A DNA stretch of 64,000 nucleotides, taken from contig JBEKDT010000008.1 in NCBI GenBank assembly GCA_050014195.1, forward strand, positions 96,001 through 160,000, read 5' to 3'. Shown piece by piece: positions 1 through 64,000 of the stretch (its first letter is position 1; every line of letters starts with the position of its first letter). Origin of the DNA: Desulfomonilia bacterium (GTDB lineage: Bacteria; Desulfobacterota; Desulfomonilia; UBA1062). Position numbers and translations under genes: made by a program. Below the pieces are notes generated by a model. It saw only the letters and a list, made by a program, of their open reading frames with translations, was not told the DNA's origin and ran no database searches.

Positions 1-90
1 ACCCGTAAGTGCAAAAGCCGCACCTTGACTTGAAGGGTCCTTTTCAGTTAAAAAACCTAAGCTTAATGATTCGGGTTAATAGGAGGATCG

Positions 91-2175
91 ATGAGGAAGT
101 TTCGCACGGAAAACTTAAGAGATGTGATCATCATGTCACAATCCGGCGCTGGAAAGACATCGCTCGGCGAGGCCTTTTTGTTTAATGCCAAAGCCACCAC
201 TAGGCTCGGTAAGGTGCTTGACGGGAATACCGTTCTCGACTTCGAGCCGGAGGAAGTCAAGCGCCAGTCTTCCATCTTCAGCGCCCTGCACAACTTCAAA
301 TGGAAGAACACCGGGGTTATCATGCTGGACACCCCCGGTGATACCAACTTTACCTCTGAGGTCATCCTCGGCCTGAAATCGTGCGACAATGCATTGTTCG
401 TCATCGATGCCATTGACTCGATCAAACCCTATTCTGAGAACCTTTGGAGAATGGCGAGCGCAGAAGGCCTGACCAGGACCTGTTTCGTCAGCAAGATGGA
501 CAGGGAGCGCGCCAATTTTGAACAGGTACTCACTGATATTGCAGAAGTCTTTGAGATCAAGCCATTGCCCATGACATTGCCCATCGGCGCTGAAGACAGC
601 TTTGCGGGTGTGGTGGACGTGCTCAAGAAGAAGGCCTTCCTCTTTGAGAAAGACGGTTCAGGCTCCTTTAAAGAGGCCCCTGTCCCCGCAAACATGCAGG
701 ATCAGCTTGAGGAAATCTATGGGAAGGTCATCGAGGACCTGGCCGAGGTAGATGACGCCTTAATGGAAAAGTACCTTGAGGGCGGCGAACTCTCTCAGGC
801 AGAACTCGACAATGCGCTGGCAGCAGGGCTTGCCAAAGGCCTGTTTCTCCCGGTCTTCTGCGGATCGGCGTTGCTGAACATGGGCATACATCCCCTCATG
901 GATTTTATCAGTTCCTCATTCATCACACCTGAAAAGAGGGCAATACCCCTTTTGAAAAACAGTAAAGGGGAAACGAAAGAATACAAACCTTTCGAAGACC
1001 AGCCGTTCTGCGGCTATGTATTCAAGACCATGAGCGACCCGTATACGGGGACACTCAGCATCATACGGTGCCTCTCGGGCAGCTTAAGCCCCGATTCAAA
1101 TGTCTATAACGCCAAACGTGAGATAAAAGAGCGGGTGGGCACAATCCTCATGCTCGAAGGCAAGGCCCAGAAGCCCCTCGAAACGGTAGGCCCGGGCGAC
1201 ATCTTCGCGGTAGCAAAGCTGAAAGAGACAAAGACGGGCGACACGCTGCTTTCAGAGTCTCTCGCCTTTACGCTTCCAAGCCCGACATTCCCCGAGCCCA
1301 TCATGAACATGGCGGTAACCCCCAAGACCAAGGCCGATGTGGAGAAGATTATGCCTGCGTTCCATAAGATCATGGATGAAGACCCGGTTCTCAAGGTGTT
1401 CCGCGACGAGCAGACCGGCGAATTCATCCTGTCGGGCCTTGGCCAGCTCCACATCGAGATCGCGGTGGACAGGCTCAAGAGAAGGTACGGTGTTGAAGTG
1501 GATCTCAAGACACCGAAGGTTCCCTACAAAGAGACCATCACCGCCAGCGCCGAGGTGCAGGGTAAACACAAGAAGCAGACCGGAGGCCATGGCCAATTCG
1601 GTGACTGCTGGCTCAGAGTGGAACCTCAGGAACGCGGCAAGGGCTTTGAGTTCATTAACGGCATCGTGGGCGGCGTCATTCCAAGGCAGTATATCCCGGC
1701 AGTGGAAAAGGGCGTGATCGAGGCCATGCAGGCAGGCCCCCTTGCAGGAAACCCTGTGGTGGATATAAAGGTCACTGTGTATTTCGGCTCATACCACGAG
1801 GTGGATTCATCTGAAATGGCCTTCAAGATAGCAGGCTCTCTGGCCTTTAAGAAGGCCATGGAACAGTGCAAGCCGATCCTGCTTGAACCGATCATGAATA
1901 TCACCGTGACAGTGCCTGAGGAATGCATGGGTGATGTCATGGGCGACCTCAACAGTCGCAGGGCAAAGATAGAGGGTATGAACTCCCGGGGCAAGTACCA
2001 GGAACTCAAGGCCCAGATACCCCTGGCCGAGGTTCTCACCTATGCTGCCAGCCTTACATCCATAACTTCGGGAAGGGGTACGTTCACCATGGGCTTCTCA
2101 CACCTGGACCCGGTGCCGTTCAATCTCCAGGAGAAGATCGTCGAGGAGGCGAAGGCGGCAAAAGATGGAAAATAA
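91..2175 (+). CDS. fusA: Elongation factor G paralogue (EF-G2 type)
   Basis: 694 aa; GAGKTS, DTPG, LSGLGQLHIEI, KKQTGGHGQFG, YHEVDSSEMAFK and LLEPIM motifs of EF-G; AGGAGG RBS; G-domain motifs non-canonical. Confidence 0.93.
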   Translation: MRKFRTENLRDVIIMSQSGAGKTSLGEAFLFNAKATTRLGKVLDGNTVLDFEPEEVKRQSSIFSALHNFKWKNTGVIMLDTPGDTNFTSEVILGLKSCDNALFVIDAIDSIKPYSENLWRMASAEGLTRTCFVSKMDRERANFEQVLTDIAEVFEIKPLPMTLPIGAEDSFAGVVDVLKKKAFLFEKDGSGSFKEAPVPANMQDQLEEIYGKVIEDLAEVDDALMEKYLEGGELSQAELDNALAAGLAKGLFLPVFCGSALLNMGIHPLMDFISSSFITPEKRAIPLLKNSKGETKEYKPFEDQPFCGYVFKTMSDPYTGTLSIIRCLSGSLSPDSNVYNAKREIKERVGTILMLEGKAQKPLETVGPGDIFAVAKLKETKTGDTLLSESLAFTLPSPTFPEPIMNMAVTPKTKADVEKIMPAFHKIMDEDPVLKVFRDEQTGEFILSGLGQLHIEIAVDRLKRRYGVEVDLKTPKVPYKETITASAEVQGKHKKQTGGHGQFGDCWLRVEPQERGKGFEFINGIVGGVIPRQYIPAVEKGVIEAMQAGPLAGNPVVDIKVTVYFGSYHEVDSSEMAFKIAGSLAFKKAMEQCKPILLEPIMNITVTVPEECMGDVMGDLNSRRAKIEGMNSRGKYQELKAQIPLAEVLTYAASLTSITSGRGTFTMGFSHLDPVPFNLQEKIVEEAKAAKDGK

Positions 2176-2599
2176 CGGGTCGGATTCCATCAGGAGTCTG
2201 TTCCAGAAAATCCAGACAATGACTGTCTCGGAAAAGCTCGACCTCGCGCGCAGGGCATCCAAGGAGGCCCGGTCGATCCTTATTCGCGATTCCAACAAGC
2301 TCGTCCAGCTTGCGGTGGTTAACTCCCCGAAGATCACCGAGAGCGAGATAATAGGCCTTGCCAGTAATAGGCAGGTGAGCGAAGACGTCCTCAAAGAAAT
2401 CGCCATGAACAGGGAGTGGCTGAGAAACTACCAGGTAAGGCTCGCACTGGCGAACAACCCCAAGACCCCGCTCTCCGTCGCCATGGCACAGGTAACCTAC
2501 CTCAACCAGCGTGATCTTGGGCTGCTGGCAAAGAGCAAGGGCGTGCCCAGGCCCATAGTTATAGCAGCCCAGGGCAGGCTCAAGGAAGTGAAGCGGTGA
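2165..2599 (+). CDS. Conserved hypothetical helical-repeat protein (LRV/DUF2336-like)
   Basis: 144 aa; overlaps both neighbouring genes; AVVNSPKIT and ALANNPKTP repeat-like motifs. Confidence 0.7.
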   Translation: MENNGSDSIRSLFQKIQTMTVSEKLDLARRASKEARSILIRDSNKLVQLAVVNSPKITESEIIGLASNRQVSEDVLKEIAMNREWLRNYQVRLALANNPKTPLSVAMAQVTYLNQRDLGLLAKSKGVPRPIVIAAQGRLKEVKR

Positions 2600-3084
2600 A
2601 GAGGGCAGGGGTCATCACCCTGAGCGACAAGGGTTCTCAAGGGCTGCGTCAGGACTTAAGCGGCCCCATCATCAAGGAGATCCTCACAGCCTTAAACATA
2701 TCAGTGGAGATGGCCGAAATCATCCCCGACGACTATGACCTCATCAGAAACCGTCTCATCTCCTGGTGTGATGAGCACCGCCTCGACCTCATCGTCACTA
2801 CCGGCGGTACCGGGCTATCCTTAAGGGATGTGACACCTGATGCCACACTTTCAGTCATCGACAAGCGCGTCCCCGGCATGGAAGAGGTGATGCGTGCAGA
2901 GAGCCTCAAAAAGACCCCCCATGCCATGATCTCCAGGGCCGTAGCTGGTGTCAGGAAGCATACCCTCATTGTCAATGTACCCGGCAGCCCCAAGGGGGCG
3001 AGGGAGTGCCTCGAAAGTATCGCACATGCCTTGCCCCACGCCTTGGACAAGCTTGGCGGGGACATGAGCGACTGCGCGCAGTAA
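2596..3084 (+). CDS. mog: Molybdopterin adenylyltransferase (MogA/MoaB family)
   Basis: ITLSDK, TTGGTGLSLRDVTPDAT, ISRAVAG and NVPGSPKG motifs. Confidence 0.92.
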   Translation: MKRAGVITLSDKGSQGLRQDLSGPIIKEILTALNISVEMAEIIPDDYDLIRNRLISWCDEHRLDLIVTTGGTGLSLRDVTPDATLSVIDKRVPGMEEVMRAESLKKTPHAMISRAVAGVRKHTLIVNVPGSPKGARECLESIAHALPHALDKLGGDMSDCAQ

Positions 3085-3109
3085 AGTTTTTTTGTGCTGA
3101 TGCCGTAAC
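3082..3109 (+). promoter_or_regulatory. Putative sigma28 (FliA) promoter
   Basis: TAAAGTTT-N12-GCCGTAAC versus consensus TAAAGTTT-N11-GCCGATAA, about 60 nt upstream of the methyltransferase start. Confidence 0.5.
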
Positions 3110-3171
3110 AGTAAACGTAATGTGGCTGAATTATTATGCGGGCATTTCCATATCTGATGAGGTGAGAAGGA

Positions 3172-4632
3172 TTGAGGCTCAAGCGTGATCTGAGATACAC
3201 CGTGGAGGCCGGTGACACCAGTAAAACCATCCACTTCCACGACTTCCAGAAGACCGAGCATATCTGCCCGGTCAAGGATTACTCCCGTACCGGGGCATCC
3301 TTCTATCTTGAAGACGGCAGCCTCCTTCTGAAGATCGGAGACATCATCCCTGACCTTAAGTTCTACTCTTTCAACCAGGAAGTTCATGCCTCCGGGGCAA
3401 CCATCATCCATATCCAGGATGAGGAGCAGGGCGGTCAGGCGGTATCCTGCATCGGCTGTTCATACAATGACAAGTCCATGGATGTCTATTCCATCATAAG
3501 GACCGACAAGATCACCAAGCTCCAGAATGATTTTTTGGACTTTGTCCAGTCCATGGCCATTGAGGAGAACCTCGACCCGGAGTTCGTCAACATCACCTCC
3601 CACCTCCACTACATCCTAGACGGGTTTCAGGAGAGGCTAGTCCAGGACTTCCAAACCATACACAGCGAAGACGAGTCCCTTCAAGGCGCATTGGTGGAGA
3701 CCCTGCGGGAACTTGCCTTTGATGCATTGTTCGATGAGTTGAATCGCTATTATGACGATTTTACCAGGATCATCAGCCGTTTCGCCGACTCCAAACAGCA
3801 TTACATACATAGAGAATTCTTCCAGAAACGCCTTCATTCTTACCTGTCAAAGTCCAGGCTGTTCAACCGGAGCATCACCAAGCCTTTGGGGTATGCAGGC
3901 GATTACGAGATGATGAATATCATCTACCGCAACGCCTTCGAGGGCGAAGACCTTTTCTCTCAGGTGCTGAATAAAGTCGATTGCGAGGGCACTGCTTCGA
4001 GGGCCGTGAGAAACCGTCGGTCGTACTTATACAAGAAGCTTAAGGGTCTTGTAACAAACAATACTTCAAGCAATGACCTCAAGATCATGAGCGTGGCCTG
4101 CGGCCCGGCCCTTGAACTCGCCGACCTGCTCAAAAGTTTTGAAGGAAAGACCTTGCCGTTTCATGTTGAATTCATTGCCATGGACCAGGACAACCTTGCC
4201 CTTGAAGATGCCAAGGCCCGGACCAAACCGCTGGTGAAGGATATCCCTCAGATGAGGTTCCACTTTGAGCAGGACAACATCAAGCGGCTCATCGTAGAAA
4301 AAGGTAACAACAAAGGTATTTATGGCGAAGCGGATTTCGTCTATTCTGCGGGGCTGTTCGACTATCTCTCCGACAGGGCGTCCAACAGGCTCATCAAAAA
4401 ACTTTACAGCTTCCTCAAACCCGGCGGCCTCCTGGTGATAGGAAATTTCGGCCCATATAACCCACAGAGATTCATCATGGAATTCGGTGCAGAATGGTTC
4501 CTGATCCATCGGAACGAATTCGAGCTCAAGGCGCTTGCCGGCGATCTGCCGGGAAATCCCACCCTAATCGTAGAAAAGGAACCGGAGGGAGTAAATCTCT
4601 TTCTCAATATACTAAAGCCCGTAGATGCTTAA
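3172..4632 (+). CDS. Class I SAM-dependent methyltransferase, PhcB-like, with N-terminal PilZ-like domain
   Basis: KPLGYAGDYEMMN, SVACGPA (SAM motif I), YSAGLFDYL, LKPGGLLVIGNF; N-terminal KRDLR...DYSRTG; TTG start after GAGGTG. Confidence 0.8.
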   Translation: MRLKRDLRYTVEAGDTSKTIHFHDFQKTEHICPVKDYSRTGASFYLEDGSLLLKIGDIIPDLKFYSFNQEVHASGATIIHIQDEEQGGQAVSCIGCSYNDKSMDVYSIIRTDKITKLQNDFLDFVQSMAIEENLDPEFVNITSHLHYILDGFQERLVQDFQTIHSEDESLQGALVETLRELAFDALFDELNRYYDDFTRIISRFADSKQHYIHREFFQKRLHSYLSKSRLFNRSITKPLGYAGDYEMMNIIYRNAFEGEDLFSQVLNKVDCEGTASRAVRNRRSYLYKKLKGLVTNNTSSNDLKIMSVACGPALELADLLKSFEGKTLPFHVEFIAMDQDNLALEDAKARTKPLVKDIPQMRFHFEQDNIKRLIVEKGNNKGIYGEADFVYSAGLFDYLSDRASNRLIKKLYSFLKPGGLLVIGNFGPYNPQRFIMEFGAEWFLIHRNEFELKALAGDLPGNPTLIVEKEPEGVNLFLNILKPVDA

Positions 4633-4639
4633 GACCTAA

Positions 4640-5661
4640 CAAGTCTTGCCTCTCAGAAATGTGCGAACGATGACAATACCTGTTAACCTTGTCCATAAGC
4701 CAACTTATAGCACCTTTCTCGTACTAAAGTTGTCATGAACCATAAAATAATATCCAATATTATTTGTTATTCCATCTAGCTATTAAATATTCATTGCCCC
4801 TAAAAACAACCGATAAGCCCTTAGATTGGTATATTTTTTCAAGAGTCGCAAGTTGCTGCAATGATAAAACATCATCGTGATAAATATATATTCTTCCTGA
4901 AAAGGAAAGGTCTTTTGAAGATGTTTGCTGTGAATCACCCACAAATCCACCAGTTATTATAGTGGATGATTCAATATTATCCATTGTTTTTTTATACTCT
5001 TCAGATATCAATCCACAGGCGATATAAGAACTATTGGATATTGGCCCGGATGCTGGAATATAGAAGCCAATGAATTTTGATTTACCCTGAAAATCAAAAT
5101 ATTCTGTCGCATATAACGTGATAGTTTTTCCATTAGATAGATTGGCCTTCATTTCGATTGATTGTCTTAATAATGTATTAAAATCAGTTTTAAAAAGCTC
5201 ATGAAGACTTGGGGATGCTTGGTTTGGTACTATCTTAGAAGAGGATTGTTTTTGAGCCATTTGTTTATTCCATGAATGTTCTCTGTCGCTTACCCATCTT
5301 ATCGAACATAGCCACAAAGAACCAATAATACCAAAAATTATAAAAGCAAAGATTGTTAACTGATATTTACTTGCGGATTGTTCGAACGATAGCCACCAAC
5401 CAATGCGGGCCAATAGAATAGCGGCAGCAAATGAAAAGGAAACGTGGGCGATTGTGAATGATGGGGGATTCATACTTAACACCCCTACTCCGACGCCAAT
5501 GAGCACAGGGCATATACATAATACAGTAGTCCAACTAAACAGCCACCCCCACATATAATAATTTTAACACTAATTCTGCTTAGATTAAATATATAATATG
5601 GCGTTGCTGGAATTGTGGTCGGTTTTGGAATTAACCAAACTGACCCACTACCCAAGTCTTG
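4640..5661. mobile_element. AT-rich islet with 9-bp flanking direct repeat and one IS1-family-like terminal inverted repeat
   Basis: CAAGTCTTG at 4640-4648 and 5653-5661; AAACTGACCCACTACC at 5637-5652 abuts the right copy; interior clearly more AT-rich than the flanks. Confidence 0.6.
4760..5554 (-). CDS. Hypothetical membrane protein (about 3 N-terminal TM helices plus soluble domain), horizontally acquired
   Basis: 264-aa uninterrupted ORF in AT-rich DNA; three hydrophobic stretches in the first ~90 aa. Confidence 0.7.
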   Translation of the reverse strand: MWGWLFSWTTVLCICPVLIGVGVGVLSMNPPSFTIAHVSFSFAAAILLARIGWWLSFEQSASKYQLTIFAFIIFGIIGSLWLCSIRWVSDREHSWNKQMAQKQSSSKIVPNQASPSLHELFKTDFNTLLRQSIEMKANLSNGKTITLYATEYFDFQGKSKFIGFYIPASGPISNSSYIACGLISEEYKKTMDNIESSTIITGGFVGDSQQTSSKDLSFSGRIYIYHDDVLSLQQLATLEKIYQSKGLSVVFRGNEYLIARWNNK

Positions 5662-5690
5662 GGATATCTTGACTGTTCCTTTTGAAAACC

Positions 5691-6194
5691 TCAGGTAACC
5701 CCAAAGACCTCCTCGAACTGTGTGATGTCCGGCAATTCCGACAAAGAGGTGAGCCCAAAGACCTCCAGGAACTTTTCTGTTATGTAATACAACATGGGTT
5801 TACCAGGCTTGATGTCAATGAGCTGGTGTTTTATGAGCTGTTTGAGGCTTGAGGTGGAATCCACACCCCTGATGCCGTCGATGGTCTGCTTAGAGCAGGG
5901 TCCTTTATACGCTATAACCGCAAGGACCTCAATCGAAGCACTTGTGAGCTTCACCGGGGTCACGAGCTGTCTGAGATAGGGTGCATACTCCGGAAGCGTC
6001 ACAAACATATACCCGGTGGCAACGAGATGAATCCTGAAACTCCGGTTAGAAGCCTCATAGATACCGTTGAGTTCCTCAATGTATCGCTCGATCTCTTCTC
6101 GCGAAGATCCCGGCAGAATCCTTATGATATCCTTCACAGTAAGTGCGCTGCCGGATGAAAAGATAAGCGCCTCAATGATCTCCCGCTTTCCCAT
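5691..6194 (-). CDS. scpB: SMC-Scp complex subunit ScpB
   Basis: IEALIFSS, EVLAVIAYKGP, IRGVDS, FGLTSLSELP; downstream of scpA. Confidence 0.93.
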   Translation of the reverse strand: MGKREIIEALIFSSGSALTVKDIIRILPGSSREEIERYIEELNGIYEASNRSFRIHLVATGYMFVTLPEYAPYLRQLVTPVKLTSASIEVLAVIAYKGPCSKQTIDGIRGVDSTSSLKQLIKHQLIDIKPGKPMLYYITEKFLEVFGLTSLSELPDITQFEEVFGVT

Positions 6195-6234
6195 ACTTAC
6201 TCAACCTCTCCATTCTTCACAGGCATGCTCCACC

Positions 6235-6963
6235 TCATTTGTTCTCCGTCCTCTTTATCAGGTAGATGGTGGAGAACAGGCCTCTCTGGATGAGTCTCAC
6301 AATGCTCAGCTTCGACATCTCCAGGGCTGCCATAAACGCGCCGATGATCTCGGTCTTTTCACCGGTCGGGGCAGCTTCCTTGAGTGTAATCTTCTTTTTC
6401 CCGGAAAAGAGTGCCTGTATGCGGGCCATGATGTCCTGGATGGAAAACCGCATGGGAGTGATATTCATGATAAGCTGCTTGGTACGGGCCCTGATAGCCT
6501 GAATCGCCTCCATCAAAGGGCCGAGGCTCGTCTTTGTGATATCTCTCTCTTCCGATGTTGCACCCTTGGGAAAGGTATCCCAGTAAAGTATGGGCCTCAT
6601 GCCGAGTTCACGGGAAGCCGCCTTGATGGCCTGGTAGGCAAGCAGCATCTCCTTGAGCTCATCGGCCGGGTTCTTCCCCTCCTCATCGGTATAGGTAAGC
6701 TCCTCGGGCAACAGGAGGCGGGACTTCAACCAGATAAGGTATGAGGCCATTTCGAGAAACTCACCGGCCAATGAGATATCAAGAGATCTTACCCGCTCGA
6801 TATAAGACAGGTACTGGTCAATAATGGGGCATACCTCGAGGTCATGCAGGGTGAAGCGATTTTTCTCGATGAGGTAGAGCAAGAGGTCGAGCGGGCCCTC
6901 GAACATGGGAAGGTGCAGCACGAAATCATCATACACTGTCTCGGTGCTCCCAAGATACCCCAT
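6235..6963 (-). CDS. scpA: Segregation and condensation protein ScpA
   Basis: FEGPLDLLLYLI, EFLEMASYLIWLKSRLLLP, FMAALEM. Confidence 0.95.
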   Translation of the reverse strand: MGYLGSTETVYDDFVLHLPMFEGPLDLLLYLIEKNRFTLHDLEVCPIIDQYLSYIERVRSLDISLAGEFLEMASYLIWLKSRLLLPEELTYTDEEGKNPADELKEMLLAYQAIKAASRELGMRPILYWDTFPKGATSEERDITKTSLGPLMEAIQAIRARTKQLIMNITPMRFSIQDIMARIQALFSGKKKITLKEAAPTGEKTEIIGAFMAALEMSKLSIVRLIQRGLFSTIYLIKRTENK

Positions 6964-6976
6964 GGTTTCCCCCGTA

Positions 6977-7963
6977 TTAGAGATTCATGGCCTTCCTCAC
7001 CTGCACAATGGTGAGTTCAGATTCCCTTGTAGCCTTGAGGCACCCGGTATTCAGAATTTCATCCACCAGTTTCTCATGGCCCCTATAGTAAGCAATCTTC
7101 TCCCAGACGGGTTCAAACTCTCTGAGCAGACTCTTGATAAGTATGCGCTTGCAATCCACACATCCGATACCTGCAGTCCTGCACCCAACCTGTATTTCCG
7201 CCTTTGTGGATTCATCGGTAAAGTACTCGTGGAAAGGGTACAGGTTGCAATCATTCGGTTCCCCAGGGTCTTTTCTCGTCTTACGCTTCGGGTCAGTGAG
7301 CATCTCCATCACCTTGGCCGAAAGGCTCTCTTTGCTCTCGGCGATAAAGATGGCATTACCGTAAGACTTCGACATCTTCCTGCCGTCAAGACCAGGTACC
7401 TTGGGGGCCTCGGTCAGAATCTCCTGAGGCTCTTTCAGGATAGCATCGCCATACATAAAGTTGAACCGACGCACGATCTCACGGGTCAGCTCCAGGTGGG
7501 GGAGTTGGTCTGCACCGATAGGAACCCTGTCCGCATGGTAAATCACGATATCTGCAGCCTGGAGTACCGGGTACCCCAGGAAGCCGAAGGTGCTCAGGTC
7601 TTTTTCTTTCAGCTCCTCCTTCATCTCCTTATATGTGGGGTTTCTTTCGAGCCATGATAAAGGGGTGATCATGGACAGGAGCAGGAACAACTCGGCGTGC
7701 GACTTGATGTCCGACTGCCGGAAAATAACTGATTTCTCAGGGTCGAGACCCACGCTCAGTAAGACAACAACCATGTCCCGGGTGCTTTGTGGGATGATTG
7801 CAGGATCTTTATACTCGCTGGTCAGGGCGTGCCAATCGGCAATAAAGTAGAAGCATTGATATTCGTCCTGAAGACCCACCCAATTCTTAAGGACCCCGAG
7901 GTAATGCCCCAAATGAAGATCTCCCGTGGGTCTGATGCCTGATACGATGCGCTTCTTGTCCAT
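6977..7963 (-). CDS. trpS: Tryptophan--tRNA ligase
   Basis: SGIRPTGDLHLGHYLG (HIGH motif), YPVLQAADI, KMSKS. Confidence 0.97.
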   Translation of the reverse strand: MDKKRIVSGIRPTGDLHLGHYLGVLKNWVGLQDEYQCFYFIADWHALTSEYKDPAIIPQSTRDMVVVLLSVGLDPEKSVIFRQSDIKSHAELFLLLSMITPLSWLERNPTYKEMKEELKEKDLSTFGFLGYPVLQAADIVIYHADRVPIGADQLPHLELTREIVRRFNFMYGDAILKEPQEILTEAPKVPGLDGRKMSKSYGNAIFIAESKESLSAKVMEMLTDPKRKTRKDPGEPNDCNLYPFHEYFTDESTKAEIQVGCRTAGIGCVDCKRILIKSLLREFEPVWEKIAYYRGHEKLVDEILNTGCLKATRESELTIVQVRKAMNL

Positions 7964-7975
7964 ATAGTTCCTTTT

Positions 7976-8599
7976 CTATTTCATGAGAATAGAGAGAATG
8001 GCACTGATGATCGGAAAGATCACCACATTCACCGCCCGTGTGAATATAAGCACGAGGAGAATCATGAAACCGTAAGGCTGCAGTTTGGAATAGGCGTATG
8101 CAGCCTTCAAGGGGAGCAGTCCTTCCATGATATGGCTCCCGTCCAGAGGATGGATGGGTATGAGATTGAAGACCGCAAGCCCCACATTGATCATGATCAT
8201 ATATTCAGCCATAATAACAAGGGGATAAAAAAAAGTTTGCGAGAGAGCACCGCCGAATTGTTTGTACACGAAGGCAGTTACGACAGCCAATGCAAGATTC
8301 GACAAGGGGCCTGCCAGTGAGACCCACATCATATCCATGCGCGGTTTCTTGAAATATCTCGGATCCACCGGCACCGGCTTGGCCCACCCGATCGCCATGC
8401 CGGCTATCCCGGTAATAAAAAGCACGAGGAGACCTACGGGATCGATGTGTTTTACGGGGTTCAGGGTGAGCCTGCCTGCCATCTTCGCAGTGGGGTCACC
8501 GAAAAAAAAGGCGGCATAGCCGTGACATACTTCATGGACGGTGATGGACAGCAGCACCGGTACAATCAACAAAGCGATCTGGCTGATGATCTGGTTCAT
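7976..8599 (-). CDS. Site-2 protease family (M50) membrane metalloprotease
   Basis: HEVCH zinc motif, GDPTAK..GRLTLNP, NLIPIHPLDG. Confidence 0.93.
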   Translation of the reverse strand: MNQIISQIALLIVPVLLSITVHEVCHGYAAFFFGDPTAKMAGRLTLNPVKHIDPVGLLVLFITGIAGMAIGWAKPVPVDPRYFKKPRMDMMWVSLAGPLSNLALAVVTAFVYKQFGGALSQTFFYPLVIMAEYMIMINVGLAVFNLIPIHPLDGSHIMEGLLPLKAAYAYSKLQPYGFMILLVLIFTRAVNVVIFPIISAILSILMK

Positions 8600-8845
8600 T
8601 GATCAGGCCTTATACCTTATGGGTGACAAGGTGTCAAAAAGTTAGCTGTCCCTTGTATATGCAACGAAGATCGACCATAAAGGTATAGCCTTGGGTGCAA
8701 GATTACCATGTGTTATCCAGCCAAGATGAAGCTTGCCCATTATATTTTTTTTAAGGATGTGTTGAAAAAGAATCGGCTCGTCCCTACACAAGCATCAAAC
8801 TTGACATCAGGCTCTTCAGTGAAGACATAGTAAAGGAGAGTGGAC

Positions 8846-9325
8846 ATGAAAAAGGAAAATGAGCTGACTATGGCAAATAAAGAGAACGACAAAGGGGCAC
8901 CCCGAGCTAATATTAATAAATCATCCGAGAACTCCTTCGCAAAAAAGGCGTCTTCAAACGATAACATATATACGGACACGATAAGGGCACTGCTGGAAAA
9001 AAACAGGGGCAGGGTTGCACAATACTATTGCGCAAACAGAAAATGCTCTACCACGTTCTGGGACGCGGATCTTGGTTACCAGTGTCCCGGGTGCGGCTCT
9101 TTCGGCCTCATAAGCACATTCAAGGCCGATACAGCCTATGAGCCGGACATGTATAAGCCCGTAGTCGGATATCTCGACAGTATCGGCAGGCTGTTCTGCC
9201 CAAAGTGTACGGAACGCTTCGGCATGGGTGATGATGTGGGCCTGGTGATCTACAATGACAGCACACCTTACTGTAATGAAGCCTGCGAGGCATGCAGAAC
9301 CCGCCTCGACTCTCTGCCTGCCTAG
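8846..9325 (+). CDS. Hypothetical Cys-rich (double zinc-ribbon-like) protein
   Basis: AAGGAGAG RBS before ATG 8846; CANRKC, CPGC, CPKC and CNEACEAC clusters. Confidence 0.65.
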   Translation: MKKENELTMANKENDKGAPRANINKSSENSFAKKASSNDNIYTDTIRALLEKNRGRVAQYYCANRKCSTTFWDADLGYQCPGCGSFGLISTFKADTAYEPDMYKPVVGYLDSIGRLFCPKCTERFGMGDDVGLVIYNDSTPYCNEACEACRTRLDSLPA

Positions 9326-9485
9326 GGAGGCAGAGGGCGGGCTTTGGAATTAGGTTGTAAGGGATGCGTCGGCTTATAGACGATAACACTACAATCCACA
9401 TGCCAACATGATATTAAGTGAGGTCACTATTACACGTAAGACACACCTCCCCTGATGATTTTTTTTACGGTATAATAGAGGCCTC

Positions 9486-10217
9486 ATGAGCAAGGTGCGC
9501 ATCAACAGATTCCTCGCCTCGACAGGGGCAATATCACGGAGAAAGGCCGACGAGCTTATCGAGCACGGCCGCGTGAGTATCAACAATGAAAAGGCACTCC
9601 TTGGTGACACCTTGGACCCGGATAAAGATGTAGTTGCCTTAGACGGCAAGACCGTATCCCGTCAGAACACCCTTCTTGTAGCCATGTACAAGCCCAAGTA
9701 TGTGATGACAACCATGAATGACCCTCAAGGCAGACCCTGTATTAAGGATCTCCTTCCCGAGCAGCTTCAGGGCGTGTTCCCGGTGGGCAGACTGGATTTT
9801 GACGCAGAAGGACTCCTCATCCTGACCAATGACGGGGAATTGTCGCATTCACTCCACCACCCCTCCTTCCATGTACCCAAGGTCTATCTCGTGAAGGTAA
9901 TACCCAGGGCCACGCTAGAGGCCATTCATCGCATGGAAGCAGGTATCATCCTTGATGGGAAAAAGACGCTGCCGGCAAAGGTCTTGGAGGAACACTACGT
10001 TTCTGAGGGTTCATATTTACAAATAACCCTTGTGCAGGGGCTGAAAAATCAGATTAAGCGCATGGCCGCATCCGTGGGATTACGGGTCGAGTCCATCAAA
10101 CGAATCAGTGTAGGACCGGTCGTTCTGAAAAGGATGTACCCCGGTCAAATCCGCGAACTGAGCCCTTCGGAAGAGAGATCTCTTTATAAGATACTAAAAA
10201 AACATAAAAAAACTTGA
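9486..10217 (+). CDS. rluB: rRNA pseudouridine synthase (RsuA/RluB family)
   Basis: N-terminal S4 domain (SRRKADELI), VGRLDFDAEGLLILTNDG. Confidence 0.88.
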   Translation: MSKVRINRFLASTGAISRRKADELIEHGRVSINNEKALLGDTLDPDKDVVALDGKTVSRQNTLLVAMYKPKYVMTTMNDPQGRPCIKDLLPEQLQGVFPVGRLDFDAEGLLILTNDGELSHSLHHPSFHVPKVYLVKVIPRATLEAIHRMEAGIILDGKKTLPAKVLEEHYVSEGSYLQITLVQGLKNQIKRMAASVGLRVESIKRISVGPVVLKRMYPGQIRELSPSEERSLYKILKKHKKT

Positions 10218-10241
10218 CATGTGCATGGAGCACTTTATAAT
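10214..10241 (+). promoter_or_regulatory. sigma70 promoter for ihfB
   Basis: TTGACA-N16-TATAAT, both hexamers perfect consensus. Confidence 0.8.
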
Positions 10242-10275
10242 CTATGAATAATTAGACCATGGTAGGAGGAGATAC

Positions 10276-10560
10276 ATGAACAAATCTGAACTGATTGAAG
10301 AACTCTCCATGCGCATGGCTCTCCACCCGAAGAAGGCAGAGGCCCTGGTGAACTCCATCCTCAGCTCCATGATTGTTGCCATGAAGGGCAAACGGCGTGT
10401 AGAGATTCGCGGGTTCGGCAGCTTTGTCATGAGGGATTATAAGCCCTACATCGGGAGGAATCCCAAGAGTGGTGAGAAAATCCAGGTCAAATCCAAAACC
10501 CTGCCCTTCTTTAAATCCGGGAAAGACATGAGAGACCGGGTGAACGGCAAGGCCCAGTAG
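10276..10560 (+). CDS. ihfB: Integration host factor beta subunit / HU family
   Basis: MNKSELIE, RVEIRGFGSF, GRNPKSGE, PFFKSGK. Confidence 0.9.
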   Translation: MNKSELIEELSMRMALHPKKAEALVNSILSSMIVAMKGKRRVEIRGFGSFVMRDYKPYIGRNPKSGEKIQVKSKTLPFFKSGKDMRDRVNGKAQ

Positions 10561-10656
10561 ACCTCGATAAATTCTGCCTAAGAATCTTTTTTGCAGATCA
10601 GAGCGTCTATATATTGACGCATGTGAATACTTGCGGTATATGTACCCTACAAATTT

Positions 10657-12060
10657 ATGGGTAACCATTCTATACTTATTGTTGACGATGAAATCCAAAA
10701 TCGGGAATACCTTTCCGAGATCCTCTCAGATGAAGGGTATTCCATTACTACGGCTGCAAACGGAAAGGATGCCATCTCCAGACTTACCCAGGATACTTTC
10801 CAGGTAGTACTTACCGATCTCCAGATGCCGGAACTCGATGGACTCGGCGTCATAGAGTATCTAATCGAGAATAAGCTGAACACCATCGGCATTCTCTATA
10901 CGGGCTATGGCTCGGTAAAAACCGCGGTGGATGCCATGAAGCTTGGGGCCTTTGATTATATCACCAAGCCCTTCAAGGCCGACGAAATCAAAGTCGTGGT
11001 GAAAAAGGCCCTTGACCACCTCGCCTTGCAGGAGGAAAACACTTACCTGAAACAGCAGCTCAAGGCCCGCTATAAGTTCGAGAACATCGTGGGGACTTCC
11101 GAGAAGATGCAGAAGATCTTCGGTCTCATCGACAAGGTAGCCTCAACGGACTCCACGGTCCTGATCCTCGGTGAATCAGGTACCGGCAAGGAGCTCGTTG
11201 CCCGGGCTCTGCATTATAATTCCATGAGATCTGCAAACGCATTTATCCCCGTAAACTGCGGGGCTATCCCCGAAGAGCTGCTTGAGAGCGAGCTCTTTGG
11301 CCATGAAAAAGGCGCTTTCACCGGTGCGTTCAGGACCAGGATCGGCAGGTTCGAGCTTGCCTGCGGCGGCAGCATATTCTTGGATGAAATTTCTGAGATG
11401 AGCCCAAACCTCCAGGTAAAGCTGCTTCGCGTCATCCAGGAGAGGGAATTCGAACGTGTCGGCGGGATCAAGACCATCAGGGCTGATGTGCGGATAATCG
11501 CCGCAACAAACAAGAACCTCGAGGAAGAGGTCGCTGAAGGCAGATTCCGGGAAGATCTCTACTACAGGCTTAATGTCATACCCATCCACCTTCCTCCCTT
11601 GCGCGAGAAGACCGATGACATACCGTTGCTCATCAAGCATTTTCTGGAGAAGTACAGCGAAGGCAAGTCACCCAAGAAAGTTGAATTCAGCAAAAAGGCC
11701 ACAACTTCACTCATGCGCTATCGCTGGCCCGGCAATGTACGCGAGCTGGAAAACCTGGTGGAACGCATGGTGGTTTTGAGCGATTCCCCCATTATTGATG
11801 TTGCAGATCTACCGGAAAAGGTCCTCACCGGTGCCACGGTGATATCTTCCGCCATCCCGCAACTCGATCTGCCCGAGACAGGAATTGATCTGTCTACCGC
11901 AGTGAATGAATTCGAGCGGAGTATTATCGTCCAGGCCCTCAATAAGAGCAATTGGGTCAAAAACCGTGCCGCTAAGCTCCTGCACGTGAATAGAACGACA
12001 CTGGTGGAGAAGATCAAGAAACAGAAACTCCAAAAACCCACTGAATCGAATATTTCCTAA
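10657..12060 (+). CDS. sigma54-dependent response regulator (NtrC family; likely flagellar master activator)
   Basis: Receiver domain (IVDDE, TDLQMP, KPF), [24 protein letters not shown], Fis-type HTH; heads the flagellar cluster. Confidence 0.92.
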
Positions 12061-12138
12061 TACAACATAAATTTTATATCATCTAACGAGATCCTGATAC
12101 CGATTGCATGGCCCCTTGATCCTTAAGCCTTATGGATG

Positions 12139-12154
12139 TGGCATGGAAGTTGTA
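12139..12154 (+). promoter_or_regulatory. Possible sigma54 promoter for the TPR gene
   Basis: TGGCAT-N5-TTGTA; -24 element good, -12 has GT instead of GC. Confidence 0.4.
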
Positions 12155-12194
12155 TTTTCATGCTGCGGTGAAGAACAACAGCTCTATTAAAATT

Positions 12195-14825
12195 ATGCTG
12201 AAGGAGATTTTCTCCTGCGCTATGATGCTCACATGCGTGGTCCTTGTCGATGCAGGGCCGGTGCACGCTGCAAGCGTACATGTGGGGGGCTCGGGTAATG
12301 CCACCAGGATTATTTTTATCCTGAACGAGAGGGAGGCCATTGCACCCGAGGTATCGGTACAAAAACAGACACTCATCGTCAATTTTCCCCACACTGTTGC
12401 TGACCCTTATACACTCCAGGATCAATTCATGATCCATGGGCTCACCTTTGACGGCACGAAGGCAACCATCGACATTAAGGTGCCGTTTGCCTACCAAGTC
12501 TCCACCAGACAGAGCCCACCCAGCGTCGTCATCGATATTACTACGAAGAAAGATCAAATGCTGCTGTGTCCCATCAAACGGATCGATGTCATACCCGGTA
12601 AAGCTCAAATGAGTGTGTCCATACAGATCGTGCCGGGCATGCTCCCCGAGATACGCACCTTAAAGACCGGCAGGATCTACCTTTATTTTCCAACAGATTT
12701 CCCCGGTAACTCAATCGAAAATCTTCTCACACCTGTACCACAGCTCAAGTTCATCAATACCATGAAGATGGCATCCGGCACCGTGCTCACCCTGACTGTG
12801 GCTGAGCCGTACTCGCTCATGAAAACCAGGACGGATAGGGATAAAAGCCTGGTCATTCTTGAACTGAGGACATCGAGCACTGCATCTCCCGATGTCAGAT
12901 ATCAGGCAGCAAAAAATCTGTTCGCTGCAGGTAATATCGCAGGTGTAATCACCCTTCTAGAACCTGCCGTTCAGGCACTTGATGCCCGGGAGAAGGTGAT
13001 TCTTGCCCGGTCCTACTGGGCCCTGGCATTTCCGTATCAGACGGAAAGTCGCTCCTCCAAGGCGCTTACCATGATGGATTCCGCCCTCCAAAATTTCTCT
13101 GCCGGCCTCGATCGTGAGAGGATCATGCTCGAATACTGCTCCATGCTCATCCGGTCCGGCAGGTCCAGTGAAGCACTCGATCTGGTAAAAACACTTCATG
13201 GATCTCAATGGGATGACATTAAGACCGAGGCAGGCATCAGGGAAATGGATATCCTGAACCATAATAGTGCATATGAGGATGCCTATGCCGCCAACAAGCG
13301 CTTGATTCGAGACCTTGGGCCCAAAGGCGTCCCTGAAGGTCTGAAGGCCGATTACTCATCGGTCCTGGGTGATACCTATCTCGGATTGAACGACCATGAA
13401 AAGGCGTTCACGATGTATAAAGAAGCCCTTGCAACGGATCAAGCGATCATCAGGCAGAATCCCTCAATATATGCACACATAGGCGAAGCTGCATTCAAGA
13501 TGAACGACTTTGCACAAGCAAAGGACTACCTCATACAGGCATTCAATCTGGGTGATCCCTCAAGCAGGCAGAAGCACCTCATAATGCTTGGGGATTGCCT
13601 CTATCAGATCGGTGAAAAGGACAAGGCCCTTGTGGTATTCTCTCAAGTTGAAACCCTGACGTCCAAGGGTGAGAATTTCGTGATCGCAAAGCTCAAGTCA
13701 GCGCGGATCATCATTGAGAAAAACACAGACGAACACGGCAAATTATCCGACAGGGCGTTCAACGATGTAATGGATATCTATGAAAACCTTAAAACCACAG
13801 AGGAATATAAAGATAAATCTTTGGCCTCACTTGTGAAGGTCAGGATAGCCCAGGCTTATGCCAAGCATGGCCAGTGGGACAAGGCATTGGATACCTACTA
13901 TGAAGTATGGTTGGGAACGCGGCAGAGCGACACGGTCCACCATTATGCCCAGGTAGAGGCCGTAAGAAGCATTATTGAGAGGGTGCGCATCCTGCATCGG
14001 GACTCTCAATATGACCAGATCTACGAAATTTATACCCGATACCAAGGCGGTTTTATAAAGGAACTTCAAGACAGCGCCACCTTGTGCATTATCGGAGAAG
14101 CATTAAACCGGCTCGGTCAGCTCGATAAAGCCAGGATCGTACTCGAATTGTCCACCAGGGAAGAATCAACATACAAGGAATTGGCTCTCTATCTTTTGTT
14201 TACTATCGACATCAAGCAGGGCAGATACCAGGAGGCCCTTATCTGGAACACGCTCTATCTGAATACCTATCCGAGAGGCAAAGATATTCAGATTATGAGG
14301 GACAGGCGGGGCGAGGTGCTCTATAAACTGGGCAGCCTCAAGGATTCATTGACCTATCTCGAGGCCTCTGCCAATAGCGATAGCCCTCTGGCATTGAACT
14401 CACTTTCATATCTTACAGATGCATATCGCAGACTGTCAATGAACCAGCAGGAACAGCAGGTATTGGACAGGATCATCTCTTATAACGGCCAAAGGATCTC
14501 GCCCATCATCGAGAACGCCCTTTACCTGAGGGCAACTCAGTTCAAGGATATGAGGGAACTTGCCAAGGCAAAGTCCCTTTATCAGATGCTGCTTGATACC
14601 TATCCAAAGTCTTCGCATGCCTACTGGGCTATGTACCATCTCGCTTCAATCTCGTATGCCCTCGGAGATCAGGCCGGGGCCAAGGATCTGCTCACAAACG
14701 TCATCAGGCTTAGCAAGGACCCGCTCCTTCTCTCTGCTGCAAGGGTTGCTTCCAATGACATGGATCTCCAGCAAGAACTGAAAATGTACAATTCCGCTAA
14801 AAGCCAGCCGGGGGGAAAAAAGTGA
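12195..14825 (+). CDS. Exported tetratricopeptide-repeat protein in flagellar cluster
   Basis: Signal-peptide-like start (MLKEIFSCAMMLTCVVLVDAGPVHA), beta-rich N-terminal region, many TPR-like helices; start moved from 12132 to 12195. Confidence 0.8.
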   Translation: MLKEIFSCAMMLTCVVLVDAGPVHAASVHVGGSGNATRIIFILNEREAIAPEVSVQKQTLIVNFPHTVADPYTLQDQFMIHGLTFDGTKATIDIKVPFAYQVSTRQSPPSVVIDITTKKDQMLLCPIKRIDVIPGKAQMSVSIQIVPGMLPEIRTLKTGRIYLYFPTDFPGNSIENLLTPVPQLKFINTMKMASGTVLTLTVAEPYSLMKTRTDRDKSLVILELRTSSTASPDVRYQAAKNLFAAGNIAGVITLLEPAVQALDAREKVILARSYWALAFPYQTESRSSKALTMMDSALQNFSAGLDRERIMLEYCSMLIRSGRSSEALDLVKTLHGSQWDDIKTEAGIREMDILNHNSAYEDAYAANKRLIRDLGPKGVPEGLKADYSSVLGDTYLGLNDHEKAFTMYKEALATDQAIIRQNPSIYAHIGEAAFKMNDFAQAKDYLIQAFNLGDPSSRQKHLIMLGDCLYQIGEKDKALVVFSQVETLTSKGENFVIAKLKSARIIIEKNTDEHGKLSDRAFNDVMDIYENLKTTEEYKDKSLASLVKVRIAQAYAKHGQWDKALDTYYEVWLGTRQSDTVHHYAQVEAVRSIIERVRILHRDSQYDQIYEIYTRYQGGFIKELQDSATLCIIGEALNRLGQLDKARIVLELSTREESTYKELALYLLFTIDIKQGRYQEALIWNTLYLNTYPRGKDIQIMRDRRGEVLYKLGSLKDSLTYLEASANSDSPLALNSLSYLTDAYRRLSMNQQEQQVLDRIISYNGQRISPIIENALYLRATQFKDMRELAKAKSLYQMLLDTYPKSSHAYWAMYHLASISYALGDQAGAKDLLTNVIRLSKDPLLLSAARVASNDMDLQQELKMYNSAKSQPGGKK

Positions 14826-16171
14826 GCATGGGGATCGCCATCTTGGATGAAGACAAAGAGACCGTTAACATACTTGCCGAGCTCATTGCAGAGCTGGGCG
14901 AGTCTCCCTTTCCCTTTGTCGACAAGGATAAATTCTTAGAAGCGATCAACCCAAAGCAACATGGCCTGGCAATCATCTCGGATGACTTCCTCGATGTGAT
15001 CGAAGGGACCAAACAAGTCTATGATTCAATCGAGATTGTGGCTATCGGTATAAAAGATGGTTCCACATGCCTCAAGGCCGGTGCTGCATATTTCCTGAAA
15101 AAACCCTTCCGGGCCGATGAGATGGTGAGCGTGCTTGAGGCCCTCATGACCCCAAAGGGTGGGCGGTCTGACGGCAAAGATTCAAGCTTTATCGTTGCCG
15201 ACCCTTCCATGAGGGGTATCGTGGAGATCATCCGGAAGGTCGCCCCAACCCAGGCCCCTGTGTTTATCCAGGGGGAATCCGGCACCGGCAAGGAGGTTAT
15301 TGCGAGAAACATCCATGCCTTAAGCAAGCGTAAAAGCGGGCCCTACGTGGGGATAAACCTCGCCGCCATCCCTGAGACGTTGATTGAAAGCGAGCTCTTC
15401 GGCTACGAGAAAGGTGCATTTACCGGGGCTTATGCCACTCGGATCGGCAAATTCGAGCAGGCCGACGGCGGAACCATCCTGCTGGATGAGATAACCGAGA
15501 TTAGTTCGGCCTTACAGGCAAAGCTGCTCAGAGTCTTGCAGGAAAGGCAGATCGACCGCGTGGGCGGTAAGTCTCCCATAAAGGTGGACTTCCGTGTCAT
15601 CTCCACAACCAACCGGGATATTGAAGAAGAGATTAAGACCTCAAGGTTCAGACACGACCTCTTCTTCCGCTTGAATGTGATCCCTATCAAGGTCCCGCCT
15701 TTACGAGTACGCAGAGAAGACATTATTCCCCTTTCCGCACACTTTATCAAGAAGATCGCTGAGAGGGAGGATATGCAGGAAAAAGTTCTCAGTAAGGAGG
15801 CAAAAGATTCCCTGTTGAAGTATCCCTGGCCCGGCAATGTCCGCGAACTTGAGAACGTTATCGAGCGTGCCATGATCCTCACCGATGGCGATGTGATCTC
15901 AATGGAACATATTACAACGAGCTGTGATGTTCCTGACATATTGGCCTCTATGCCCGTCATGGGTGCAACAATCCACGAGATGGAAAAAAATCTTATACTA
16001 TCAACGTTAAAAAGGGTTGACGGCAACAGGACCAAGGCTGCAACACTGCTGGGCATCAGTATACGGACCTTGCGGAATAAACTCAATGAATACACCAAAG
16101 GTGGTCAAATTTCTGACGTTGGGAATACTGAGTGCGGCGACCCTGACCCTGAAGAACCCTTGGAAACATGA
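14822..16171 (+). CDS. sigma54-dependent activator (FleR/FlrC-like) with degenerate receiver domain
   Basis: [44 protein letters not shown]; directly upstream of flgB. Confidence 0.88.
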   Translation: MSMGIAILDEDKETVNILAELIAELGESPFPFVDKDKFLEAINPKQHGLAIISDDFLDVIEGTKQVYDSIEIVAIGIKDGSTCLKAGAAYFLKKPFRADEMVSVLEALMTPKGGRSDGKDSSFIVADPSMRGIVEIIRKVAPTQAPVFIQGESGTGKEVIARNIHALSKRKSGPYVGINLAAIPETLIESELFGYEKGAFTGAYATRIGKFEQADGGTILLDEITEISSALQAKLLRVLQERQIDRVGGKSPIKVDFRVISTTNRDIEEEIKTSRFRHDLFFRLNVIPIKVPPLRVRREDIIPLSAHFIKKIAEREDMQEKVLSKEAKDSLLKYPWPGNVRELENVIERAMILTDGDVISMEHITTSCDVPDILASMPVMGATIHEMEKNLILSTLKRVDGNRTKAATLLGISIRTLRNKLNEYTKGGQISDVGNTECGDPDPEEPLET

Positions 16172-16184
16172 GACATCGGCCCCT

Positions 16185-16200
16185 TGGTACGACAATTGCT
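16185..16200 (+). promoter_or_regulatory. sigma54 (-24/-12) promoter of flgB operon
   Basis: TGGTAC-GACAA-TTGCT matches TGGCAC-N5-TTGCW, with correct GG/GC spacing. Confidence 0.85.
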
Positions 16201-16224
16201 TTATGATACCTCAGGAGAGTGCTT

Positions 16225-16608
16225 ATGGCCAATATCTTCGGCAAAATCATCTCGGAAGTGACGGAGCACATGAACTACCGTACCTATCGCCAGGAGGTCA
16301 TATCCGGCAACATCGCCAATGTGGACACACCCGGCTACAGAGCCAAGGAGGCCCTGTTTGAAAGCGAGCTCGACTCCAAGCTCAAGCTTGCCACAACAAG
16401 CCCGCAACATTTGAAGAAATCGCCCGGGGAAAGTATGTTCAAAACCGTAGACGACCCATTTTCAAGGATCGGGAACGACTCCAACACCGTGGACATCGAC
16501 CGGGAAATGATGAAGCTCAACGAGAACCAGATCCTCTACAGCGCCTCGGCCGAGATCATCCAGACCAAACTCCAAGAGCTGAAAAACACCATAGGAGGCA
16601 TCCAATAA
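16225..16608 (+). CDS. flgB: Flagellar basal-body rod protein FlgB
   Basis: RQEVISGNIANVDTPGY, DSNTVDIDREM; AGGAGAG RBS. Confidence 0.95.
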   Translation: MANIFGKIISEVTEHMNYRTYRQEVISGNIANVDTPGYRAKEALFESELDSKLKLATTSPQHLKKSPGESMFKTVDDPFSRIGNDSNTVDIDREMMKLNENQILYSASAEIIQTKLQELKNTIGGIQ

Positions 16609-17012
16609 TGGACCTTTTCACAGCCATGGATATTAGTGCAAGCGGGCTTAGGGCTCAGCGGACCAGGATGAACGTCATCTCAAGCAATATCGCCAATGCC
16701 CACACCACGCATACCGATGAAGGCGGACCCTATAAGCGCAGGGATGTGATCCTGAAAGAGAGCTCCTTCGAAGGCCAGCTTGCAAGCGTCGATGTAGAGG
16801 GGATTAAGGCCGATTCCACCACGGGTGAACATATTTATGACCCGGGCAACCCCGATGCGGACGAGAAAGGTTACGTGACTATGCCCAATGTGAATCTCAT
16901 GGAGGAGATGGTGAATATGATGAATGCCACCAGGGCCTTTGAAGCCAACACCATTGCCGTGAAGGCGCAGAAAGACATGGCCCTGAAGGCACTGCAGATA
17001 GGAGGGAAGTAA
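16608..17012 (+). CDS. flgC: Flagellar basal-body rod protein FlgC
   Basis: ISASGLRAQRTRMNVISSNIANA, YDPGNPDA..GYV.MPNVN. Confidence 0.96.
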   Translation: MDLFTAMDISASGLRAQRTRMNVISSNIANAHTTHTDEGGPYKRRDVILKESSFEGQLASVDVEGIKADSTTGEHIYDPGNPDADEKGYVTMPNVNLMEEMVNMMNATRAFEANTIAVKAQKDMALKALQIGGK

Positions 17013-17299
17013 TGCGTATCGACAAGTCTGATTTTACCCTTACAGGGCCCCTTACATCCAATGAGAAACCGAAAGGAAAGGGTCTGGATTTCGTTGATAC
17101 CCTCACCGATGCCATCAATTCAACGAACAGCCTGGTCAAGGAATCCGAGAAAGCGGCCACAGACCTATCTTCGGGCAAATCTCCCAATATTCATGAGGCC
17201 ATGATTGCCATGGAGAAAGCGGACATCTCCCTCCAGCTCCTCGTGAAGATGACCAGCAAGCTCATCGATGGCTACAACACGTTAAGTAGGTTGACATAG
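17012..17299 (+). CDS. fliE: Flagellar hook-basal body protein FliE
   Basis: IHEAMIAMEKADISLQL; position between flgC and fliF. Confidence 0.92.
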   Translation: MRIDKSDFTLTGPLTSNEKPKGKGLDFVDTLTDAINSTNSLVKESEKAATDLSSGKSPNIHEAMIAMEKADISLQLLVKMTSKLIDGYNTLSRLT

Positions 17300-17301
17300 C
17301 C

Positions 17302-18915
17302 ATGATAAACTTACTCAAACAGCTTCCGGCTAAGTTCGGCGCCATGAGTATGGGCCAGAGGTTCGGCCTTCTGGCCGTGGTCGGCCTTGCTGCTGCGGTC
17401 TTGGTAGTGAGCCTCATGTGGGCAACAGCCCCGAAATATCAGTACCTCTTTACCGACCTGAACGAGCAGGATGCCTCGCTGATCGTCCAGAACCTGAAGG
17501 AGAATCGCATCCCCTACCAGCTTACCAAGGGTGGTACCGCAATCATGATCCCGGAGGCCAACGTATACGAGACGCGCTTGTCGCTCGCAGGAAAGGGCCT
17601 GCCCAAGGGCGGTGTTGGAAAAGGGTTTGCGCTGTTCGATGAATCGGACTTCTCCCAGTCCGAGTTCGTACAGAAAATCAATTACCAAAGGGCGTTGCAG
17701 AACGAGCTTGCCAATACCATTATGTCCCTTGAAGCGGTCTCTTTTGCTCGAGTCCACATCGCCATGCCCAAGGAAAGCATCTTCATCGAGGATGAGAAGC
17801 CGGCCAAGGCCTCTATCGTCATCAAGATCAAGCCCGGCATGCAGATGAACCCTTCCCAGGTCCAGGGCATAGTATACCTTGTTGAAAAAAGTGTGCGGGG
17901 ACTGGACCCGGAGAATATCAGCATCGTAGACATCAAGGGAAAAGTCCTTTATGAGGGCAAAAAGAACAATGATTCGGTGGCCCTTGCCAGCGACCGTCTT
18001 GAATTCAAGCGGGCCATTGAAAACCAACTGCAGGAAAGGGCCCAGAGTCTCCTTGAGAAGATTGTAGGACCCCAGGCAGCCGTAGTGAAGGTAAGTGCGG
18101 ACGTGAACATGGACATGGTCAAGAGTGTCCAGGATAATTACGATCCCGAGATCCATGTGGTGCGCTCCGAAGAGGTCAAGAACCAGTATGCAGGCAAGGA
18201 AAAGAATACGCAGGGCGTTGCCGGAACGCCATCCAATCTGCCCACGGGAAAGGGAGGGCCTGAGGCAATCCCGCCGAACGGGGGATCGGGTGGAGAAAGC
18301 ATAGTCAGGAATTACGAGATCGGCAGAAACCAGACGGAACACGTCTTCTCTCCCGGGGATGTCAAACGGCTGACGGTATCTGTTGTAGTTGATGGGACAT
18401 ACAAGTCCGACAAGGGGGGTAACAAGCTGTTTGTCCCACGCCAGGCATCCGAACTCAAAGAGATCGAGAATGCGGTGAAGCAGACGGTCGGGTTCAATGC
18501 AGACCGTGAAGACATCATCTCGGTGTCCTGCATGCCCTTTGCCCAGGAGGACACCGACCTGGCAGCGCTTTCCGAAAAGGAAAAGAAGAAAGAATTCATC
18601 CTTACCCTGCTCAAACCGGCCGTGTTCCTCGTCGTAGTGATCCTTGTCCTGCTCTTCATAATCCGGCCAATGCTCAAATGGCTTAAGTCGGTGAGGGTGG
18701 TGGATCGGGTACATGCGCACGAAAGGGGTATCCCCATGGAGGACCGCGAGCTCCTTGAGGGCGGAGAGGAAGTGCCCCAGCTCGAAGTTGCTCCCAAGAG
18801 CGAGGAGATGAAACGGGCGGTCCATGGAAAGCGCAAGGCCATCGAACAAACGGCACGAAATGATATGAACACCGCCTCAGCGGTAGTGAAGTCCTGGCTT
18901 CAGGAGAATGTATAA
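17302..18915 (+). CDS. fliF: Flagellar MS-ring protein FliF
   Basis: Two TM segments, NYQRALQNELANTI, ARVHIAMPK, RLTVSVVVDG. Confidence 0.96.
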   Translation: MINLLKQLPAKFGAMSMGQRFGLLAVVGLAAAVLVVSLMWATAPKYQYLFTDLNEQDASLIVQNLKENRIPYQLTKGGTAIMIPEANVYETRLSLAGKGLPKGGVGKGFALFDESDFSQSEFVQKINYQRALQNELANTIMSLEAVSFARVHIAMPKESIFIEDEKPAKASIVIKIKPGMQMNPSQVQGIVYLVEKSVRGLDPENISIVDIKGKVLYEGKKNNDSVALASDRLEFKRAIENQLQERAQSLLEKIVGPQAAVVKVSADVNMDMVKSVQDNYDPEIHVVRSEEVKNQYAGKEKNTQGVAGTPSNLPTGKGGPEAIPPNGGSGGESIVRNYEIGRNQTEHVFSPGDVKRLTVSVVVDGTYKSDKGGNKLFVPRQASELKEIENAVKQTVGFNADREDIISVSCMPFAQEDTDLAALSEKEKKKEFILTLLKPAVFLVVVILVLLFIIRPMLKWLKSVRVVDRVHAHERGIPMEDRELLEGGEEVPQLEVAPKSEEMKRAVHGKRKAIEQTARNDMNTASAVVKSWLQENV

Positions 18916-19931
18916 TGGGCAAGCTCAAGAAGGTTGACGGCCCCCAGAAGGCCGCTATCTTTCTCATGGCAATGGGTGACGAATTCACCCGGGCCATATT
19001 CAAGGGATTGACCGAACACGAAATGAAACTTCTCGGCAAACGCATGGCAGCCCTCGAAGATGTGACCATCCCGGTCGACACGGTCCAGAATATCATGGAC
19101 GAGTTCTTACAGTTGAGCTCCGAGGTGAGCGGTGTCACTGGCAAAGGCATCGAGTACCTGCGTGATGCCCTCGTCTCGTCATTAGGCGCTGATAAGGCAA
19201 AGCCTATCATGGATTCCATATCCCAGGCCATGGACACCGCTGCGTTCTCATCGCTGAGGGCCGTCGACGCATCGATTCTCGTTGACTATCTTAAGGGAGA
19301 GCATCCCCAGACCATAGCGCTGGTGCTGGCCCACCTGGATTATATGAAGGTCGCCCAGATCATAAAGGAGATGCCTGAGAAGCTCCAGCCGGAGATCGTC
19401 TTTCGTATCGCCAACCTCGGCATGGTGCCTGCAGGCGTCATCGAGGATGTGGATGACGTACTCAAGAAGGAGATCGAGGCCATGGGGAGCGTGGAAAGCA
19501 AGAAGCTCGGAGGCATCGAGACCGTGGCCGAAATCATGAACCAGCTTGACCATAACACCGAGAACAACATCTTCGCTTCATTGGAAGAGATAGATGCCGA
19601 TATGGCCGAAAACATCCGTCAGAAGATGTTTGTCTTCGAAGACCTCATCAACATCGACAACCGCGGCATCCAGACCATCCTCAAGGAGATCACGAACGAA
19701 GATCTGTCCCTGGCTCTCAAGACCTCCAGCGAGACGCTCAAGGCCCATATTCTCAAGAATATGTCTTCACGCGCCTCAGAGATGCTCCTGGAAGACATGG
19801 AGACCATGGGCCCGGTGAAGCTCTCGGATGTGGAGAACGCCCAGCAGAACATCGTACGCGTGGCAAGGAAGCTGGAGGCTGCCGGCAAGATCGTGATCAG
19901 CGGAAAGGGCGGAGAGGATGTCCTCATCTAG
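18915..19931 (+). CDS. fliG: Flagellar motor switch protein FliG
   Basis: QKAAIFLM, EHPQTIALVL, MFVFEDL, NMSSRA. Confidence 0.97.
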   Translation: MGKLKKVDGPQKAAIFLMAMGDEFTRAIFKGLTEHEMKLLGKRMAALEDVTIPVDTVQNIMDEFLQLSSEVSGVTGKGIEYLRDALVSSLGADKAKPIMDSISQAMDTAAFSSLRAVDASILVDYLKGEHPQTIALVLAHLDYMKVAQIIKEMPEKLQPEIVFRIANLGMVPAGVIEDVDDVLKKEIEAMGSVESKKLGGIETVAEIMNQLDHNTENNIFASLEEIDADMAENIRQKMFVFEDLINIDNRGIQTILKEITNEDLSLALKTSSETLKAHILKNMSSRASEMLLEDMETMGPVKLSDVENAQQNIVRVARKLEAAGKIVISGKGGEDVLI

Positions 19932-20562
19932 AATCATCCGCAACAACGACAAAAAAGATTGTACGGTTACCCCCTATTGTATCAAGGAAATGCAGGACAA
20001 GGGCGGACTCAAGGATGTGCAGATGCAGGCCGACGCTATCCTGAAGAAGGCCGGCGCAGAAAAAGAGGCCATTGAGATGGAGGCCTATCGCAAAGGCCTT
20101 GAACAGGGCCAAGCCCAGGGACAGAAGATGGCGGCCAAGAAGATCGAACCCCTCATCCAGGCGGTTTCAAATGCCATTGAAGAGCTCAAAAAGATGAGGC
20201 AGCTTATCATCGAGAAGCACCAGGACCAGCTTCTTGAGATACTCATACTGATGGCGGAGAAGGTTATCCATCGGGAAATCCACCTCTCTCCGGACATCAT
20301 CTTGGATACTATCAGACAAGCCTGCACTCATCTCACCGAGACCGAAGAGATCCGCATGAGGATCCACCCTTCCGACTTTGAATATATCCGCGACATCGAG
20401 CGGATACTCTCGACACATCTCACAGGCAAGAAAAATGTCCACTTTGTCGAGGACGGAGCCATTGATCGCGGTGGAATCATTATCGACACGGAATTCGGCG
20501 AGATCGACGCGAGTATCCGGTCGCAGATTGATCATATGAGAGAGGTCCTGCTGGAAAAATGA
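19918..20562 (+). CDS. fliH: Flagellar assembly protein FliH
   Basis: AYRKGLEQGQAQG glycine repeats, IDRGGIIIDTEFGEIDASI. Confidence 0.9.
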   Translation: MSSSRIIRNNDKKDCTVTPYCIKEMQDKGGLKDVQMQADAILKKAGAEKEAIEMEAYRKGLEQGQAQGQKMAAKKIEPLIQAVSNAIEELKKMRQLIIEKHQDQLLEILILMAEKVIHREIHLSPDIILDTIRQACTHLTETEEIRMRIHPSDFEYIRDIERILSTHLTGKKNVHFVEDGAIDRGGIIIDTEFGEIDASIRSQIDHMREVLLEK

Positions 20563-21890
20563 CGGGGCTTAAGAGACATATCCTTGCCTTACGTGAGACT
20601 GATCCCATCCAGGTCAGAGGCAAGGTGACCAACATCGTGGGCCTTGTAGTGGAGGGTCACGGCCCGGGCAGCGCCATGGGCGGGATGTGCGAGATCTACT
20701 CCAAGGCCAGGAAAAACTCCATCATGGCAGAGGTGGTGGGCTTTCGTGACAAACGTGTGCTTTTAATGCCGCTGGGCGACCTGAGCGGGATAGGCCCGGG
20801 CAGCGTAATTATTGCCAGAAAATCGCAACCAGTAGTCAAGGTCGGCAATGACTTGCTCGGCAGGGTCATCGACGGCATGGGTGAGCCGTTGGATAGCAAG
20901 GGCCCACTCGTCCTCGATCATGAGATGCCTTTGTATGGAAACCCTTATAATCCCCTGAGGAAGAGGAGAATCAAGGAGTCGCTCGATCTTGGAATCAAGG
21001 CTATCAACGGCATCCTGACCGTAGGAAAGGGCCAGCGCATGGCCATTATGGCAGGCTCCGGCGTAGGTAAGAGCGTCCTCTTGGGCATGATTGCCCGCCA
21101 CACCAAGGCGGATGTGAACGTGATCGCACTCATCGGTGAAAGGGGAAGAGAAGTAAAGGAGTTCTTGGAAAGGGATTTGGGCGAAGAAGGGCTCAAGCGC
21201 TCCATAGTGGTAACCGCCATCTCGGACCAGCCTTCGCTCATCCGTATCAGGGGGGCTTATCTCGCCACTACCATTGCCGAATTCTTCAGGGACCAGGGCC
21301 TGGACGTTCTCCTTATGATGGACTCCATTACACGCTTCGCCATGTCCATGAGGGAGATCGGCCTGGCCGTCGGCGAGCCGCCCACTACCAAGGGATATAC
21401 CCCTTCCTGCTTCGCCAAGATGCCCAAGCTCTTGGAGCGGGTCGGGAACACCTCGTCCAAAGGGAGTATAACCGGATTATACACGGTGCTCGTCGAGGGT
21501 GATGACCTCACGGAGCCCGTAGCCGATGCCGTCCGCTCCATTGTGGACGGGCACATCGTACTCTCCCGCGATCTTGCAACCAGAGGCCACTACCCCGCCG
21601 TCGATATCCTCCGCAGCGTGAGCAGGGTCATGAGCGACATTGTAGCAGAAAAACACCTGAAGACGGCCCGAACCATCCAGTCCATTGCTGCAGTGTATGA
21701 AGAGGCAAAAGACCTCATCAATATTGGGGCCTATGTTGCAGGGAACAATCCTGAGATCGACAATGCGATCCACCACATCGATACCATCAATAATTTTCTA
21801 AAGCAGGACATCAATGAAAAGGCCACCATCGAACAGGCTGTAACCCAGATGAGTGCCATCGTGGACTCAAGGCATAAAGGGAATGCATAA
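20559..21890 (+). CDS. fliI: Flagellar export ATPase FliI
   Basis: AGSGVGKS, IGERGREV, DSITRFA, GEPPTTKGY, DGHIVLSR. Confidence 0.97.
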   Translation: MTGLKRHILALRETDPIQVRGKVTNIVGLVVEGHGPGSAMGGMCEIYSKARKNSIMAEVVGFRDKRVLLMPLGDLSGIGPGSVIIARKSQPVVKVGNDLLGRVIDGMGEPLDSKGPLVLDHEMPLYGNPYNPLRKRRIKESLDLGIKAINGILTVGKGQRMAIMAGSGVGKSVLLGMIARHTKADVNVIALIGERGREVKEFLERDLGEEGLKRSIVVTAISDQPSLIRIRGAYLATTIAEFFRDQGLDVLLMMDSITRFAMSMREIGLAVGEPPTTKGYTPSCFAKMPKLLERVGNTSSKGSITGLYTVLVEGDDLTEPVADAVRSIVDGHIVLSRDLATRGHYPAVDILRSVSRVMSDIVAEKHLKTARTIQSIAAVYEEAKDLINIGAYVAGNNPEIDNAIHHIDTINNFLKQDINEKATIEQAVTQMSAIVDSRHKGNA

Positions 21891-22331
21891 ATGGCCTTCA
21901 AGTTTAAGTTCGCAACATTGCTGAATGTGAGGAAGATACAGGAGAACATAGCCCTGCAGGCTTTCTCCCAGGCTCAGAGGTACTTAAGTTCGCTTAAGGC
22001 CATGAGGGAGCAGGTCTTAGCCAGAAGAGACATCCTCAGGGTAGAGCTCATGACCAGGATGAAACAGGGCTTAAGTGCCACGGAAGTCAAGATCTACTAT
22101 GACTACATTTCCCATCTGGAGCAAACCATAGAGCGTATTAATGAGAATATTAAGATCGCAGGGCAGCAGGTGGAAGAGAAGAGAAAAGAGCTATTAAAGG
22201 CCAAACGGGCCTCTACGGTCATCACAAGACTCAAGGAGATCCATCAGGCCAGGTTCGATGAGTCCGAGAGGAAGAAAGATATGGTCTTCCTCGATGAAAT
22301 CGCGATCCTTAAGGCTGGAGGTGAGAGATGA
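21891..22331 (+). CDS. fliJ: Flagellar export protein FliJ
   Basis: FKFKFATLLNVR start, coiled coil, LDE near C-terminus; follows fliI. Confidence 0.9.
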   Translation: MAFKFKFATLLNVRKIQENIALQAFSQAQRYLSSLKAMREQVLARRDILRVELMTRMKQGLSATEVKIYYDYISHLEQTIERINENIKIAGQQVEEKRKELLKAKRASTVITRLKEIHQARFDESERKKDMVFLDEIAILKAGGER

Positions 22332-22900
22332 AGGCAAAGATACTGCTGGGATTGGTGTTCATCAATCTTGTATTTATAGGCATCTACCTGGCGGTAAAAC
22401 CCACGCCGGTACAGGCAGGGAACCCTACAGCGAATAACCAGACGACCGTCAAAACCGAGCAGCAGCAACCGGCCCCTTCTCCCATAAGCCTTTCGCCTAC
22501 GGATCAGCTTGAGATCCTCAGGCAGAAGGAAGAGAGGCTCAAGGCCCGTGAAATGGAGCTCAAGGAGCTTGAGACGGAGGTCGAGGAGAAGATCAAGAAG
22601 CTGGAGACGATTGAATCCTCCATTAAAAATGACCTTGCCTCTTATAAAGTGGAGAGTAACGATCGAATCAAGCAACTCGTCAAGATCTATTCCTCCATGA
22701 AGCCGAATGCTGCAGCGAACCTGATGAATAACATCGATACGGATGTGGCTGTCCAGGTATTTATCGGAATGAAAGGAGACATTGCGGGCAGCATACTGTC
22801 CTACATGGAACCCGTAAAGGCCGCCGGTATCACACAGAGACTGGTTTACTACCGTGGAAGTAATACCACATCGACCGAGACGGCACCTGCCGAGAAATAA
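22328..22900 (+). CDS. MotE/FlbB-like flagellar protein (MgtE N-terminal-like domain)
   Basis: N-terminal TM helix, coiled coil, LVKIYSSMKPNAAA and ILSYMEPVKAA motifs. Confidence 0.8.
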   Translation: MKAKILLGLVFINLVFIGIYLAVKPTPVQAGNPTANNQTTVKTEQQQPAPSPISLSPTDQLEILRQKEERLKAREMELKELETEVEEKIKKLETIESSIKNDLASYKVESNDRIKQLVKIYSSMKPNAAANLMNNIDTDVAVQVFIGMKGDIAGSILSYMEPVKAAGITQRLVYYRGSNTTSTETAPAEK

Positions 22901-22996
22901 GCAGAGGATGCAGTGAAACAAACTGTGTACCGGATAAGGAGAAAAGTTGCATGCAGGAGCGGTTTTTCGTCGTGTCCGGAGATGACGAATACTACC

Positions 22997-24730
22997 TTAC
23001 TGTGATGCTCGGGCAACCGAATGGAGTGTCGTCCTGTTTTCCTGGTCACGGAAGAGCTCTTCCCTGATCCTGCGGAATTCATCCTCATTCTTGAGAAATG
23101 CATCCACGATATCAGGGGCGAAGTGGGTGCCACTGCTTTCCACGATAATCTCTTTGGCAGCCTGATGTGAATACGCTTCTTTATAGACTCTCTTGGAGGT
23201 CAAGGCGTCATACACATCCGCCAAAGCCACAATCCGGGCGGACAGAGGGATCTGATCTCCCTTGAGACCTCGAGGATATCCTGTTCCATCCCACTTCTCA
23301 TGGTGGTAATAGGCGATTTCCTTTCCCAAGGTAAGGAAGGACTGTCCTTCGATCTTGGTTTCCACCTCTCTGAGGGCATCACCTCCCAGGGCAGAGTGGC
23401 GTTTGATGATATCGAACTCATCGGGGGTGAGCTTACCCGGCTTCAGGAGAATTGCGTCGGGGACTCCGACCTTCCCGATATCGTGGAGAATGGATGAATT
23501 ATAGATGTCGTCAATGTATTCAGGGGTAATATACCCGGCATAATCAGATCCTTTAGCAAGATCTTCAGCTAATATTTTACTATACTCACGGATCCTCTCA
23601 AGATGCGCCCCGGTGTCTGCATCTCGATACTCGGCGAGTTTTGCAAGCCCAAGGATCGTGGCATTGCGGGCGCTTTGGACCTTTTTATAGGATTCAAACA
23701 GGTCATGTTCGAGCTTCTTCCGGACCGTAATATCCCGGATCACGAGTTGGAAGCCAACGATCTGGTAATCCTTCATGATGCACTTGGCATTGCACTCCAC
23801 CTCATAGACCTTACCCCTCTTGTTGACGATCTTGAACTGGATATCCTTGACCATCTGCTCCACAGGCAGCCTGATGATCATCCGCTCCACAAGGGTCACG
23901 TCCGAAGGATGAACAAGGTTCAAGAATCTGATGTCGGCATTCTCTTCTGGGGCACCTACGATCTCATAATATTTAGGATTGCCCATGAGAATCTTGGAAT
24001 CTCTGTCTACTAAAAGTACAATGTCAATGATGTTCTCATAAAGTTCACGGTATCTGAGTTCGGATTCCTTGAGTTGATTCATCCTCTTTTCAACCTCTGA
24101 TTCGAGGTTGTGGGCATAGAAGGAAAGTTTTTCTGCTAAGGAATCCATTTCCGACTTGAGCTTGACTCCCCGTATACGTGACCGGGTATCCTCAAAGCAT
24201 TTAAGGATCACTATCACGATGAAAAAGGCGAAGAAGAAGCTGTTGCTGAAGAATATATTGGTGTTTTCAGGGGTCGCATGAGATAAAAGCACAATAGGCA
24301 CTGCATAAACGATATAGAGTACTACCCCCATAATGGCTGCCTGCATGGCATCAAGGGGTAGAATGACCGTCACCGCCACCAGTACCATCACCACGCCTAC
24401 ATAATAGAAGGAATCATATCCGCCCATGTGCACGCACATGAGGGTGATGGTCAGCCCCGATACAAGATAGGCTATTATTGATATAGGATAAGCGAATTTC
24501 CTCCCATAATTGGAGAAATAAATCCCAAGAAAAACACTTAAGATAGCTGCACATCCGATTCTATATAAGAAGAACCGGGCGAGGTGCTGGCGTACCACTA
24601 CATAGTCGAGAATGGAAAACAGAGGGATCAGAACTATCCCAATGAGGAGGATGGCAAGCACCCTCTGATAGTACAATTCCCGCGTCTCTTCAAGGAATCG
24701 CCCGTACCATGGTTCTTTTATTGAAGACAT
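22997..24730 (-). CDS. Membrane sensor-PAS-HD-GYP c-di-GMP phosphodiesterase
   Basis: About 6 N-terminal TM segments; PAS (RYRELYEN...VHPSD...RDITVRK); DTGAHLER, HDIGK, HHEKWDGTGYP, ADVYDALTS. Confidence 0.92.
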   Translation of the reverse strand: MSSIKEPWYGRFLEETRELYYQRVLAILLIGIVLIPLFSILDYVVVRQHLARFFLYRIGCAAILSVFLGIYFSNYGRKFAYPISIIAYLVSGLTITLMCVHMGGYDSFYYVGVVMVLVAVTVILPLDAMQAAIMGVVLYIVYAVPIVLLSHATPENTNIFFSNSFFFAFFIVIVILKCFEDTRSRIRGVKLKSEMDSLAEKLSFYAHNLESEVEKRMNQLKESELRYRELYENIIDIVLLVDRDSKILMGNPKYYEIVGAPEENADIRFLNLVHPSDVTLVERMIIRLPVEQMVKDIQFKIVNKRGKVYEVECNAKCIMKDYQIVGFQLVIRDITVRKKLEHDLFESYKKVQSARNATILGLAKLAEYRDADTGAHLERIREYSKILAEDLAKGSDYAGYITPEYIDDIYNSSILHDIGKVGVPDAILLKPGKLTPDEFDIIKRHSALGGDALREVETKIEGQSFLTLGKEIAYYHHEKWDGTGYPRGLKGDQIPLSARIVALADVYDALTSKRVYKEAYSHQAAKEIIVESSGTHFAPDIVDAFLKNEDEFRRIREELFRDQENRTTLHSVARASQ

Positions 24731-24741
24731 ATCATTTCATT

Positions 24742-24768
24742 CTATCGGCAAATGATTGAGAAAATTAA
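24742..24768 (-). promoter_or_regulatory. Putative sigma28 (FliA) promoter for the HD-GYP gene
   Basis: Minus strand TTAA-N15-GCCGATAG versus consensus TAAA-N15-GCCGATAA; ends 11 nt before the ATG. Confidence 0.65.
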
Positions 24769-24792
24769 AATGAAATACCCGTTTATTTCATA

Positions 24793-25695
24793 TTAGAAAA
24801 GCTTAAGCACGTCATCAAAGGGCCTGGGTGAATCAAAATCAGGGTTATAGAGGGAAGGTGCCTCCATATCCTGGGCATAGATAGTCTCAAATCCCAGCGT
24901 GAAGGCCCTCTCAATCACCACCTGGTATTCGTCGGGGGTGATATGACGTTTCATCTCCTCAATATTCCCGATATAATATTGGGGATTATACTGTGACATG
25001 ATGCTCAGCGGTATCTCCAATGAGAGCTCTGCGAGGAACTCGATCACGGAAAACGGATTGGAGAGCATCGACGGCAGAACGAGATGCCGCACAATAAGGC
25101 CGCATATCGCCTTGCCTTCACAGTCGAGCTCGAGGGGACCTGTTGTTTCCCAGATATAGGTTATGGCCTGTCTTGCCATGTCCCAGTAGTCGTCAACCCC
25201 GCTTAAGGTCTTACCTATTGCATTATCCCCGTATTTGAGGTCCATGAGATAGATCTGTGCATTGCCTTTCCAGCGCTCCAGGCATTCTCGCGATTCATAG
25301 CCGCTTGAATTCATGAGGATAGGTATATTCAATCCCAATATGCGGGCTGATTCGATAGCAGCAAGCACAGAAGGTGTATAGTGGGTGGGGCTTACCAGAT
25401 TGATATTGGTGCATCCGGCATCCTCCAATTTAAGCATGGCATCTGCAAGCCTGTCGGGAGTGATGGGCCTACCCTTTAAGAACCGGCTTATCTGTTTGTT
25501 CTGGCAATAGCTGCACCGCAAAGGGCAACCGCAGAAGAATATGGCACCCGAACCTGAGCCCGTCACGAGAGGAGGCTCTTCACCTCTGTGAACGACCACG
25601 GCACCGACAAGAATCTCCTCACCTACCCTGCAGGCGCCTACACCCTTTGAACGGTCTATCCCGCACTGCCTGGGGCAGAGGGTACAATCCCTCAT
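24793..25695 (-). CDS. Radical SAM protein, PflX-like
   Basis: CTLCPRQC N-terminus, HRGEEPPL, CPLRCSYCQN (CxxxCxxC), LIVRHLVLP. Confidence 0.9.
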   Translation of the reverse strand: MRDCTLCPRQCGIDRSKGVGACRVGEEILVGAVVVHRGEEPPLVTGSGSGAIFFCGCPLRCSYCQNKQISRFLKGRPITPDRLADAMLKLEDAGCTNINLVSPTHYTPSVLAAIESARILGLNIPILMNSSGYESRECLERWKGNAQIYLMDLKYGDNAIGKTLSGVDDYWDMARQAITYIWETTGPLELDCEGKAICGLIVRHLVLPSMLSNPFSVIEFLAELSLEIPLSIMSQYNPQYYIGNIEEMKRHITPDEYQVVIERAFTLGFETIYAQDMEAPSLYNPDFDSPRPFDDVLKLF

Positions 25696-27182
25696 GATGC
25701 CCCTTTGAGATTCTCCAAGACAACCTTACCCTTTTCATCTCTTAAGATCTCGGGTACGAATTCCACCTTTCTGGGTGTTTTAAAAGGGGCAAGTTGTTTG
25801 CGTGCAAACTTCTTTATTTCGTCTTCTGTCAGATTCTCATCATCGCGTACCACGAAGGCCTTGATGATGGCACCTCTCATGAGGTCCGGTTCTCCGATGA
25901 TGGCGGAATCGCGTATACCGTCCATGGAATTGAGTACATTTACTACCTCACGGGAATAGACATTGAACCCTGAGGTGATCACCATGTCTTTCTTATATCC
26001 GGTGATGTAGATGAAGCCGTCTTCATCCATATATCCGAGGTCTCCGGTGTGGAGCCACCCGTCCGTGATGATGTCTTTTGTCTCCTGTTCATGATTGTAG
26101 TAGCCCTTCATGATGTTGGGCCCCTTAAAAAGGAGCTCCCCAGTCTCACCTGGTTTCAGGATATTCCCTGCATCGCCTTCAACCCTGCACGAAACGCCGG
26201 GCACGGTGGTGCCGATTGATGAAGGCTTTATGGGGAGGTGCTTCTGATTCACCGCGCAGACCGGAGATGCTTCGGTGATGCCGTAGCCCTGACGTATATC
26301 CGCATGAAACCGTTCCTTAAAGGAATTGTAGACCTCAATGGGCAGGGCTGATCCCCCGGCAATGAGCGTCTTCATGTGCGTATAGTCGATATCCGCCAGA
26401 TCAGGGTGATGTACCAGACCATAGAACAACGTAGGTACCGCACAAACCGCAGTGATGCCGCAATCGGTAAGGGCGTGGTGAAGCTCCCTGAAATCGAGTT
26501 TCTTCATCAGATAGATGGTGCCGCCGCATCGAAGCATGGAGAGCATGTTCACACTGGCGCTGAAGGAATGGAAACAGGGTATGACGGTAAGCGTGCTGTC
26601 GGTGTGGTCGATTTCCATGCATTTGGGCATCAACCCGGAGTTATGGTCGAGATTACCCTGGGTGAGCATGGCTCCCATGGGGTAGCCGGTGAGTCCTGAG
26701 GAGTAGATCATAACCGCTACGTCGTCTCTGTCCCTGTCCTCGATAATGCCGCTGCCGGTTCCTGAAACCCACTGGGAGAAGGTGCCGTCCTTGCCTACCG
26801 TTATGACGAATTCCTGCGGGCATTCCTGGGCGATTGTCTCATAGGTATCCCTGCTGTCGTGCTCGATGACTAGTGCCCTTGAGCCTGAATCGGTAAGGAT
26901 ATGCTTGAGCTCCCGTGAGGTGTAGGAAGGATTTACCGGTGTTACCACGGCGCCGATGCCGATGACGGCCATATAAGTGATGATAAATTCAGGCATATTG
27001 GGTAACATGAGGGTGACATGGTCGTCCCTTTTGATGCCGGCCTTCTTAAGCGAACTCCCAAGGGAATCGGTAAGTCTGTAGAGATCCGAAAAGGTGATCT
27101 CTCTGTCCCTAGACCTGATGGCCGTTTTAGCTGGCCTTTCCTGTGCATGAGTTTGCAGCCACGAATAGAGATTCATACCCAT
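25692..27182 (-). CDS. AMP-binding enzyme, long-chain acyl-CoA ligase-like, with atypical motifs
   Basis: YSSGLTGYPMG, QGYGITE, WLHTGDLG, KGKV. Confidence 0.88.
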   Translation of the reverse strand: MGMNLYSWLQTHAQERPAKTAIRSRDREITFSDLYRLTDSLGSSLKKAGIKRDDHVTLMLPNMPEFIITYMAVIGIGAVVTPVNPSYTSRELKHILTDSGSRALVIEHDSRDTYETIAQECPQEFVITVGKDGTFSQWVSGTGSGIIEDRDRDDVAVMIYSSGLTGYPMGAMLTQGNLDHNSGLMPKCMEIDHTDSTLTVIPCFHSFSASVNMLSMLRCGGTIYLMKKLDFRELHHALTDCGITAVCAVPTLFYGLVHHPDLADIDYTHMKTLIAGGSALPIEVYNSFKERFHADIRQGYGITEASPVCAVNQKHLPIKPSSIGTTVPGVSCRVEGDAGNILKPGETGELLFKGPNIMKGYYNHEQETKDIITDGWLHTGDLGYMDEDGFIYITGYKKDMVITSGFNVYSREVVNVLNSMDGIRDSAIIGEPDLMRGAIIKAFVVRDDENLTEDEIKKFARKQLAPFKTPRKVEFVPEILRDEKGKVVLENLKGAS

Positions 27183-27291
27183 CCGTATAACGTAAATATA
27201 CAGAATTTGGAATATTGAAGTATGATGAAAGATTCTCTCTTCAACACCCTTAAGTTTAATTCCAATGTACAGGATTCGTCAGTACATTTTA

Positions 27292-27900
27292 TCAAGTCAT
27301 TTTGACGATGATATCGCTGATGATGTTGGCCGCCTCATCACCTCTGTCGGCGGCGTTGCTCAAATGCCGGTAGATCTCACGCATCTTGAGCATATAGACC
27401 GGGTCGTTCCCTTCAAAAAGGTCACCCAGTGCCGAGCGGTACTCCTTTTCCATCTTATTCTCGCATGCCTTGGCCTCTTTGGCATGATCCATGGCGACAT
27501 TCGGATAGTACTGAAGATTTTTCAGTGCTGCAATCAATTCCTTGCATTCTTTTTTAAGAATCTCCGTCATGGCCCTGATATGATCATCAGCCTTGACCTT
27601 GTAGATCTGCATCTCATATACCGTGGTGCAGGCATAGTCCATGACATCGTCAATGGCCCTGGATAATGAGAAGATGTCTTCCCTGTCAATGGGGGTGATG
27701 AAGGTCTGATTGAGGTGATCAATAATGATCCTCCTCAAGTCATCAGCCTCCATCTCGACGTCTTTGACATGCTCGGCATTTTCCTTGGTGCTGTCCGATA
27801 CGAACACGCACAGTGCGCCCAAGCCCTCCAGGGTCTTTCTGCCCTGATCGTGGAGAAGCTCAAAGAAGTTTTCATTCGGTTTGTTTTTTCTCCACCACAT
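27292..27900 (-). CDS. DUF47 family protein (PhoU-like phosphate transport regulator)
   Basis: LNQTFITPIDREDIFSLSRAIDDVMD, REIYRHLSNAADR. Confidence 0.9.
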   Translation of the reverse strand: MWWRKNKPNENFFELLHDQGRKTLEGLGALCVFVSDSTKENAEHVKDVEMEADDLRRIIIDHLNQTFITPIDREDIFSLSRAIDDVMDYACTTVYEMQIYKVKADDHIRAMTEILKKECKELIAALKNLQYYPNVAMDHAKEAKACENKMEKEYRSALGDLFEGNDPVYMLKMREIYRHLSNAADRGDEAANIISDIIVKMT

Positions 27901-28021
27901 GCACGGATCCTCTCATGTCATCCTATCATATATTCTCTCGGGTAATTTCGGAAAATAAATTAATTGAGGTTCATCACAGCAAAGCATACTCGATCATTGA
28001 GGAGCACGAAGATGGATACCA

Positions 28022-28133
28022 CACCACGAAGAGCACGAAGAAATGAATCCTCTTGAATCTCTGACTAGGGGGAGAGTAATCCAAAAAATGTCCATTCTGA
28101 TTTTCTATTGTTTTCTTCGTGTCCTTCATGGTG
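28022..28133. repeat. Imperfect 22-bp inverted repeat (CACCACGAAGAGCACGAAG type)
   Basis: caccacgaagagcacgaagaaa (28022-28043) versus tttcttcgtgtccttcatggtg (28112-28133), 19/22 complementary; extra GAGCACGAAG at 28002-28011. Confidence 0.7.
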
Positions 28134-28209
28134 AGAACAATGGAGTTGTAAAATGATGCAAACCGTAAAAGTATGCTTCACAGAGAAGAACCTTGCTTCA
28201 ACAACATCA

Positions 28210-28470
28210 TCAGCCAGGCGTGCGGACATTCATGCAGAATCTATAACAGTCAAAGTCTTCCCCGCTGTCCTCCTGGAAAAAACGGTTTGTCCTGCAATAT
28301 ACTTCGAGTTCATGAATATCCTGGTTGATGCAGATGCTGCAGAATGACTCCATGGTGAGCACAGGATCGATTTTAAGCTCATACTTACGATACTTGGGGC
28401 ATGGCATACAGTCTTCAATCCGGCCCGTCCTGAGTCTGCACCAGTTGCAGTGTATTTTCCGGAAATCCAT
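28210..28470 (-). CDS. Possible small Cys-rich protein
   Basis: 86 aa from ATG 28470; CNWC, CMPC, CSIC plus three further Cys; no clear RBS. Confidence 0.4.
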   Translation of the reverse strand: MDFRKIHCNWCRLRTGRIEDCMPCPKYRKYELKIDPVLTMESFCSICINQDIHELEVYCRTNRFFQEDSGEDFDCYRFCMNVRTPG

Positions 28471-28533
28471 ACAAGACTTAAATACCTTGTTGGTTACAGA
28501 AAGGGCAAGGGGCATACGTGAATAAATGATAAG

Positions 28534-29931
28534 TCACTCGTCGTCACTTCTTTTCCATTTCGCATAATTCACTAAATAGCCAAGGGCCTTAATCGCCTTG
28601 CGAGTAGTGGGGTAGAAAGGGATGCCGTGCATCTCGGTGAGGGCACCAAGCTGCCTGACCGCCTCGGATGATGGGCCGTAAGACCATGACGTAACCGGTT
28701 TTCTTAAGTTGGCACCCATATGGGAGAGTGTGCAATCGTAGATCTCCGGTGTGAGGTAGCTGCTGATGTAGGTGTTTAAATAAACACAATCGATGCCCTC
28801 ATCGGCCATGAGGATATCAAAACACTGTTCGTAATAGGAGAAGAGGTTGGGTCCGCCTGTGGCCGATGCTGGCCCAAGGTCGATGGGATGGCCGGACAAG
28901 GTGTGACTAATCTGCAGGAGATCTTCCCTGCTGTTCCGGCTCAGCTCGCCGGGTACAAGTCCGCATTGTGCCGCTATATCGATGCACTGGATGCCGATGG
29001 CTCCGGTGAGGCTGATGATGCCGATGCGGTTCCCCACAGGAAGAGGCTGCGAGAGAAAGACCTTCGCAACCTCCAGCAGGTCTTCGTAATCTTCCACCCT
29101 GATGATTCCCGCCTGTCGAAAAAGTGCATCATAGAGACCGTCCCGGCCGGCAATACTCCCGGTATGAGAGGCCATGGCCCGGGCCGCCTCGCTGCTCCTG
29201 CCGCCCTTGAGACAGAGGATGGGCTTGCTCTTCGAGACCCTTCGAGCTGTTTCTCGGAGAGCCTTTGCGCGCCATGTATGTTCCAGGTAGAGGCCGATCA
29301 CCTTTGTATCCGGGTCAGCCTCGAGGTATTCGAGGCTGTCGACCTCATCTATGTCGCACATATTGCCCAGGTCGATGATGGTATTGATACCGAACGCATA
29401 CTCATTCAGCGCCGTTGCCTGCGGGCCGTACATGCCAGTCTGGGTGATAATGGACAGGCCGCCCTTGGGAGGAAGGATGCAGCCTTTCTCGTAGGGGATG
29501 GTGCTGACGCCTGAATGAGGCTTATATATCCCGAGTGTGTTGGGCCCGATGATGCGGATGCCCATTGCACGGGCTATTTCAACGATCTCGTCCTGGCGGG
29601 CCCTGCCGTCGTCCCCGTTCTCGGCAAAACCATCGGATATCACCACAACCGCCTTGACCCCCTTGCTGCCGCAGGCCTTAAGAATCCCCGGCACGGAGCG
29701 ATACGAAGTGGCAATCACTGCAAGGTCCACTCTCCCTTCCACCTGGGAAATGTCAGGGTAGACCTTCAAACCATAGACTGATTGAGCGGTTGGGTGGATA
29801 GGGTGGATGGAGCCGGTATACCCAAGCCCCTTAAGCTCTTTTACCACGACACCGGCGCCGAAAAACCAGTCTTCCTTCATACTCCCGAATACTGCAATAC
29901 CTTGGGGCTGGAAAAAATATGTGAGCTTCAT
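28534..29931 (-). CDS. Acyl-CoA synthetase (NDP-forming) alpha subunit / CoA-binding protein
   Basis: FFQPQGIAVFG, GFAE, IIGPNTLG, DLGNMCDIDE, ASHTGS (phospho-His). Confidence 0.88.
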   Translation of the reverse strand: MKLTYFFQPQGIAVFGSMKEDWFFGAGVVVKELKGLGYTGSIHPIHPTAQSVYGLKVYPDISQVEGRVDLAVIATSYRSVPGILKACGSKGVKAVVVISDGFAENGDDGRARQDEIVEIARAMGIRIIGPNTLGIYKPHSGVSTIPYEKGCILPPKGGLSIITQTGMYGPQATALNEYAFGINTIIDLGNMCDIDEVDSLEYLEADPDTKVIGLYLEHTWRAKALRETARRVSKSKPILCLKGGRSSEAARAMASHTGSIAGRDGLYDALFRQAGIIRVEDYEDLLEVAKVFLSQPLPVGNRIGIISLTGAIGIQCIDIAAQCGLVPGELSRNSREDLLQISHTLSGHPIDLGPASATGGPNLFSYYEQCFDILMADEGIDCVYLNTYISSYLTPEIYDCTLSHMGANLRKPVTSWSYGPSSEAVRQLGALTEMHGIPFYPTTRKAIKALGYLVNYAKWKRSDDE

Positions 29932-29963
29932 AAGGATATTCCATTTGATGAATTCAATAATGC

Positions 29964-31085
29964 TTATGCGGCCTCGGGGCTGTGTTCGGAATACATCCTC
30001 GGGACCCGTCTGCTCATGTCGCAGGTGACCTCATAGGCTATGGTGCCGCACCATGATGCAACAGTGGCTGCCGTAATGGTGTCCGGGCCGAACATGATCA
30101 CCTCCTGGCCCACAGGGTATGTGTCATCGCCTAGGTCGATGAGGGTCTGGTCCATACAGATCCTCCCTACTACGGGATAAGTCTTGCTTGCGATGAGAAC
30201 TTTTGCGGTGTTGGACAGTGCCCTGGGATACCCGTCCGCATAACCGATGGGTATGGTGGCGATGGTAGTGTCCCGTTCGGGCCGGTAGGTAAGGCCGTAG
30301 GAGAGCCCGGTGCCTTTTTTCACCCTCTTGATGAACATGATGCCTGTCTTCAGGGTCATGGCAGGCCGCACATCGAGCTCTTTTAGCATATCTTCTGAAG
30401 GGTAGAGACCGTAGCACAGGATCCCCGGCCGGACCATATCCATGAAGGACTCCCGATGATTGATTACGGCGCCTGAGTTTGCGCAGTGGCGCAGCCCCAC
30501 ATTGATCTTCATGATGGCCAGCCTGTTGGAAAGATCGATAAATTGCCTAATTTGTGTGGCGGTGAACTCGCTTCCGATGACATCGGATAGCGGAAAGTGT
30601 GTATAGAGCCCCGAGATGGTGATCTCACGCAAGGAGGCAAGGTGTTCTATAACGGGAATGGTCTTCTCCGGCGGCAACCCGAGCCTGCCCATGCCCGTAT
30701 CGGTCTTGATATGCACGGCTATGGAACGGTTCCATCTGTGTGCACCCTGGACTAAAGCCTCTACCGGAGACATATCCACGAGTGTTGGTGTCAGGTCATA
30801 TGAGAATACCGAGTCGACATCATCCTGAGAAGAGGTGATCAGGCCGAAATTGAGAATGGGAAGCACAACGCCCGCCTTCCTGAGCTGTAAGCCCTCTTCG
30901 ATGCAGCTTACGCCCAGCATGTCCACGAGGGCCTTTTCCTGGACGAACCGGCCCACGGTCTCGGCGCCGTGTCCGTACGCATCGGCCTTGATGGCCATCA
31001 TGACACGGCCTTTGGTGCGGGACCTGATGAGCTCGATGTTGTGCTTGATGGCCGAGAGGTCGATCTCAACCCGTGTGGGCCGCAT
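29964..31085 (-). CDS. alr: Alanine racemase
   Basis: AIKADAYGHG (PLP lysine), HIKTDTGMGRLG, GYADGY, VGRICMD. Confidence 0.97.
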   Translation of the reverse strand: MRPTRVEIDLSAIKHNIELIRSRTKGRVMMAIKADAYGHGAETVGRFVQEKALVDMLGVSCIEEGLQLRKAGVVLPILNFGLITSSQDDVDSVFSYDLTPTLVDMSPVEALVQGAHRWNRSIAVHIKTDTGMGRLGLPPEKTIPVIEHLASLREITISGLYTHFPLSDVIGSEFTATQIRQFIDLSNRLAIMKINVGLRHCANSGAVINHRESFMDMVRPGILCYGLYPSEDMLKELDVRPAMTLKTGIMFIKRVKKGTGLSYGLTYRPERDTTIATIPIGYADGYPRALSNTAKVLIASKTYPVVGRICMDQTLIDLGDDTYPVGQEVIMFGPDTITAATVASWCGTIAYEVTCDMSRRVPRMYSEHSPEAA

Positions 31086-31094
31086 GCGCCTCCT

Positions 31095-32288
31095 TTAGTC
31101 AGCCTTCTTGCGCAGGAATGTCGGTACGTTGTACAGATCCTGGTCCAGCACGCTCTCATCCACCACCATGCCGAGTTTGATGACCTCCTTCTCTTTCTCT
31201 TCCTTCTGCTCTCTTCTTCTCATGAATGCGGGTTTGGTGTAGTCGATGACCGATGCATTTTGCTGGTCTCTTGTTGTTTGATTTTGCTGATGGACCCTGC
31301 CCTTGTCCATGCCGGAAGAGAGCACGATGGGCTTGCCGGCGAATCCTGTAGCCACGACGGTGATGGATATCTGGTCGGTCATTGTTTCGTCGATGACCAC
31401 GCCCCAGATGATGTTTGCATCGTCATGGGCTGCGGCTTGTATGAGCGAGGAGGCCTCGTGGATCTCGTTCATGGTGATGCTGGGGCCGCCGGTGATATTG
31501 ATGAGCAGGCCCTTGGCACCATGGATGTCCATGTCCTCGAGCAGCGGGGAAGAGATGGCCGCCTGGGCTGCATTGGCCGCCCGGTTCTCTCCGCTGCCGC
31601 AACCGATGCCCATAAGGGCCTTGCCTTTTTCGATCATGACTGCCTTGACATCGTTGAAGTCTACATTTACCAGCCCGGTGTTGTTGATGAGGTCGGAGAT
31701 GCCCTTGACCGCGTTGATGAGGATATCGTCCGCCATCTTGAAGGCATCGAGAAGGGGCACATTCTTGCCCGCCATGCTCAGCAGGCGGTTGTTGGGGATG
31801 ACGATGAGGGCGTCAACATTCTCGGCAAGCTCTTTTTCACCGATTTCGGCCTGGTTCATCTTGCGCTTGCCCTCGAAGGGGAAGGGCTTGGTAACCACTG
31901 CAACAGTGAGTATACCCAGGTCCTTGGCTATCTGTGCCACAACCGGGGAGGCGCCGGTCCCGGTACCTCCGCCCATGCCTGCGGTGATGAAGACCATATC
32001 GGTGTCTTCGAGGGCGGACCTCAAATCTTTCTCGCTCTCCAGGGCTGCGCTCCTGCCTGTCTCCGGACTTCCGCCCGCACCGAGGCCCCTGGTGAGCTTG
32101 GTTCCTATCTGTACGCGGTTTGACGACAAGGATGATTTCAACGTCTGGATATCGGTGTTACACGCGAGGAACTCAACGCATTTCAGCTTGGCGTTGATCA
32201 TGTTGTTCACTGCATTACAGCCGCAGCCACCGACCCCGATAACCTTTATTTGAGCCCCTGCACACTCTATTTTCTCCAATTCAAACAT
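31095..32288 (-). CDS. ftsZ: Cell division protein FtsZ
   Basis: GMGGGTGTG, VTKPFPFEG, NVDFNDV, C-terminal VPTFLRK; start ATG 32288. Confidence 0.98.
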   Translation of the reverse strand: MFELEKIECAGAQIKVIGVGGCGCNAVNNMINAKLKCVEFLACNTDIQTLKSSLSSNRVQIGTKLTRGLGAGGSPETGRSAALESEKDLRSALEDTDMVFITAGMGGGTGTGASPVVAQIAKDLGILTVAVVTKPFPFEGKRKMNQAEIGEKELAENVDALIVIPNNRLLSMAGKNVPLLDAFKMADDILINAVKGISDLINNTGLVNVDFNDVKAVMIEKGKALMGIGCGSGENRAANAAQAAISSPLLEDMDIHGAKGLLINITGGPSITMNEIHEASSLIQAAAHDDANIIWGVVIDETMTDQISITVVATGFAGKPIVLSSGMDKGRVHQQNQTTRDQQNASVIDYTKPAFMRRREQKEEKEKEVIKLGMVVDESVLDQDLYNVPTFLRKKAD

Positions 32289-32305
32289 AAGCACCCCCCT
32301 AGCAG

Positions 32306-33532
32306 TTAAAAGACTTCCTTAAACCAGCTGATAATTCTTTCAAAAATCCTCTCGAAGACATTGGTGCCTTTCGGTTTGAAGCTGTAAGATGGTTTTCCGG
32401 CCTCATACACGCACAGGCCTACGGCAGTTGCATAGGCCGGGCTGTTCACCAGTTCCACAAGTCCCTTTACTCCCCTGGGCAACCCCACCCGAACAGGCAT
32501 ATGCATGATGCTCTCGGCCAGCTCGGCCACTCCCTCCAATGAGCTTGCGCCCCCGGTGAGCACAAGTCCTGCCGACATTGTTTCTAGTAACCCGGTGTTC
32601 CTGATTTCATTATAGGCGAGTTTGAAAAGTTCTTCCACCCTGGATTCGATGATTTCGGCCAATATTCTTCTAGGCACCATGTTCACCGTGTCGCCGCCGA
32701 TGGATGGCACCTCGATCTGTTCATCAGGCGATACCCGCGAGGCGATGGCATGGCCGTATTTGATCTTGAGCCGCTCCGCCTCGGCGATGGGGCAGCGCAA
32801 GCCCACGGCAATGTCATTGGTGATGTTGTCACCGCCCAATGCCAGCACTGAGGTATGCCGGATGGCGCCTTCATTGAAGACTGCGATGTCCGTTGTACCG
32901 CCGCCGATATCCATGAGGATTACCCCGAGCTGCATTTCATCTACAGTCAGGATGGCGGCGGAGGATGCGATCTGTTGGAGCACGATGTCCTGGAGCCCTA
33001 GCCCTGCCTTCTGCGCGCACTTGGTGATGTTGCTTACCGCAGAGACAGAACCGGTGACAATGTGCACCCTGGCCTCCAAGCGTGATCCCGCCATACCCAC
33101 GGGGTTTATGATGCCGGAGATGTCATCCACGGTGAACTCCTGGGGGAGGACATGGATGATCTCAACACCTACGGGTTTTGCAAAGTCTTTGGCCTGGTCC
33201 ACGACCCTGCGTCTCTCGATTTCCGTGATCTCGTCGCCTTTGATGGCTATGACCGCGCTGGTGCTGATGCCCTGGATATGGCCGCCGGCGATACCGGTAT
33301 ACACCTCATCAACCCTGATCCCCGCCATGCGTTCTGCATCCTCCACACAACCGTGAATAGCCCCTACGGTCTGCTCCATGTTCACGACAAGACCCCGTCT
33401 GAGCCCCTTGGATTCGGAAAGTCCGAACCCGATGACCTCAAGCTCGCCGGCTTCATTCATCTCGGTGATGAGGCAGCAGATCTTTGTTGTCCCGATGTCC
33501 AGCCCGACTATGATCCTATCCCTGGCTGCCAT
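32306..33532 (-). CDS. ftsA: Cell division protein FtsA
   Basis: GLDIGTTKI, DIGGGTTDIA, VLTGGAS, YATAVGL, amphipathic C-terminus. Confidence 0.97.
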   Translation of the reverse strand: MAARDRIIVGLDIGTTKICCLITEMNEAGELEVIGFGLSESKGLRRGLVVNMEQTVGAIHGCVEDAERMAGIRVDEVYTGIAGGHIQGISTSAVIAIKGDEITEIERRRVVDQAKDFAKPVGVEIIHVLPQEFTVDDISGIINPVGMAGSRLEARVHIVTGSVSAVSNITKCAQKAGLGLQDIVLQQIASSAAILTVDEMQLGVILMDIGGGTTDIAVFNEGAIRHTSVLALGGDNITNDIAVGLRCPIAEAERLKIKYGHAIASRVSPDEQIEVPSIGGDTVNMVPRRILAEIIESRVEELFKLAYNEIRNTGLLETMSAGLVLTGGASSLEGVAELAESIMHMPVRVGLPRGVKGLVELVNSPAYATAVGLCVYEAGKPSYSFKPKGTNVFERIFERIISWFKEVF

Positions 33533-34304
33533 GTACACCCCTGTTCCTGAGCACTATCTTGTCATCACACCTCAGATCCATAACACTTCCTTCCGGAGGA
33601 TTCAGTTTTGCTATCGTCTTGACGGCCATAGCCACCTTCATCGGTGTCATCTGGCCAAAGGTGGTGAGCGTTATTCCGTTTGTGAGCCTGAGGGCAATAA
33701 TACCACCCGGTTCGATGAGGACGTTGCTCACCTGAAGTCCTTTGGACTGAACCAGCGTTGCAGCGTCAATGGCATAGTTCAGGACCTGGCCAAGGCCCTG
33801 CTTCATATCCTGCTGTGTATAATCCTTTGCGCTGATCACAAGCCCGTTATAGGCATCCGGGGAGGAGATGAACACAAGGCCCTCTTCCGAGATCAGATAC
33901 GGTCTGTCTTTAAGGAGGAGCGTCGCCTTTGGCTTGTGTTCAACGATCTCGACGTCCACCGATGCGGGAACAAAACTCCTTGAGATGCTAACGTCTTTAA
34001 TCCATGGGTGATTTTGCAGTCTCTTCCTTGCCTTGTTCATATTCCAGGACAGTACATTATCTCCTTGTTCTATGTCCAGTAAAGTAAGAACCTCATCCGC
34101 TTTTACATGGAAATTGCCCTTGATGTTGATATGCTTGACATGAAAGACCGCCGAGTTGCTGATATAGGCCGCAGCGCACACAGTGATGAGAAGCCCTGAT
34201 ATGCCGATGCATATCCATATGAAAAACCTCAGGATGGTGTTTATCTGGGAGATGGTCTTTTTTTTGGAAGGGATTTTTACCCGTTCCTTGAAGTCACTGA
34301 CCAA
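33516..34304 (-). CDS. ftsQ: Cell division protein FtsQ/DivIB
   Basis: Single TM helix, POTRA-like region (HPWIKDVSISR), DLR near C-terminus; dcw position. Confidence 0.85.
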   Translation of the reverse strand: MVSDFKERVKIPSKKKTISQINTILRFFIWICIGISGLLITVCAAAYISNSAVFHVKHINIKGNFHVKADEVLTLLDIEQGDNVLSWNMNKARKRLQNHPWIKDVSISRSFVPASVDVEIVEHKPKATLLLKDRPYLISEEGLVFISSPDAYNGLVISAKDYTQQDMKQGLGQVLNYAIDAATLVQSKGLQVSNVLIEPGGIIALRLTNGITLTTFGQMTPMKVAMAVKTIAKLNPPEGSVMDLRCDDKIVLRNRGVHGSQG

Positions 34305-35133
34305 TGATCTTCACCTCCTCCGTGAGTGCTATCCCGAATTGCCCCATAATTCTTTCCTTGATAAGCCTGATAAGTTCCTGAATGTCGCGCGATGTTGCAG
34401 TGCCGTCGTTGATGATGAAGTTGGCGTGGATCTCGGACACCCGGGCCCCGCCGACTTTGTGCCCCTTAAAACCTGCCTTCTCGATGAGCATACCGGCAGG
34501 CATCTCTTTCGGGTTTCTAAAGATTGAGCCGCAGCTGAATCCACGGGGCTGGGTGCGTTTCTTGATGATAAAGGGCAGTATGGTCTTTCGTACCTTTTCT
34601 TTCGTCGACCGGCTCAGGACAAGTTTTGCCGAGGTGATGACCGTATTGGCCGGGATGCCGCTTCTGCGATAGCCGTAGTCAAGATCTTTTCTCTTTAATG
34701 TGTGAACACCCGAGCTGTTTACTACCTCAACCTCAAAGGCGGCATCGAGGATACCATGTTCCGGGGTTCCGGCATTCATGAAAAGGGCACCGCCAAGCAT
34801 ACCGGGGATCCCCGCCATGAATTCGATCCCTGACAAAGAGTTTCTCACGCAATAGGAAACAAGCCGCTTCATGGGCACAGCTGCACCTGCGGCAAGTCCT
34901 CCGGGGGTCAAGGCTATTCCGGCGAACTCTCTGCCCAGGCGGATGACGGGTTTTACGATTCTCATATCCTCAAATATGGTATTGGTCCCTCCGCCCAGGA
35001 TGTGGAAGTCTTTAACCCCTTTGACAAGCTCTGCAAGTTCTTGGGTGTTCTCGGGTTCATAGATGCGCTCGATGGTTCCCCCGCAGTGCATGGAGGTAAC
35101 ATCGTGTGCTTGAACTTTCTCGATCATCCTCAT
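34294..35133 (-). CDS. murB: UDP-N-acetylenolpyruvoylglucosamine reductase
   Basis: GIPGMLGGALFMNAG, QP..SCGSIFRNP, SEIHANFIIN. Confidence 0.93.
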   Translation of the reverse strand: MRMIEKVQAHDVTSMHCGGTIERIYEPENTQELAELVKGVKDFHILGGGTNTIFEDMRIVKPVIRLGREFAGIALTPGGLAAGAAVPMKRLVSYCVRNSLSGIEFMAGIPGMLGGALFMNAGTPEHGILDAAFEVEVVNSSGVHTLKRKDLDYGYRRSGIPANTVITSAKLVLSRSTKEKVRKTILPFIIKKRTQPRGFSCGSIFRNPKEMPAGMLIEKAGFKGHKVGGARVSEIHANFIINDGTATSRDIQELIRLIKERIMGQFGIALTEEVKIIGQ

Positions 35134-36500
35134 CCAAGCCTCTCCAACACCTTAAGCCCCTGCCTCCAGACATCTCCTGCACCAAGGAAAATGACGAGAT
35201 CTCCCTCCTTGAGGTCCCCCAAAAGTGCCTCGGGTATGTCTTCCTTATTCTCTACATAGTAAGCTTCCCGATATCCGTGATTCTTGATCTCTTCAAACAG
35301 GGCATAACCGGTTACACCCTCGATGGGCCTTTCGGAGGCTGCATAGATCTCGGTGATGTAGAGCCTGGATGCATCATAAAAGGAGTTGACGAACGCATCG
35401 AAGAGATCCCTGGTCCTGGTGTAGCGGTGCGGCTGGAAAACGGCGACCACCCGCCGGGCCGGGAAGCCGGTTTTGATGGCGGCAAGGGTCATCCTTATCT
35501 CGGTGGGGTGGTGGCCGTAGTCGTCCATGACGGTGATGCCCTTCTTCTCGCCGCGGATATGGCACCTTCTCTGGACGCCTTTAAAGGCGGAGAGGCCTTT
35601 ACGGATAAGTTCGAAATCGATGCCGAGCTCTAGGGCGGTGCCGATGGCGGCCAGTGCATTGAGGCAGTTGTGCTTGCCCGGTACGCCAAGGGTCACTTCA
35701 CCCAGGGTGGATCCATTGCGATGGGCTATGAACTTGGTGTCAAGCCCGGTGAAACAAGGCTCGGTATAGCGGTAGACTGCCTGGGTGTGAGATCCGTAGG
35801 TAATGATCTTGCGCTCGAGCCGCGGCAGGATATGCTGGATATTGGCATCGTCCAGGCAGACCATGTCGAAACCGAAGAACGGCACCTTGTTGAGAAACTG
35901 CACATAGGTGTCGCGGATATCGTCTATATCGCGGTAGCAGTCCATGTGCTCCTCTTCTATATTCGTGACCACCGCCACAATGGGTGCCAGCTTGAGGAAT
36001 GAGCGATCGCTCTCATCGGCCTCGGCCACCAGCAACTCGCCGTCGCCGAGCCTGGCGTTGGACCCGAACATGTCGAGCCTGCCGCCGATGATGGCCGTAG
36101 GGTCTTTTTCAGCCACGGCCAGGATGGTAGCCAGCATGGAGGTGGTGGTGGTTTTGCCGTGGGTGCCGGCGATGGCGATTGAAAACTTCATGCGCATGAG
36201 CTCTGCCAGCATCTCGGCCCTGGGGATAACGGGCAAGGCCCTGTCCTTTGCAGCAACACACTCGGTGTTGTCAAGCCCGACGGCGGAGGAGTAGACCACA
36301 ACCTGGGCATTCCCGATGTTTTCTCCTTTGTGGCCGATGTGGATGGCAGCGCCCATGGAGCGGAGCCTTTGCACGGCATCCGAGTCGGCCACGTCCGATC
36401 CGGTGATGGTAAAGCCCAAGTTGAGCAGGAGCTCGGCGATGCCGCTCATGCCGATGCCTCCGATGCCCACGAAATGGATCCTGGTAATACCCCTAAACAC
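35130..36500 (-). CDS. murC: UDP-N-acetylmuramate--L-alanine ligase
   Basis: HFVGIGGIGMSGIA, GTHGKTTTT, EADESD, DDYGHHPTE. Confidence 0.97.
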   Translation of the reverse strand: MFRGITRIHFVGIGGIGMSGIAELLLNLGFTITGSDVADSDAVQRLRSMGAAIHIGHKGENIGNAQVVVYSSAVGLDNTECVAAKDRALPVIPRAEMLAELMRMKFSIAIAGTHGKTTTTSMLATILAVAEKDPTAIIGGRLDMFGSNARLGDGELLVAEADESDRSFLKLAPIVAVVTNIEEEHMDCYRDIDDIRDTYVQFLNKVPFFGFDMVCLDDANIQHILPRLERKIITYGSHTQAVYRYTEPCFTGLDTKFIAHRNGSTLGEVTLGVPGKHNCLNALAAIGTALELGIDFELIRKGLSAFKGVQRRCHIRGEKKGITVMDDYGHHPTEIRMTLAAIKTGFPARRVVAVFQPHRYTRTRDLFDAFVNSFYDASRLYITEIYAASERPIEGVTGYALFEEIKNHGYREAYYVENKEDIPEALLGDLKEGDLVIFLGAGDVWRQGLKVLERLG

Positions 36501-37554
36501 CTAGTATCTCCCCGGCTATTCTATCAGCCCCTGCACCAAGACCGATACGCTGCATCCTGGCGGAAGCCGTTAAAAGTCCTTCATGATTGAAGAGCCTGGT
36601 TTTGATCTCAATAGCCAGCCGTTCCGGGGTCAGATGACTGTCCGGGATAAGCCAGCCGCCGCCCTGATCCGCCACATACTTGGCATTGAAGCTCTGGTGG
36701 TCATCCGTGGCATGGGGGAAGGGGACCATGATGGATGGCAGCCCTGTGGCCGAAAGCTCGGAGAGCGTGATGCCGCCGCATCTGGATACGGCAAGCTTCG
36801 CAGCACTGTAAGCGGATGCCATGTCGTCGATGAATGCATTCACGTCGGCATCTATCCCCATAGTAAGATATGCATCCTTTACCCATTGATAATCCTGTTT
36901 TCCGCTCTGGTGGATCACTTTGATTGTGATCCCGTCGCTTTTCAGAAGCGCTAAGGCCTTGGCTGCGGCCTTGTTGATGCTGCTTGCCCCGAGGCTTCCG
37001 CCGAGGATGAGCAGAGAGGATCCGTTCCCGTTTCTACTGTGGCAGGCTGAGAACTCACTGCGCAGGGGATTCCCGGTGAGCATTGTCTTGGATTTGGGGA
37101 ACTTGCCGCTCCTGTCCGGGAAAGCCAGAAATACCCGGTGGGCTATTCTGGCGAGGAGCCGGTTGGTGAGCCCGGGGATGCTGTTCTGCTCCTGGATTGC
37201 GCAACGGCAACCCAAGAATCTGCCTGAGAGTACCACCATGCCTGTGATATACCCCCCGGTTCCGATGACCCAATGGGGCCTGAATGCTTTGATGATCCTC
37301 ATTGATGTGAAAAATGCCTTTCCATTAACCATTACGGCCCGGAGGAGGTTGACCAGCGACTTGCCCTTGATGCCGAGCGCTTTGATGGGAATGAAATCCA
37401 GCCCCTTGAGCCTGGCGATGCGTTCCTCCATGCCGCGGTCCGTACCCACAAAGAGGATCTTCGCCCCGGGCAGCCTGTCCCTGAGAGCATCAGCAATGGC
37501 TATGGCAGGCATGATGTGCCCGCCTGTGCCCCCGGCTGTTATGAGCACCTTCAT
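36493..37554 (-). CDS. murG: Undecaprenyl-PP-MurNAc-pentapeptide GlcNAc transferase
   Basis: True start MKVLITAGGTGGHIMP at 37554 (the ORF track over-extends it); EQN, GGSLGA, DHQSFNA. Confidence 0.95.
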   Translation of the reverse strand: MKVLITAGGTGGHIMPAIAIADALRDRLPGAKILFVGTDRGMEERIARLKGLDFIPIKALGIKGKSLVNLLRAVMVNGKAFFTSMRIIKAFRPHWVIGTGGYITGMVVLSGRFLGCRCAIQEQNSIPGLTNRLLARIAHRVFLAFPDRSGKFPKSKTMLTGNPLRSEFSACHSRNGNGSSLLILGGSLGASSINKAAAKALALLKSDGITIKVIHQSGKQDYQWVKDAYLTMGIDADVNAFIDDMASAYSAAKLAVSRCGGITLSELSATGLPSIMVPFPHATDDHQSFNAKYVADQGGGWLIPDSHLTPERLAIEIKTRLFNHEGLLTASARMQRIGLGAGADRIAGEILGV

Positions 37555-38678
37555 AGGCGGGCCCTCCTGGAAACCGACAGGATCAGCCCGCAGATGCACA
37601 TGGTGCTTAGCAGCGGCGAACCGCCATAACTGAAGAAGGGCAGAGGTATGCCTTTGGTGGGAAGTAATGATAACGCAACGCCCATGTTGAGGATAGCCTG
37701 GAGCCCGATGAGGCAGACCCCGGCGATCACCAGGTGATATCCGAAGGAGTCGTTCGTGGCCAGGGCGATTGCAAAACCCCTCCATATCCAGACACCGAAG
37801 AGCCCTGCCACGAGGATGACCCCGATAAAGCCAAGTTCCTCCCCTACCACGGAGAGGATAAAGTCCGTATGCGGTGCAGGCAGATAGAACAGCTTCTGGG
37901 TGCCTTCGCCGAGCCCTGATCCGAAGAAGCCGCCGGAGGCGAAGGCAACCAGGGACTGGATGATTTGATAGCCGACACCCATCATGTCCTTCCAGGGGTC
38001 GAGGAATGTTGTTAATCTGATCCTCCGGTAGGGCTCCCAGAGTAACGCCCCGAGACCCAGCGGGATACCTGCACCCATGAGAATCGATAGATGCTTCCAC
38101 CTCATCCCCGCCATGAAGAGCATCATCACCGACCAGATGCCGATGGCTGCTGCCGTTCCGAAGTCCGGCTCGATGAAGATAAGCAGGCACATGATGGCCA
38201 CGATAACGAGCACCGGCATCGGGCCGTGGAGAAAGTCCCCGATATTGCGAGATTTCCGTGAAAGGAAATTGGCAACAAATAGGATGAGCGCTATCTTTGC
38301 AAGCTCGGATGCCTGAATGGTCAGGGGGCCGTATCCTATCCATCTTCTGGAGTGGCCTCCTGCATGCCCGATGTGCGGCACAAAGCAGAGCACCAGGGCA
38401 AAAGCGCTTCCCATAAGGGCAAACAGGATGATGTTCCCGGAACTGAGTTTCCGGTAATCCCAGCTCATTATGCCAAGCATGGCAACAGTACCGATAACGA
38501 CGTGTATGAGGTGCTTTTTGGTCATGACGATGCCGTTGCCGTAGAGCTCTTTTGAGACAAAATAGCTCGATGAGAATATCATCACGGTCCCCAAAACCAG
38601 CAGGGCCATGGTGGCGAGAAAGAAGACGACGTCGAAGTCTATCTCGCTCTCTTGATCTTCAAAATGCCATGGACGCAT
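37551..38678 (-). CDS. ftsW: Peptidoglycan glycosyltransferase FtsW
   Basis: RRWI, IQASELAK, EPDFG, GYQIIQS, LPAPHTDFI, LPTKGIPLPFFSYGGS. Confidence 0.95.
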   Translation of the reverse strand: MRPWHFEDQESEIDFDVVFFLATMALLVLGTVMIFSSSYFVSKELYGNGIVMTKKHLIHVVIGTVAMLGIMSWDYRKLSSGNIILFALMGSAFALVLCFVPHIGHAGGHSRRWIGYGPLTIQASELAKIALILFVANFLSRKSRNIGDFLHGPMPVLVIVAIMCLLIFIEPDFGTAAAIGIWSVMMLFMAGMRWKHLSILMGAGIPLGLGALLWEPYRRIRLTTFLDPWKDMMGVGYQIIQSLVAFASGGFFGSGLGEGTQKLFYLPAPHTDFILSVVGEELGFIGVILVAGLFGVWIWRGFAIALATNDSFGYHLVIAGVCLIGLQAILNMGVALSLLPTKGIPLPFFSYGGSPLLSTMCICGLILSVSRRARL

Positions 38679-39934
38679 TCTTGAAAAACCTCTCCCCTGT
38701 GGGCATAACTGTTATACATGTCAAAACTTGCGCACCCCGGGCTGAGCAATACCACATCGCCCGGAGAGGCAATACTATACGCCTGTGTTACCGCCTCATT
38801 CATGTCATAGGCCGCTTGGGTATCTACAATTTCAGCTATCTCGCCGGTGATCCTATTCGTAGCCTCACCGATGATATATGCCTTCTTGATGGTATCTTTG
38901 TATCGTGAGGCGATATCAGAGAAGTCGCCGCCCTTGTCCTTGCCCCCCAGGATGAGGATAACCTTTGAGGTCAGTGTGGACAGGGCCTTGTCCAGGGCCC
39001 CCACGTTGGTAGCCTTGGAGTCGTCGATGAAGGAAATGCCTTCTATGGTGCCCACGTGCTCGAAGCGATGATGGATTACCTTGAAGTTCATGAACACATC
39101 TTCCATAACTTCGGCCTTGACACCCAAAAACCGGCCGGTCAGAGCTGTTGCAAGCATGTCCTCGATGACTCCCCCGCCGATCTTCTCAGGTGGGGGGACC
39201 TTGGGGCCGACCCCTTTGATGCTGCCCGTAAAGACGATGTGAGAGTCCTTGATATAAGCGCCGTCTCCTGAAGTTGGATGGGTCAGGGAGAAGAGCACCC
39301 TGCGGGCCTTGAGCGGTATATCCCTGAGATAGGGGTCATCATCGTTTATGATGGCGATGTCGCCCCCGGATTGGTTCTCAAAGATCTTGAGCTTGTAATA
39401 TACATACTCATCCATGGTGCGGTATCGATCCAGGTGATCCGGGGTGATGTTCATGCAAATGCCGATATACGGCTTGAAGTGCTCGATCCACTCGAGCTGG
39501 AACGAGCTGATCTCTGCAACCACAAAGGCAGGGTCGGCATCCGCCAGGGAGATGAGCGGGGGCGAGATGTTTCCCCCGATACCGGCATCGAAGCCCTGAG
39601 CCTTCAAGATCTTATGGATCAGTGTGGTGGTGGTGGTCTTTCCGTTGGTGCCGGTAATGGCGATCAGTTTACCCGAAAGCAGTGATGCGCCCACCTCGAT
39701 TTCGGAGAGCACCTTCTTTGCCTTGGCAAGCATAGGATGATGCCGGGGTACGCCGGGGCTCGGTATGACAAGATCAGCCCACGTCATATCCGCTGCCTCC
39801 AGGAGCTTGACAGGCATCCCCTGTATATTTTCAGGCATCTTCTCGTCCACGAGGCGCACCTCGTGGCCTTTGGCCAGCATCATACGCGCCGTCATGATGC
39901 CCGTAATCCCTGTTCCCCAGACAACTATGCGCAA
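38639..39934 (-). CDS. murD: UDP-MurNAc-L-Ala--D-glutamate ligase
   Basis: SPGVP, ITGTNGKTTTT, EISSFQL, DHLDRY, DDSKATN, SPGCASFD; TTG start. Confidence 0.96.
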   Translation of the reverse strand: MRIVVWGTGITGIMTARMMLAKGHEVRLVDEKMPENIQGMPVKLLEAADMTWADLVIPSPGVPRHHPMLAKAKKVLSEIEVGASLLSGKLIAITGTNGKTTTTTLIHKILKAQGFDAGIGGNISPPLISLADADPAFVVAEISSFQLEWIEHFKPYIGICMNITPDHLDRYRTMDEYVYYKLKIFENQSGGDIAIINDDDPYLRDIPLKARRVLFSLTHPTSGDGAYIKDSHIVFTGSIKGVGPKVPPPEKIGGGVIEDMLATALTGRFLGVKAEVMEDVFMNFKVIHHRFEHVGTIEGISFIDDSKATNVGALDKALSTLTSKVILILGGKDKGGDFSDIASRYKDTIKKAYIIGEATNRITGEIAEIVDTQAAYDMNEAVTQAYSIASPGDVVLLSPGCASFDMYNSYAHRGEVFQECVHGILKIKRAR

Positions 39935-40059
39935 GCCTTCAATCCCTCCAGTGTCTCTTGTATCTGCATGATGAGTGTCGCCAGCACCTTGTCTTCCTGC
40001 TCCAGGTAAACCGCCAGGAGCATCTGCAGGTAATTAATCTCCTCATAAGCAGTCTGCAT
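39925..40059 (-). CDS. Putative 44-aa small protein between mraY and murD
   Basis: GAGGTGAGG RBS overlapping the mraY stop; ATG 40059; stop lies inside the first codons of murD; helical sequence. Confidence 0.55.
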   Translation of the reverse strand: MQTAYEEINYLQMLLAVYLEQEDKVLATLIMQIQETLEGLKACA

Positions 40060-40064
40060 AGGCC

Positions 40065-41144
40065 TCACCTCAGCTTTAAAGTTGAAATAGCCACCATTGC
40101 AAGGAATATGGATATGATCCAGAACCGGACAATGATCTTGGGTTCCGGCCATCCTTTCAGTTCAAAGTGATGATGGATTGGAGCCATACGGAATATTCTT
40201 TTGCCGTTGGTGAACTTGAAAAAGCTCACTTGGAGTATGACGGAACCCACCTCCATAATGAAGATGCCCCCCACGATGAGCAGAAGCATCTCCTGTTTGG
40301 TCATGACCGCTACAGCCCCAAGGATACCGCCCAGACTCAGTGAACCGACATCACCCATGAACATCTGGGCCGGGTATGTATTGTACCACAGGAAGCCCAT
40401 GCCTGCGCCCACGAGGGCTCCAAGGAAGACACTGAGCTCGCCTACTCCCGGAATGAACGGGATTTGGAGGTAGGCGGCCGCCTTGAAGTTGCCTATGACA
40501 TAGGCGAATGCGATGTAGGTAGCTGCCGCAATGGTACATGGCCCGATTGCCAAGCCGTCGAGCCCGTCCGTGATGTTGACGGCATTGGCCATTCCCACGA
40601 TCACCACCATGACAAAGGGTATGTAGAACGGCCCGAGGTCTATATGGAGCCGCTTGAAGAACGGGAACGTAATGGTCGCATCAAAACCCGGCGTAGTCAT
40701 GAGGGCAAGACCAACCCCGGCAGCTACTACGAACTCAACGAGCAGCCTCAGACGACCGGGAAGCCCCTGCATGTTGCCTTTGACCGTCTTGATGTAATCA
40801 TCGATAAATCCCAACACCGCATAGGTGATGAGAATGATGAGTCCTAGCCACACGTAGATGTTAAACAGGTCGACCCACATGAGTGTGGAAAACACGATGG
40901 CGCACACGATCAACACTCCGCCCATGGTTGGTGTACCGGATTTTGTCTTATGGGTGTCAGGAGTGTGGCCGTTTATACGTTCCTTGAGACTTAAGTTGCC
41001 CATCTTCTCGATAAACCACGGCCCGAGCAGCAGGGTTATGAGCAGCGCCGTGATGGTGGCATAAATGGTGCGAAAGGTGATGTACTTAAAGACATTGAAG
41101 ACACTAAAGGTTACGTGCAGAGGATAGAGAAGGAGATAGAGCAT
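40065..41144 (-). CDS. mraY: Phospho-MurNAc-pentapeptide transferase
   Basis: [42 protein letters not shown]. Confidence 0.98.
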
Positions 41145-41146
41145 CC

Positions 41147-42517
41147 TTAAGCCACCGCCTTGAGCTGGTTCACCACCTGGTCGAGCTTGAGGGCCCGGGA
41201 TGCCTTAACCAGCACCATGGCATCCTTGTCGAAGAGGTCCTGGAGGTTGTACATGATCTCCTCTTGGCTCTTAACCGGGTGGATGACAGAGCTGTTCATC
41301 CCCTCTATTGAGGCCCGGCCACAGACTACTTTTGCCATCTCACCAATGCAGATGAGCCTGTCCAGACGCGCCTGGGCCACCCATTTGCCCAATTCTTCGT
41401 GCCAGAAATGCGAGTCCTTACCGAGCTCCAGCATGTCTCCAAGCACCGCAATCTTGATGGAATGGGGGGCATCCACCAGCATGGACAGCGCCGCCTTCAT
41501 GGATGCCGGATTGGCGTTGTAGCAGTCGTTGATGATGGTGAGGTGGTCGGACACGATGATTTCGGATCGCATGCCCGGGAACTTCGCCCTTCTGACCCCT
41601 TCGGCTATGAGCTCCGGGTCGATATTAAGGGCCACTGCGCAGGCGCATGCACCAAGGGCGTTCACCACATTATGCATACCGGGCAGCGGTACATGGGTGT
41701 TGATGAGCTTCCCCGCCAAGTCGATTTCTATATCGCTGCCGTCGAGGTCCTGGTGCTCGATATGCGTTAAGGTAATGTCCGCCTGGTCTTTATGGGAGTA
41801 GGTGATTACCTGCAAATGGCTTGGGATCTCGATCTTGTCCATATGCTCCAGGGATGGGTTTATCACGGCAATGCCGCATTTGGCTGTGTTCTTAAAGATG
41901 GCCTGCTTTTCCTTAATGATGCCCGAGATGCTCCTCAGCCCGTTTAAGTGCACGGGATTGATGTTGGTGATGATGGAGACCTGGGGCCTGGTGATGAAGG
42001 AGAGTCTGTCGATCTCGCCGAAGCGGTTGGTGCCCATCTCGATGACAGCAAATTCGTACTCGGGGCCAAGTTCGAGCAGCGAGAGGGGGACACCGATGAG
42101 GTTGTTGTAGTTCTTCTCGGTCTTCAGACATGTGCCCTGCATCAGTAATATGGAAGCACAAAGCTCTTTGACCGTGGTCTTGCCTGTGGAGCCGGTAATG
42201 CCGACAATGGCCGTGTCGAACTGATTTCTCACCCCCGCTGCGATATCGCCCAGGGCCTGCAGGGTATCCTCCACGGATATGATGACAGTACCGTTGCGTG
42301 GGATGTCCTCCATGACCACTACCCCTGTCGCCCCCTGCGATACGGCATCTTTAATGAAGGAGTGACCATTGAAATGCTCTCCATTGAGTGCAACAAAAAG
42401 CTGACCCTCCTTAACGCCCCTGGAGTCGGTGGATACCCCGCTGAAGATCGTCTCCGATTCTCCTGAAATGATGTATCCATCCGTATAATTGGCTACATCC
42501 CGTGCACTGATCTTCAT
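41147..42517 (-). CDS. murF: UDP-MurNAc-tripeptide--D-Ala-D-Ala ligase
   Basis: [42 protein letters not shown]; start ATG 42517. Confidence 0.95.
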
Positions 42518-43965
42518 TGACCGTATACCTCCTTCAGACACTGGCGAATGCATACACGGTCGTCGAACGCAATCTTGGTCGTGCCAATGATCTGATAATC
42601 CTCATGGCCCTTGCCTGCAATCACGAGGCAGTCATCAGGAGCCATGGTCCGTATTGCTTGGCAGATTGCCGTTTCTCTGTCAGGTTCAAGAAGAATCCTT
42701 GTCTTGTCCGTGACGCCCTTCACGATATCCTCTATGATCAAGAGCGGATCTTCGGTCCGGGGATTGTCCGAGGTGATAATGGCCAGATCGGCAAGGCCGG
42801 ATGCAATTGCGCCCATAATGGGCCGTTTGGTCCTGTCCCTGTCCCCCCCGCAGCCGAAAACGGTCAGGAGCCTCCCTTTTGTGAATCGGCGGGCGTTCTT
42901 CAGGACAGTATCCAGGGCATCGGGGGTATGGGCATAATCTACGAAGATGCTCAGCCCCTTGGTGTTCTTCACGGATTCCATCCTGCCGGGTACCCCGTCA
43001 AGCGCCTCTATGCCCTTTCTGATCTTCTCGTTTTCAATACCCATGGCATGGCAAACGCTTAAGGCTGCCATGATATTATAGGCATTCATCTCTCCCTTGA
43101 GTTTGCTCCTGATGATGATCTCTCCTAAAGGGGTCGCGATATTCAAGGTAAGGCCATGCGGATTGTTGTCCAGGGAAAGGGGGTGGATGAGGGCATTTTT
43201 GCTGAACCCGTATGTGATTGCACCACGTAAGCCATCAGCAAGCCGGACACCGTAAGGGTCATCTATATTAAGGATAGCATCGCCTGTGAGGTAACCCTCG
43301 AAGAGTCTCTTCTTGGCAAGGAAATATGTCTCCATGTCCTTGTGGTAGTCCAGGTGATCCTGGGTGAGGTTCGTGAAGAGGGCATAATCAAACCTGAGGC
43401 CTGCGACCCTGTCCTGATCAAGGGCATGAGAGCTCACCTCCATGATGCATGCATAAACACCCGCAAGACGCATTTGGTGAAGCATATCGAAGAGGTCAAC
43501 GGGGCCGGGTGTGGTAAGAGAAGAGGTGATCTCTTTTCCGGGATATCTTGTGTTGATGGTGCCCATAACCCCGCAGGAAATGCCTGCATTGCTCAAGACG
43601 GATTCAATGAGATAGGCGGTGGTAGTCTTGCCGTTGGTACCCGTGATCCCCACCATCCTCACTTCCAAGGCCTTGGGGTAGAGAAAAGGCAGGATCGTCC
43701 TGAGCGCGGCTTTCGTATCAGGCACGCTCAATACTGCGGCATCGGTGTTTTCGATGGTGTGGCTGGCATTACAGATAATAAGACTGGCGCCACGATTGAG
43801 GGCATCAATGATGAATTTATGGCCGTCCGTAACGCTGCCGCGAAGCGCTATGAACGCATCCCTTGCCTCGACGCGGGTAGAATCCACCTTAAGTGTTTTC
43901 CACTGCCTGTCGGGCCCTTTCGTTGTGGCACCGGGGAGTATGCGAGCGAGGTCTGAGGCCATCAT
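42514..43965 (-). CDS. murE: UDP-MurNAc-L-Ala-D-Glu--meso-DAP ligase
   Basis: ITGTNGKTTT, MEVSSHAL, DHLDYH, DYAHTPDA, TSDNPR (meso-DAP-type motif), AGKGHEDYQ. Confidence 0.96.
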   Translation of the reverse strand: MMASDLARILPGATTKGPDRQWKTLKVDSTRVEARDAFIALRGSVTDGHKFIIDALNRGASLIICNASHTIENTDAAVLSVPDTKAALRTILPFLYPKALEVRMVGITGTNGKTTTAYLIESVLSNAGISCGVMGTINTRYPGKEITSSLTTPGPVDLFDMLHQMRLAGVYACIMEVSSHALDQDRVAGLRFDYALFTNLTQDHLDYHKDMETYFLAKKRLFEGYLTGDAILNIDDPYGVRLADGLRGAITYGFSKNALIHPLSLDNNPHGLTLNIATPLGEIIIRSKLKGEMNAYNIMAALSVCHAMGIENEKIRKGIEALDGVPGRMESVKNTKGLSIFVDYAHTPDALDTVLKNARRFTKGRLLTVFGCGGDRDRTKRPIMGAIASGLADLAIITSDNPRTEDPLLIIEDIVKGVTDKTRILLEPDRETAICQAIRTMAPDDCLVIAGKGHEDYQIIGTTKIAFDDRVCIRQCLKEVYGQ

Positions 43966-45668
43966 CCGCTGTCCCCCCTGGTGGCGAGCGTGATGTTCGG
44001 GCTTAACTCCATGATGGTGGCGCATTGTGTTACTATTTCTTTAAACAAAGGGCAAGCCACTATGCTTGCGTAATAGTACGGTCGAGGCTCATTGATGCAT
44101 ACGATCATGGTCATCCTGGTCTTGCCCGTGGCGTCGATGATCCCGCCGATGAATGAGGAGACATAGTCACCCTCTGCGTAGGCCCCGGTAAGCGGGTCTA
44201 TCTTCTGGGCCGTTCCGGTCTTGCCGAAGACCTGGAAGGTAGGCATATTGGCCGATTCGCCGGTGCCTCCCTTTAATGTGACGGATTTCATTACCCCGAC
44301 AATCTGATCGCAGGCCTCCTTCGAGAGAATTTTTCTCATTATGGTAGGCCTGGTTTCCAGGACAGGGGTATTCTTGGCATCGCTGATGCGCTCAACAATG
44401 AAGGGTTTCATGATCATACCCCCGTTGACCATGGCATTAAATGCAGTGATAAGCTGGATGCCGGTTACGGCAAAACCCTGTCCGAAGGAGATGGTTGCCT
44501 TGTCCACGCTGGTCCATGCACCCGGGTCTCTGACCATGCCCGCCGGCTCACCAGGGAAATCGATTCCGGTTGTGTCGAGAAAACCGAAGGCCTGGAGGCA
44601 GGTATACATGTCGCCGGCATTGATAGGTTCCATGAGCTTTGCGATGCCGATATTGCTGCTGAATTTAACGATGTCGTTTACCGGCAGCCAGCCGTATTTC
44701 TCATGGTCGTGGATGGTGATCCTATGGAAGGTGAATGAACCGTTCTCGCAGAAGACGCTCCTTGTTACATTGAATATCCTTTTATCCAGCCCCCAGCTTA
44801 CCCAAAAGGGCTTGATCACCGAGCCGGGCTCGAATAGATGCGTAATAGCCATGTTTGTATGGCCTGCAAGGCGGCTGAAGCTTCCCTTGTTCGGGTCGAA
44901 GCTCGGACAGGAGGCCATTGCAAGGATATCGCCGGTTGACGGGTTTGTAATGATGACGAACCCCGATTGCGCCTTGTTGTTGACGACAGCCTTCTTCAGT
45001 TCCTGAAAGGCGATGTACTGTATCCTCTTGTCTATGGTAAGCCACAGGGTATTGCCGTCTTTTACCTCATCACCCTGGAGGCCCCGTGCGTAAATGATCC
45101 TGCCCATACCGTCGCGGTGGACACCGATCTTGCGCTCCATGCCCTTGAGGAGCATGTCGTAGGAGAGCTCAAGTCCCTCGAGCCCTTTCCCATCTATGCC
45201 GACGAACCCGATCAAGTTCGCGGACGATTCGCTCTCCGGATAGAAACGCTTGGCCTCATCGTAGAATCCGATGCCCTTAATCTTGAGGGCCTTGACGGCC
45301 TCCACCTCATTGGGAGTGACCTGCCTTTTGATCCACACAAAATATCTGTCTTCGGTGAGCCTCTTCTCGATGTACCTCCTCTCTATCCCTAAGGCCTTCC
45401 CGAGCTGCCATGCGGCCCTGGCCGGGTCCTCAATGATCCGTGGATTGGCGGCCACTGATTTCATTTCAAGGCTAATGGCAAGGGGCTGTCCTGCCCGGTC
45501 AAAGATGGTTCCCCGGTGAGGGTTCAGTTCGATGGCATGATCGAACCGTTTGTGGGCCTTGGTGATGATAGAATCGGAGTTGATGACCTGCAACTCAAAC
45601 GCCCTCACACCGATGGCGGCGAGCATGACCATGAGAAAGATCTGGATGCCCCTTATTCGTCCAGCCAT
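43962..45668 (-). CDS. ftsI: Penicillin-binding protein 3 (FtsI)
   Basis: RGTIFDR, RFYP, GLEGLE, EPGSVIK (SxxK), SSN, GKTGT. Confidence 0.95.
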   Translation of the reverse strand: MAGRIRGIQIFLMVMLAAIGVRAFELQVINSDSIITKAHKRFDHAIELNPHRGTIFDRAGQPLAISLEMKSVAANPRIIEDPARAAWQLGKALGIERRYIEKRLTEDRYFVWIKRQVTPNEVEAVKALKIKGIGFYDEAKRFYPESESSANLIGFVGIDGKGLEGLELSYDMLLKGMERKIGVHRDGMGRIIYARGLQGDEVKDGNTLWLTIDKRIQYIAFQELKKAVVNNKAQSGFVIITNPSTGDILAMASCPSFDPNKGSFSRLAGHTNMAITHLFEPGSVIKPFWVSWGLDKRIFNVTRSVFCENGSFTFHRITIHDHEKYGWLPVNDIVKFSSNIGIAKLMEPINAGDMYTCLQAFGFLDTTGIDFPGEPAGMVRDPGAWTSVDKATISFGQGFAVTGIQLITAFNAMVNGGMIMKPFIVERISDAKNTPVLETRPTIMRKILSKEACDQIVGVMKSVTLKGGTGESANMPTFQVFGKTGTAQKIDPLTGAYAEGDYVSSFIGGIIDATGKTRMTMIVCINEPRPYYYASIVACPLFKEIVTQCATIMELSPNITLATRGDSG

Positions 45669-45943
45669 AGGTACACCACCTGTTCGGGTTTGGGGAGGGT
45701 TAGTCCGAGTTGGCTTTCAGCAATGAGCTTAAGTCTTTTCGAGCTCTTGAGCGTAGAGATCTCTATCTTCAATGCCTTGTTGTCGCCCAATAACTGTTCC
45801 TTGACCGCCTCTTCTTGGGAGAGAGAATATCCCAACTCGGTGACCATATGCCGTGTCCAGACATGGAACATGGCCCAGACCATCAGGAAGAGGAGCATCG
45901 CCACGCCGAATGGAAGGATTCCCTCTGTTTTCAAGGCCCTCAC
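45653..45943 (-). CDS. ftsL: Cell division protein FtsL
   Basis: TM helix, coiled coil, IAESQLGL..P; between rsmH and ftsI. Confidence 0.85.
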   Translation of the reverse strand: MRALKTEGILPFGVAMLLFLMVWAMFHVWTRHMVTELGYSLSQEEAVKEQLLGDNKALKIEISTLKSSKRLKLIAESQLGLTLPKPEQVVYLWLDE

Positions 45944-46863
45944 GACATCCTCCGCGCGGCCCGTAACCGGGCGCTTCGGGCCCTGGGGTTTGCCCGGATC
46001 TCTTCTAAGGAAGCCATAACGGGTTTCTTCGTGATCCGTGTAAAAATGACCGCCGGGGTTTCCTGTGGCATGGGAAGTCCCCGGCGGCTCAGGAGGGCGG
46101 TCGAGGTACCCGCAAAGAACTGCTTGACGATACGGTCTTCGAGTGAATGGAATGAGATTATCGCCATCACACCGTCTTTTGAGAGTAATGCCGCAGCCTT
46201 GGTCAGAAAATCTTTAAGGTTATCGAGTTCGGAGTTGACCTCCATGCGGATGGCCTGGAAGGTCTTGGTAGCAGGGTGGATCCTCTTCGGCCAGAGCCTT
46301 CTGGGGATGGCTGCACTGATAATTGCAGCAAGTGCCTTTGTCGTGGCAATGGGCCTGGATTCCACTATACGGCGGGCAATTCTCCTTGCGAAGCGTTCTT
46401 CTCCGTAGATGGAGATGATCCGGCCGAGCGTGTCTTCATCGTAGGTATTCACCACCGCGCATGCATCGAGTTTTTGATCTTGATTGTACCTCATATCGAG
46501 AGGGCCTTCGGTGGAAAAGGAGAAACCCCGTTCGGCATCATCAAGCTCAAGGGATGACATCCCGAGATCGAGGATAACCCCGTCGATATGTTCCCATCCG
46601 AGTTGGGAGCATAAGCGATCTATCTCGGTGTAGTTGGCACAAAATAAATGGGAGCGAGTGCCATAAAGTGCCAGGGACTCTTTGAGGCGTGAAACTGCCT
46701 CATGGTCGAGGTCGCATCCGGTGAGTTCGCCGCCGGGAGAACTGGCTTCAAGGATGGCACGGGCGTGACCACCGCCACCAAGGGTGCCGTCGAAATATCT
46801 CCCGCCACTATGGGGCCTCATCACATCCAAGACCTCCCAAAGAAGTACGCTTGTGTGCTCCAT
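45940..46863 (-). CDS. rsmH: 16S rRNA m4C1402 methyltransferase
   Basis: Start MEHTSVLL at 46863; DGTLGGGGHA, DLGMSS, GPLDMR, FQAIRMEVN, ISFHSLEDR, NPRARSARLR. Confidence 0.96.
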   Translation of the reverse strand: MEHTSVLLWEVLDVMRPHSGGRYFDGTLGGGGHARAILEASSPGGELTGCDLDHEAVSRLKESLALYGTRSHLFCANYTEIDRLCSQLGWEHIDGVILDLGMSSLELDDAERGFSFSTEGPLDMRYNQDQKLDACAVVNTYDEDTLGRIISIYGEERFARRIARRIVESRPIATTKALAAIISAAIPRRLWPKRIHPATKTFQAIRMEVNSELDNLKDFLTKAAALLSKDGVMAIISFHSLEDRIVKQFFAGTSTALLSRRGLPMPQETPAVIFTRITKKPVMASLEEIRANPRARSARLRAARRMS

Positions 46864-46867
46864 CGTC

Positions 46868-47311
46868 TTACAGACCGAGCTTCGCAAGCCCTTCGCGCAA
46901 CTTCTCGGAGTCTTCGAGTGCCTCCTCCATGCTCTTGTTATACGTGTCCTGATCCCAGATCTCGATGCGGTCCACAATACCCACAAGCAGGCATTTCTTC
47001 TTGAGGCCTGCATACTCGCGCAGGCCGGACGGGATGAGGATTCTGCCCTGTGCATCGAGGAGACATTCTTCGGCCGAGCCGACGACATGCCGCTTGAACC
47101 AGATATCTTCCCTTTTCACATTGGAAAGTCCCGATGCCAGTTTTGCCACCCGCTCCCAGTCATCGGGGGCGAACGCCAGAAGGCAGCGGTCGATGCTCTT
47201 GGTGACTATAAGGTTCTCGGTTCCCCATTCTTTCAGGATATCCCTGAACTTTGAGGGGATGCTTAACCGACCCTTCTCATTAATGGAGTTAATGTAATGC
47301 CCTTTCAACAC
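46868..47311 (-). CDS. mraZ: Transcriptional regulator MraZ
   Basis: INEKGRLSIPSKFR, LDAQGRILIP, RIEIWD. Confidence 0.96.
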   Translation of the reverse strand: MLKGHYINSINEKGRLSIPSKFRDILKEWGTENLIVTKSIDRCLLAFAPDDWERVAKLASGLSNVKREDIWFKRHVVGSAEECLLDAQGRILIPSGLREYAGLKKKCLLVGIVDRIEIWDQDTYNKSMEEALEDSEKLREGLAKLGL

Positions 47312-47318
47312 CGCTTAC

Positions 47319-47348
47319 CCCCACAAATATGACACTTATTGACACTTT
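47319..47348 (-). promoter_or_regulatory. Putative MraZ operator (three GTG-core direct repeats)
   Basis: Minus strand AAAGTGTC-AA-TAAGTGTC-ATA-TTTGTGGG, 10-11 bp period, just upstream of mraZ; TTGACT-N16-TATATA lies immediately upstream. Confidence 0.7.
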
Positions 47349-47509
47349 ATGCCTATATATTAAATGGTATATTAAAGTCAACATGAAGTTTCACTATTTT
47401 GTTAGTCTTTTATTATGAAATATCAAAATATTAAATGAATACCAAGGCTATGAAAAAAGTGCCATGTTAGGGAGAGATTTCGCTGGAAGTTTTGAGGGGA
47501 CTTGGCTAT

Positions 47510-48505
47510 ATGGGTTCCATGGATAAGGACGTCCTTGGGAAGATTCTCGAGATGCTGCCCGCTGGCGTCATGCTTGCGGAGGAAGACGGCAATGTGACCT
47601 ATGCAAACAAAGCGGCATTTGACTTTCTGGGTATTGATGAGTCCAGTCTCCCGGAGATCAACATCGAAGGCCTCATCGAGCACGATTCATTCAAGAAAGA
47701 GACCATGATACGGACCAAAGGGAGCGAAAGGATAACCATCCGGCTGATCAAGCATAAGCTCAAGAAGGGCGGCTTCGTGGTATTCCTCTCGGACATCACC
47801 GAGATCCATCAGCTCCAGAAAGAGATCCTGAAGATGGATAAGCTCGCATCCGTGGGCGAGCTTACCTCGGGTATCGCCCATGAGATACGCAATCCTCTGG
47901 CCGGGATTAAAACCACTGCACAGGCCTTGAATGAGGAGCTGGAGGTTGGTGATCACCGCAGGGCCTATGTCTCACGCATCATTTTAGAGATCGATCGATT
48001 GAATAAGCTGCTGCTCAATTTTTTCGATTTTGCCAAACCCAGAGAGCTCTCCATCGTCTCATGCGATCTCAAGAAGATCATCGAGAATGCGGTGTACATG
48101 GTGCAGGATACAGCCCGTGAGAATCATGTGGAGATCATCGAGTTTCACCCACCCAAGAGGGCAATGATCAAGGCCGATCCCCACATGATACAGCAGGTCC
48201 TCATGAATGTCTTCATCAATGCCGTCCAGGCTATGGAGTTCGGCGGGAGGATGGAGGTCCATCTTACCGACAGGGATGACCGCATGGAGGTTATTGTGTC
48301 CGATACGGGCAAGGGTATACCCGATCAAGTCAAAGGCAGGATCTTTGATCCCTTCTTCACTACGAAACCAAAGGGGATCGGGTTAGGGCTTTCTATCTCA
48401 TATCGGATTATCAAGCTGCATTCAGGCGCCATCACCTTCATCTCAAACCCCGGAGGCACGACCTTTATTATCACGCTACCCAAGGATCCGAGCCGCGCGA
48501 GGTAA
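47510..48505 (+). CDS. Cytoplasmic PAS-domain sensor histidine kinase (NtrB-like)
   Basis: AHEIRNPL H-box, QVLMNVFINA N-box, DTGKGI, FDPFFTTK, GIGLGL. Confidence 0.92.
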   Translation: MGSMDKDVLGKILEMLPAGVMLAEEDGNVTYANKAAFDFLGIDESSLPEINIEGLIEHDSFKKETMIRTKGSERITIRLIKHKLKKGGFVVFLSDITEIHQLQKEILKMDKLASVGELTSGIAHEIRNPLAGIKTTAQALNEELEVGDHRRAYVSRIILEIDRLNKLLLNFFDFAKPRELSIVSCDLKKIIENAVYMVQDTARENHVEIIEFHPPKRAMIKADPHMIQQVLMNVFINAVQAMEFGGRMEVHLTDRDDRMEVIVSDTGKGIPDQVKGRIFDPFFTTKPKGIGLGLSISYRIIKLHSGAITFISNPGGTTFIITLPKDPSRAR

Positions 48506-48559
48506 GGTGATGCTGATAATATAACTTTTATACCCAAACAAAATTTAAGGAGGTTGTGA

Positions 48560-49273
48560 ATGCCATTACTGACATCCACTGCATATGCAGCGACAGCCCA
48601 GTTCAGGGGTAATATCGGGGCCATGATCGTGGATGCTGCCCCTGTGGTTAAACTCGTGTTACTGGTCCTCTTCATATTTTCCATATTCTCATGGGGTATC
48701 ATTATTCAGAAGTGGATCATGTTTACCAGGGCCCGCAAGAGGGCGAAGGTGATACTGGACATGATTGCCAAGAGCCCAAGCATGGTGAAGCTCAAGGAGA
48801 CCATTGCAAAGGCTGGTGATTGTCCCGTGTCTAAGATGTTCGATGAGGCCCTTGATGAGGTGAATAAACTCTCAGGCAGGACGGGCATGGTCAATCAGTC
48901 CATGCTTATAAACATCGAGGCCAGGTTGGGCAATGCCCACGCACGGCAGGGCATGGACCTTTCCTACGGTCTGGGTTTCCTGGCAAGCATCAGTAACGCA
49001 AGTCCCTTTATCGGACTGTTCGGGACCGTTTGGGGAATCATGGATTCCTTCAGACATATCGCACTCATGGGCTCCGCGAATCTTGCAACCGTCGCCCCAG
49101 GTATATCCGAGGCCCTGATCGCCACTGCCGCAGGACTCTTTGTCGCAATACCGGCCGTGCTCTTCTATAACTACTTTACGAGCCTCATCACCCATGCGAG
49201 CGCCCAGATGGACCAGTTCCAGATGGACTTCATTAACTCTCTGCGCCGGGGGTTGTTCCATGCAGACAAATAA
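48560..49273 (+). CDS. tolQ: TolQ (MotA/TolQ/ExbB family)
   Basis: SPFIGLFGTVWGIM, VAPGISEALIATAAGLFVAIPA. Confidence 0.94.
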   Translation: MPLLTSTAYAATAQFRGNIGAMIVDAAPVVKLVLLVLFIFSIFSWGIIIQKWIMFTRARKRAKVILDMIAKSPSMVKLKETIAKAGDCPVSKMFDEALDEVNKLSGRTGMVNQSMLINIEARLGNAHARQGMDLSYGLGFLASISNASPFIGLFGTVWGIMDSFRHIALMGSANLATVAPGISEALIATAAGLFVAIPAVLFYNYFTSLITHASAQMDQFQMDFINSLRRGLFHADK

Positions 49274-49664
49274 GCCCAAGACGTATGTGGCGGAAATCAA
49301 TGTGACGCCGCTGGTTGATGTCATGCTCGTGCTGCTCATCATCTTCATGGTATCGGCCCCCATGATGAAGGAAGGCATGAAGGTTGATCTGCCCGAGGCG
49401 GAGGCGCGGGCTTTGGGCGAGAGCCAGGATCTTGTGATCACCATAGGCAATGACAAGACCGTTGATATCAACGGATCACCGGTTGAACTCGGCAGGTTGG
49501 AGATGGTCCTCAGCCAGATCAAGGAACAGAGGAATGTAGAGGCCGTCTACCTGCAGGCCGACAAAAGTATCCCATACGGATTTGTAGTCCAGGTGATGTC
49601 GGTCATACGCATGAGCGGTCTGACGAAGATCGGCCTTGTGACCCAGCCTCCGGCAAATAAATAA
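49260..49664 (+). CDS. tolR: TolR (ExbD/TolR family)
   Basis: Start ATG 49260; EINVTPLVDVMLVLLIIFMV, ADKSIPYG. Confidence 0.94.
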   Translation: MQTNKPKTYVAEINVTPLVDVMLVLLIIFMVSAPMMKEGMKVDLPEAEARALGESQDLVITIGNDKTVDINGSPVELGRLEMVLSQIKEQRNVEAVYLQADKSIPYGFVVQVMSVIRMSGLTKIGLVTQPPANK

Positions 49665-49672
49665 GAGCCAGG

Positions 49673-50386
49673 ATGCAGTCTTTAAGAAACTTCCTTATCT
49701 TATCGCTCATCTGTCATCTGGTGTTGATCCTTACCCTGGTGGATATCGATCTTTCCGGAAAGAAATTAGACACCTCAGACGTGTATGAGGTATCAATCAT
49801 TCCCGGTGTCCCCTCGGGCGGAGAGGCTGCATCGAAGAGCGTTTCCATACCCGAGAGCAAGAAATTCATTTTCAACAAGAAGTCCGAACATGTCTCACTC
49901 GGAGAGGTCAAGAAGGAGAGAGCCTTGAAAGAAGGCCCTCCCAAACTCTCGCCCCTGGAAATGAAGCGGGAGACCCCCGAAGAGGGAGGCCCGGTTACAG
50001 CGAGTGCAGGTAATCTGACCAGGCCCCCGGTACAGACCGGTATGGGTACGGGAACGGCCCATGGCCCTGGAGGAGGGAGTGCTTCAGAGATCGCCCTGTG
50101 GAAAGCACGGGTCAGGAGCTTGGTGGAGAACTTGTGGAAAACCCCTCCGGAGATCGAGGGAATGGATTCATCATTACAGACCACCTATCTTCTCAGGGTG
50201 AGCAGGACAGGTGATCTGCTCCAGAAGAAACTCATGGTATCATCGGGCAATGTGCCCTTTGACCGATCGATACTCATTACCCTGGGCAGGGTGAGCCGAT
50301 TACCACAGCCTCCGCTCGTCCTCATTGCAGGCGAGGACTGGTTTGAGTTCACCATGTCTTTCACACCCCCGAAAGGAGCTCATTGA
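49673..50386 (+). CDS. tolA: TolA/TonB-like energy transducer
   Basis: TM helix with S..CH motif, low-complexity linker, SSGNVPFDRS C-terminal domain; between tolR and tolB. Confidence 0.8.
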   Translation: MQSLRNFLILSLICHLVLILTLVDIDLSGKKLDTSDVYEVSIIPGVPSGGEAASKSVSIPESKKFIFNKKSEHVSLGEVKKERALKEGPPKLSPLEMKRETPEEGGPVTASAGNLTRPPVQTGMGTGTAHGPGGGSASEIALWKARVRSLVENLWKTPPEIEGMDSSLQTTYLLRVSRTGDLLQKKLMVSSGNVPFDRSILITLGRVSRLPQPPLVLIAGEDWFEFTMSFTPPKGAH

Positions 50387-51660
50387 TGCGAAGATTCTTT
50401 GCCCTTATTTTTGTAATTTTTATCATTTCCGACATACATGTACATGCCCAGCAGATCCACATCGACATCGAGGCGAGCGGATTCCGCAAGATGAAGGTTG
50501 CCATGCCTACCTATGCCGGGCCCGGTGACATGGCGGGCTCGGTGTGGGCCATGTGCGCCAGGGACCTCCAGCTGTCAGGGATCTTCGATCTCATCTCGCC
50601 CCAGAGCTATGTCAATCCGGGCCCCCTTGGCGAAGTCCAGCAGGGTTCACTGAAGGACTTCTCGCTCATCGGTTCGGATTATGTGATAGCCGCTACGGTT
50701 TCAAAGCAGGACACCACAGGCATATTCAAGGTCCAGATGGTGGATGTTTCTACAGGGCAGGTCATCGAGAGCGCCACCTACACGAGCGGCGAGCAGACCA
50801 TGTACATGGCTGTCCATGCGTTCATGGATCACGTCTTGAGGAATAAGTTCGGACTAGACCCCATCTTTTCCTCCAAGATCGCATGCATAAAAAAAGATAA
50901 AACGGCTAAACAGCTCCATGTCATATGGTGCGATGGAACCGGAGGCAATACCATACGTGGCGGCGGCAGCCTTGTACTGAGCCCTGCATGGTCGCGTGAC
51001 GGGAAAAAGATCGCATTCGTATCCTACTGGAAAAACAACCCGGACCTCTACCTGCTGGATCTTGCCACGAACAATGTAAAACAGCTCTCGGCGCAGAAAG
51101 GCATCAACACATCACCTGCCTTCGATGCGTCAGGCGGCAGGATAGGGCTCACGTTGTCCATCGACGGTTCACCCAAGATCTATATCATGAACCTGGACGG
51201 CTCAGGCAGGACAAAACTCACCACAGGCTGGGCAACCGATACCTCGCCATCATTCTCGATCAATGGAAAGAGCATGGCCTACTGCTCATCCCGGTCGGGT
51301 AACCCCCAGATCTTCATCATGGATCTTGCAACGAAGAATGTGCAGCGGCTTACCTATGAGGGAAAATACAACTCCGAACCGACCTTCTCACCGAGGGGAG
51401 ATCTCGTGGCATTTTCCTATCGTGCTAAAAATGAAAAGTTTTATATTGCGACTATAAAACCTGACGGGTCGAATTTCCGGGTGCTTCCAGGGTCGGGCCT
51501 TGGAGATGAATCACCGAGTTTTTCTCCCGACGGGAGACTCATTGCCTTTGCCGGTGGAGACGGTAATATCCACATAACGGATCTCATGGGTACCATGTCC
51601 GTGCCTGTCACCTCTGGGGGAGGGTTTTCCGAGCCGGCCTGGTCGCCGTTGATGAAATGA
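50386..51660 (+). CDS. tolB: TolB beta-propeller protein
   Basis: Signal peptide, RDLQLSG, repeated SPAWS/SPSFSPDG PD40-like units. Confidence 0.92.
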   Translation: MRRFFALIFVIFIISDIHVHAQQIHIDIEASGFRKMKVAMPTYAGPGDMAGSVWAMCARDLQLSGIFDLISPQSYVNPGPLGEVQQGSLKDFSLIGSDYVIAATVSKQDTTGIFKVQMVDVSTGQVIESATYTSGEQTMYMAVHAFMDHVLRNKFGLDPIFSSKIACIKKDKTAKQLHVIWCDGTGGNTIRGGGSLVLSPAWSRDGKKIAFVSYWKNNPDLYLLDLATNNVKQLSAQKGINTSPAFDASGGRIGLTLSIDGSPKIYIMNLDGSGRTKLTTGWATDTSPSFSINGKSMAYCSSRSGNPQIFIMDLATKNVQRLTYEGKYNSEPTFSPRGDLVAFSYRAKNEKFYIATIKPDGSNFRVLPGSGLGDESPSFSPDGRLIAFAGGDGNIHITDLMGTMSVPVTSGGGFSEPAWSPLMK

Positions 51661-51673
51661 GAAATCTTTGAAC

Positions 51674-51701
51674 TTGACCTGACTCAGGGTTGGATTACAG
51701 T
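51674..51701 (+). promoter_or_regulatory. Possible sigma70 promoter for pal
   Basis: TTGACC-N16-TACAGT upstream of the GGAGAGGAG RBS. Confidence 0.45.
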
Positions 51702-51734
51702 ACAAACAACTCCAAGAGTGGAGAGGAGAATGAT

Positions 51735-52307
51735 ATGAAGAGAATTATTCGTATTGCATATACCATCATAATACTCTGTGCGATCCTGTTCGTCATGGGT
51801 TGTGCGAAGAAGACCCTGGAACCGGTAACTCCGGAAGTTTCAAAGCCGCATCCTCCCGGCCAGACGGGAATGCCTGCCGAGCAGCCTGGCATGAAGATGG
51901 ATACGTCCGAGGCATCTCAGGGTGCTGGAGCCGCTTCGGGCAAGTCCACGATTGAGAAGGCTCGGACCGCCTTTGAAAAAACGGATATATACTTTGAGTT
52001 CGACAGTTTCGAGCTCACGCCGGAGGCCCGGAAGGCACTGGCCGATAAGGCTGCTTTCCTGAACTCACATCCTAAGATCAAGACCCGCATCGAAGGCCAC
52101 TGTGACGAGCGGGGCACGGCAGCATACAACCTTGCCCTGGGGGAGCGCCGTGCCAAGGCTGCTCAGGACTATCTTGTTTTCCTGGGTATAGGCTCGGAAA
52201 GGGTTTCAACGGTCAGTTACGGTGAAGAGAAGCCGGTGGATCCGGGGCATAACGAAACGGCCTGGGCCAAAAACAGAAGGGCCCATTTCGACATTCTTGG
52301 GGAGTAA
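51735..52307 (+). CDS. pal: Peptidoglycan-associated lipoprotein Pal
   Basis: Lipobox VMGC, IYFEFD, EGHCDERG..YNLALGERRA, SYGEEKP, KNRR. Confidence 0.96.
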   Translation: MKRIIRIAYTIIILCAILFVMGCAKKTLEPVTPEVSKPHPPGQTGMPAEQPGMKMDTSEASQGAGAASGKSTIEKARTAFEKTDIYFEFDSFELTPEARKALADKAAFLNSHPKIKTRIEGHCDERGTAAYNLALGERRAKAAQDYLVFLGIGSERVSTVSYGEEKPVDPGHNETAWAKNRRAHFDILGE

Positions 52308-52312
52308 TAATC

Positions 52313-53041
52313 ATGAGACGATCTATCCTATTTATCTTATTGCTGATCATATCCGGTTGTGCAACTCAGCAGGATCTCAATGCCCTCAAGAGTCAGGTGG
52401 ATATGCTCCAATCCCGCCAGAGTATGGCCGAGAAGAAGACGGCGGAAATCTCCAAGCTCACGGACCAGTCCCTTAAGCAGCAGGGCGAGTTGCAGAATCG
52501 GTATTCTGAGCTGCAGAATCAGATGTTCACGCTCCAGGGGTCCATCGACCAGATCTCGGCATCTGCAGGGCTTACTTCGGCCGGTGGAGGCGAGACCAAG
52601 ATATCCAAGCTGGAAAAGGATGTCCAGTCCCTCAAGGACCAGCTTCAGAACAAGGGGACTGCTCCTGCCCAGAATTCGCTCTATGACAGCGGCATGGAAA
52701 AATTCAAGGCCGGGATGTTCAGCGATGCGGTCCAGGACTTCAAAGGCTTTCTTGCCCAGAATCCCGACCCGGCACTCGCCGGTAATGCCTACTTCTACAT
52801 GGGAGAGTCCCTCTATGCCCTGGGCAAGTATGATGACGGTATCTTAAGCTATGATACGGTAGTAAAGAAGTTCAAGGACAGCGATAAAGTGCCTGATGCC
52901 CTCTATAAACAAGGGCTGTCGTTCATGAAGATGGGAGACAACGAGACCGGTACGCTGATCCTGCAGCAGCTCATAAAAGAGCACCCCAAGACCGATGCCG
53001 CAAAGAAGGCCAAAAAGGCATTGAAAAACCCTCCTGCTTAG
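52313..53041 (+). CDS. cpoB: Tol-pal protein CpoB/YbgF
   Basis: Lipobox ISGC, coiled coil, C-terminal TPR (NAYFYMGE, KVPDALYK); follows pal. Confidence 0.9.
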   Translation: MRRSILFILLLIISGCATQQDLNALKSQVDMLQSRQSMAEKKTAEISKLTDQSLKQQGELQNRYSELQNQMFTLQGSIDQISASAGLTSAGGGETKISKLEKDVQSLKDQLQNKGTAPAQNSLYDSGMEKFKAGMFSDAVQDFKGFLAQNPDPALAGNAYFYMGESLYALGKYDDGILSYDTVVKKFKDSDKVPDALYKQGLSFMKMGDNETGTLILQQLIKEHPKTDAAKKAKKALKNPPA

Positions 53042-53112
53042 AAAGGGATGATGGTCTTTGACCTGTAATATGTTTTGCATCGAGAAAATCGTAAATGGAG
53101 AAAGGGGTTTTC

Positions 53113-55665
53113 ATGAAGATCAGATCATTTAGAGTGATTCCCACACTTCCTGAGATGCTTAATCCCATCCTGTCACTTGCATACAATATCTGGTATTGCT
53201 GGAACCACAAAGGTCTGCGTCTCTTTCAGCACATGGACAGAGACCTCTGGGAGGAGACGGGCCACAATCCCGTGGATATGCTCTCCCGTATCTCGCAGGG
53301 CCGCATCATGGACCTCATGGAAGACGAAGGATTCCTCTCCCAGATGAAGAAGACCTACGAGGAATTCGAGGACTACATCGCAGAGAAGGGGGTATATTCC
53401 TTCCTCCTGGCCCAACCCATTGACTTTACGATAGCCTATTTTTCCATGGAATTCGGCCTCACCGAGAGCCTGCCCATCTACTCGGGAGGGTTAGGTGTGC
53501 TGGCCGGCGACCATTTGAAGAGCGCCAGCGACTTGAGGCTGCCTCTCTACGGGGTTGGCCTCATGTACAAGCATGGATACTTCACCCAGTACTTGAGCTG
53601 GGACGGCTGGCAACAGGAGGAATCACCGGATAATGACTTCTATCATATGGCCCTTATGCTGGAACAGAAAGACAGTGGAAAGCCCATCAAGATCTCATTG
53701 AAGCTCGCAGACAGGGAATGCCGGGCACAGATTTGGAAATGCCAGGTGGGCAGGGTGCCGCTGTACTTACTGGACACCAATCTGGAGGAGAACCATCCTG
53801 ACGAGCGAAATATCACGGGTGGGCTCTATGCGGGCAACCAGGAGGACAGGCTCAGGCAGGAGATCCTTTTGGGCATCGGCGGCATGAGGGCACTGGATGC
53901 CCTGGGCATCGATCCCATGGTGTACCACATGAACGAAGGGCACAGCTTTCTCGTCGGATTAGAGCGCATCCGTAACCTCATGAAGATTAAGAACATGGAT
54001 TTCAACACCGCCCGCGAGGTGGTGAGGGCATCGTTCGTCTTCACCACGCACACACCGGTCCCTGCAGGCAATGACGTCTTTGAGATGGGGCTCATGGAAA
54101 AATATCTCAAGCCCTATGTGGATGACACGGGGATCAAGTGGTCTGACTTTCTCGCGCTCGGCAGGAAGAACCCTTACGACGACAAGGAAGGTTTTGGTGC
54201 CACGGTATTCGCACTCAAGAATTCCGCCTTTCGCAATGGGGTAAGCAAACTCCACGGCCAGGTCTCAAGGGATATGTGGAGGGACATCTGGCCGCACGTC
54301 AAGACAGAGGATGTGCCTATCTCTTCTATTACCAACGGCATCCATATCCCTTCATGGATCTCAGACGAGATGGCCGAGCTCTTCGACCGGTACCTCGGCC
54401 CCAAATGGAAGGAAGACCCGGACAATCAAAAGGTTTGGGAACGGATCGACGAAATACCCGATGCCGAGCTGTGGTCCACACATCAGCGGCGCAGGGAGAG
54501 GCTGGTTGCCTTTGCGCGTAAAAGGCTCATGAAGCAGCTTGCCACACGAGGTGCCAAGCCGAAGGATATCCAAAGGGCCATGGAGACTCTGCATCCTGAT
54601 GCACTGACCATCGGATATGCCCGGCGCTTTGCCACATACAAGCGCGGTCTCCTTATCTTCAGGGACATCGATCGCCTTAAGGCCATCCTGGCCAACCGCG
54701 AGCTTCCGGTACAGCTCATCGTGGCAGGCAAGGCGCATCCCAGAGATCACGAGGGCAAGACCATCATCCAGAAGATCATCCACATCGCACGCGAGGAGCC
54801 TTTCAGAGACAAGATCGTGTTCCTTGAGGATTATAATATGAATATAACACGTTACCTCGTGGAGGGCGTGGATGTGTGGCTCAACAACCCTAGACGACCC
54901 TTTGAGGCTTGCGGTACATCGGGCATGAAGGCTACTGCAAACGGCGCGCTCAACTTGAGCGTTCAGGACGGCTGGTGGGTGGAGGGATATCACCCCGATC
55001 TCGGTTGGTCCATTGGAAACGGCGAGGTCTACGACAACTACGACTATCAGGATCAGGTTGAGAGCAAGGCCATCTACGATCTGCTGGAGCGCGAGATTAT
55101 CCCGTTGTTCTATGAACGCGGTCTCGACGGACTGCCCAGAGGCTGGATCACCATGATGAAGAAATCCATGCGCAGCTTATGTCCTGTATTCAATTCCAAC
55201 CGCATGGTTGAGGAATACACGGACAGGTGCTATATGGCCGCAGCCCTGAACGTGAAGACTTTAATGGGTGACAATTTCAAGAACGTACGCCAGGTGGTCA
55301 AGTGGAAGGACACATTGACATCGCGCTGGAGCGATGTGACGGTGCAGGACATCAGTCATGAGGGGGGGGACGAGGTCGCGGTGCACAGCGACATAACGAT
55401 CCGCGCCGAGGTGAAGCTTGGCGCCATCAACCCGTATGACGTCAGCGTACGGGTATACTACGGGAACATCGATGATGCCGGTAACCTCAATGGGGCAAAG
55501 GATGTGATGATGGATCACATCAAGGAGCTCGGCAAGGGTGTCCATGTCTTTGAGGCCCGCATCACGTGCGATGATACGGGCAGGTTCGGGTATTCCGTGA
55601 GGATACTGCCGTCCCATACGAATCTCATCTACCCGGTGGATATGGGTTTGATTTGCTGGGCGTGA
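53113..55665 (+). CDS. glgP: Alpha-glucan (glycogen) phosphorylase
   Basis: YFSMEFG, YSGGLGVLAGDH, HMNEGH, RRFATYKR, EACGTSGMK (PLP lysine). Confidence 0.96.
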   Translation: MKIRSFRVIPTLPEMLNPILSLAYNIWYCWNHKGLRLFQHMDRDLWEETGHNPVDMLSRISQGRIMDLMEDEGFLSQMKKTYEEFEDYIAEKGVYSFLLAQPIDFTIAYFSMEFGLTESLPIYSGGLGVLAGDHLKSASDLRLPLYGVGLMYKHGYFTQYLSWDGWQQEESPDNDFYHMALMLEQKDSGKPIKISLKLADRECRAQIWKCQVGRVPLYLLDTNLEENHPDERNITGGLYAGNQEDRLRQEILLGIGGMRALDALGIDPMVYHMNEGHSFLVGLERIRNLMKIKNMDFNTAREVVRASFVFTTHTPVPAGNDVFEMGLMEKYLKPYVDDTGIKWSDFLALGRKNPYDDKEGFGATVFALKNSAFRNGVSKLHGQVSRDMWRDIWPHVKTEDVPISSITNGIHIPSWISDEMAELFDRYLGPKWKEDPDNQKVWERIDEIPDAELWSTHQRRRERLVAFARKRLMKQLATRGAKPKDIQRAMETLHPDALTIGYARRFATYKRGLLIFRDIDRLKAILANRELPVQLIVAGKAHPRDHEGKTIIQKIIHIAREEPFRDKIVFLEDYNMNITRYLVEGVDVWLNNPRRPFEACGTSGMKATANGALNLSVQDGWWVEGYHPDLGWSIGNGEVYDNYDYQDQVESKAIYDLLEREIIPLFYERGLDGLPRGWITMMKKSMRSLCPVFNSNRMVEEYTDRCYMAAALNVKTLMGDNFKNVRQVVKWKDTLTSRWSDVTVQDISHEGGDEVAVHSDITIRAEVKLGAINPYDVSVRVYYGNIDDAGNLNGAKDVMMDHIKELGKGVHVFEARITCDDTGRFGYSVRILPSHTNLIYPVDMGLICWA

Positions 55666-55680
55666 TTGTCATGATGATAT

Positions 55681-55733
55681 GGAGGAGCGGCTTTAGCCGC
55701 GATGAAGTAATCGCGCCTGAAGGCGCTCCTACA
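55681..55733. repeat. REP doublet (REPIN/BIME-like)
   Basis: GGAGGAGCGGCTTTAGCCGCGA-N8-TCGCGCCTGAAGGCGCTCCTACA: two inverted GTAG/GGAG-type REP units, each with an internal hairpin. Confidence 0.8.
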
Positions 55734-55766
55734 AACAATATTCCAGGCTTCTTGGAAGCTTGAGAT

Positions 55767-57203
55767 ATGAGACTGCCCAATCATAAGACCAAGATCGTAT
55801 GTACCATCGGGCCTGCTTCCAGGACTCGTTCCATCATGGAGCGGATGATCATAGCAGGGATGGATATCGCCCGCCTGAATTTTTCTCACGGTGATTTTAA
55901 CTCCCACGAACAGGTGATTAAAGATCTGAGGGCCGCGGCTCAATCTGTAGGAAAGCGACTTACCATCATGGGCGACCTGCCCGGGCCCAAGATGCGTATA
56001 GGGGTTATGGCCCAAGAGCCGGTTGAATTGAGGCCGGGCAATGGCTTTACGCTCACTACCGAAGAGGTAGCGGGTGATGAGAACAGGGTATCGGTGAGCT
56101 TCAAGCGCCTCCCCCAGGCTGTCAAGGCAGGGGATACGCTCTTCTTAAATGATGGGCTCATTGCGCTTGAGGTCACCAGGGTCCAAGAAAGCAATGTGGA
56201 ATGCAAGGTCCTTGTAGGAGGGGAACTGCGCTCCCACAAAGGGCTCAACCTGCCGGGCATCGATCTGGGCATCAGCGCATTCACTCAGCAGGATCATGTA
56301 TGCCTGAGTTTTGCCGCCAGGCAGGGCCTGGATGCGGTCTGTCAATCCTTTGTGATCTCAGGGGCGGATATCCGTGCAGTGCGCGAGGCTGCAGAGGCAA
56401 TCGATTACCATCCTTTCATCATTGCCAAGGTCGAACGATCGGCTGCGCTTGATCACATCGACGATATCCTCGATGCATCAGACGGCATAATGATCGCCAG
56501 GGGAGACCTTGGTGTGGAGATCCCCATCGAGAAGATTGCAATAGTCCAGAAAGAGCTCATGGCGAAAGCGATCATTCGCGGAAAACCGGTTATTACCGCA
56601 ACCCAGATGCTTGAATCCATGACGGAAAACCGCAGACCCACACGGGCCGAGGTGACGGACGTGACAAATGCCATACTGGACGGCACCGATTGCGTCATGC
56701 TCTCGGGTGAGTCGGCCATGGGCAAGTATCCTCTAGAGGCTGTAGAGATGCTCGGCAGGATTGCTTCGGTTACCGAGCCGTACGGTCCCGGATATCGTCT
56801 GAGGGAGAGGCTCAGGGAGATCACGGAAATACAGACAAGCAGGATAAGTGATCTGGTTGTGTTCAGCATAGAGGCAATCTTCAAGCATATTTCACCGGCG
56901 GCGGTGTTTGTCCCCACCAACAGCGGGGCCATGGCCAGGAGTATTACACGCTTCAGGCTCCCGGTATGGATTGTTGCCATGAGCAGATCAGAGCTCACGT
57001 GTCAACAACTCCAGTTCTCTTATGGTGTCCAAAGCGCTCAGGAAGCCGAATATCCTGATGATTGGAGGCCTTATGTGAGGTCATGGCTCCATGAGCATGA
57101 GGTGGAAGGGGACATTGCCATCCTCACCCAAGGGCCTTCGAAGAAGCACCCGGAGGCGAATCACCGGATGGAGATCATTGACCTGAAACAAGTACCGGAA
57201 TAA
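55767..57203 (+). CDS. pyk: Pyruvate kinase
   Basis: KTKIVCTIGPAS, RLNFSHG, MIARGDLGVE, ATQMLESM, DCVMLSGESA. Confidence 0.97.
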   Translation: MRLPNHKTKIVCTIGPASRTRSIMERMIIAGMDIARLNFSHGDFNSHEQVIKDLRAAAQSVGKRLTIMGDLPGPKMRIGVMAQEPVELRPGNGFTLTTEEVAGDENRVSVSFKRLPQAVKAGDTLFLNDGLIALEVTRVQESNVECKVLVGGELRSHKGLNLPGIDLGISAFTQQDHVCLSFAARQGLDAVCQSFVISGADIRAVREAAEAIDYHPFIIAKVERSAALDHIDDILDASDGIMIARGDLGVEIPIEKIAIVQKELMAKAIIRGKPVITATQMLESMTENRRPTRAEVTDVTNAILDGTDCVMLSGESAMGKYPLEAVEMLGRIASVTEPYGPGYRLRERLREITEIQTSRISDLVVFSIEAIFKHISPAAVFVPTNSGAMARSITRFRLPVWIVAMSRSELTCQQLQFSYGVQSAQEAEYPDDWRPYVRSWLHEHEVEGDIAILTQGPSKKHPEANHRMEIIDLKQVPE

Positions 57204-57232
57204 GTGTTGACCATAAAAAAATATTTTCGTGT

Positions 57233-57317
<85 letters not shown>

Positions 57318-57347
57318 TTAATTTTATTGAAGTTTTTCTCAGTGCGA

Positions 57348-58454
57348 TCATCTCTTAAACCCCCTGATAACCGAGAGTGTGCCCAAATTGTGCCCATCCT
57401 GTGCCCGTGAGAGTGTCTCGGCGTTCTCCTGATACATGGTTGAAAGCCGCTCGCAAGCTAGCCTGATGTCATCTTCGCTGGTGATATTGTACCGGTCAAA
57501 TACAGCCCTTGTCTTGTGTCCGGAGATCCTCATCGCCACCACTTCAGGAACACCGGCCCGGACCATATTCCGTACCGCAGTACGTCTCAGGTCATGGAAG
57601 AGCCGCCCCTCAAGTTTCACTTTGATAAGCGCTTTCTCCCATGCAGTCCTGAAATCTTTGTTGAACGGCTGCCCGTTATGATGAAAGAAAAACACATTCT
57701 GACACTCCGGGAATCTGGCATCACGGATTTTCTTTTGTGCGAGCAAGACATCAAAAAGCTCACCGAACATGTAAACAACCCGGCCTTCCCCGTTCTTCGT
57801 GCTTCCGGGTTCAAGGATGATCCTGTGATTCCAGATATCGACCTGATGCCACTGAAGATCAAGAAGCTCTCCGCGTCTCATACCCGTATAGTAAGCCGCG
57901 ATCAATAAAGGCTTGAGGTAAGAGGGAAGCGCATCTCTGAGATTTACATACTCGTCGTACTCAAAGAATCCAGTTCGTACGTTGGTTTCTTTCAACTTTG
58001 GGATGTGGGGCATCATTGTCACCTTGGGAGGTGTATGCCGGAACCCAAGGGTAAAAGCCCTCCTGAGAGCGCTTAACTCCCGGTTGATGGTTCCGTTTTT
58101 CATCCCTGCTTTCTGACGGTCAAAGATGTATTGCTGAACATGAGTCGTTGTCACCTTGCAGGCCTTCAGATTGCCGAAGAAATCCCTGAGATGTTCCGTG
58201 CTGTATCGGAGTCGTTCACAAGACTTCCGCTCCATGAGACTATATTCTGCAATAATGTCGTCCAACAGCTCATTAACCATGGTTCGTTCTACCTGAAGCC
58301 CCTGGAAGGTGCCTTGCACGATGCTCCCTTCCCTGAGCTTGAGCAATTTATCCGCATCGGATTTCTTCTTTGAGTGCGCTGACTCCCTGTACGGCTTGCC
58401 GTCCCGATAATACTTGATCCACCAAACTTTTCCTCTTTTATAAGCAGTTCCCAT
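57348..58454 (-). CDS. Tyrosine recombinase/integrase
   Basis: Catalytic residues in TGMRRGEL, STKNG, HDLRR, SGHKT, FDRY; likely start MGTAYKRG after AAGGA RBS. Confidence 0.95.
   Translation of the reverse strand: MGTAYKRGKVWWIKYYRDGKPYRESAHSKKKSDADKLLKLREGSIVQGTFQGLQVERTMVNELLDDIIAEYSLMERKSCERLRYSTEHLRDFFGNLKACKVTTTHVQQYIFDRQKAGMKNGTINRELSALRRAFTLGFRHTPPKVTMMPHIPKLKETNVRTGFFEYDEYVNLRDALPSYLKPLLIAAYYTGMRRGELLDLQWHQVDIWNHRIILEPGSTKNGEGRVVYMFGELFDVLLAQKKIRDARFPECQNVFFFHHNGQPFNKDFRTAWEKALIKVKLEGRLFHDLRRTAVRNMVRAGVPEVVAMRISGHKTRAVFDRYNITSEDDIRLACERLSTMYQENAETLSRAQDGHNLGTLSVIRGFKR
57378..57406. repeat. Three TGTGCCC direct repeats; putative integrase arm-type sites
   Basis: TGTGCCC at 57378, 57389 and 57400 (11-bp period), about 60 bp from the tRNA 3' end. 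Confidence 0.7.
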
Positions 58455-58587
58455 GAACTGATCCTTTCTTTGCCGTGGGCACGGCTTCAGCACTCCTCCT
58501 TTCTCCATGGATTTGAAGTAAAGCCCTGCAATTATCAGGCTTACCCTTCCTCGTAATTATACTACCGGCCACAAAACGAGGAAAGCT

Positions 58588-58788
58588 TCAAAAGGAGAAG
58601 GTAGTTTTCTGCTTCTCAATCCATCTGTCCATGTCGTTAACATCAAGGAGCACGCGCCTTCCATCCCTGATGCAAGGAATCTTCCCTGCCCAGACCATCT
58701 CGCGGATAGCCCAATCCGTTCTTCCCAGGTAAACAGCCGCTTCCGGTATCGAGTACAATCTCTTGGGTGGTCTAATCTTCTCAGTCAT
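58588..58788 (-). CDS. Excisionase-like helix-turn-helix protein
   Basis: 66 aa; RLYSIPEAAVYLG...GKIPCIRDGRRVLLD...DRWIE; upstream of the integrase. Confidence 0.88.
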   Translation of the reverse strand: MTEKIRPPKRLYSIPEAAVYLGRTDWAIREMVWAGKIPCIRDGRRVLLDVNDMDRWIEKQKTTFSF

Positions 58789-59102
58789 ACAATTACCCAA
58801 TTTGTTCATGACTCGGATGGATTCACTGTTATGAGATTTGGGGAACAATCATTGTAGAACTGGGACTTTTTCCAATGAGTAAAACCACCCATGAACGTGT
58901 GTATGCTTACTGCTACAACAAGCAAGTTGATCATGAATTCTTCCTCCTTTGTCTTTAAACATAAAAACCAACTTTTCCTCCCTTGCCCCTTTCGCAAATG
59001 ATTGAAGGGGAAGGGAGGAACGACCGGAGAAAGGGAAGCCAGAAAGGCTCACCATATAGGAGTGGTTACAAAATGTGACCATAGGAGACCCCGAAGCGCT
59101 GC

Positions 59103-59177
59103 AAGCAGCATGACAACATGTTTACATGTTGGCGTGCTGCTTCTGAGCAAGCGGAGGGGGCTTATTTTGTTACTATA
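59103..59177 (+). other. Long hairpin followed by rolling-circle nick-site-like sequence
   Basis: 19-nt arms at 59103-59121 and 59124-59142 (17/19 complementary), then CTTATTTTGTTACTATA at 59161-59177. Confidence 0.45.
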
Positions 59178-59308
59178 ACCAGTAGAACTTAATGTCTTTT
59201 AAGCATATTAGTGTGAAAGTATTGACAGGTTCTAAATTTTGTAACAGATATTCAAGCATATTTAAAAAAGAGGATAAGAAGTGGTTTATTTAAGGGGATG
59301 AATAGCGA

Positions 59309-62300
59309 ATGACACACCCTAATGATAGAACGTTTGCAGATGTTATTGAATCAATAAAAAATCTCTACAGAGGTTATTCTATTGAAGATATAGCAACAAC
59401 TCTTTTTGTATCTCATCTCTGGTTACCCAATATCGCGAGTCCAGTGAAACATATTTTGTTTTCCATGATTCTTTGTTCCTTGAAGCCGGATGAATATGCA
59501 AAAACTTCAGCTATAAATAATTATTCAGAATTTCAGGAATTTTTGAATAAGCTATACATCCTAGCTCCTGACTTCATTATGCTGGAAGATTATGTTCCAG
59601 AATTGGACTGGGGAGAAGTTAAATTTCAACTTAATGAAAAAAGGTATCATATCTTTTATGGTTGTGACCTTTCTAATGTATTTGATTATCTCACTTTATT
59701 TCAGATTCTCTATGAACCAGTTGATCAAAAGTACATGGAATTAGCACATCGCTCTCCAATGAATGAATTAAAATCTATATTGTCAATACAGGACCAGATT
59801 ATAACAAGCATTTCATCCCAGCCAGATAGAAATGGGCTAACAGTATCACCCGGAGAGACAGGTATTCCATCCGAATCCTTTTGGAACGAAGCAGTTCATG
59901 TATATAAATTGCTCAACTTTGAAGAAATCGCCGGAAAAGATTTTCTTGAGAATTTCAGTATAAAATCGGGTGAATTACCTCCAGTGATTTTATCTGAAGA
60001 GAAATTCGGAGATGCTGTTGCAGATGACCGTACATTCCCTAATATTTTCGTTGAGCTTGATGGCAGACATTTCCTGATCTTACCAAGAAGAATGTCCGGG
60101 GTTCTTTTCGATACTTGGGGAGAATTATTAGAAAGATATCGAGCATCTATTATAAAGCAAGGAAGGCTTCTTGAAGTGTCAGTCGCAGGCGGATTCTGCC
60201 GATTTGTAAAGGAACGATTTTCAGAAGAGGTCTCACTACTGTTTGTATCAGCTCGTTCTGGAGAAAATACAGCGCATGAAATAATTTTTCCAGTAGTGAT
60301 AAAATCAAGGGATAAGCTAGTCCTCTTTTATATCCTACCCCCGTCTGAAGATGGGGAAGTTATAACTAGCTTACTTGCTGATATTTCCCCTAAGCTGAAG
60401 GAAGCAATTCAATTTCTTAAACAACCACCTACCCAGTTGATCATGCACCTCAAAAACCAGCTGGTCGAATTCCGTTCTGATAAAGAAGACGATGCTTTGA
60501 CCCCAGAGCTTTTCATACTCATCCCTCAAACGTACACTGGTCCGTTTTTAATTAAGTTGAAAGAAGAACCGCCCGGGAGAGTGCAATACATGGATTCCAT
60601 GCTCGCTATTCTTGATGAACTTTATAAGGTTGATGAACTTTCTGACTTTCTTGAGTATTTGGAGGAAATTGAGAAATCTTTTATGTCACCCCTAACTTCG
60701 TTACTCGATAAGTTCGCATCTTATAAAGATATGCATGGAGTTTTAATTGGTGGTGCTTTAACTCCCAACATGGTGATGATCGACCCCCATTGGGGTAGTC
60801 GTTTTCGATATGAGTCGCTAGCCAAGTTTTGGAGTCTTTATCCTGAGAGAGGTCTCTTTGGCAATCCACGCAGTTGGCAAATAATAAAGGAGGGTCCACG
60901 GAGGATTAGGTTAGCAGCAAGGTCATATTTTGGTTCTACACTTCATTTTAAAATAGGTAAGGTTCATGCCTTCTTTACAGCTCCATTTGATAAAATGTCA
61001 TTTGAACAGGGATATATCTCTAACTTCTTGATGGAGTGCGCTGAAGATAATTTATATCAATATAAAGATGTTATTGGAGTACATAGAGTTTTTGAGAAAA
61101 ATCAGGAGATCCTTGTCCTATTCTTTCCCTTTTCTCTTGTAAATATGAATACTGAATTTAAGCACTTATGGCACCTTAGTGCTGAAACAACAGCCTGGTG
61201 TGCTGATGTAAGTATCCTAGATACATTGACCATTGGTGTGAGAATTGTCTTCAATGAAGAAATAATCAGGCAATCTTTTTTGGAAATTCAGGATCGATCT
61301 ATGGAGGCTGCATTACTATTGGAGATTATGCGCAAAATTGATTCCCGTTGCCATGATCCAAAGATAAAGGGCATTATAGATATTATTGAGAAAGGGAAAA
61401 CAGGAAAACCAAGATTCATGTTCTTCACCGAAAAAATGCCGGCATCTTTTCCGGAGCTGATCAAGCCATGTCAACCTTTGCCACATCATTTCAAACTTGC
61501 GAAGAAACGACTTGCAGAATTAGCAATGCTTGCGGGCTTACCAGAGGGCAAGTACGATCTTGCTACTGCAAAAGACAAGCTGAATGTTCTGCGTAAGGAG
61601 GTGTTCACAGAGATCAACAAGATAGTGAAGGAGTTTAACTTTGAAAGTTCGATTCCAAAAATAATCGGCTGGGCGGATGCAATTTTGGATCGACGAGAAC
61701 GTGAGAGGATGACTATCGAGCATTCACTTGAACATGATGTGGATTACAACCGGGAAGAGCTCTATTCAAAGAATGAAGAGGATTACCTTCGAATACATCG
61801 TAGCTATCGTTATTTAATTGAGAAATTTGTTCAACTCCAGCCAGCCGGGAAGCAAGTCATTTCGGAAGAACAGGCTTGCCGTCTCCTTGCTTTCATTGAT
61901 TGGTTTTTTGTGATTATCCAAGCAAGCGACATTATACATTATGACATCAACCCAGTAGGTCTTACTATCGATCAAGATTTTCTAATTGAGGTTGAGTATA
62001 GTGAAGACATAAATGAAAAGGAAACCCAATTCGCTCAGGAACAAGCTCAGTTACGACTTGGGATTATTGGTAACACGAAGGATGCAATTAAATATCCCAA
62101 ATTTATTAAAGAGCAGATGCCAGAATTGGATGAAGCTTTTCACAAGGACTATGGATTCAGATTTACTAACCTCATTAGTGTAATGATTATGCTAACTCAT
62201 TGGCCAGAACATGCTGAGGCGGTTGTTGTAGCGCCGAGTTATTCTGCTACAAAAGATGAAATCGCAGTAGTTGCACAAAAAGCCATTGATAGCATTGGGA

Positions 62301-63079
62301 TTGAAGAGATCGACCCTATACTTGATTTTTTAACGCTTAAAAGTGATGAAGTATTAAGAGTGCTCAATGATGAACATCCATGCGATGATTTACCTGTATG
62401 GGAACACAAAAAACGCTTCGCACGCTATACAATAAGGCCATTAATAAAAAAAGATCAGAAATATATATGGGGTCCATATGCAACCCGTGGTGCAGGAATC
62501 ATCTGGTCAGGCTCTCCATCATCTGGTACTTTACCCATAGATATTGATAAGAAGAATATCGATCTCCTCATACAGAAATGGAAGCAACTTCTTGATAATG
62601 AGGTCGAAGTTAAAGCAGCCGAGATTGTAAAGAGATTCACGATGCATGTAATTCCTAGCGCAAAACTTCATCGTTTGGATAAGGCTGGTAATCATCCTAA
62701 GGATTTGGGAGATTATGACGTACTAGCATTTTACCCTCAAGCAAATACTATTCTCAATATTGAATGTAAAAATATTCTACCTGTCTATTGCATCAAGGAT
62801 GCGAAGACTCTGAGAGAAACAATTTTTGGAATACCGGGTAAAGATGAGGGGCATTTTCGTCAGATTAATAAACGACAGAAATATCTTATGGATCATTGGG
62901 CTACAATAGCAAGGGCTTTCAATTGGCCACTTGATCTAGAAAAACCCCCAAGAATTTTATCTCTATACGTGACACCGACTACATATTGGTGGACTCGATA
63001 TCCACCTCATAAAGTAAATACAACTTTTGTGCAAATTGAAATGCTAATGAACTTTATCGAAGGACTATCAGATAATTAA
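59309..63079 (+). CDS. Large hypothetical protein with C-terminal PD-(D/E)XK-like nuclease motif
   Basis: 1256-aa intact AT-rich ORF; AAGGGG RBS; GDYDVLAF...LNIECK near the C-terminus. Confidence 0.85.
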   Translation: MTHPNDRTFADVIESIKNLYRGYSIEDIATTLFVSHLWLPNIASPVKHILFSMILCSLKPDEYAKTSAINNYSEFQEFLNKLYILAPDFIMLEDYVPELDWGEVKFQLNEKRYHIFYGCDLSNVFDYLTLFQILYEPVDQKYMELAHRSPMNELKSILSIQDQIITSISSQPDRNGLTVSPGETGIPSESFWNEAVHVYKLLNFEEIAGKDFLENFSIKSGELPPVILSEEKFGDAVADDRTFPNIFVELDGRHFLILPRRMSGVLFDTWGELLERYRASIIKQGRLLEVSVAGGFCRFVKERFSEEVSLLFVSARSGENTAHEIIFPVVIKSRDKLVLFYILPPSEDGEVITSLLADISPKLKEAIQFLKQPPTQLIMHLKNQLVEFRSDKEDDALTPELFILIPQTYTGPFLIKLKEEPPGRVQYMDSMLAILDELYKVDELSDFLEYLEEIEKSFMSPLTSLLDKFASYKDMHGVLIGGALTPNMVMIDPHWGSRFRYESLAKFWSLYPERGLFGNPRSWQIIKEGPRRIRLAARSYFGSTLHFKIGKVHAFFTAPFDKMSFEQGYISNFLMECAEDNLYQYKDVIGVHRVFEKNQEILVLFFPFSLVNMNTEFKHLWHLSAETTAWCADVSILDTLTIGVRIVFNEEIIRQSFLEIQDRSMEAALLLEIMRKIDSRCHDPKIKGIIDIIEKGKTGKPRFMFFTEKMPASFPELIKPCQPLPHHFKLAKKRLAELAMLAGLPEGKYDLATAKDKLNVLRKEVFTEINKIVKEFNFESSIPKIIGWADAILDRRERERMTIEHSLEHDVDYNREELYSKNEEDYLRIHRSYRYLIEKFVQLQPAGKQVISEEQACRLLAFIDWFFVIIQASDIIHYDINPVGLTIDQDFLIEVEYSEDINEKETQFAQEQAQLRLGIIGNTKDAIKYPKFIKEQMPELDEAFHKDYGFRFTNLISVMIMLTHWPEHAEAVVVAPSYSATKDEIAVVAQKAIDSIGIEEIDPILDFLTLKSDEVLRVLNDEHPCDDLPVWEHKKRFARYTIRPLIKKDQKYIWGPYATRGAGIIWSGSPSSGTLPIDIDKKNIDLLIQKWKQLLDNEVEVKAAEIVKRFTMHVIPSAKLHRLDKAGNHPKDLGDYDVLAFYPQANTILNIECKNILPVYCIKDAKTLRETIFGIPGKDEGHFRQINKRQKYLMDHWATIARAFNWPLDLEKPPRILSLYVTPTTYWWTRYPPHKVNTTFVQIEMLMNFIEGLSDN

Positions 63080-63325
63080 ACTCGGAATTGGGTCTCAAGG
63101 AATAGTAGTGGAGCAATAAAAGGAAATTAATTTTTCTGTTGTATCTCACATTCATAAATAATATAAGTACAAGTATTGAAATGTTTTAATTTGTGTGAGG
63201 TTGGATGTCAAACGAGAGCTTTCCATGGTTTTCCTTTATCCCGGTAGTACATCGGGACCTGATGTAAAGTACGAGGCTACCTCCATGCACGAGCAGACCG
63301 AAGGGCTAAATACTTTACGAAGGAA

Positions 63326-63354
63326 AGGCGCACTTCCGCGTCGGTACCGACGTG
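63326..63354 (-). other. MOBQ-type origin of transfer (oriT)
   Basis: Minus strand: palindrome CGTCGGTACCGACG followed by GGAAGTGCGCCTT, resembling the RSF1010-family AAGTGCG^CCCT nick region; about 35 bp upstream of the relaxase. Confidence 0.75.
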
Positions 63355-63388
63355 TGCGAGTGCTGAAGACATAAGCAGGATAAGGTAG

Positions 63389-64000
63389 ATGGCGAACTAT
63401 CACCTCACCATAAAGCATATCTCAAGATCGACAGGACGAAGCGCTGTTTCAGCGGCAGCGTACCGGTCACGAGAGAAGCTCTATGATGAACGGCAAGGCA
63501 TAACATTCGACTATACAAAGAAGAAAGACCTTGCCCATGCAGAAATAATCCTCCCGGAAAACGCTCCGGAGAGATGGAAAGACCGGGAGACCCTCTGGAA
63601 CGAAGTGGAGAGATCGGAAAAGAGAAAAGACTCCCGGCTTTCACGGGAAGTTGAAGTAGCCCTTCCCAAAGAACTGAACCTCGAACAGCAGATTGCACTG
63701 GTACGGGAATATGTACAGACCCAGTTCGTGGATAAGGGAATGGCAGCCGATATCTGCATTCATGAAAAAGAAAAGAACCCCCATGCCCATATCATGCTTA
63801 CCCTGAGAGAGATTTCAGAAGAAGGTTTTGGCAAAAAAGTGAGATCCTGGGATGATAAAATCAATATCTATACCTGGAGAGAACAATGGGCCGTCGTCCA
63901 GAACCGGCACCTGCTTCAAGCTGGTTATGACATTCAGGTTGACCACAGAAGCTTTGTAGATAGGGACATAGATCTTGAACCACAAATTAAAATCGGGATA
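63389..64000 (+). CDS. mobA: MobA/MobL (MOBQ) relaxase, truncated by window end
   Basis: Translated by hand (absent from the ORF track): MANYHLTIKHISRSTGRSAVSAAAYRS...LWNEVE..EKRKDSRLSREVEVALPKEL...IH...NPHAHIMLT...VDHRS. Confidence 0.95.
   Translation, partial: MANYHLTIKHISRSTGRSAVSAAAYRSREKLYDERQGITFDYTKKKDLAHAEIILPENAPERWKDRETLWNEVERSEKRKDSRLSREVEVALPKELNLEQQIALVREYVQTQFVDKGMAADICIHEKEKNPHAHIMLTLREISEEGFGKKVRSWDDKINIYTWREQWAVVQNRHLLQAGYDIQVDHRSFVDRDIDLEPQIKIGI

Follow-up and report, generated by a model that had tools for sequence, protein, structure and literature searches.

A 1256-residue island protein of a Desulfomonilia bacterium assigned to the PbUpx-type clade of the Upx defence family

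What is the 1256-residue protein encoded between the integration and mobilization genes of a Desulfomonilia island, and what might it do there? The gene, which we call P0001, lies in a window of 64,000 nt (contig JBEKDT010000008.1, positions 96,001 to 160,000 of the forward strand; coordinates below are those of the window unless stated otherwise). An initial annotation, made from the letters and their translations, had proposed an undescribed orphan protein acting as a single-gene anti-phage system, with an infection sensor joined to a nuclease. We find that P0001 is a defence gene of an already described kind, the one-protein system Upx. We put at about 0.88 the probability that it is a full-length Upx member in a deep clade that contains PbUpx, with a mechanism taken from published homologs.

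The gene and its island

The features on which the argument draws are as follows.

57233..57317, + strand: tRNA-Leu gene (ARAGORN); its 3' 53 nt (57265-57317) form attL
57348..58508, - strand: tyrosine recombinase, the island integrase, 386 aa (Pfam Phage_integrase, E 4.6e-19)
58588..58848, - strand: small HTH_17 DNA-binding protein, Xis/AlpA-like, 86 aa (Pfam HTH_17, E 5e-10)
59309..63079, + strand: P0001, assigned as an Upx-family single-protein anti-phage sensor-nuclease, 1256 aa (ORF check, profile and tree)
59309..61408, + strand: N-terminal and middle region of P0001, aa 1-700, putative sensor body (AF2 and Foldseek)
61406..63076, + strand: C-terminal domain of P0001, aa 700-1256, with the PD-(D/E)xK nuclease core at its end (AF2 and Foldseek)
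62708..62770, + strand: catalytic motif GD-x-D ... E-x-K (D1137, E1152, K1154), aligned to PDB entry 9wuf
63389..64000, + strand: 5' part of a relaxase gene, MobA/MobL (MobQ-type); 968 aa when complete, extending past the window end

P0001 had been described as a very long, intact and AT-rich ORF, and the ORF check and GC profile bear this out: the frame is intact from an ATG start, and GC content is 0.365-0.409 across 59000-62999, as against 0.487-0.554 across 40000-56999. The motif GDYDVLAF-x7-LNIECK, previously placed at about 62708-62770, lies exactly there and corresponds to residues G1134-K1154. A promoter and terminator scan of 58800-63450 gave counts not in excess of those in shuffled sequences, with 15 promoter-like sites as against 14.2 +/- 3.8.

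The gene is cargo of an integrative, mobilizable island of about 28.5 kb at the tRNA-Leu gene. The 53-nt 3' end of the tRNA gene recurs as an exact direct repeat at contig positions 181779-181831, about 28.5 kb downstream and beyond the window, and a second, degenerate copy (50/60 nt) lies 4.4 kb past the exact repeat. The recombinase gives weak matches to XerC/XerD-type NCBIfam models, under their cut-offs, and the HTH_17 protein, judging from its position beside the integrase, is a putative excisionase. The relaxase is matched by Pfam MobA_MobL (E 1.4e-75) and, above cut-off, by NCBIfam MobQ (E 5e-81); its full ORF also has AAA_30 and TraI-type helicase domains. P0001 had been called the only cargo between xis and oriT. 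The Xis/AlpA-like gene and the relaxase do flank it, but a search of 63060-63400 gave one imperfect 9-nt inverted repeat (63248-63266) and no identifiable oriT, and the island is larger than the stretch from xis to relaxase, with additional cargo past the window. PADLOC indicated no other defence genes on the island, only cross-matches to the helicase domains of the relaxase, and the P0001 gene was not found in the 14 genomes of the same genus that were searched. Defence genes are usual cargo of mobile islands, and the present island, inserted at a tRNA-Leu site, is a further case in which such a gene is carried together with an integrase and a relaxase.

Relationship to Upx

Upx, a term of Gao et al. 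in 2020, reportedly stands for 'uncharacterised PD-(D/E)xK defence protein'. A word-seeded search for relatives of P0001 scored 8000 candidates, of which 131 reached E <= 0.001; the best 120 of these are 29-63% identical to P0001, with coverage mostly 98-100% of its length. The label 'orphan' is contradicted by these relatives. Using hhalign, we compared a profile built from 47 P0001 relatives (the clade profile) with one built from 37 canonical Upx proteins. The two match with a probability of 99.69% (E 6.8e-26) over 1151 columns, pairing 41-1295 of the clade profile with 31-1274 of the canonical one. P0001 is, like Upx, one polypeptide of the ~1200-1300 aa class, and it is collinear with Upx across the NTD, MD and CTD. 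The clade profile also matches chain 9wuf_A (E 3.9e-12). This chain, a canonical Upx that scores E 0 with the canonical profile, is from the cryo-EM structure of SeUpx from Salmonella enterica NCTC6026 (Zhou et al., 2026, PMC13099982).

Predicted structure points to the same family. AlphaFold modelling with Foldseek comparison, a check suggested in the initial annotation, matched both halves of P0001 to 9wuf. For aa 1-700 (AF2 model with pLDDT 89.2 and pTM 0.89), 9wuf is the only PDB match at E <= 0.001 (E 1.1e-15, TMq 0.51, 800 columns); for aa 700-1256 (pLDDT 91.1, pTM 0.90), it is the top match (E 2.5e-14) and again the only one at that threshold. The next matches of the C-terminal model, at E 0.013-0.4, are the R.BspD6I small subunit, Can2, SduA, FokI and Shedu, all PD-(D/E)xK nucleases, which supports a nuclease fold. 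Moreover, D1137, E1152 and K1154 align with the catalytic residues D1161, E1176 and K1178 of SeUpx, and each is invariant in 47/47 clade members and 37/37 canonical Upx proteins; these are the residues whose mutation in SeUpx abolishes defence (PMC13601566, PMC13099982). The PD-(D/E)XK-like nuclease proposed earlier from the C-terminal motif agrees with both the Foldseek neighbours and this aligned triad. What had been a 1256-aa 'hypothetical protein' can accordingly be annotated as an Upx-family anti-phage sensor-nuclease with D1137, E1152 and K1154 as its catalytic residues.

In a FastTree tree of 85 rows, P0001 falls inside a 48-row clade with PbUpx, and the 37 canonical Upx rows split off with a support of 100. 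Within the clade, P0001 belongs to a 33-row group and PbUpx to a 13-row group. PbUpx, the protein of a Pyrinomonadaceae bacterium (MBP6003660.1; Evans et al., 2026, PMC13601566), was recognised at its locus by eye, its first ~400 residues being identical to the supplement cell for that accession. Across 1256 alignment columns (P0001 aa 15-1254) its identity to P0001 is 32.1%, and the two proteins share the deep clade, the length class of ~1250 aa, the N-terminal hallmarks WLPNI and EDYVPExDWG, and the GDxD...ExK core, in which PbUpx has ESK and P0001 has ECK. SeUpx has the same NTD-MD-CTD architecture and D/E/K triad as P0001, but identity to it is ~15% at profile level and 12-18% in structural alignments. 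Identity of P0001 to experimentally tested homologs is thus low (32% for PbUpx, ~15% at profile level for the SeUpx type). HpUpx, from Hydrobacter penzbergensis (WP_092721551.1), is likewise a divergent member of Upx, yet it retains both defence and terminase sensing (PMC13601566), which indicates that function survives divergence of such size. According to the text of the supplement, HpUpx carries an N-terminal SEC-C zinc motif, which P0001 lacks. A SEC-C motif is present in two members of the P0001 family, P0074 and P0076.

We considered whether P0001 might nonetheless be an undescribed defence protein unrelated to any named system. It has no Pfam and no NCBIfam match, its match to the PADLOC Upx model falls short of significance, and the exact N-termini of P0001 and five close relatives are absent from the supplementary files of Evans et al., all of which would fit such a protein. 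However, P0001 is tied to Upx by full-length profile, structure and tree. In addition, other members of its clade have been published as Upx: the list of Evans et al. (2026, Supplementary Data 5) includes PbUpx and the clade member P0080 (MCU7867432.1), as well as an Elusimicrobiota protein with a P0001-type N-terminus, such that both sub-clades are represented in it. We regard the orphan reading as almost certainly wrong. Since P0001 matches a system already named, an outcome that the initial annotation itself had listed as refuting it, the claim of novelty fails, and 'undescribed' gives way to membership in the Upx family.

Predicted mode of action and competing accounts

Given its place in Upx, we propose that P0001 is a single-gene anti-phage protein with an N-terminal infection sensor and a C-terminal PD-(D/E)xK nuclease; if the published function of the family extends to it, the sensor-plus-nuclease design suggested in the initial annotation was right in kind. 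The two 2026 reports describe phage protection by SeUpx and HpUpx, and loss of both defence and terminase-induced toxicity in the ExK mutant E1176A (PMC13601566, PMC13099982). PbUpx was toxic with 4/37 terminases, all of myophage (CBA120, S13, ACG-2014h and Unknown-1), and the terminase ATPase domain was required; T7 and T4 terminases did not trigger it, and the assay was one of toxicity on terminase co-expression, not of phage defence (Evans et al., 2026, PMC13601566). By extension from these homologs, the N-terminal body of P0001 would bind the ATPase domain of a phage large terminase during infection and may hold it locally unfolded by beta-augmentation, as in the AlphaFold 3 models of the published homolog work. 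Binding would switch on the C-terminal, Mg-dependent nuclease, and the activated nuclease would degrade DNA, such that phage production stops. Searches of the genome from which the window comes with Pfam Terminase_6N, TerL_ATPase and Terminase_3 gave no large-terminase gene. The kind of trigger is common to Upx and the antiviral STAND NTPases Avs1-3, which respond to the large terminase and in many cases carry nuclease effectors (PMC13601566). Unlike these, P0001 has no STAND NTPase, no Walker A motif and no Pfam ATPase match; according to Evans et al., Upx is homologous to Avs neither in sequence nor in structure (PMC13601566), and none of the scanned island ORFs was identified as an Avs gene.

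The two reports name different triggers, a gp16 ejection protein (PMC13099982) or terminase (PMC13601566), and they also differ on whether the outcome is direct immunity or death of the cell (PMC13099982, PMC13601566). In the account of Zhou et al. (2026), the NTD is a second, atypical 3'-5' ssDNA exonuclease, inhibited by the MD and released by a gp16-type ejection protein, such that the cell survives while phage replication intermediates are broken down. Indeed, the SeUpx NTD acts as a nuclease in isolation and is blocked by the MD, gp16 relieves this inhibition in vitro, a D127A/R129A mutant has no defence, and cultures grow at an MOI of 3 (PMC13099982). The acidic motif EDxxPExD near the SeUpx NTD site is, in addition, almost invariant in both clades. 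In P0001 it falls within LEDYVPELDWGE (aa 92-103), a conserved stretch inside the putative sensor body, where E93 is found in 47/47 clade members, D94 in 46/47, E98 in 42/47 and D100 in 46/47. Nonetheless, SeUpx D122 and D127 are not conserved in P0001: mapped by eye from the alignments, Q107, R112 and H114 occupy the positions of SeUpx D122, D127 and R129. The D122 and D127 columns vary widely in the 47-member clade and in the 37 canonical Upx proteins, and of these NTD residues only the basic character at the R129 position is common (43/47 clade members). Because the D122 and D127 columns are variable even in canonical Upx, these three residues do not define the family. A systematic screen by Evans et al. 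also found SeUpx and HpUpx to be triggered by terminase and not by gp16, and HpUpx is active on T4, a phage without gp16 (PMC13601566). We therefore consider it unlikely that P0001 acts as a dual nuclease conferring direct immunity.

An alternative possibility is that this Upx-fold protein serves mainly in competition between mobile elements or in stabilising the island, for example as a sensor of an ATPase from competing plasmids or conjugative elements. Its gene does lie on a mobilizable island, with the integration module on one side and the relaxase on the other, few terminases (4/37) trigger PbUpx, and Evans et al. leave room for non-terminase activators such as other ATPases (PMC13601566). 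Against this, phage terminases elicit a response from all Upx proteins tested, two of which confer phage protection (PMC13601566), homologs adjoin R-M, Gabija and Kiwa genes, with many of them chromosomal and without mobility genes, and carriage of defence genes by mobile islands is commonplace. Such a role strikes us as highly improbable. A further reading holds that the PbUpx-type clade has a trigger range of its own, consisting of certain myophage-type terminases or of non-terminase ATPases of phages or rival elements, such that the island copy could serve the element as much as the host. We see this as a long shot; if it were true, comparing the sensor body with that of SeUpx could show one scaffold re-tuned for different unfolded ATPase cores. 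Our preferred reading remains that of a terminase-sensing Upx with its nuclease in the CTD.

Detection by PADLOC and neighbourhoods of the relatives

The initial annotation held that an empty PADLOC search would support novelty. The Upx model of PADLOC 2.0 (PDLC02221) indeed gives no significant match to P0001 (E 0.016 over 29 residues; E 0.034 in a genome-wide search). The same model matched 12/21 clade members weakly and collinearly, at E 1e-6 to 0.03 (for example, residues 781-1076 against profile positions 764-1069, and 847-1152 against 860-1179), and gave no match to the other 9/21. Evidently, the model derives from the canonical clade. The precomputed Pfam tag PF28173 is present on 66/66 canonical Upx matches and on 3 of the 120 P0001-family proteins listed (the best 120 of 131); a local Pfam search gave no match even for canonical Upx P0122. 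A routine defence-finder run of PADLOC 2.0 vintage would probably report nothing here, wrongly suggesting novelty. Since the model misses the PbUpx-type clade, defence censuses that use it undercount Upx.

Our survey of homolog neighbourhoods took in 13 loci and 128 of 148 ORFs, the other 20, from L031 and L059, being set aside. Matches to PADLOC models at E <= 1e-10 were found for 24/128 ORFs, a count that comes from 13 loci with no control set and is not a measure of enrichment. Type I R-M, Gabija, Kiwa or type IV restriction genes adjoin the homolog in 5-6 of the 13 loci. At one locus (L017), a 1256-aa ORF upstream of the homolog was considered as a second Upx and proved unrelated (hhalign probability 0.2%). 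Upx is a stand-alone gene, and P0001 too has no conserved partner: neighbours differ across the 13 homolog loci, and those of P0001 are the mobility genes of its island.

Assignment of P0001 to the Upx family

The ORF of P0001, the 1256-aa protein under study, is intact, begins with ATG and occupies 59309..63079 (+) of the window. Its GDYDVLAF-x7-LNIECK motif comprises residues G1134-K1154, at exactly the position proposed in the initial annotation (62708-62770). GC content is 0.365-0.409 over 59000-62999 versus 0.487-0.554 over 40000-56999. The following features flank the ORF:

57233-57317, + strand, tRNA-Leu gene
57348-58508, - strand, tyrosine integrase gene
58588-58848, - strand, HTH_17 Xis/AlpA-like gene
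from 63389, downstream of the P0001 ORF, MobA/MobL (MobQ-type) relaxase gene

P0001 had been described as an orphan, but a word-seeded search covering 5.8 billion proteins, with 8000 candidates scored, found 131 relatives at E <= 0.001. Among the 120 of these that were listed, identity to P0001 is 29-63%, with 98-100% of the query covered in most cases, and length is mostly 1235-1300 aa. Relatives are also encoded by 124 stretches in 56 loci of one-genome-per-species contigs, from many bacterial phyla and one archaeal MAG. Closer to the source organism, the P0001 query had no match in 14 genomes of the same genus and four others of the same family (completeness 71-100%), and one genome of the same class has a weak C-terminal match. 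The homolog at L063, from a Candidatus Gracilibacteria MAG, has a frame that is broken after 81 aa (table 11) and a tblastn match that spans the whole protein; the break probably reflects the alternative genetic code of that lineage, and this row was excluded from every alignment.

We conclude that P0001 is a new, unannotated member of Upx, a known and recently well-characterised single-protein anti-phage sensor-nuclease; the proposal of an undescribed defence protein fails, since P0001 matches published Upx by profile, predicted fold and tree. The single PADLOC match of P0001 is a weak one to the Upx model (PDLC02221, E 0.016, residues 1128-1156 on profile positions 1151-1179 of 1271). Twelve of the 21 family members scanned match the same model, always collinearly, at E values of 1e-6 to 0.03, with longer matches at 781-1076 on 764-1069, 847-1152 on 860-1179 and 736-883 on 751-901; no Upx match was obtained for the remaining nine. 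Of 401 same-phylum genomes, three contain strong matches to the model (E 0 to 1e-166). For a canonical Upx set, we translated the full genes of P0122 and P0123 and gathered 66 relatives of P0122, all 66 of which carry a PF28173 tag. In BLASTP comparisons P0001 aligns to P0122 only over its last 240 residues (E 4e-6) and to P0123 over residues 728-1187 (E 0.002); both alignments are collinear and include GDxDVLA...IECK. Alignment by hhalign of 47 P0001-family proteins (A1) with 37 canonical Upx proteins (A2) covers 1151 columns (41-1295 versus 31-1274) at 15% identity, with a probability of 99.69% and an E value of 6.8e-26. The one relevant solved chain found with the A1 profile is 9wuf_A (1272 aa; E 3.9e-12, 743-1160 versus 756-1187), from the entry that Foldseek titles 'Cryo-EM structure of Upx'; the A2 profile matches this chain with an E value of 0.

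The two halves of P0001 were folded separately, using alignments of 39 rows each from genome loci (A3 and A4). For residues 700-1256 (pLDDT 91.1, pTM 0.90), the first Foldseek match in the PDB, and the sole one at E <= 0.001, is 9wuf (E 2.5e-14, probability 1.00, TMq 0.56, 578 columns, 18% identity), followed by the PD-(D/E)xK nucleases R.BspD6I small subunit, Can2, SduA, FokI and Shedu at E values of 0.013-0.4. For residues 1-700 (pLDDT 89.2, pTM 0.89), 9wuf is again the sole match at E <= 0.001 (E 1.1e-15, TMq 0.51, 800 columns, 12% identity). The initial annotation recognised nothing in the ~1100 residues outside the nuclease motif. P0001 has no match in Pfam or NCBIfam. Because both predicted halves match 9wuf, we assign these ~1100 residues to the Upx sensor body.

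Evans et al. (PMC13601566) collected 2093 Upx homologs by PSI-BLAST (895 representatives); the homologs they tested were SeUpx, HpUpx and PbUpx. The supplementary table of that paper includes MCU7867432.1, which is our P0080 and shares 35% identity with P0001 across 99% of its length; an Elusimicrobiota protein with a P0001-type N-terminus (...LWLPNIASPIKH...); and WLPNI-type proteins from Salmonella, Klebsiella and Moraxella. The family accessions HHT9137072.1 and MCK4997872.1 were not found in that table, nor were the N-terminal sequences of P0001 and five of its close relatives found in the paper's supplementary files. PbUpx is encoded at L059, in a Pyrinomonadaceae MAG, whose product matches from an internal Met, by eye, the ~400 printed residues of MBP6003660.1; BLASTP aligns P0001 with PbUpx over 1256 columns (aa 15-1254 versus 7-1247) at 32.1% identity and 646 bits. 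A FastTree tree of 85 rows (47 from A1, 37 from A2 and PbUpx), midpoint-rooted for drawing only, places canonical Upx and a clade of 48 rows on opposite sides of a deep split that has a support of 100 and flagged long branches. Within the 48-row clade, P0001 falls in a 33-row group, and PbUpx and P0080 in a sister group of 13 rows. Among PbUpx-type proteins, P0074 and P0076 have an extra N-terminal SEC-C zinc motif, as in HpUpx, and P0118 carries an extra N-terminal HTH_3/HTH_31 domain.

Active sites and proposed mechanism

The G-D-x-D and E-C-K motifs of the P0001 family align in HMMER with G1158-D1159-I-D1161 and E1176-C-K1178 of 9wuf, and D1137, E1152 and K1154 of P0001 therefore correspond to D1161, E1176 and K1178. 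All three are invariant in the 47 A1 rows and the 37 A2 rows. According to Zhou et al. (PMC13099982), these residues form the CTD active site, and defence is lost in E1176A/K1178A; E1176A removes defence and terminase toxicity alike (Evans et al., PMC13601566). An atypical NTD active site of D122, D127, R129, E147 and D173 has also been reported (Zhou et al., PMC13099982). When mapped by eye through the 9wuf/A2 and hhalign A1/A2 alignments, D122, D127, R129 and D173 become Q107, R112, H114 and D162 in P0001. The D122 column is variable in both clades (most commonly Y/H/F in A1 and W/S in A2), as is the D127 column (N/F/R and N/Q/S), and the R129 column is basic in 43/47 A1 and 28/37 A2 rows. 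Just upstream is an acidic motif that is nearly invariant in both alignments: EDPAED in canonical Upx, and in A1 the P0001 residues E93 (47/47), D94 (46/47), E98 (42/47) and D100 (46/47). P0001 has the Upx features that could be tested, namely collinear architecture, fold, triad, a stand-alone gene and a place among published members, and falls short only in significance against the old PADLOC model and in the NTD residues; the latter are not conserved within Upx, and hence do not define the family.

By analogy with its homologs, the N-terminal body of P0001 would recognise the ATPase domain of a phage large terminase, the core strands of which, going by AlphaFold 3 models of the homologs, would be unfolded and threaded through the sensor by beta-augmentation; toxicity would require the ExK motif. 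P0001 itself has the Upx architecture, with the predicted fold of both halves and, as judged from the alignments, an intact nuclease triad. PbUpx caused at least 1000-fold depletion with four of 37 terminases, all myophage (CBA120, Unknown-1, S13 and ACG-2014h), and none with those of PhiV-1, T7 and T4; the effect was lost on deletion of the terminase ATPase domain and kept on deletion of its nuclease domain (Evans et al., PMC13601566). In the account of Zhou et al. (PMC13099982), Upx is a Mg-dependent 3'-5' exonuclease acting on ssDNA and 3'-tailed structures, which gp16 is proposed to activate and which would confer direct immunity. In the screen of Evans et al. gp16 had no effect, and these authors favour cell death (PMC13601566).

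Neighbourhoods of homologs

By raw count, 24 of 128 ORFs around 13 homolog loci match PADLOC models at E <= 1e-10, as follows:

L013, type I R-M on both sides of the Upx homolog
L027, type I R-M upstream of the Upx homolog
L019, Kiwa, AriA-like ATPase, PDC-S02 and HsdR
L044, Gabija
L057, GajA
L016, methyltransferase and type IV enzyme

Neighbours at L012, L018, L029, L041 and L060 have no PADLOC match at this threshold. Upx seems to be repeatedly inserted into, or located beside, type I R-M loci. In an Ignavibacteria MAG (L013:8714-17114) the homolog lies between the HsdS and HsdR genes, and in an Elusimicrobia MAG (L027:1818-9921) it directly follows HsdR.

The tRNA-Leu island

An exact repeat of the 53-nt 3' end of the tRNA-Leu gene lies at C8:181779-181831 on the contig, and a degenerate copy of the 3' end (50/60 nt) follows 4.4 kb further on; GC content returns to 0.49-0.57 past this second copy. 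The repeats and the return in GC content thus bound an island of ~28.5 kb and a 4.4-kb islet. The island genes include:

int, the HTH_17 gene, Upx and a 968-aa MobA/MobL-AAA_30 relaxase
C8:162955-168957 (L006:12955-18957), + strand, 2000-aa SpvB/FG-GAP/RHS-repeat ORF with a weak C-terminal NlpC/P60 match
PAS hybrid histidine kinase, second integrase and AraC regulator
three short-chain dehydrogenases and an enoyl-CoA hydratase
L007:10700-11378, - strand, RelE-family toxin gene (Pfam RelE, E 4e-42)

The Upx gene had been called the only cargo between xis and oriT. It is indeed the sole gene between the HTH_17 and relaxase genes, but it is not the sole cargo of the island, since RHS-repeat, kinase, dehydrogenase and HTH/RelE genes are also present. 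Just inside attR, at the island's right end, the RelE toxin gene and an HTH_3/MqsA-like antitoxin gene overlap. The 2000-aa ORF resembles an RHS-type polymorphic toxin, and the 199-aa ORF that follows it, with no family match, may be an immunity gene.

The islet (C8:181832-186247; L007:11832-16247), of low GC content and located between the exact and degenerate tRNA-Leu copies, may represent a remnant or another small island carrying cargo of unassigned function. Its ORFs of 463 and 546 aa have no match in Pfam or PADLOC; the 463-aa protein falls in conserved 'hypothetical' clusters, with a weak DUF6236 lead.

The relaxase (gene at 63389-64000 in the window; L006:9389-12295) matches the PADLOC 'DpdH' model with its N-terminus (E 6e-13) and the PDC-S68, RecD-like and AbiO models with its helicase part. 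These matches look like relaxase/helicase-domain cross-hits rather than signs of a defence gene, and could mislead automated defence calls.
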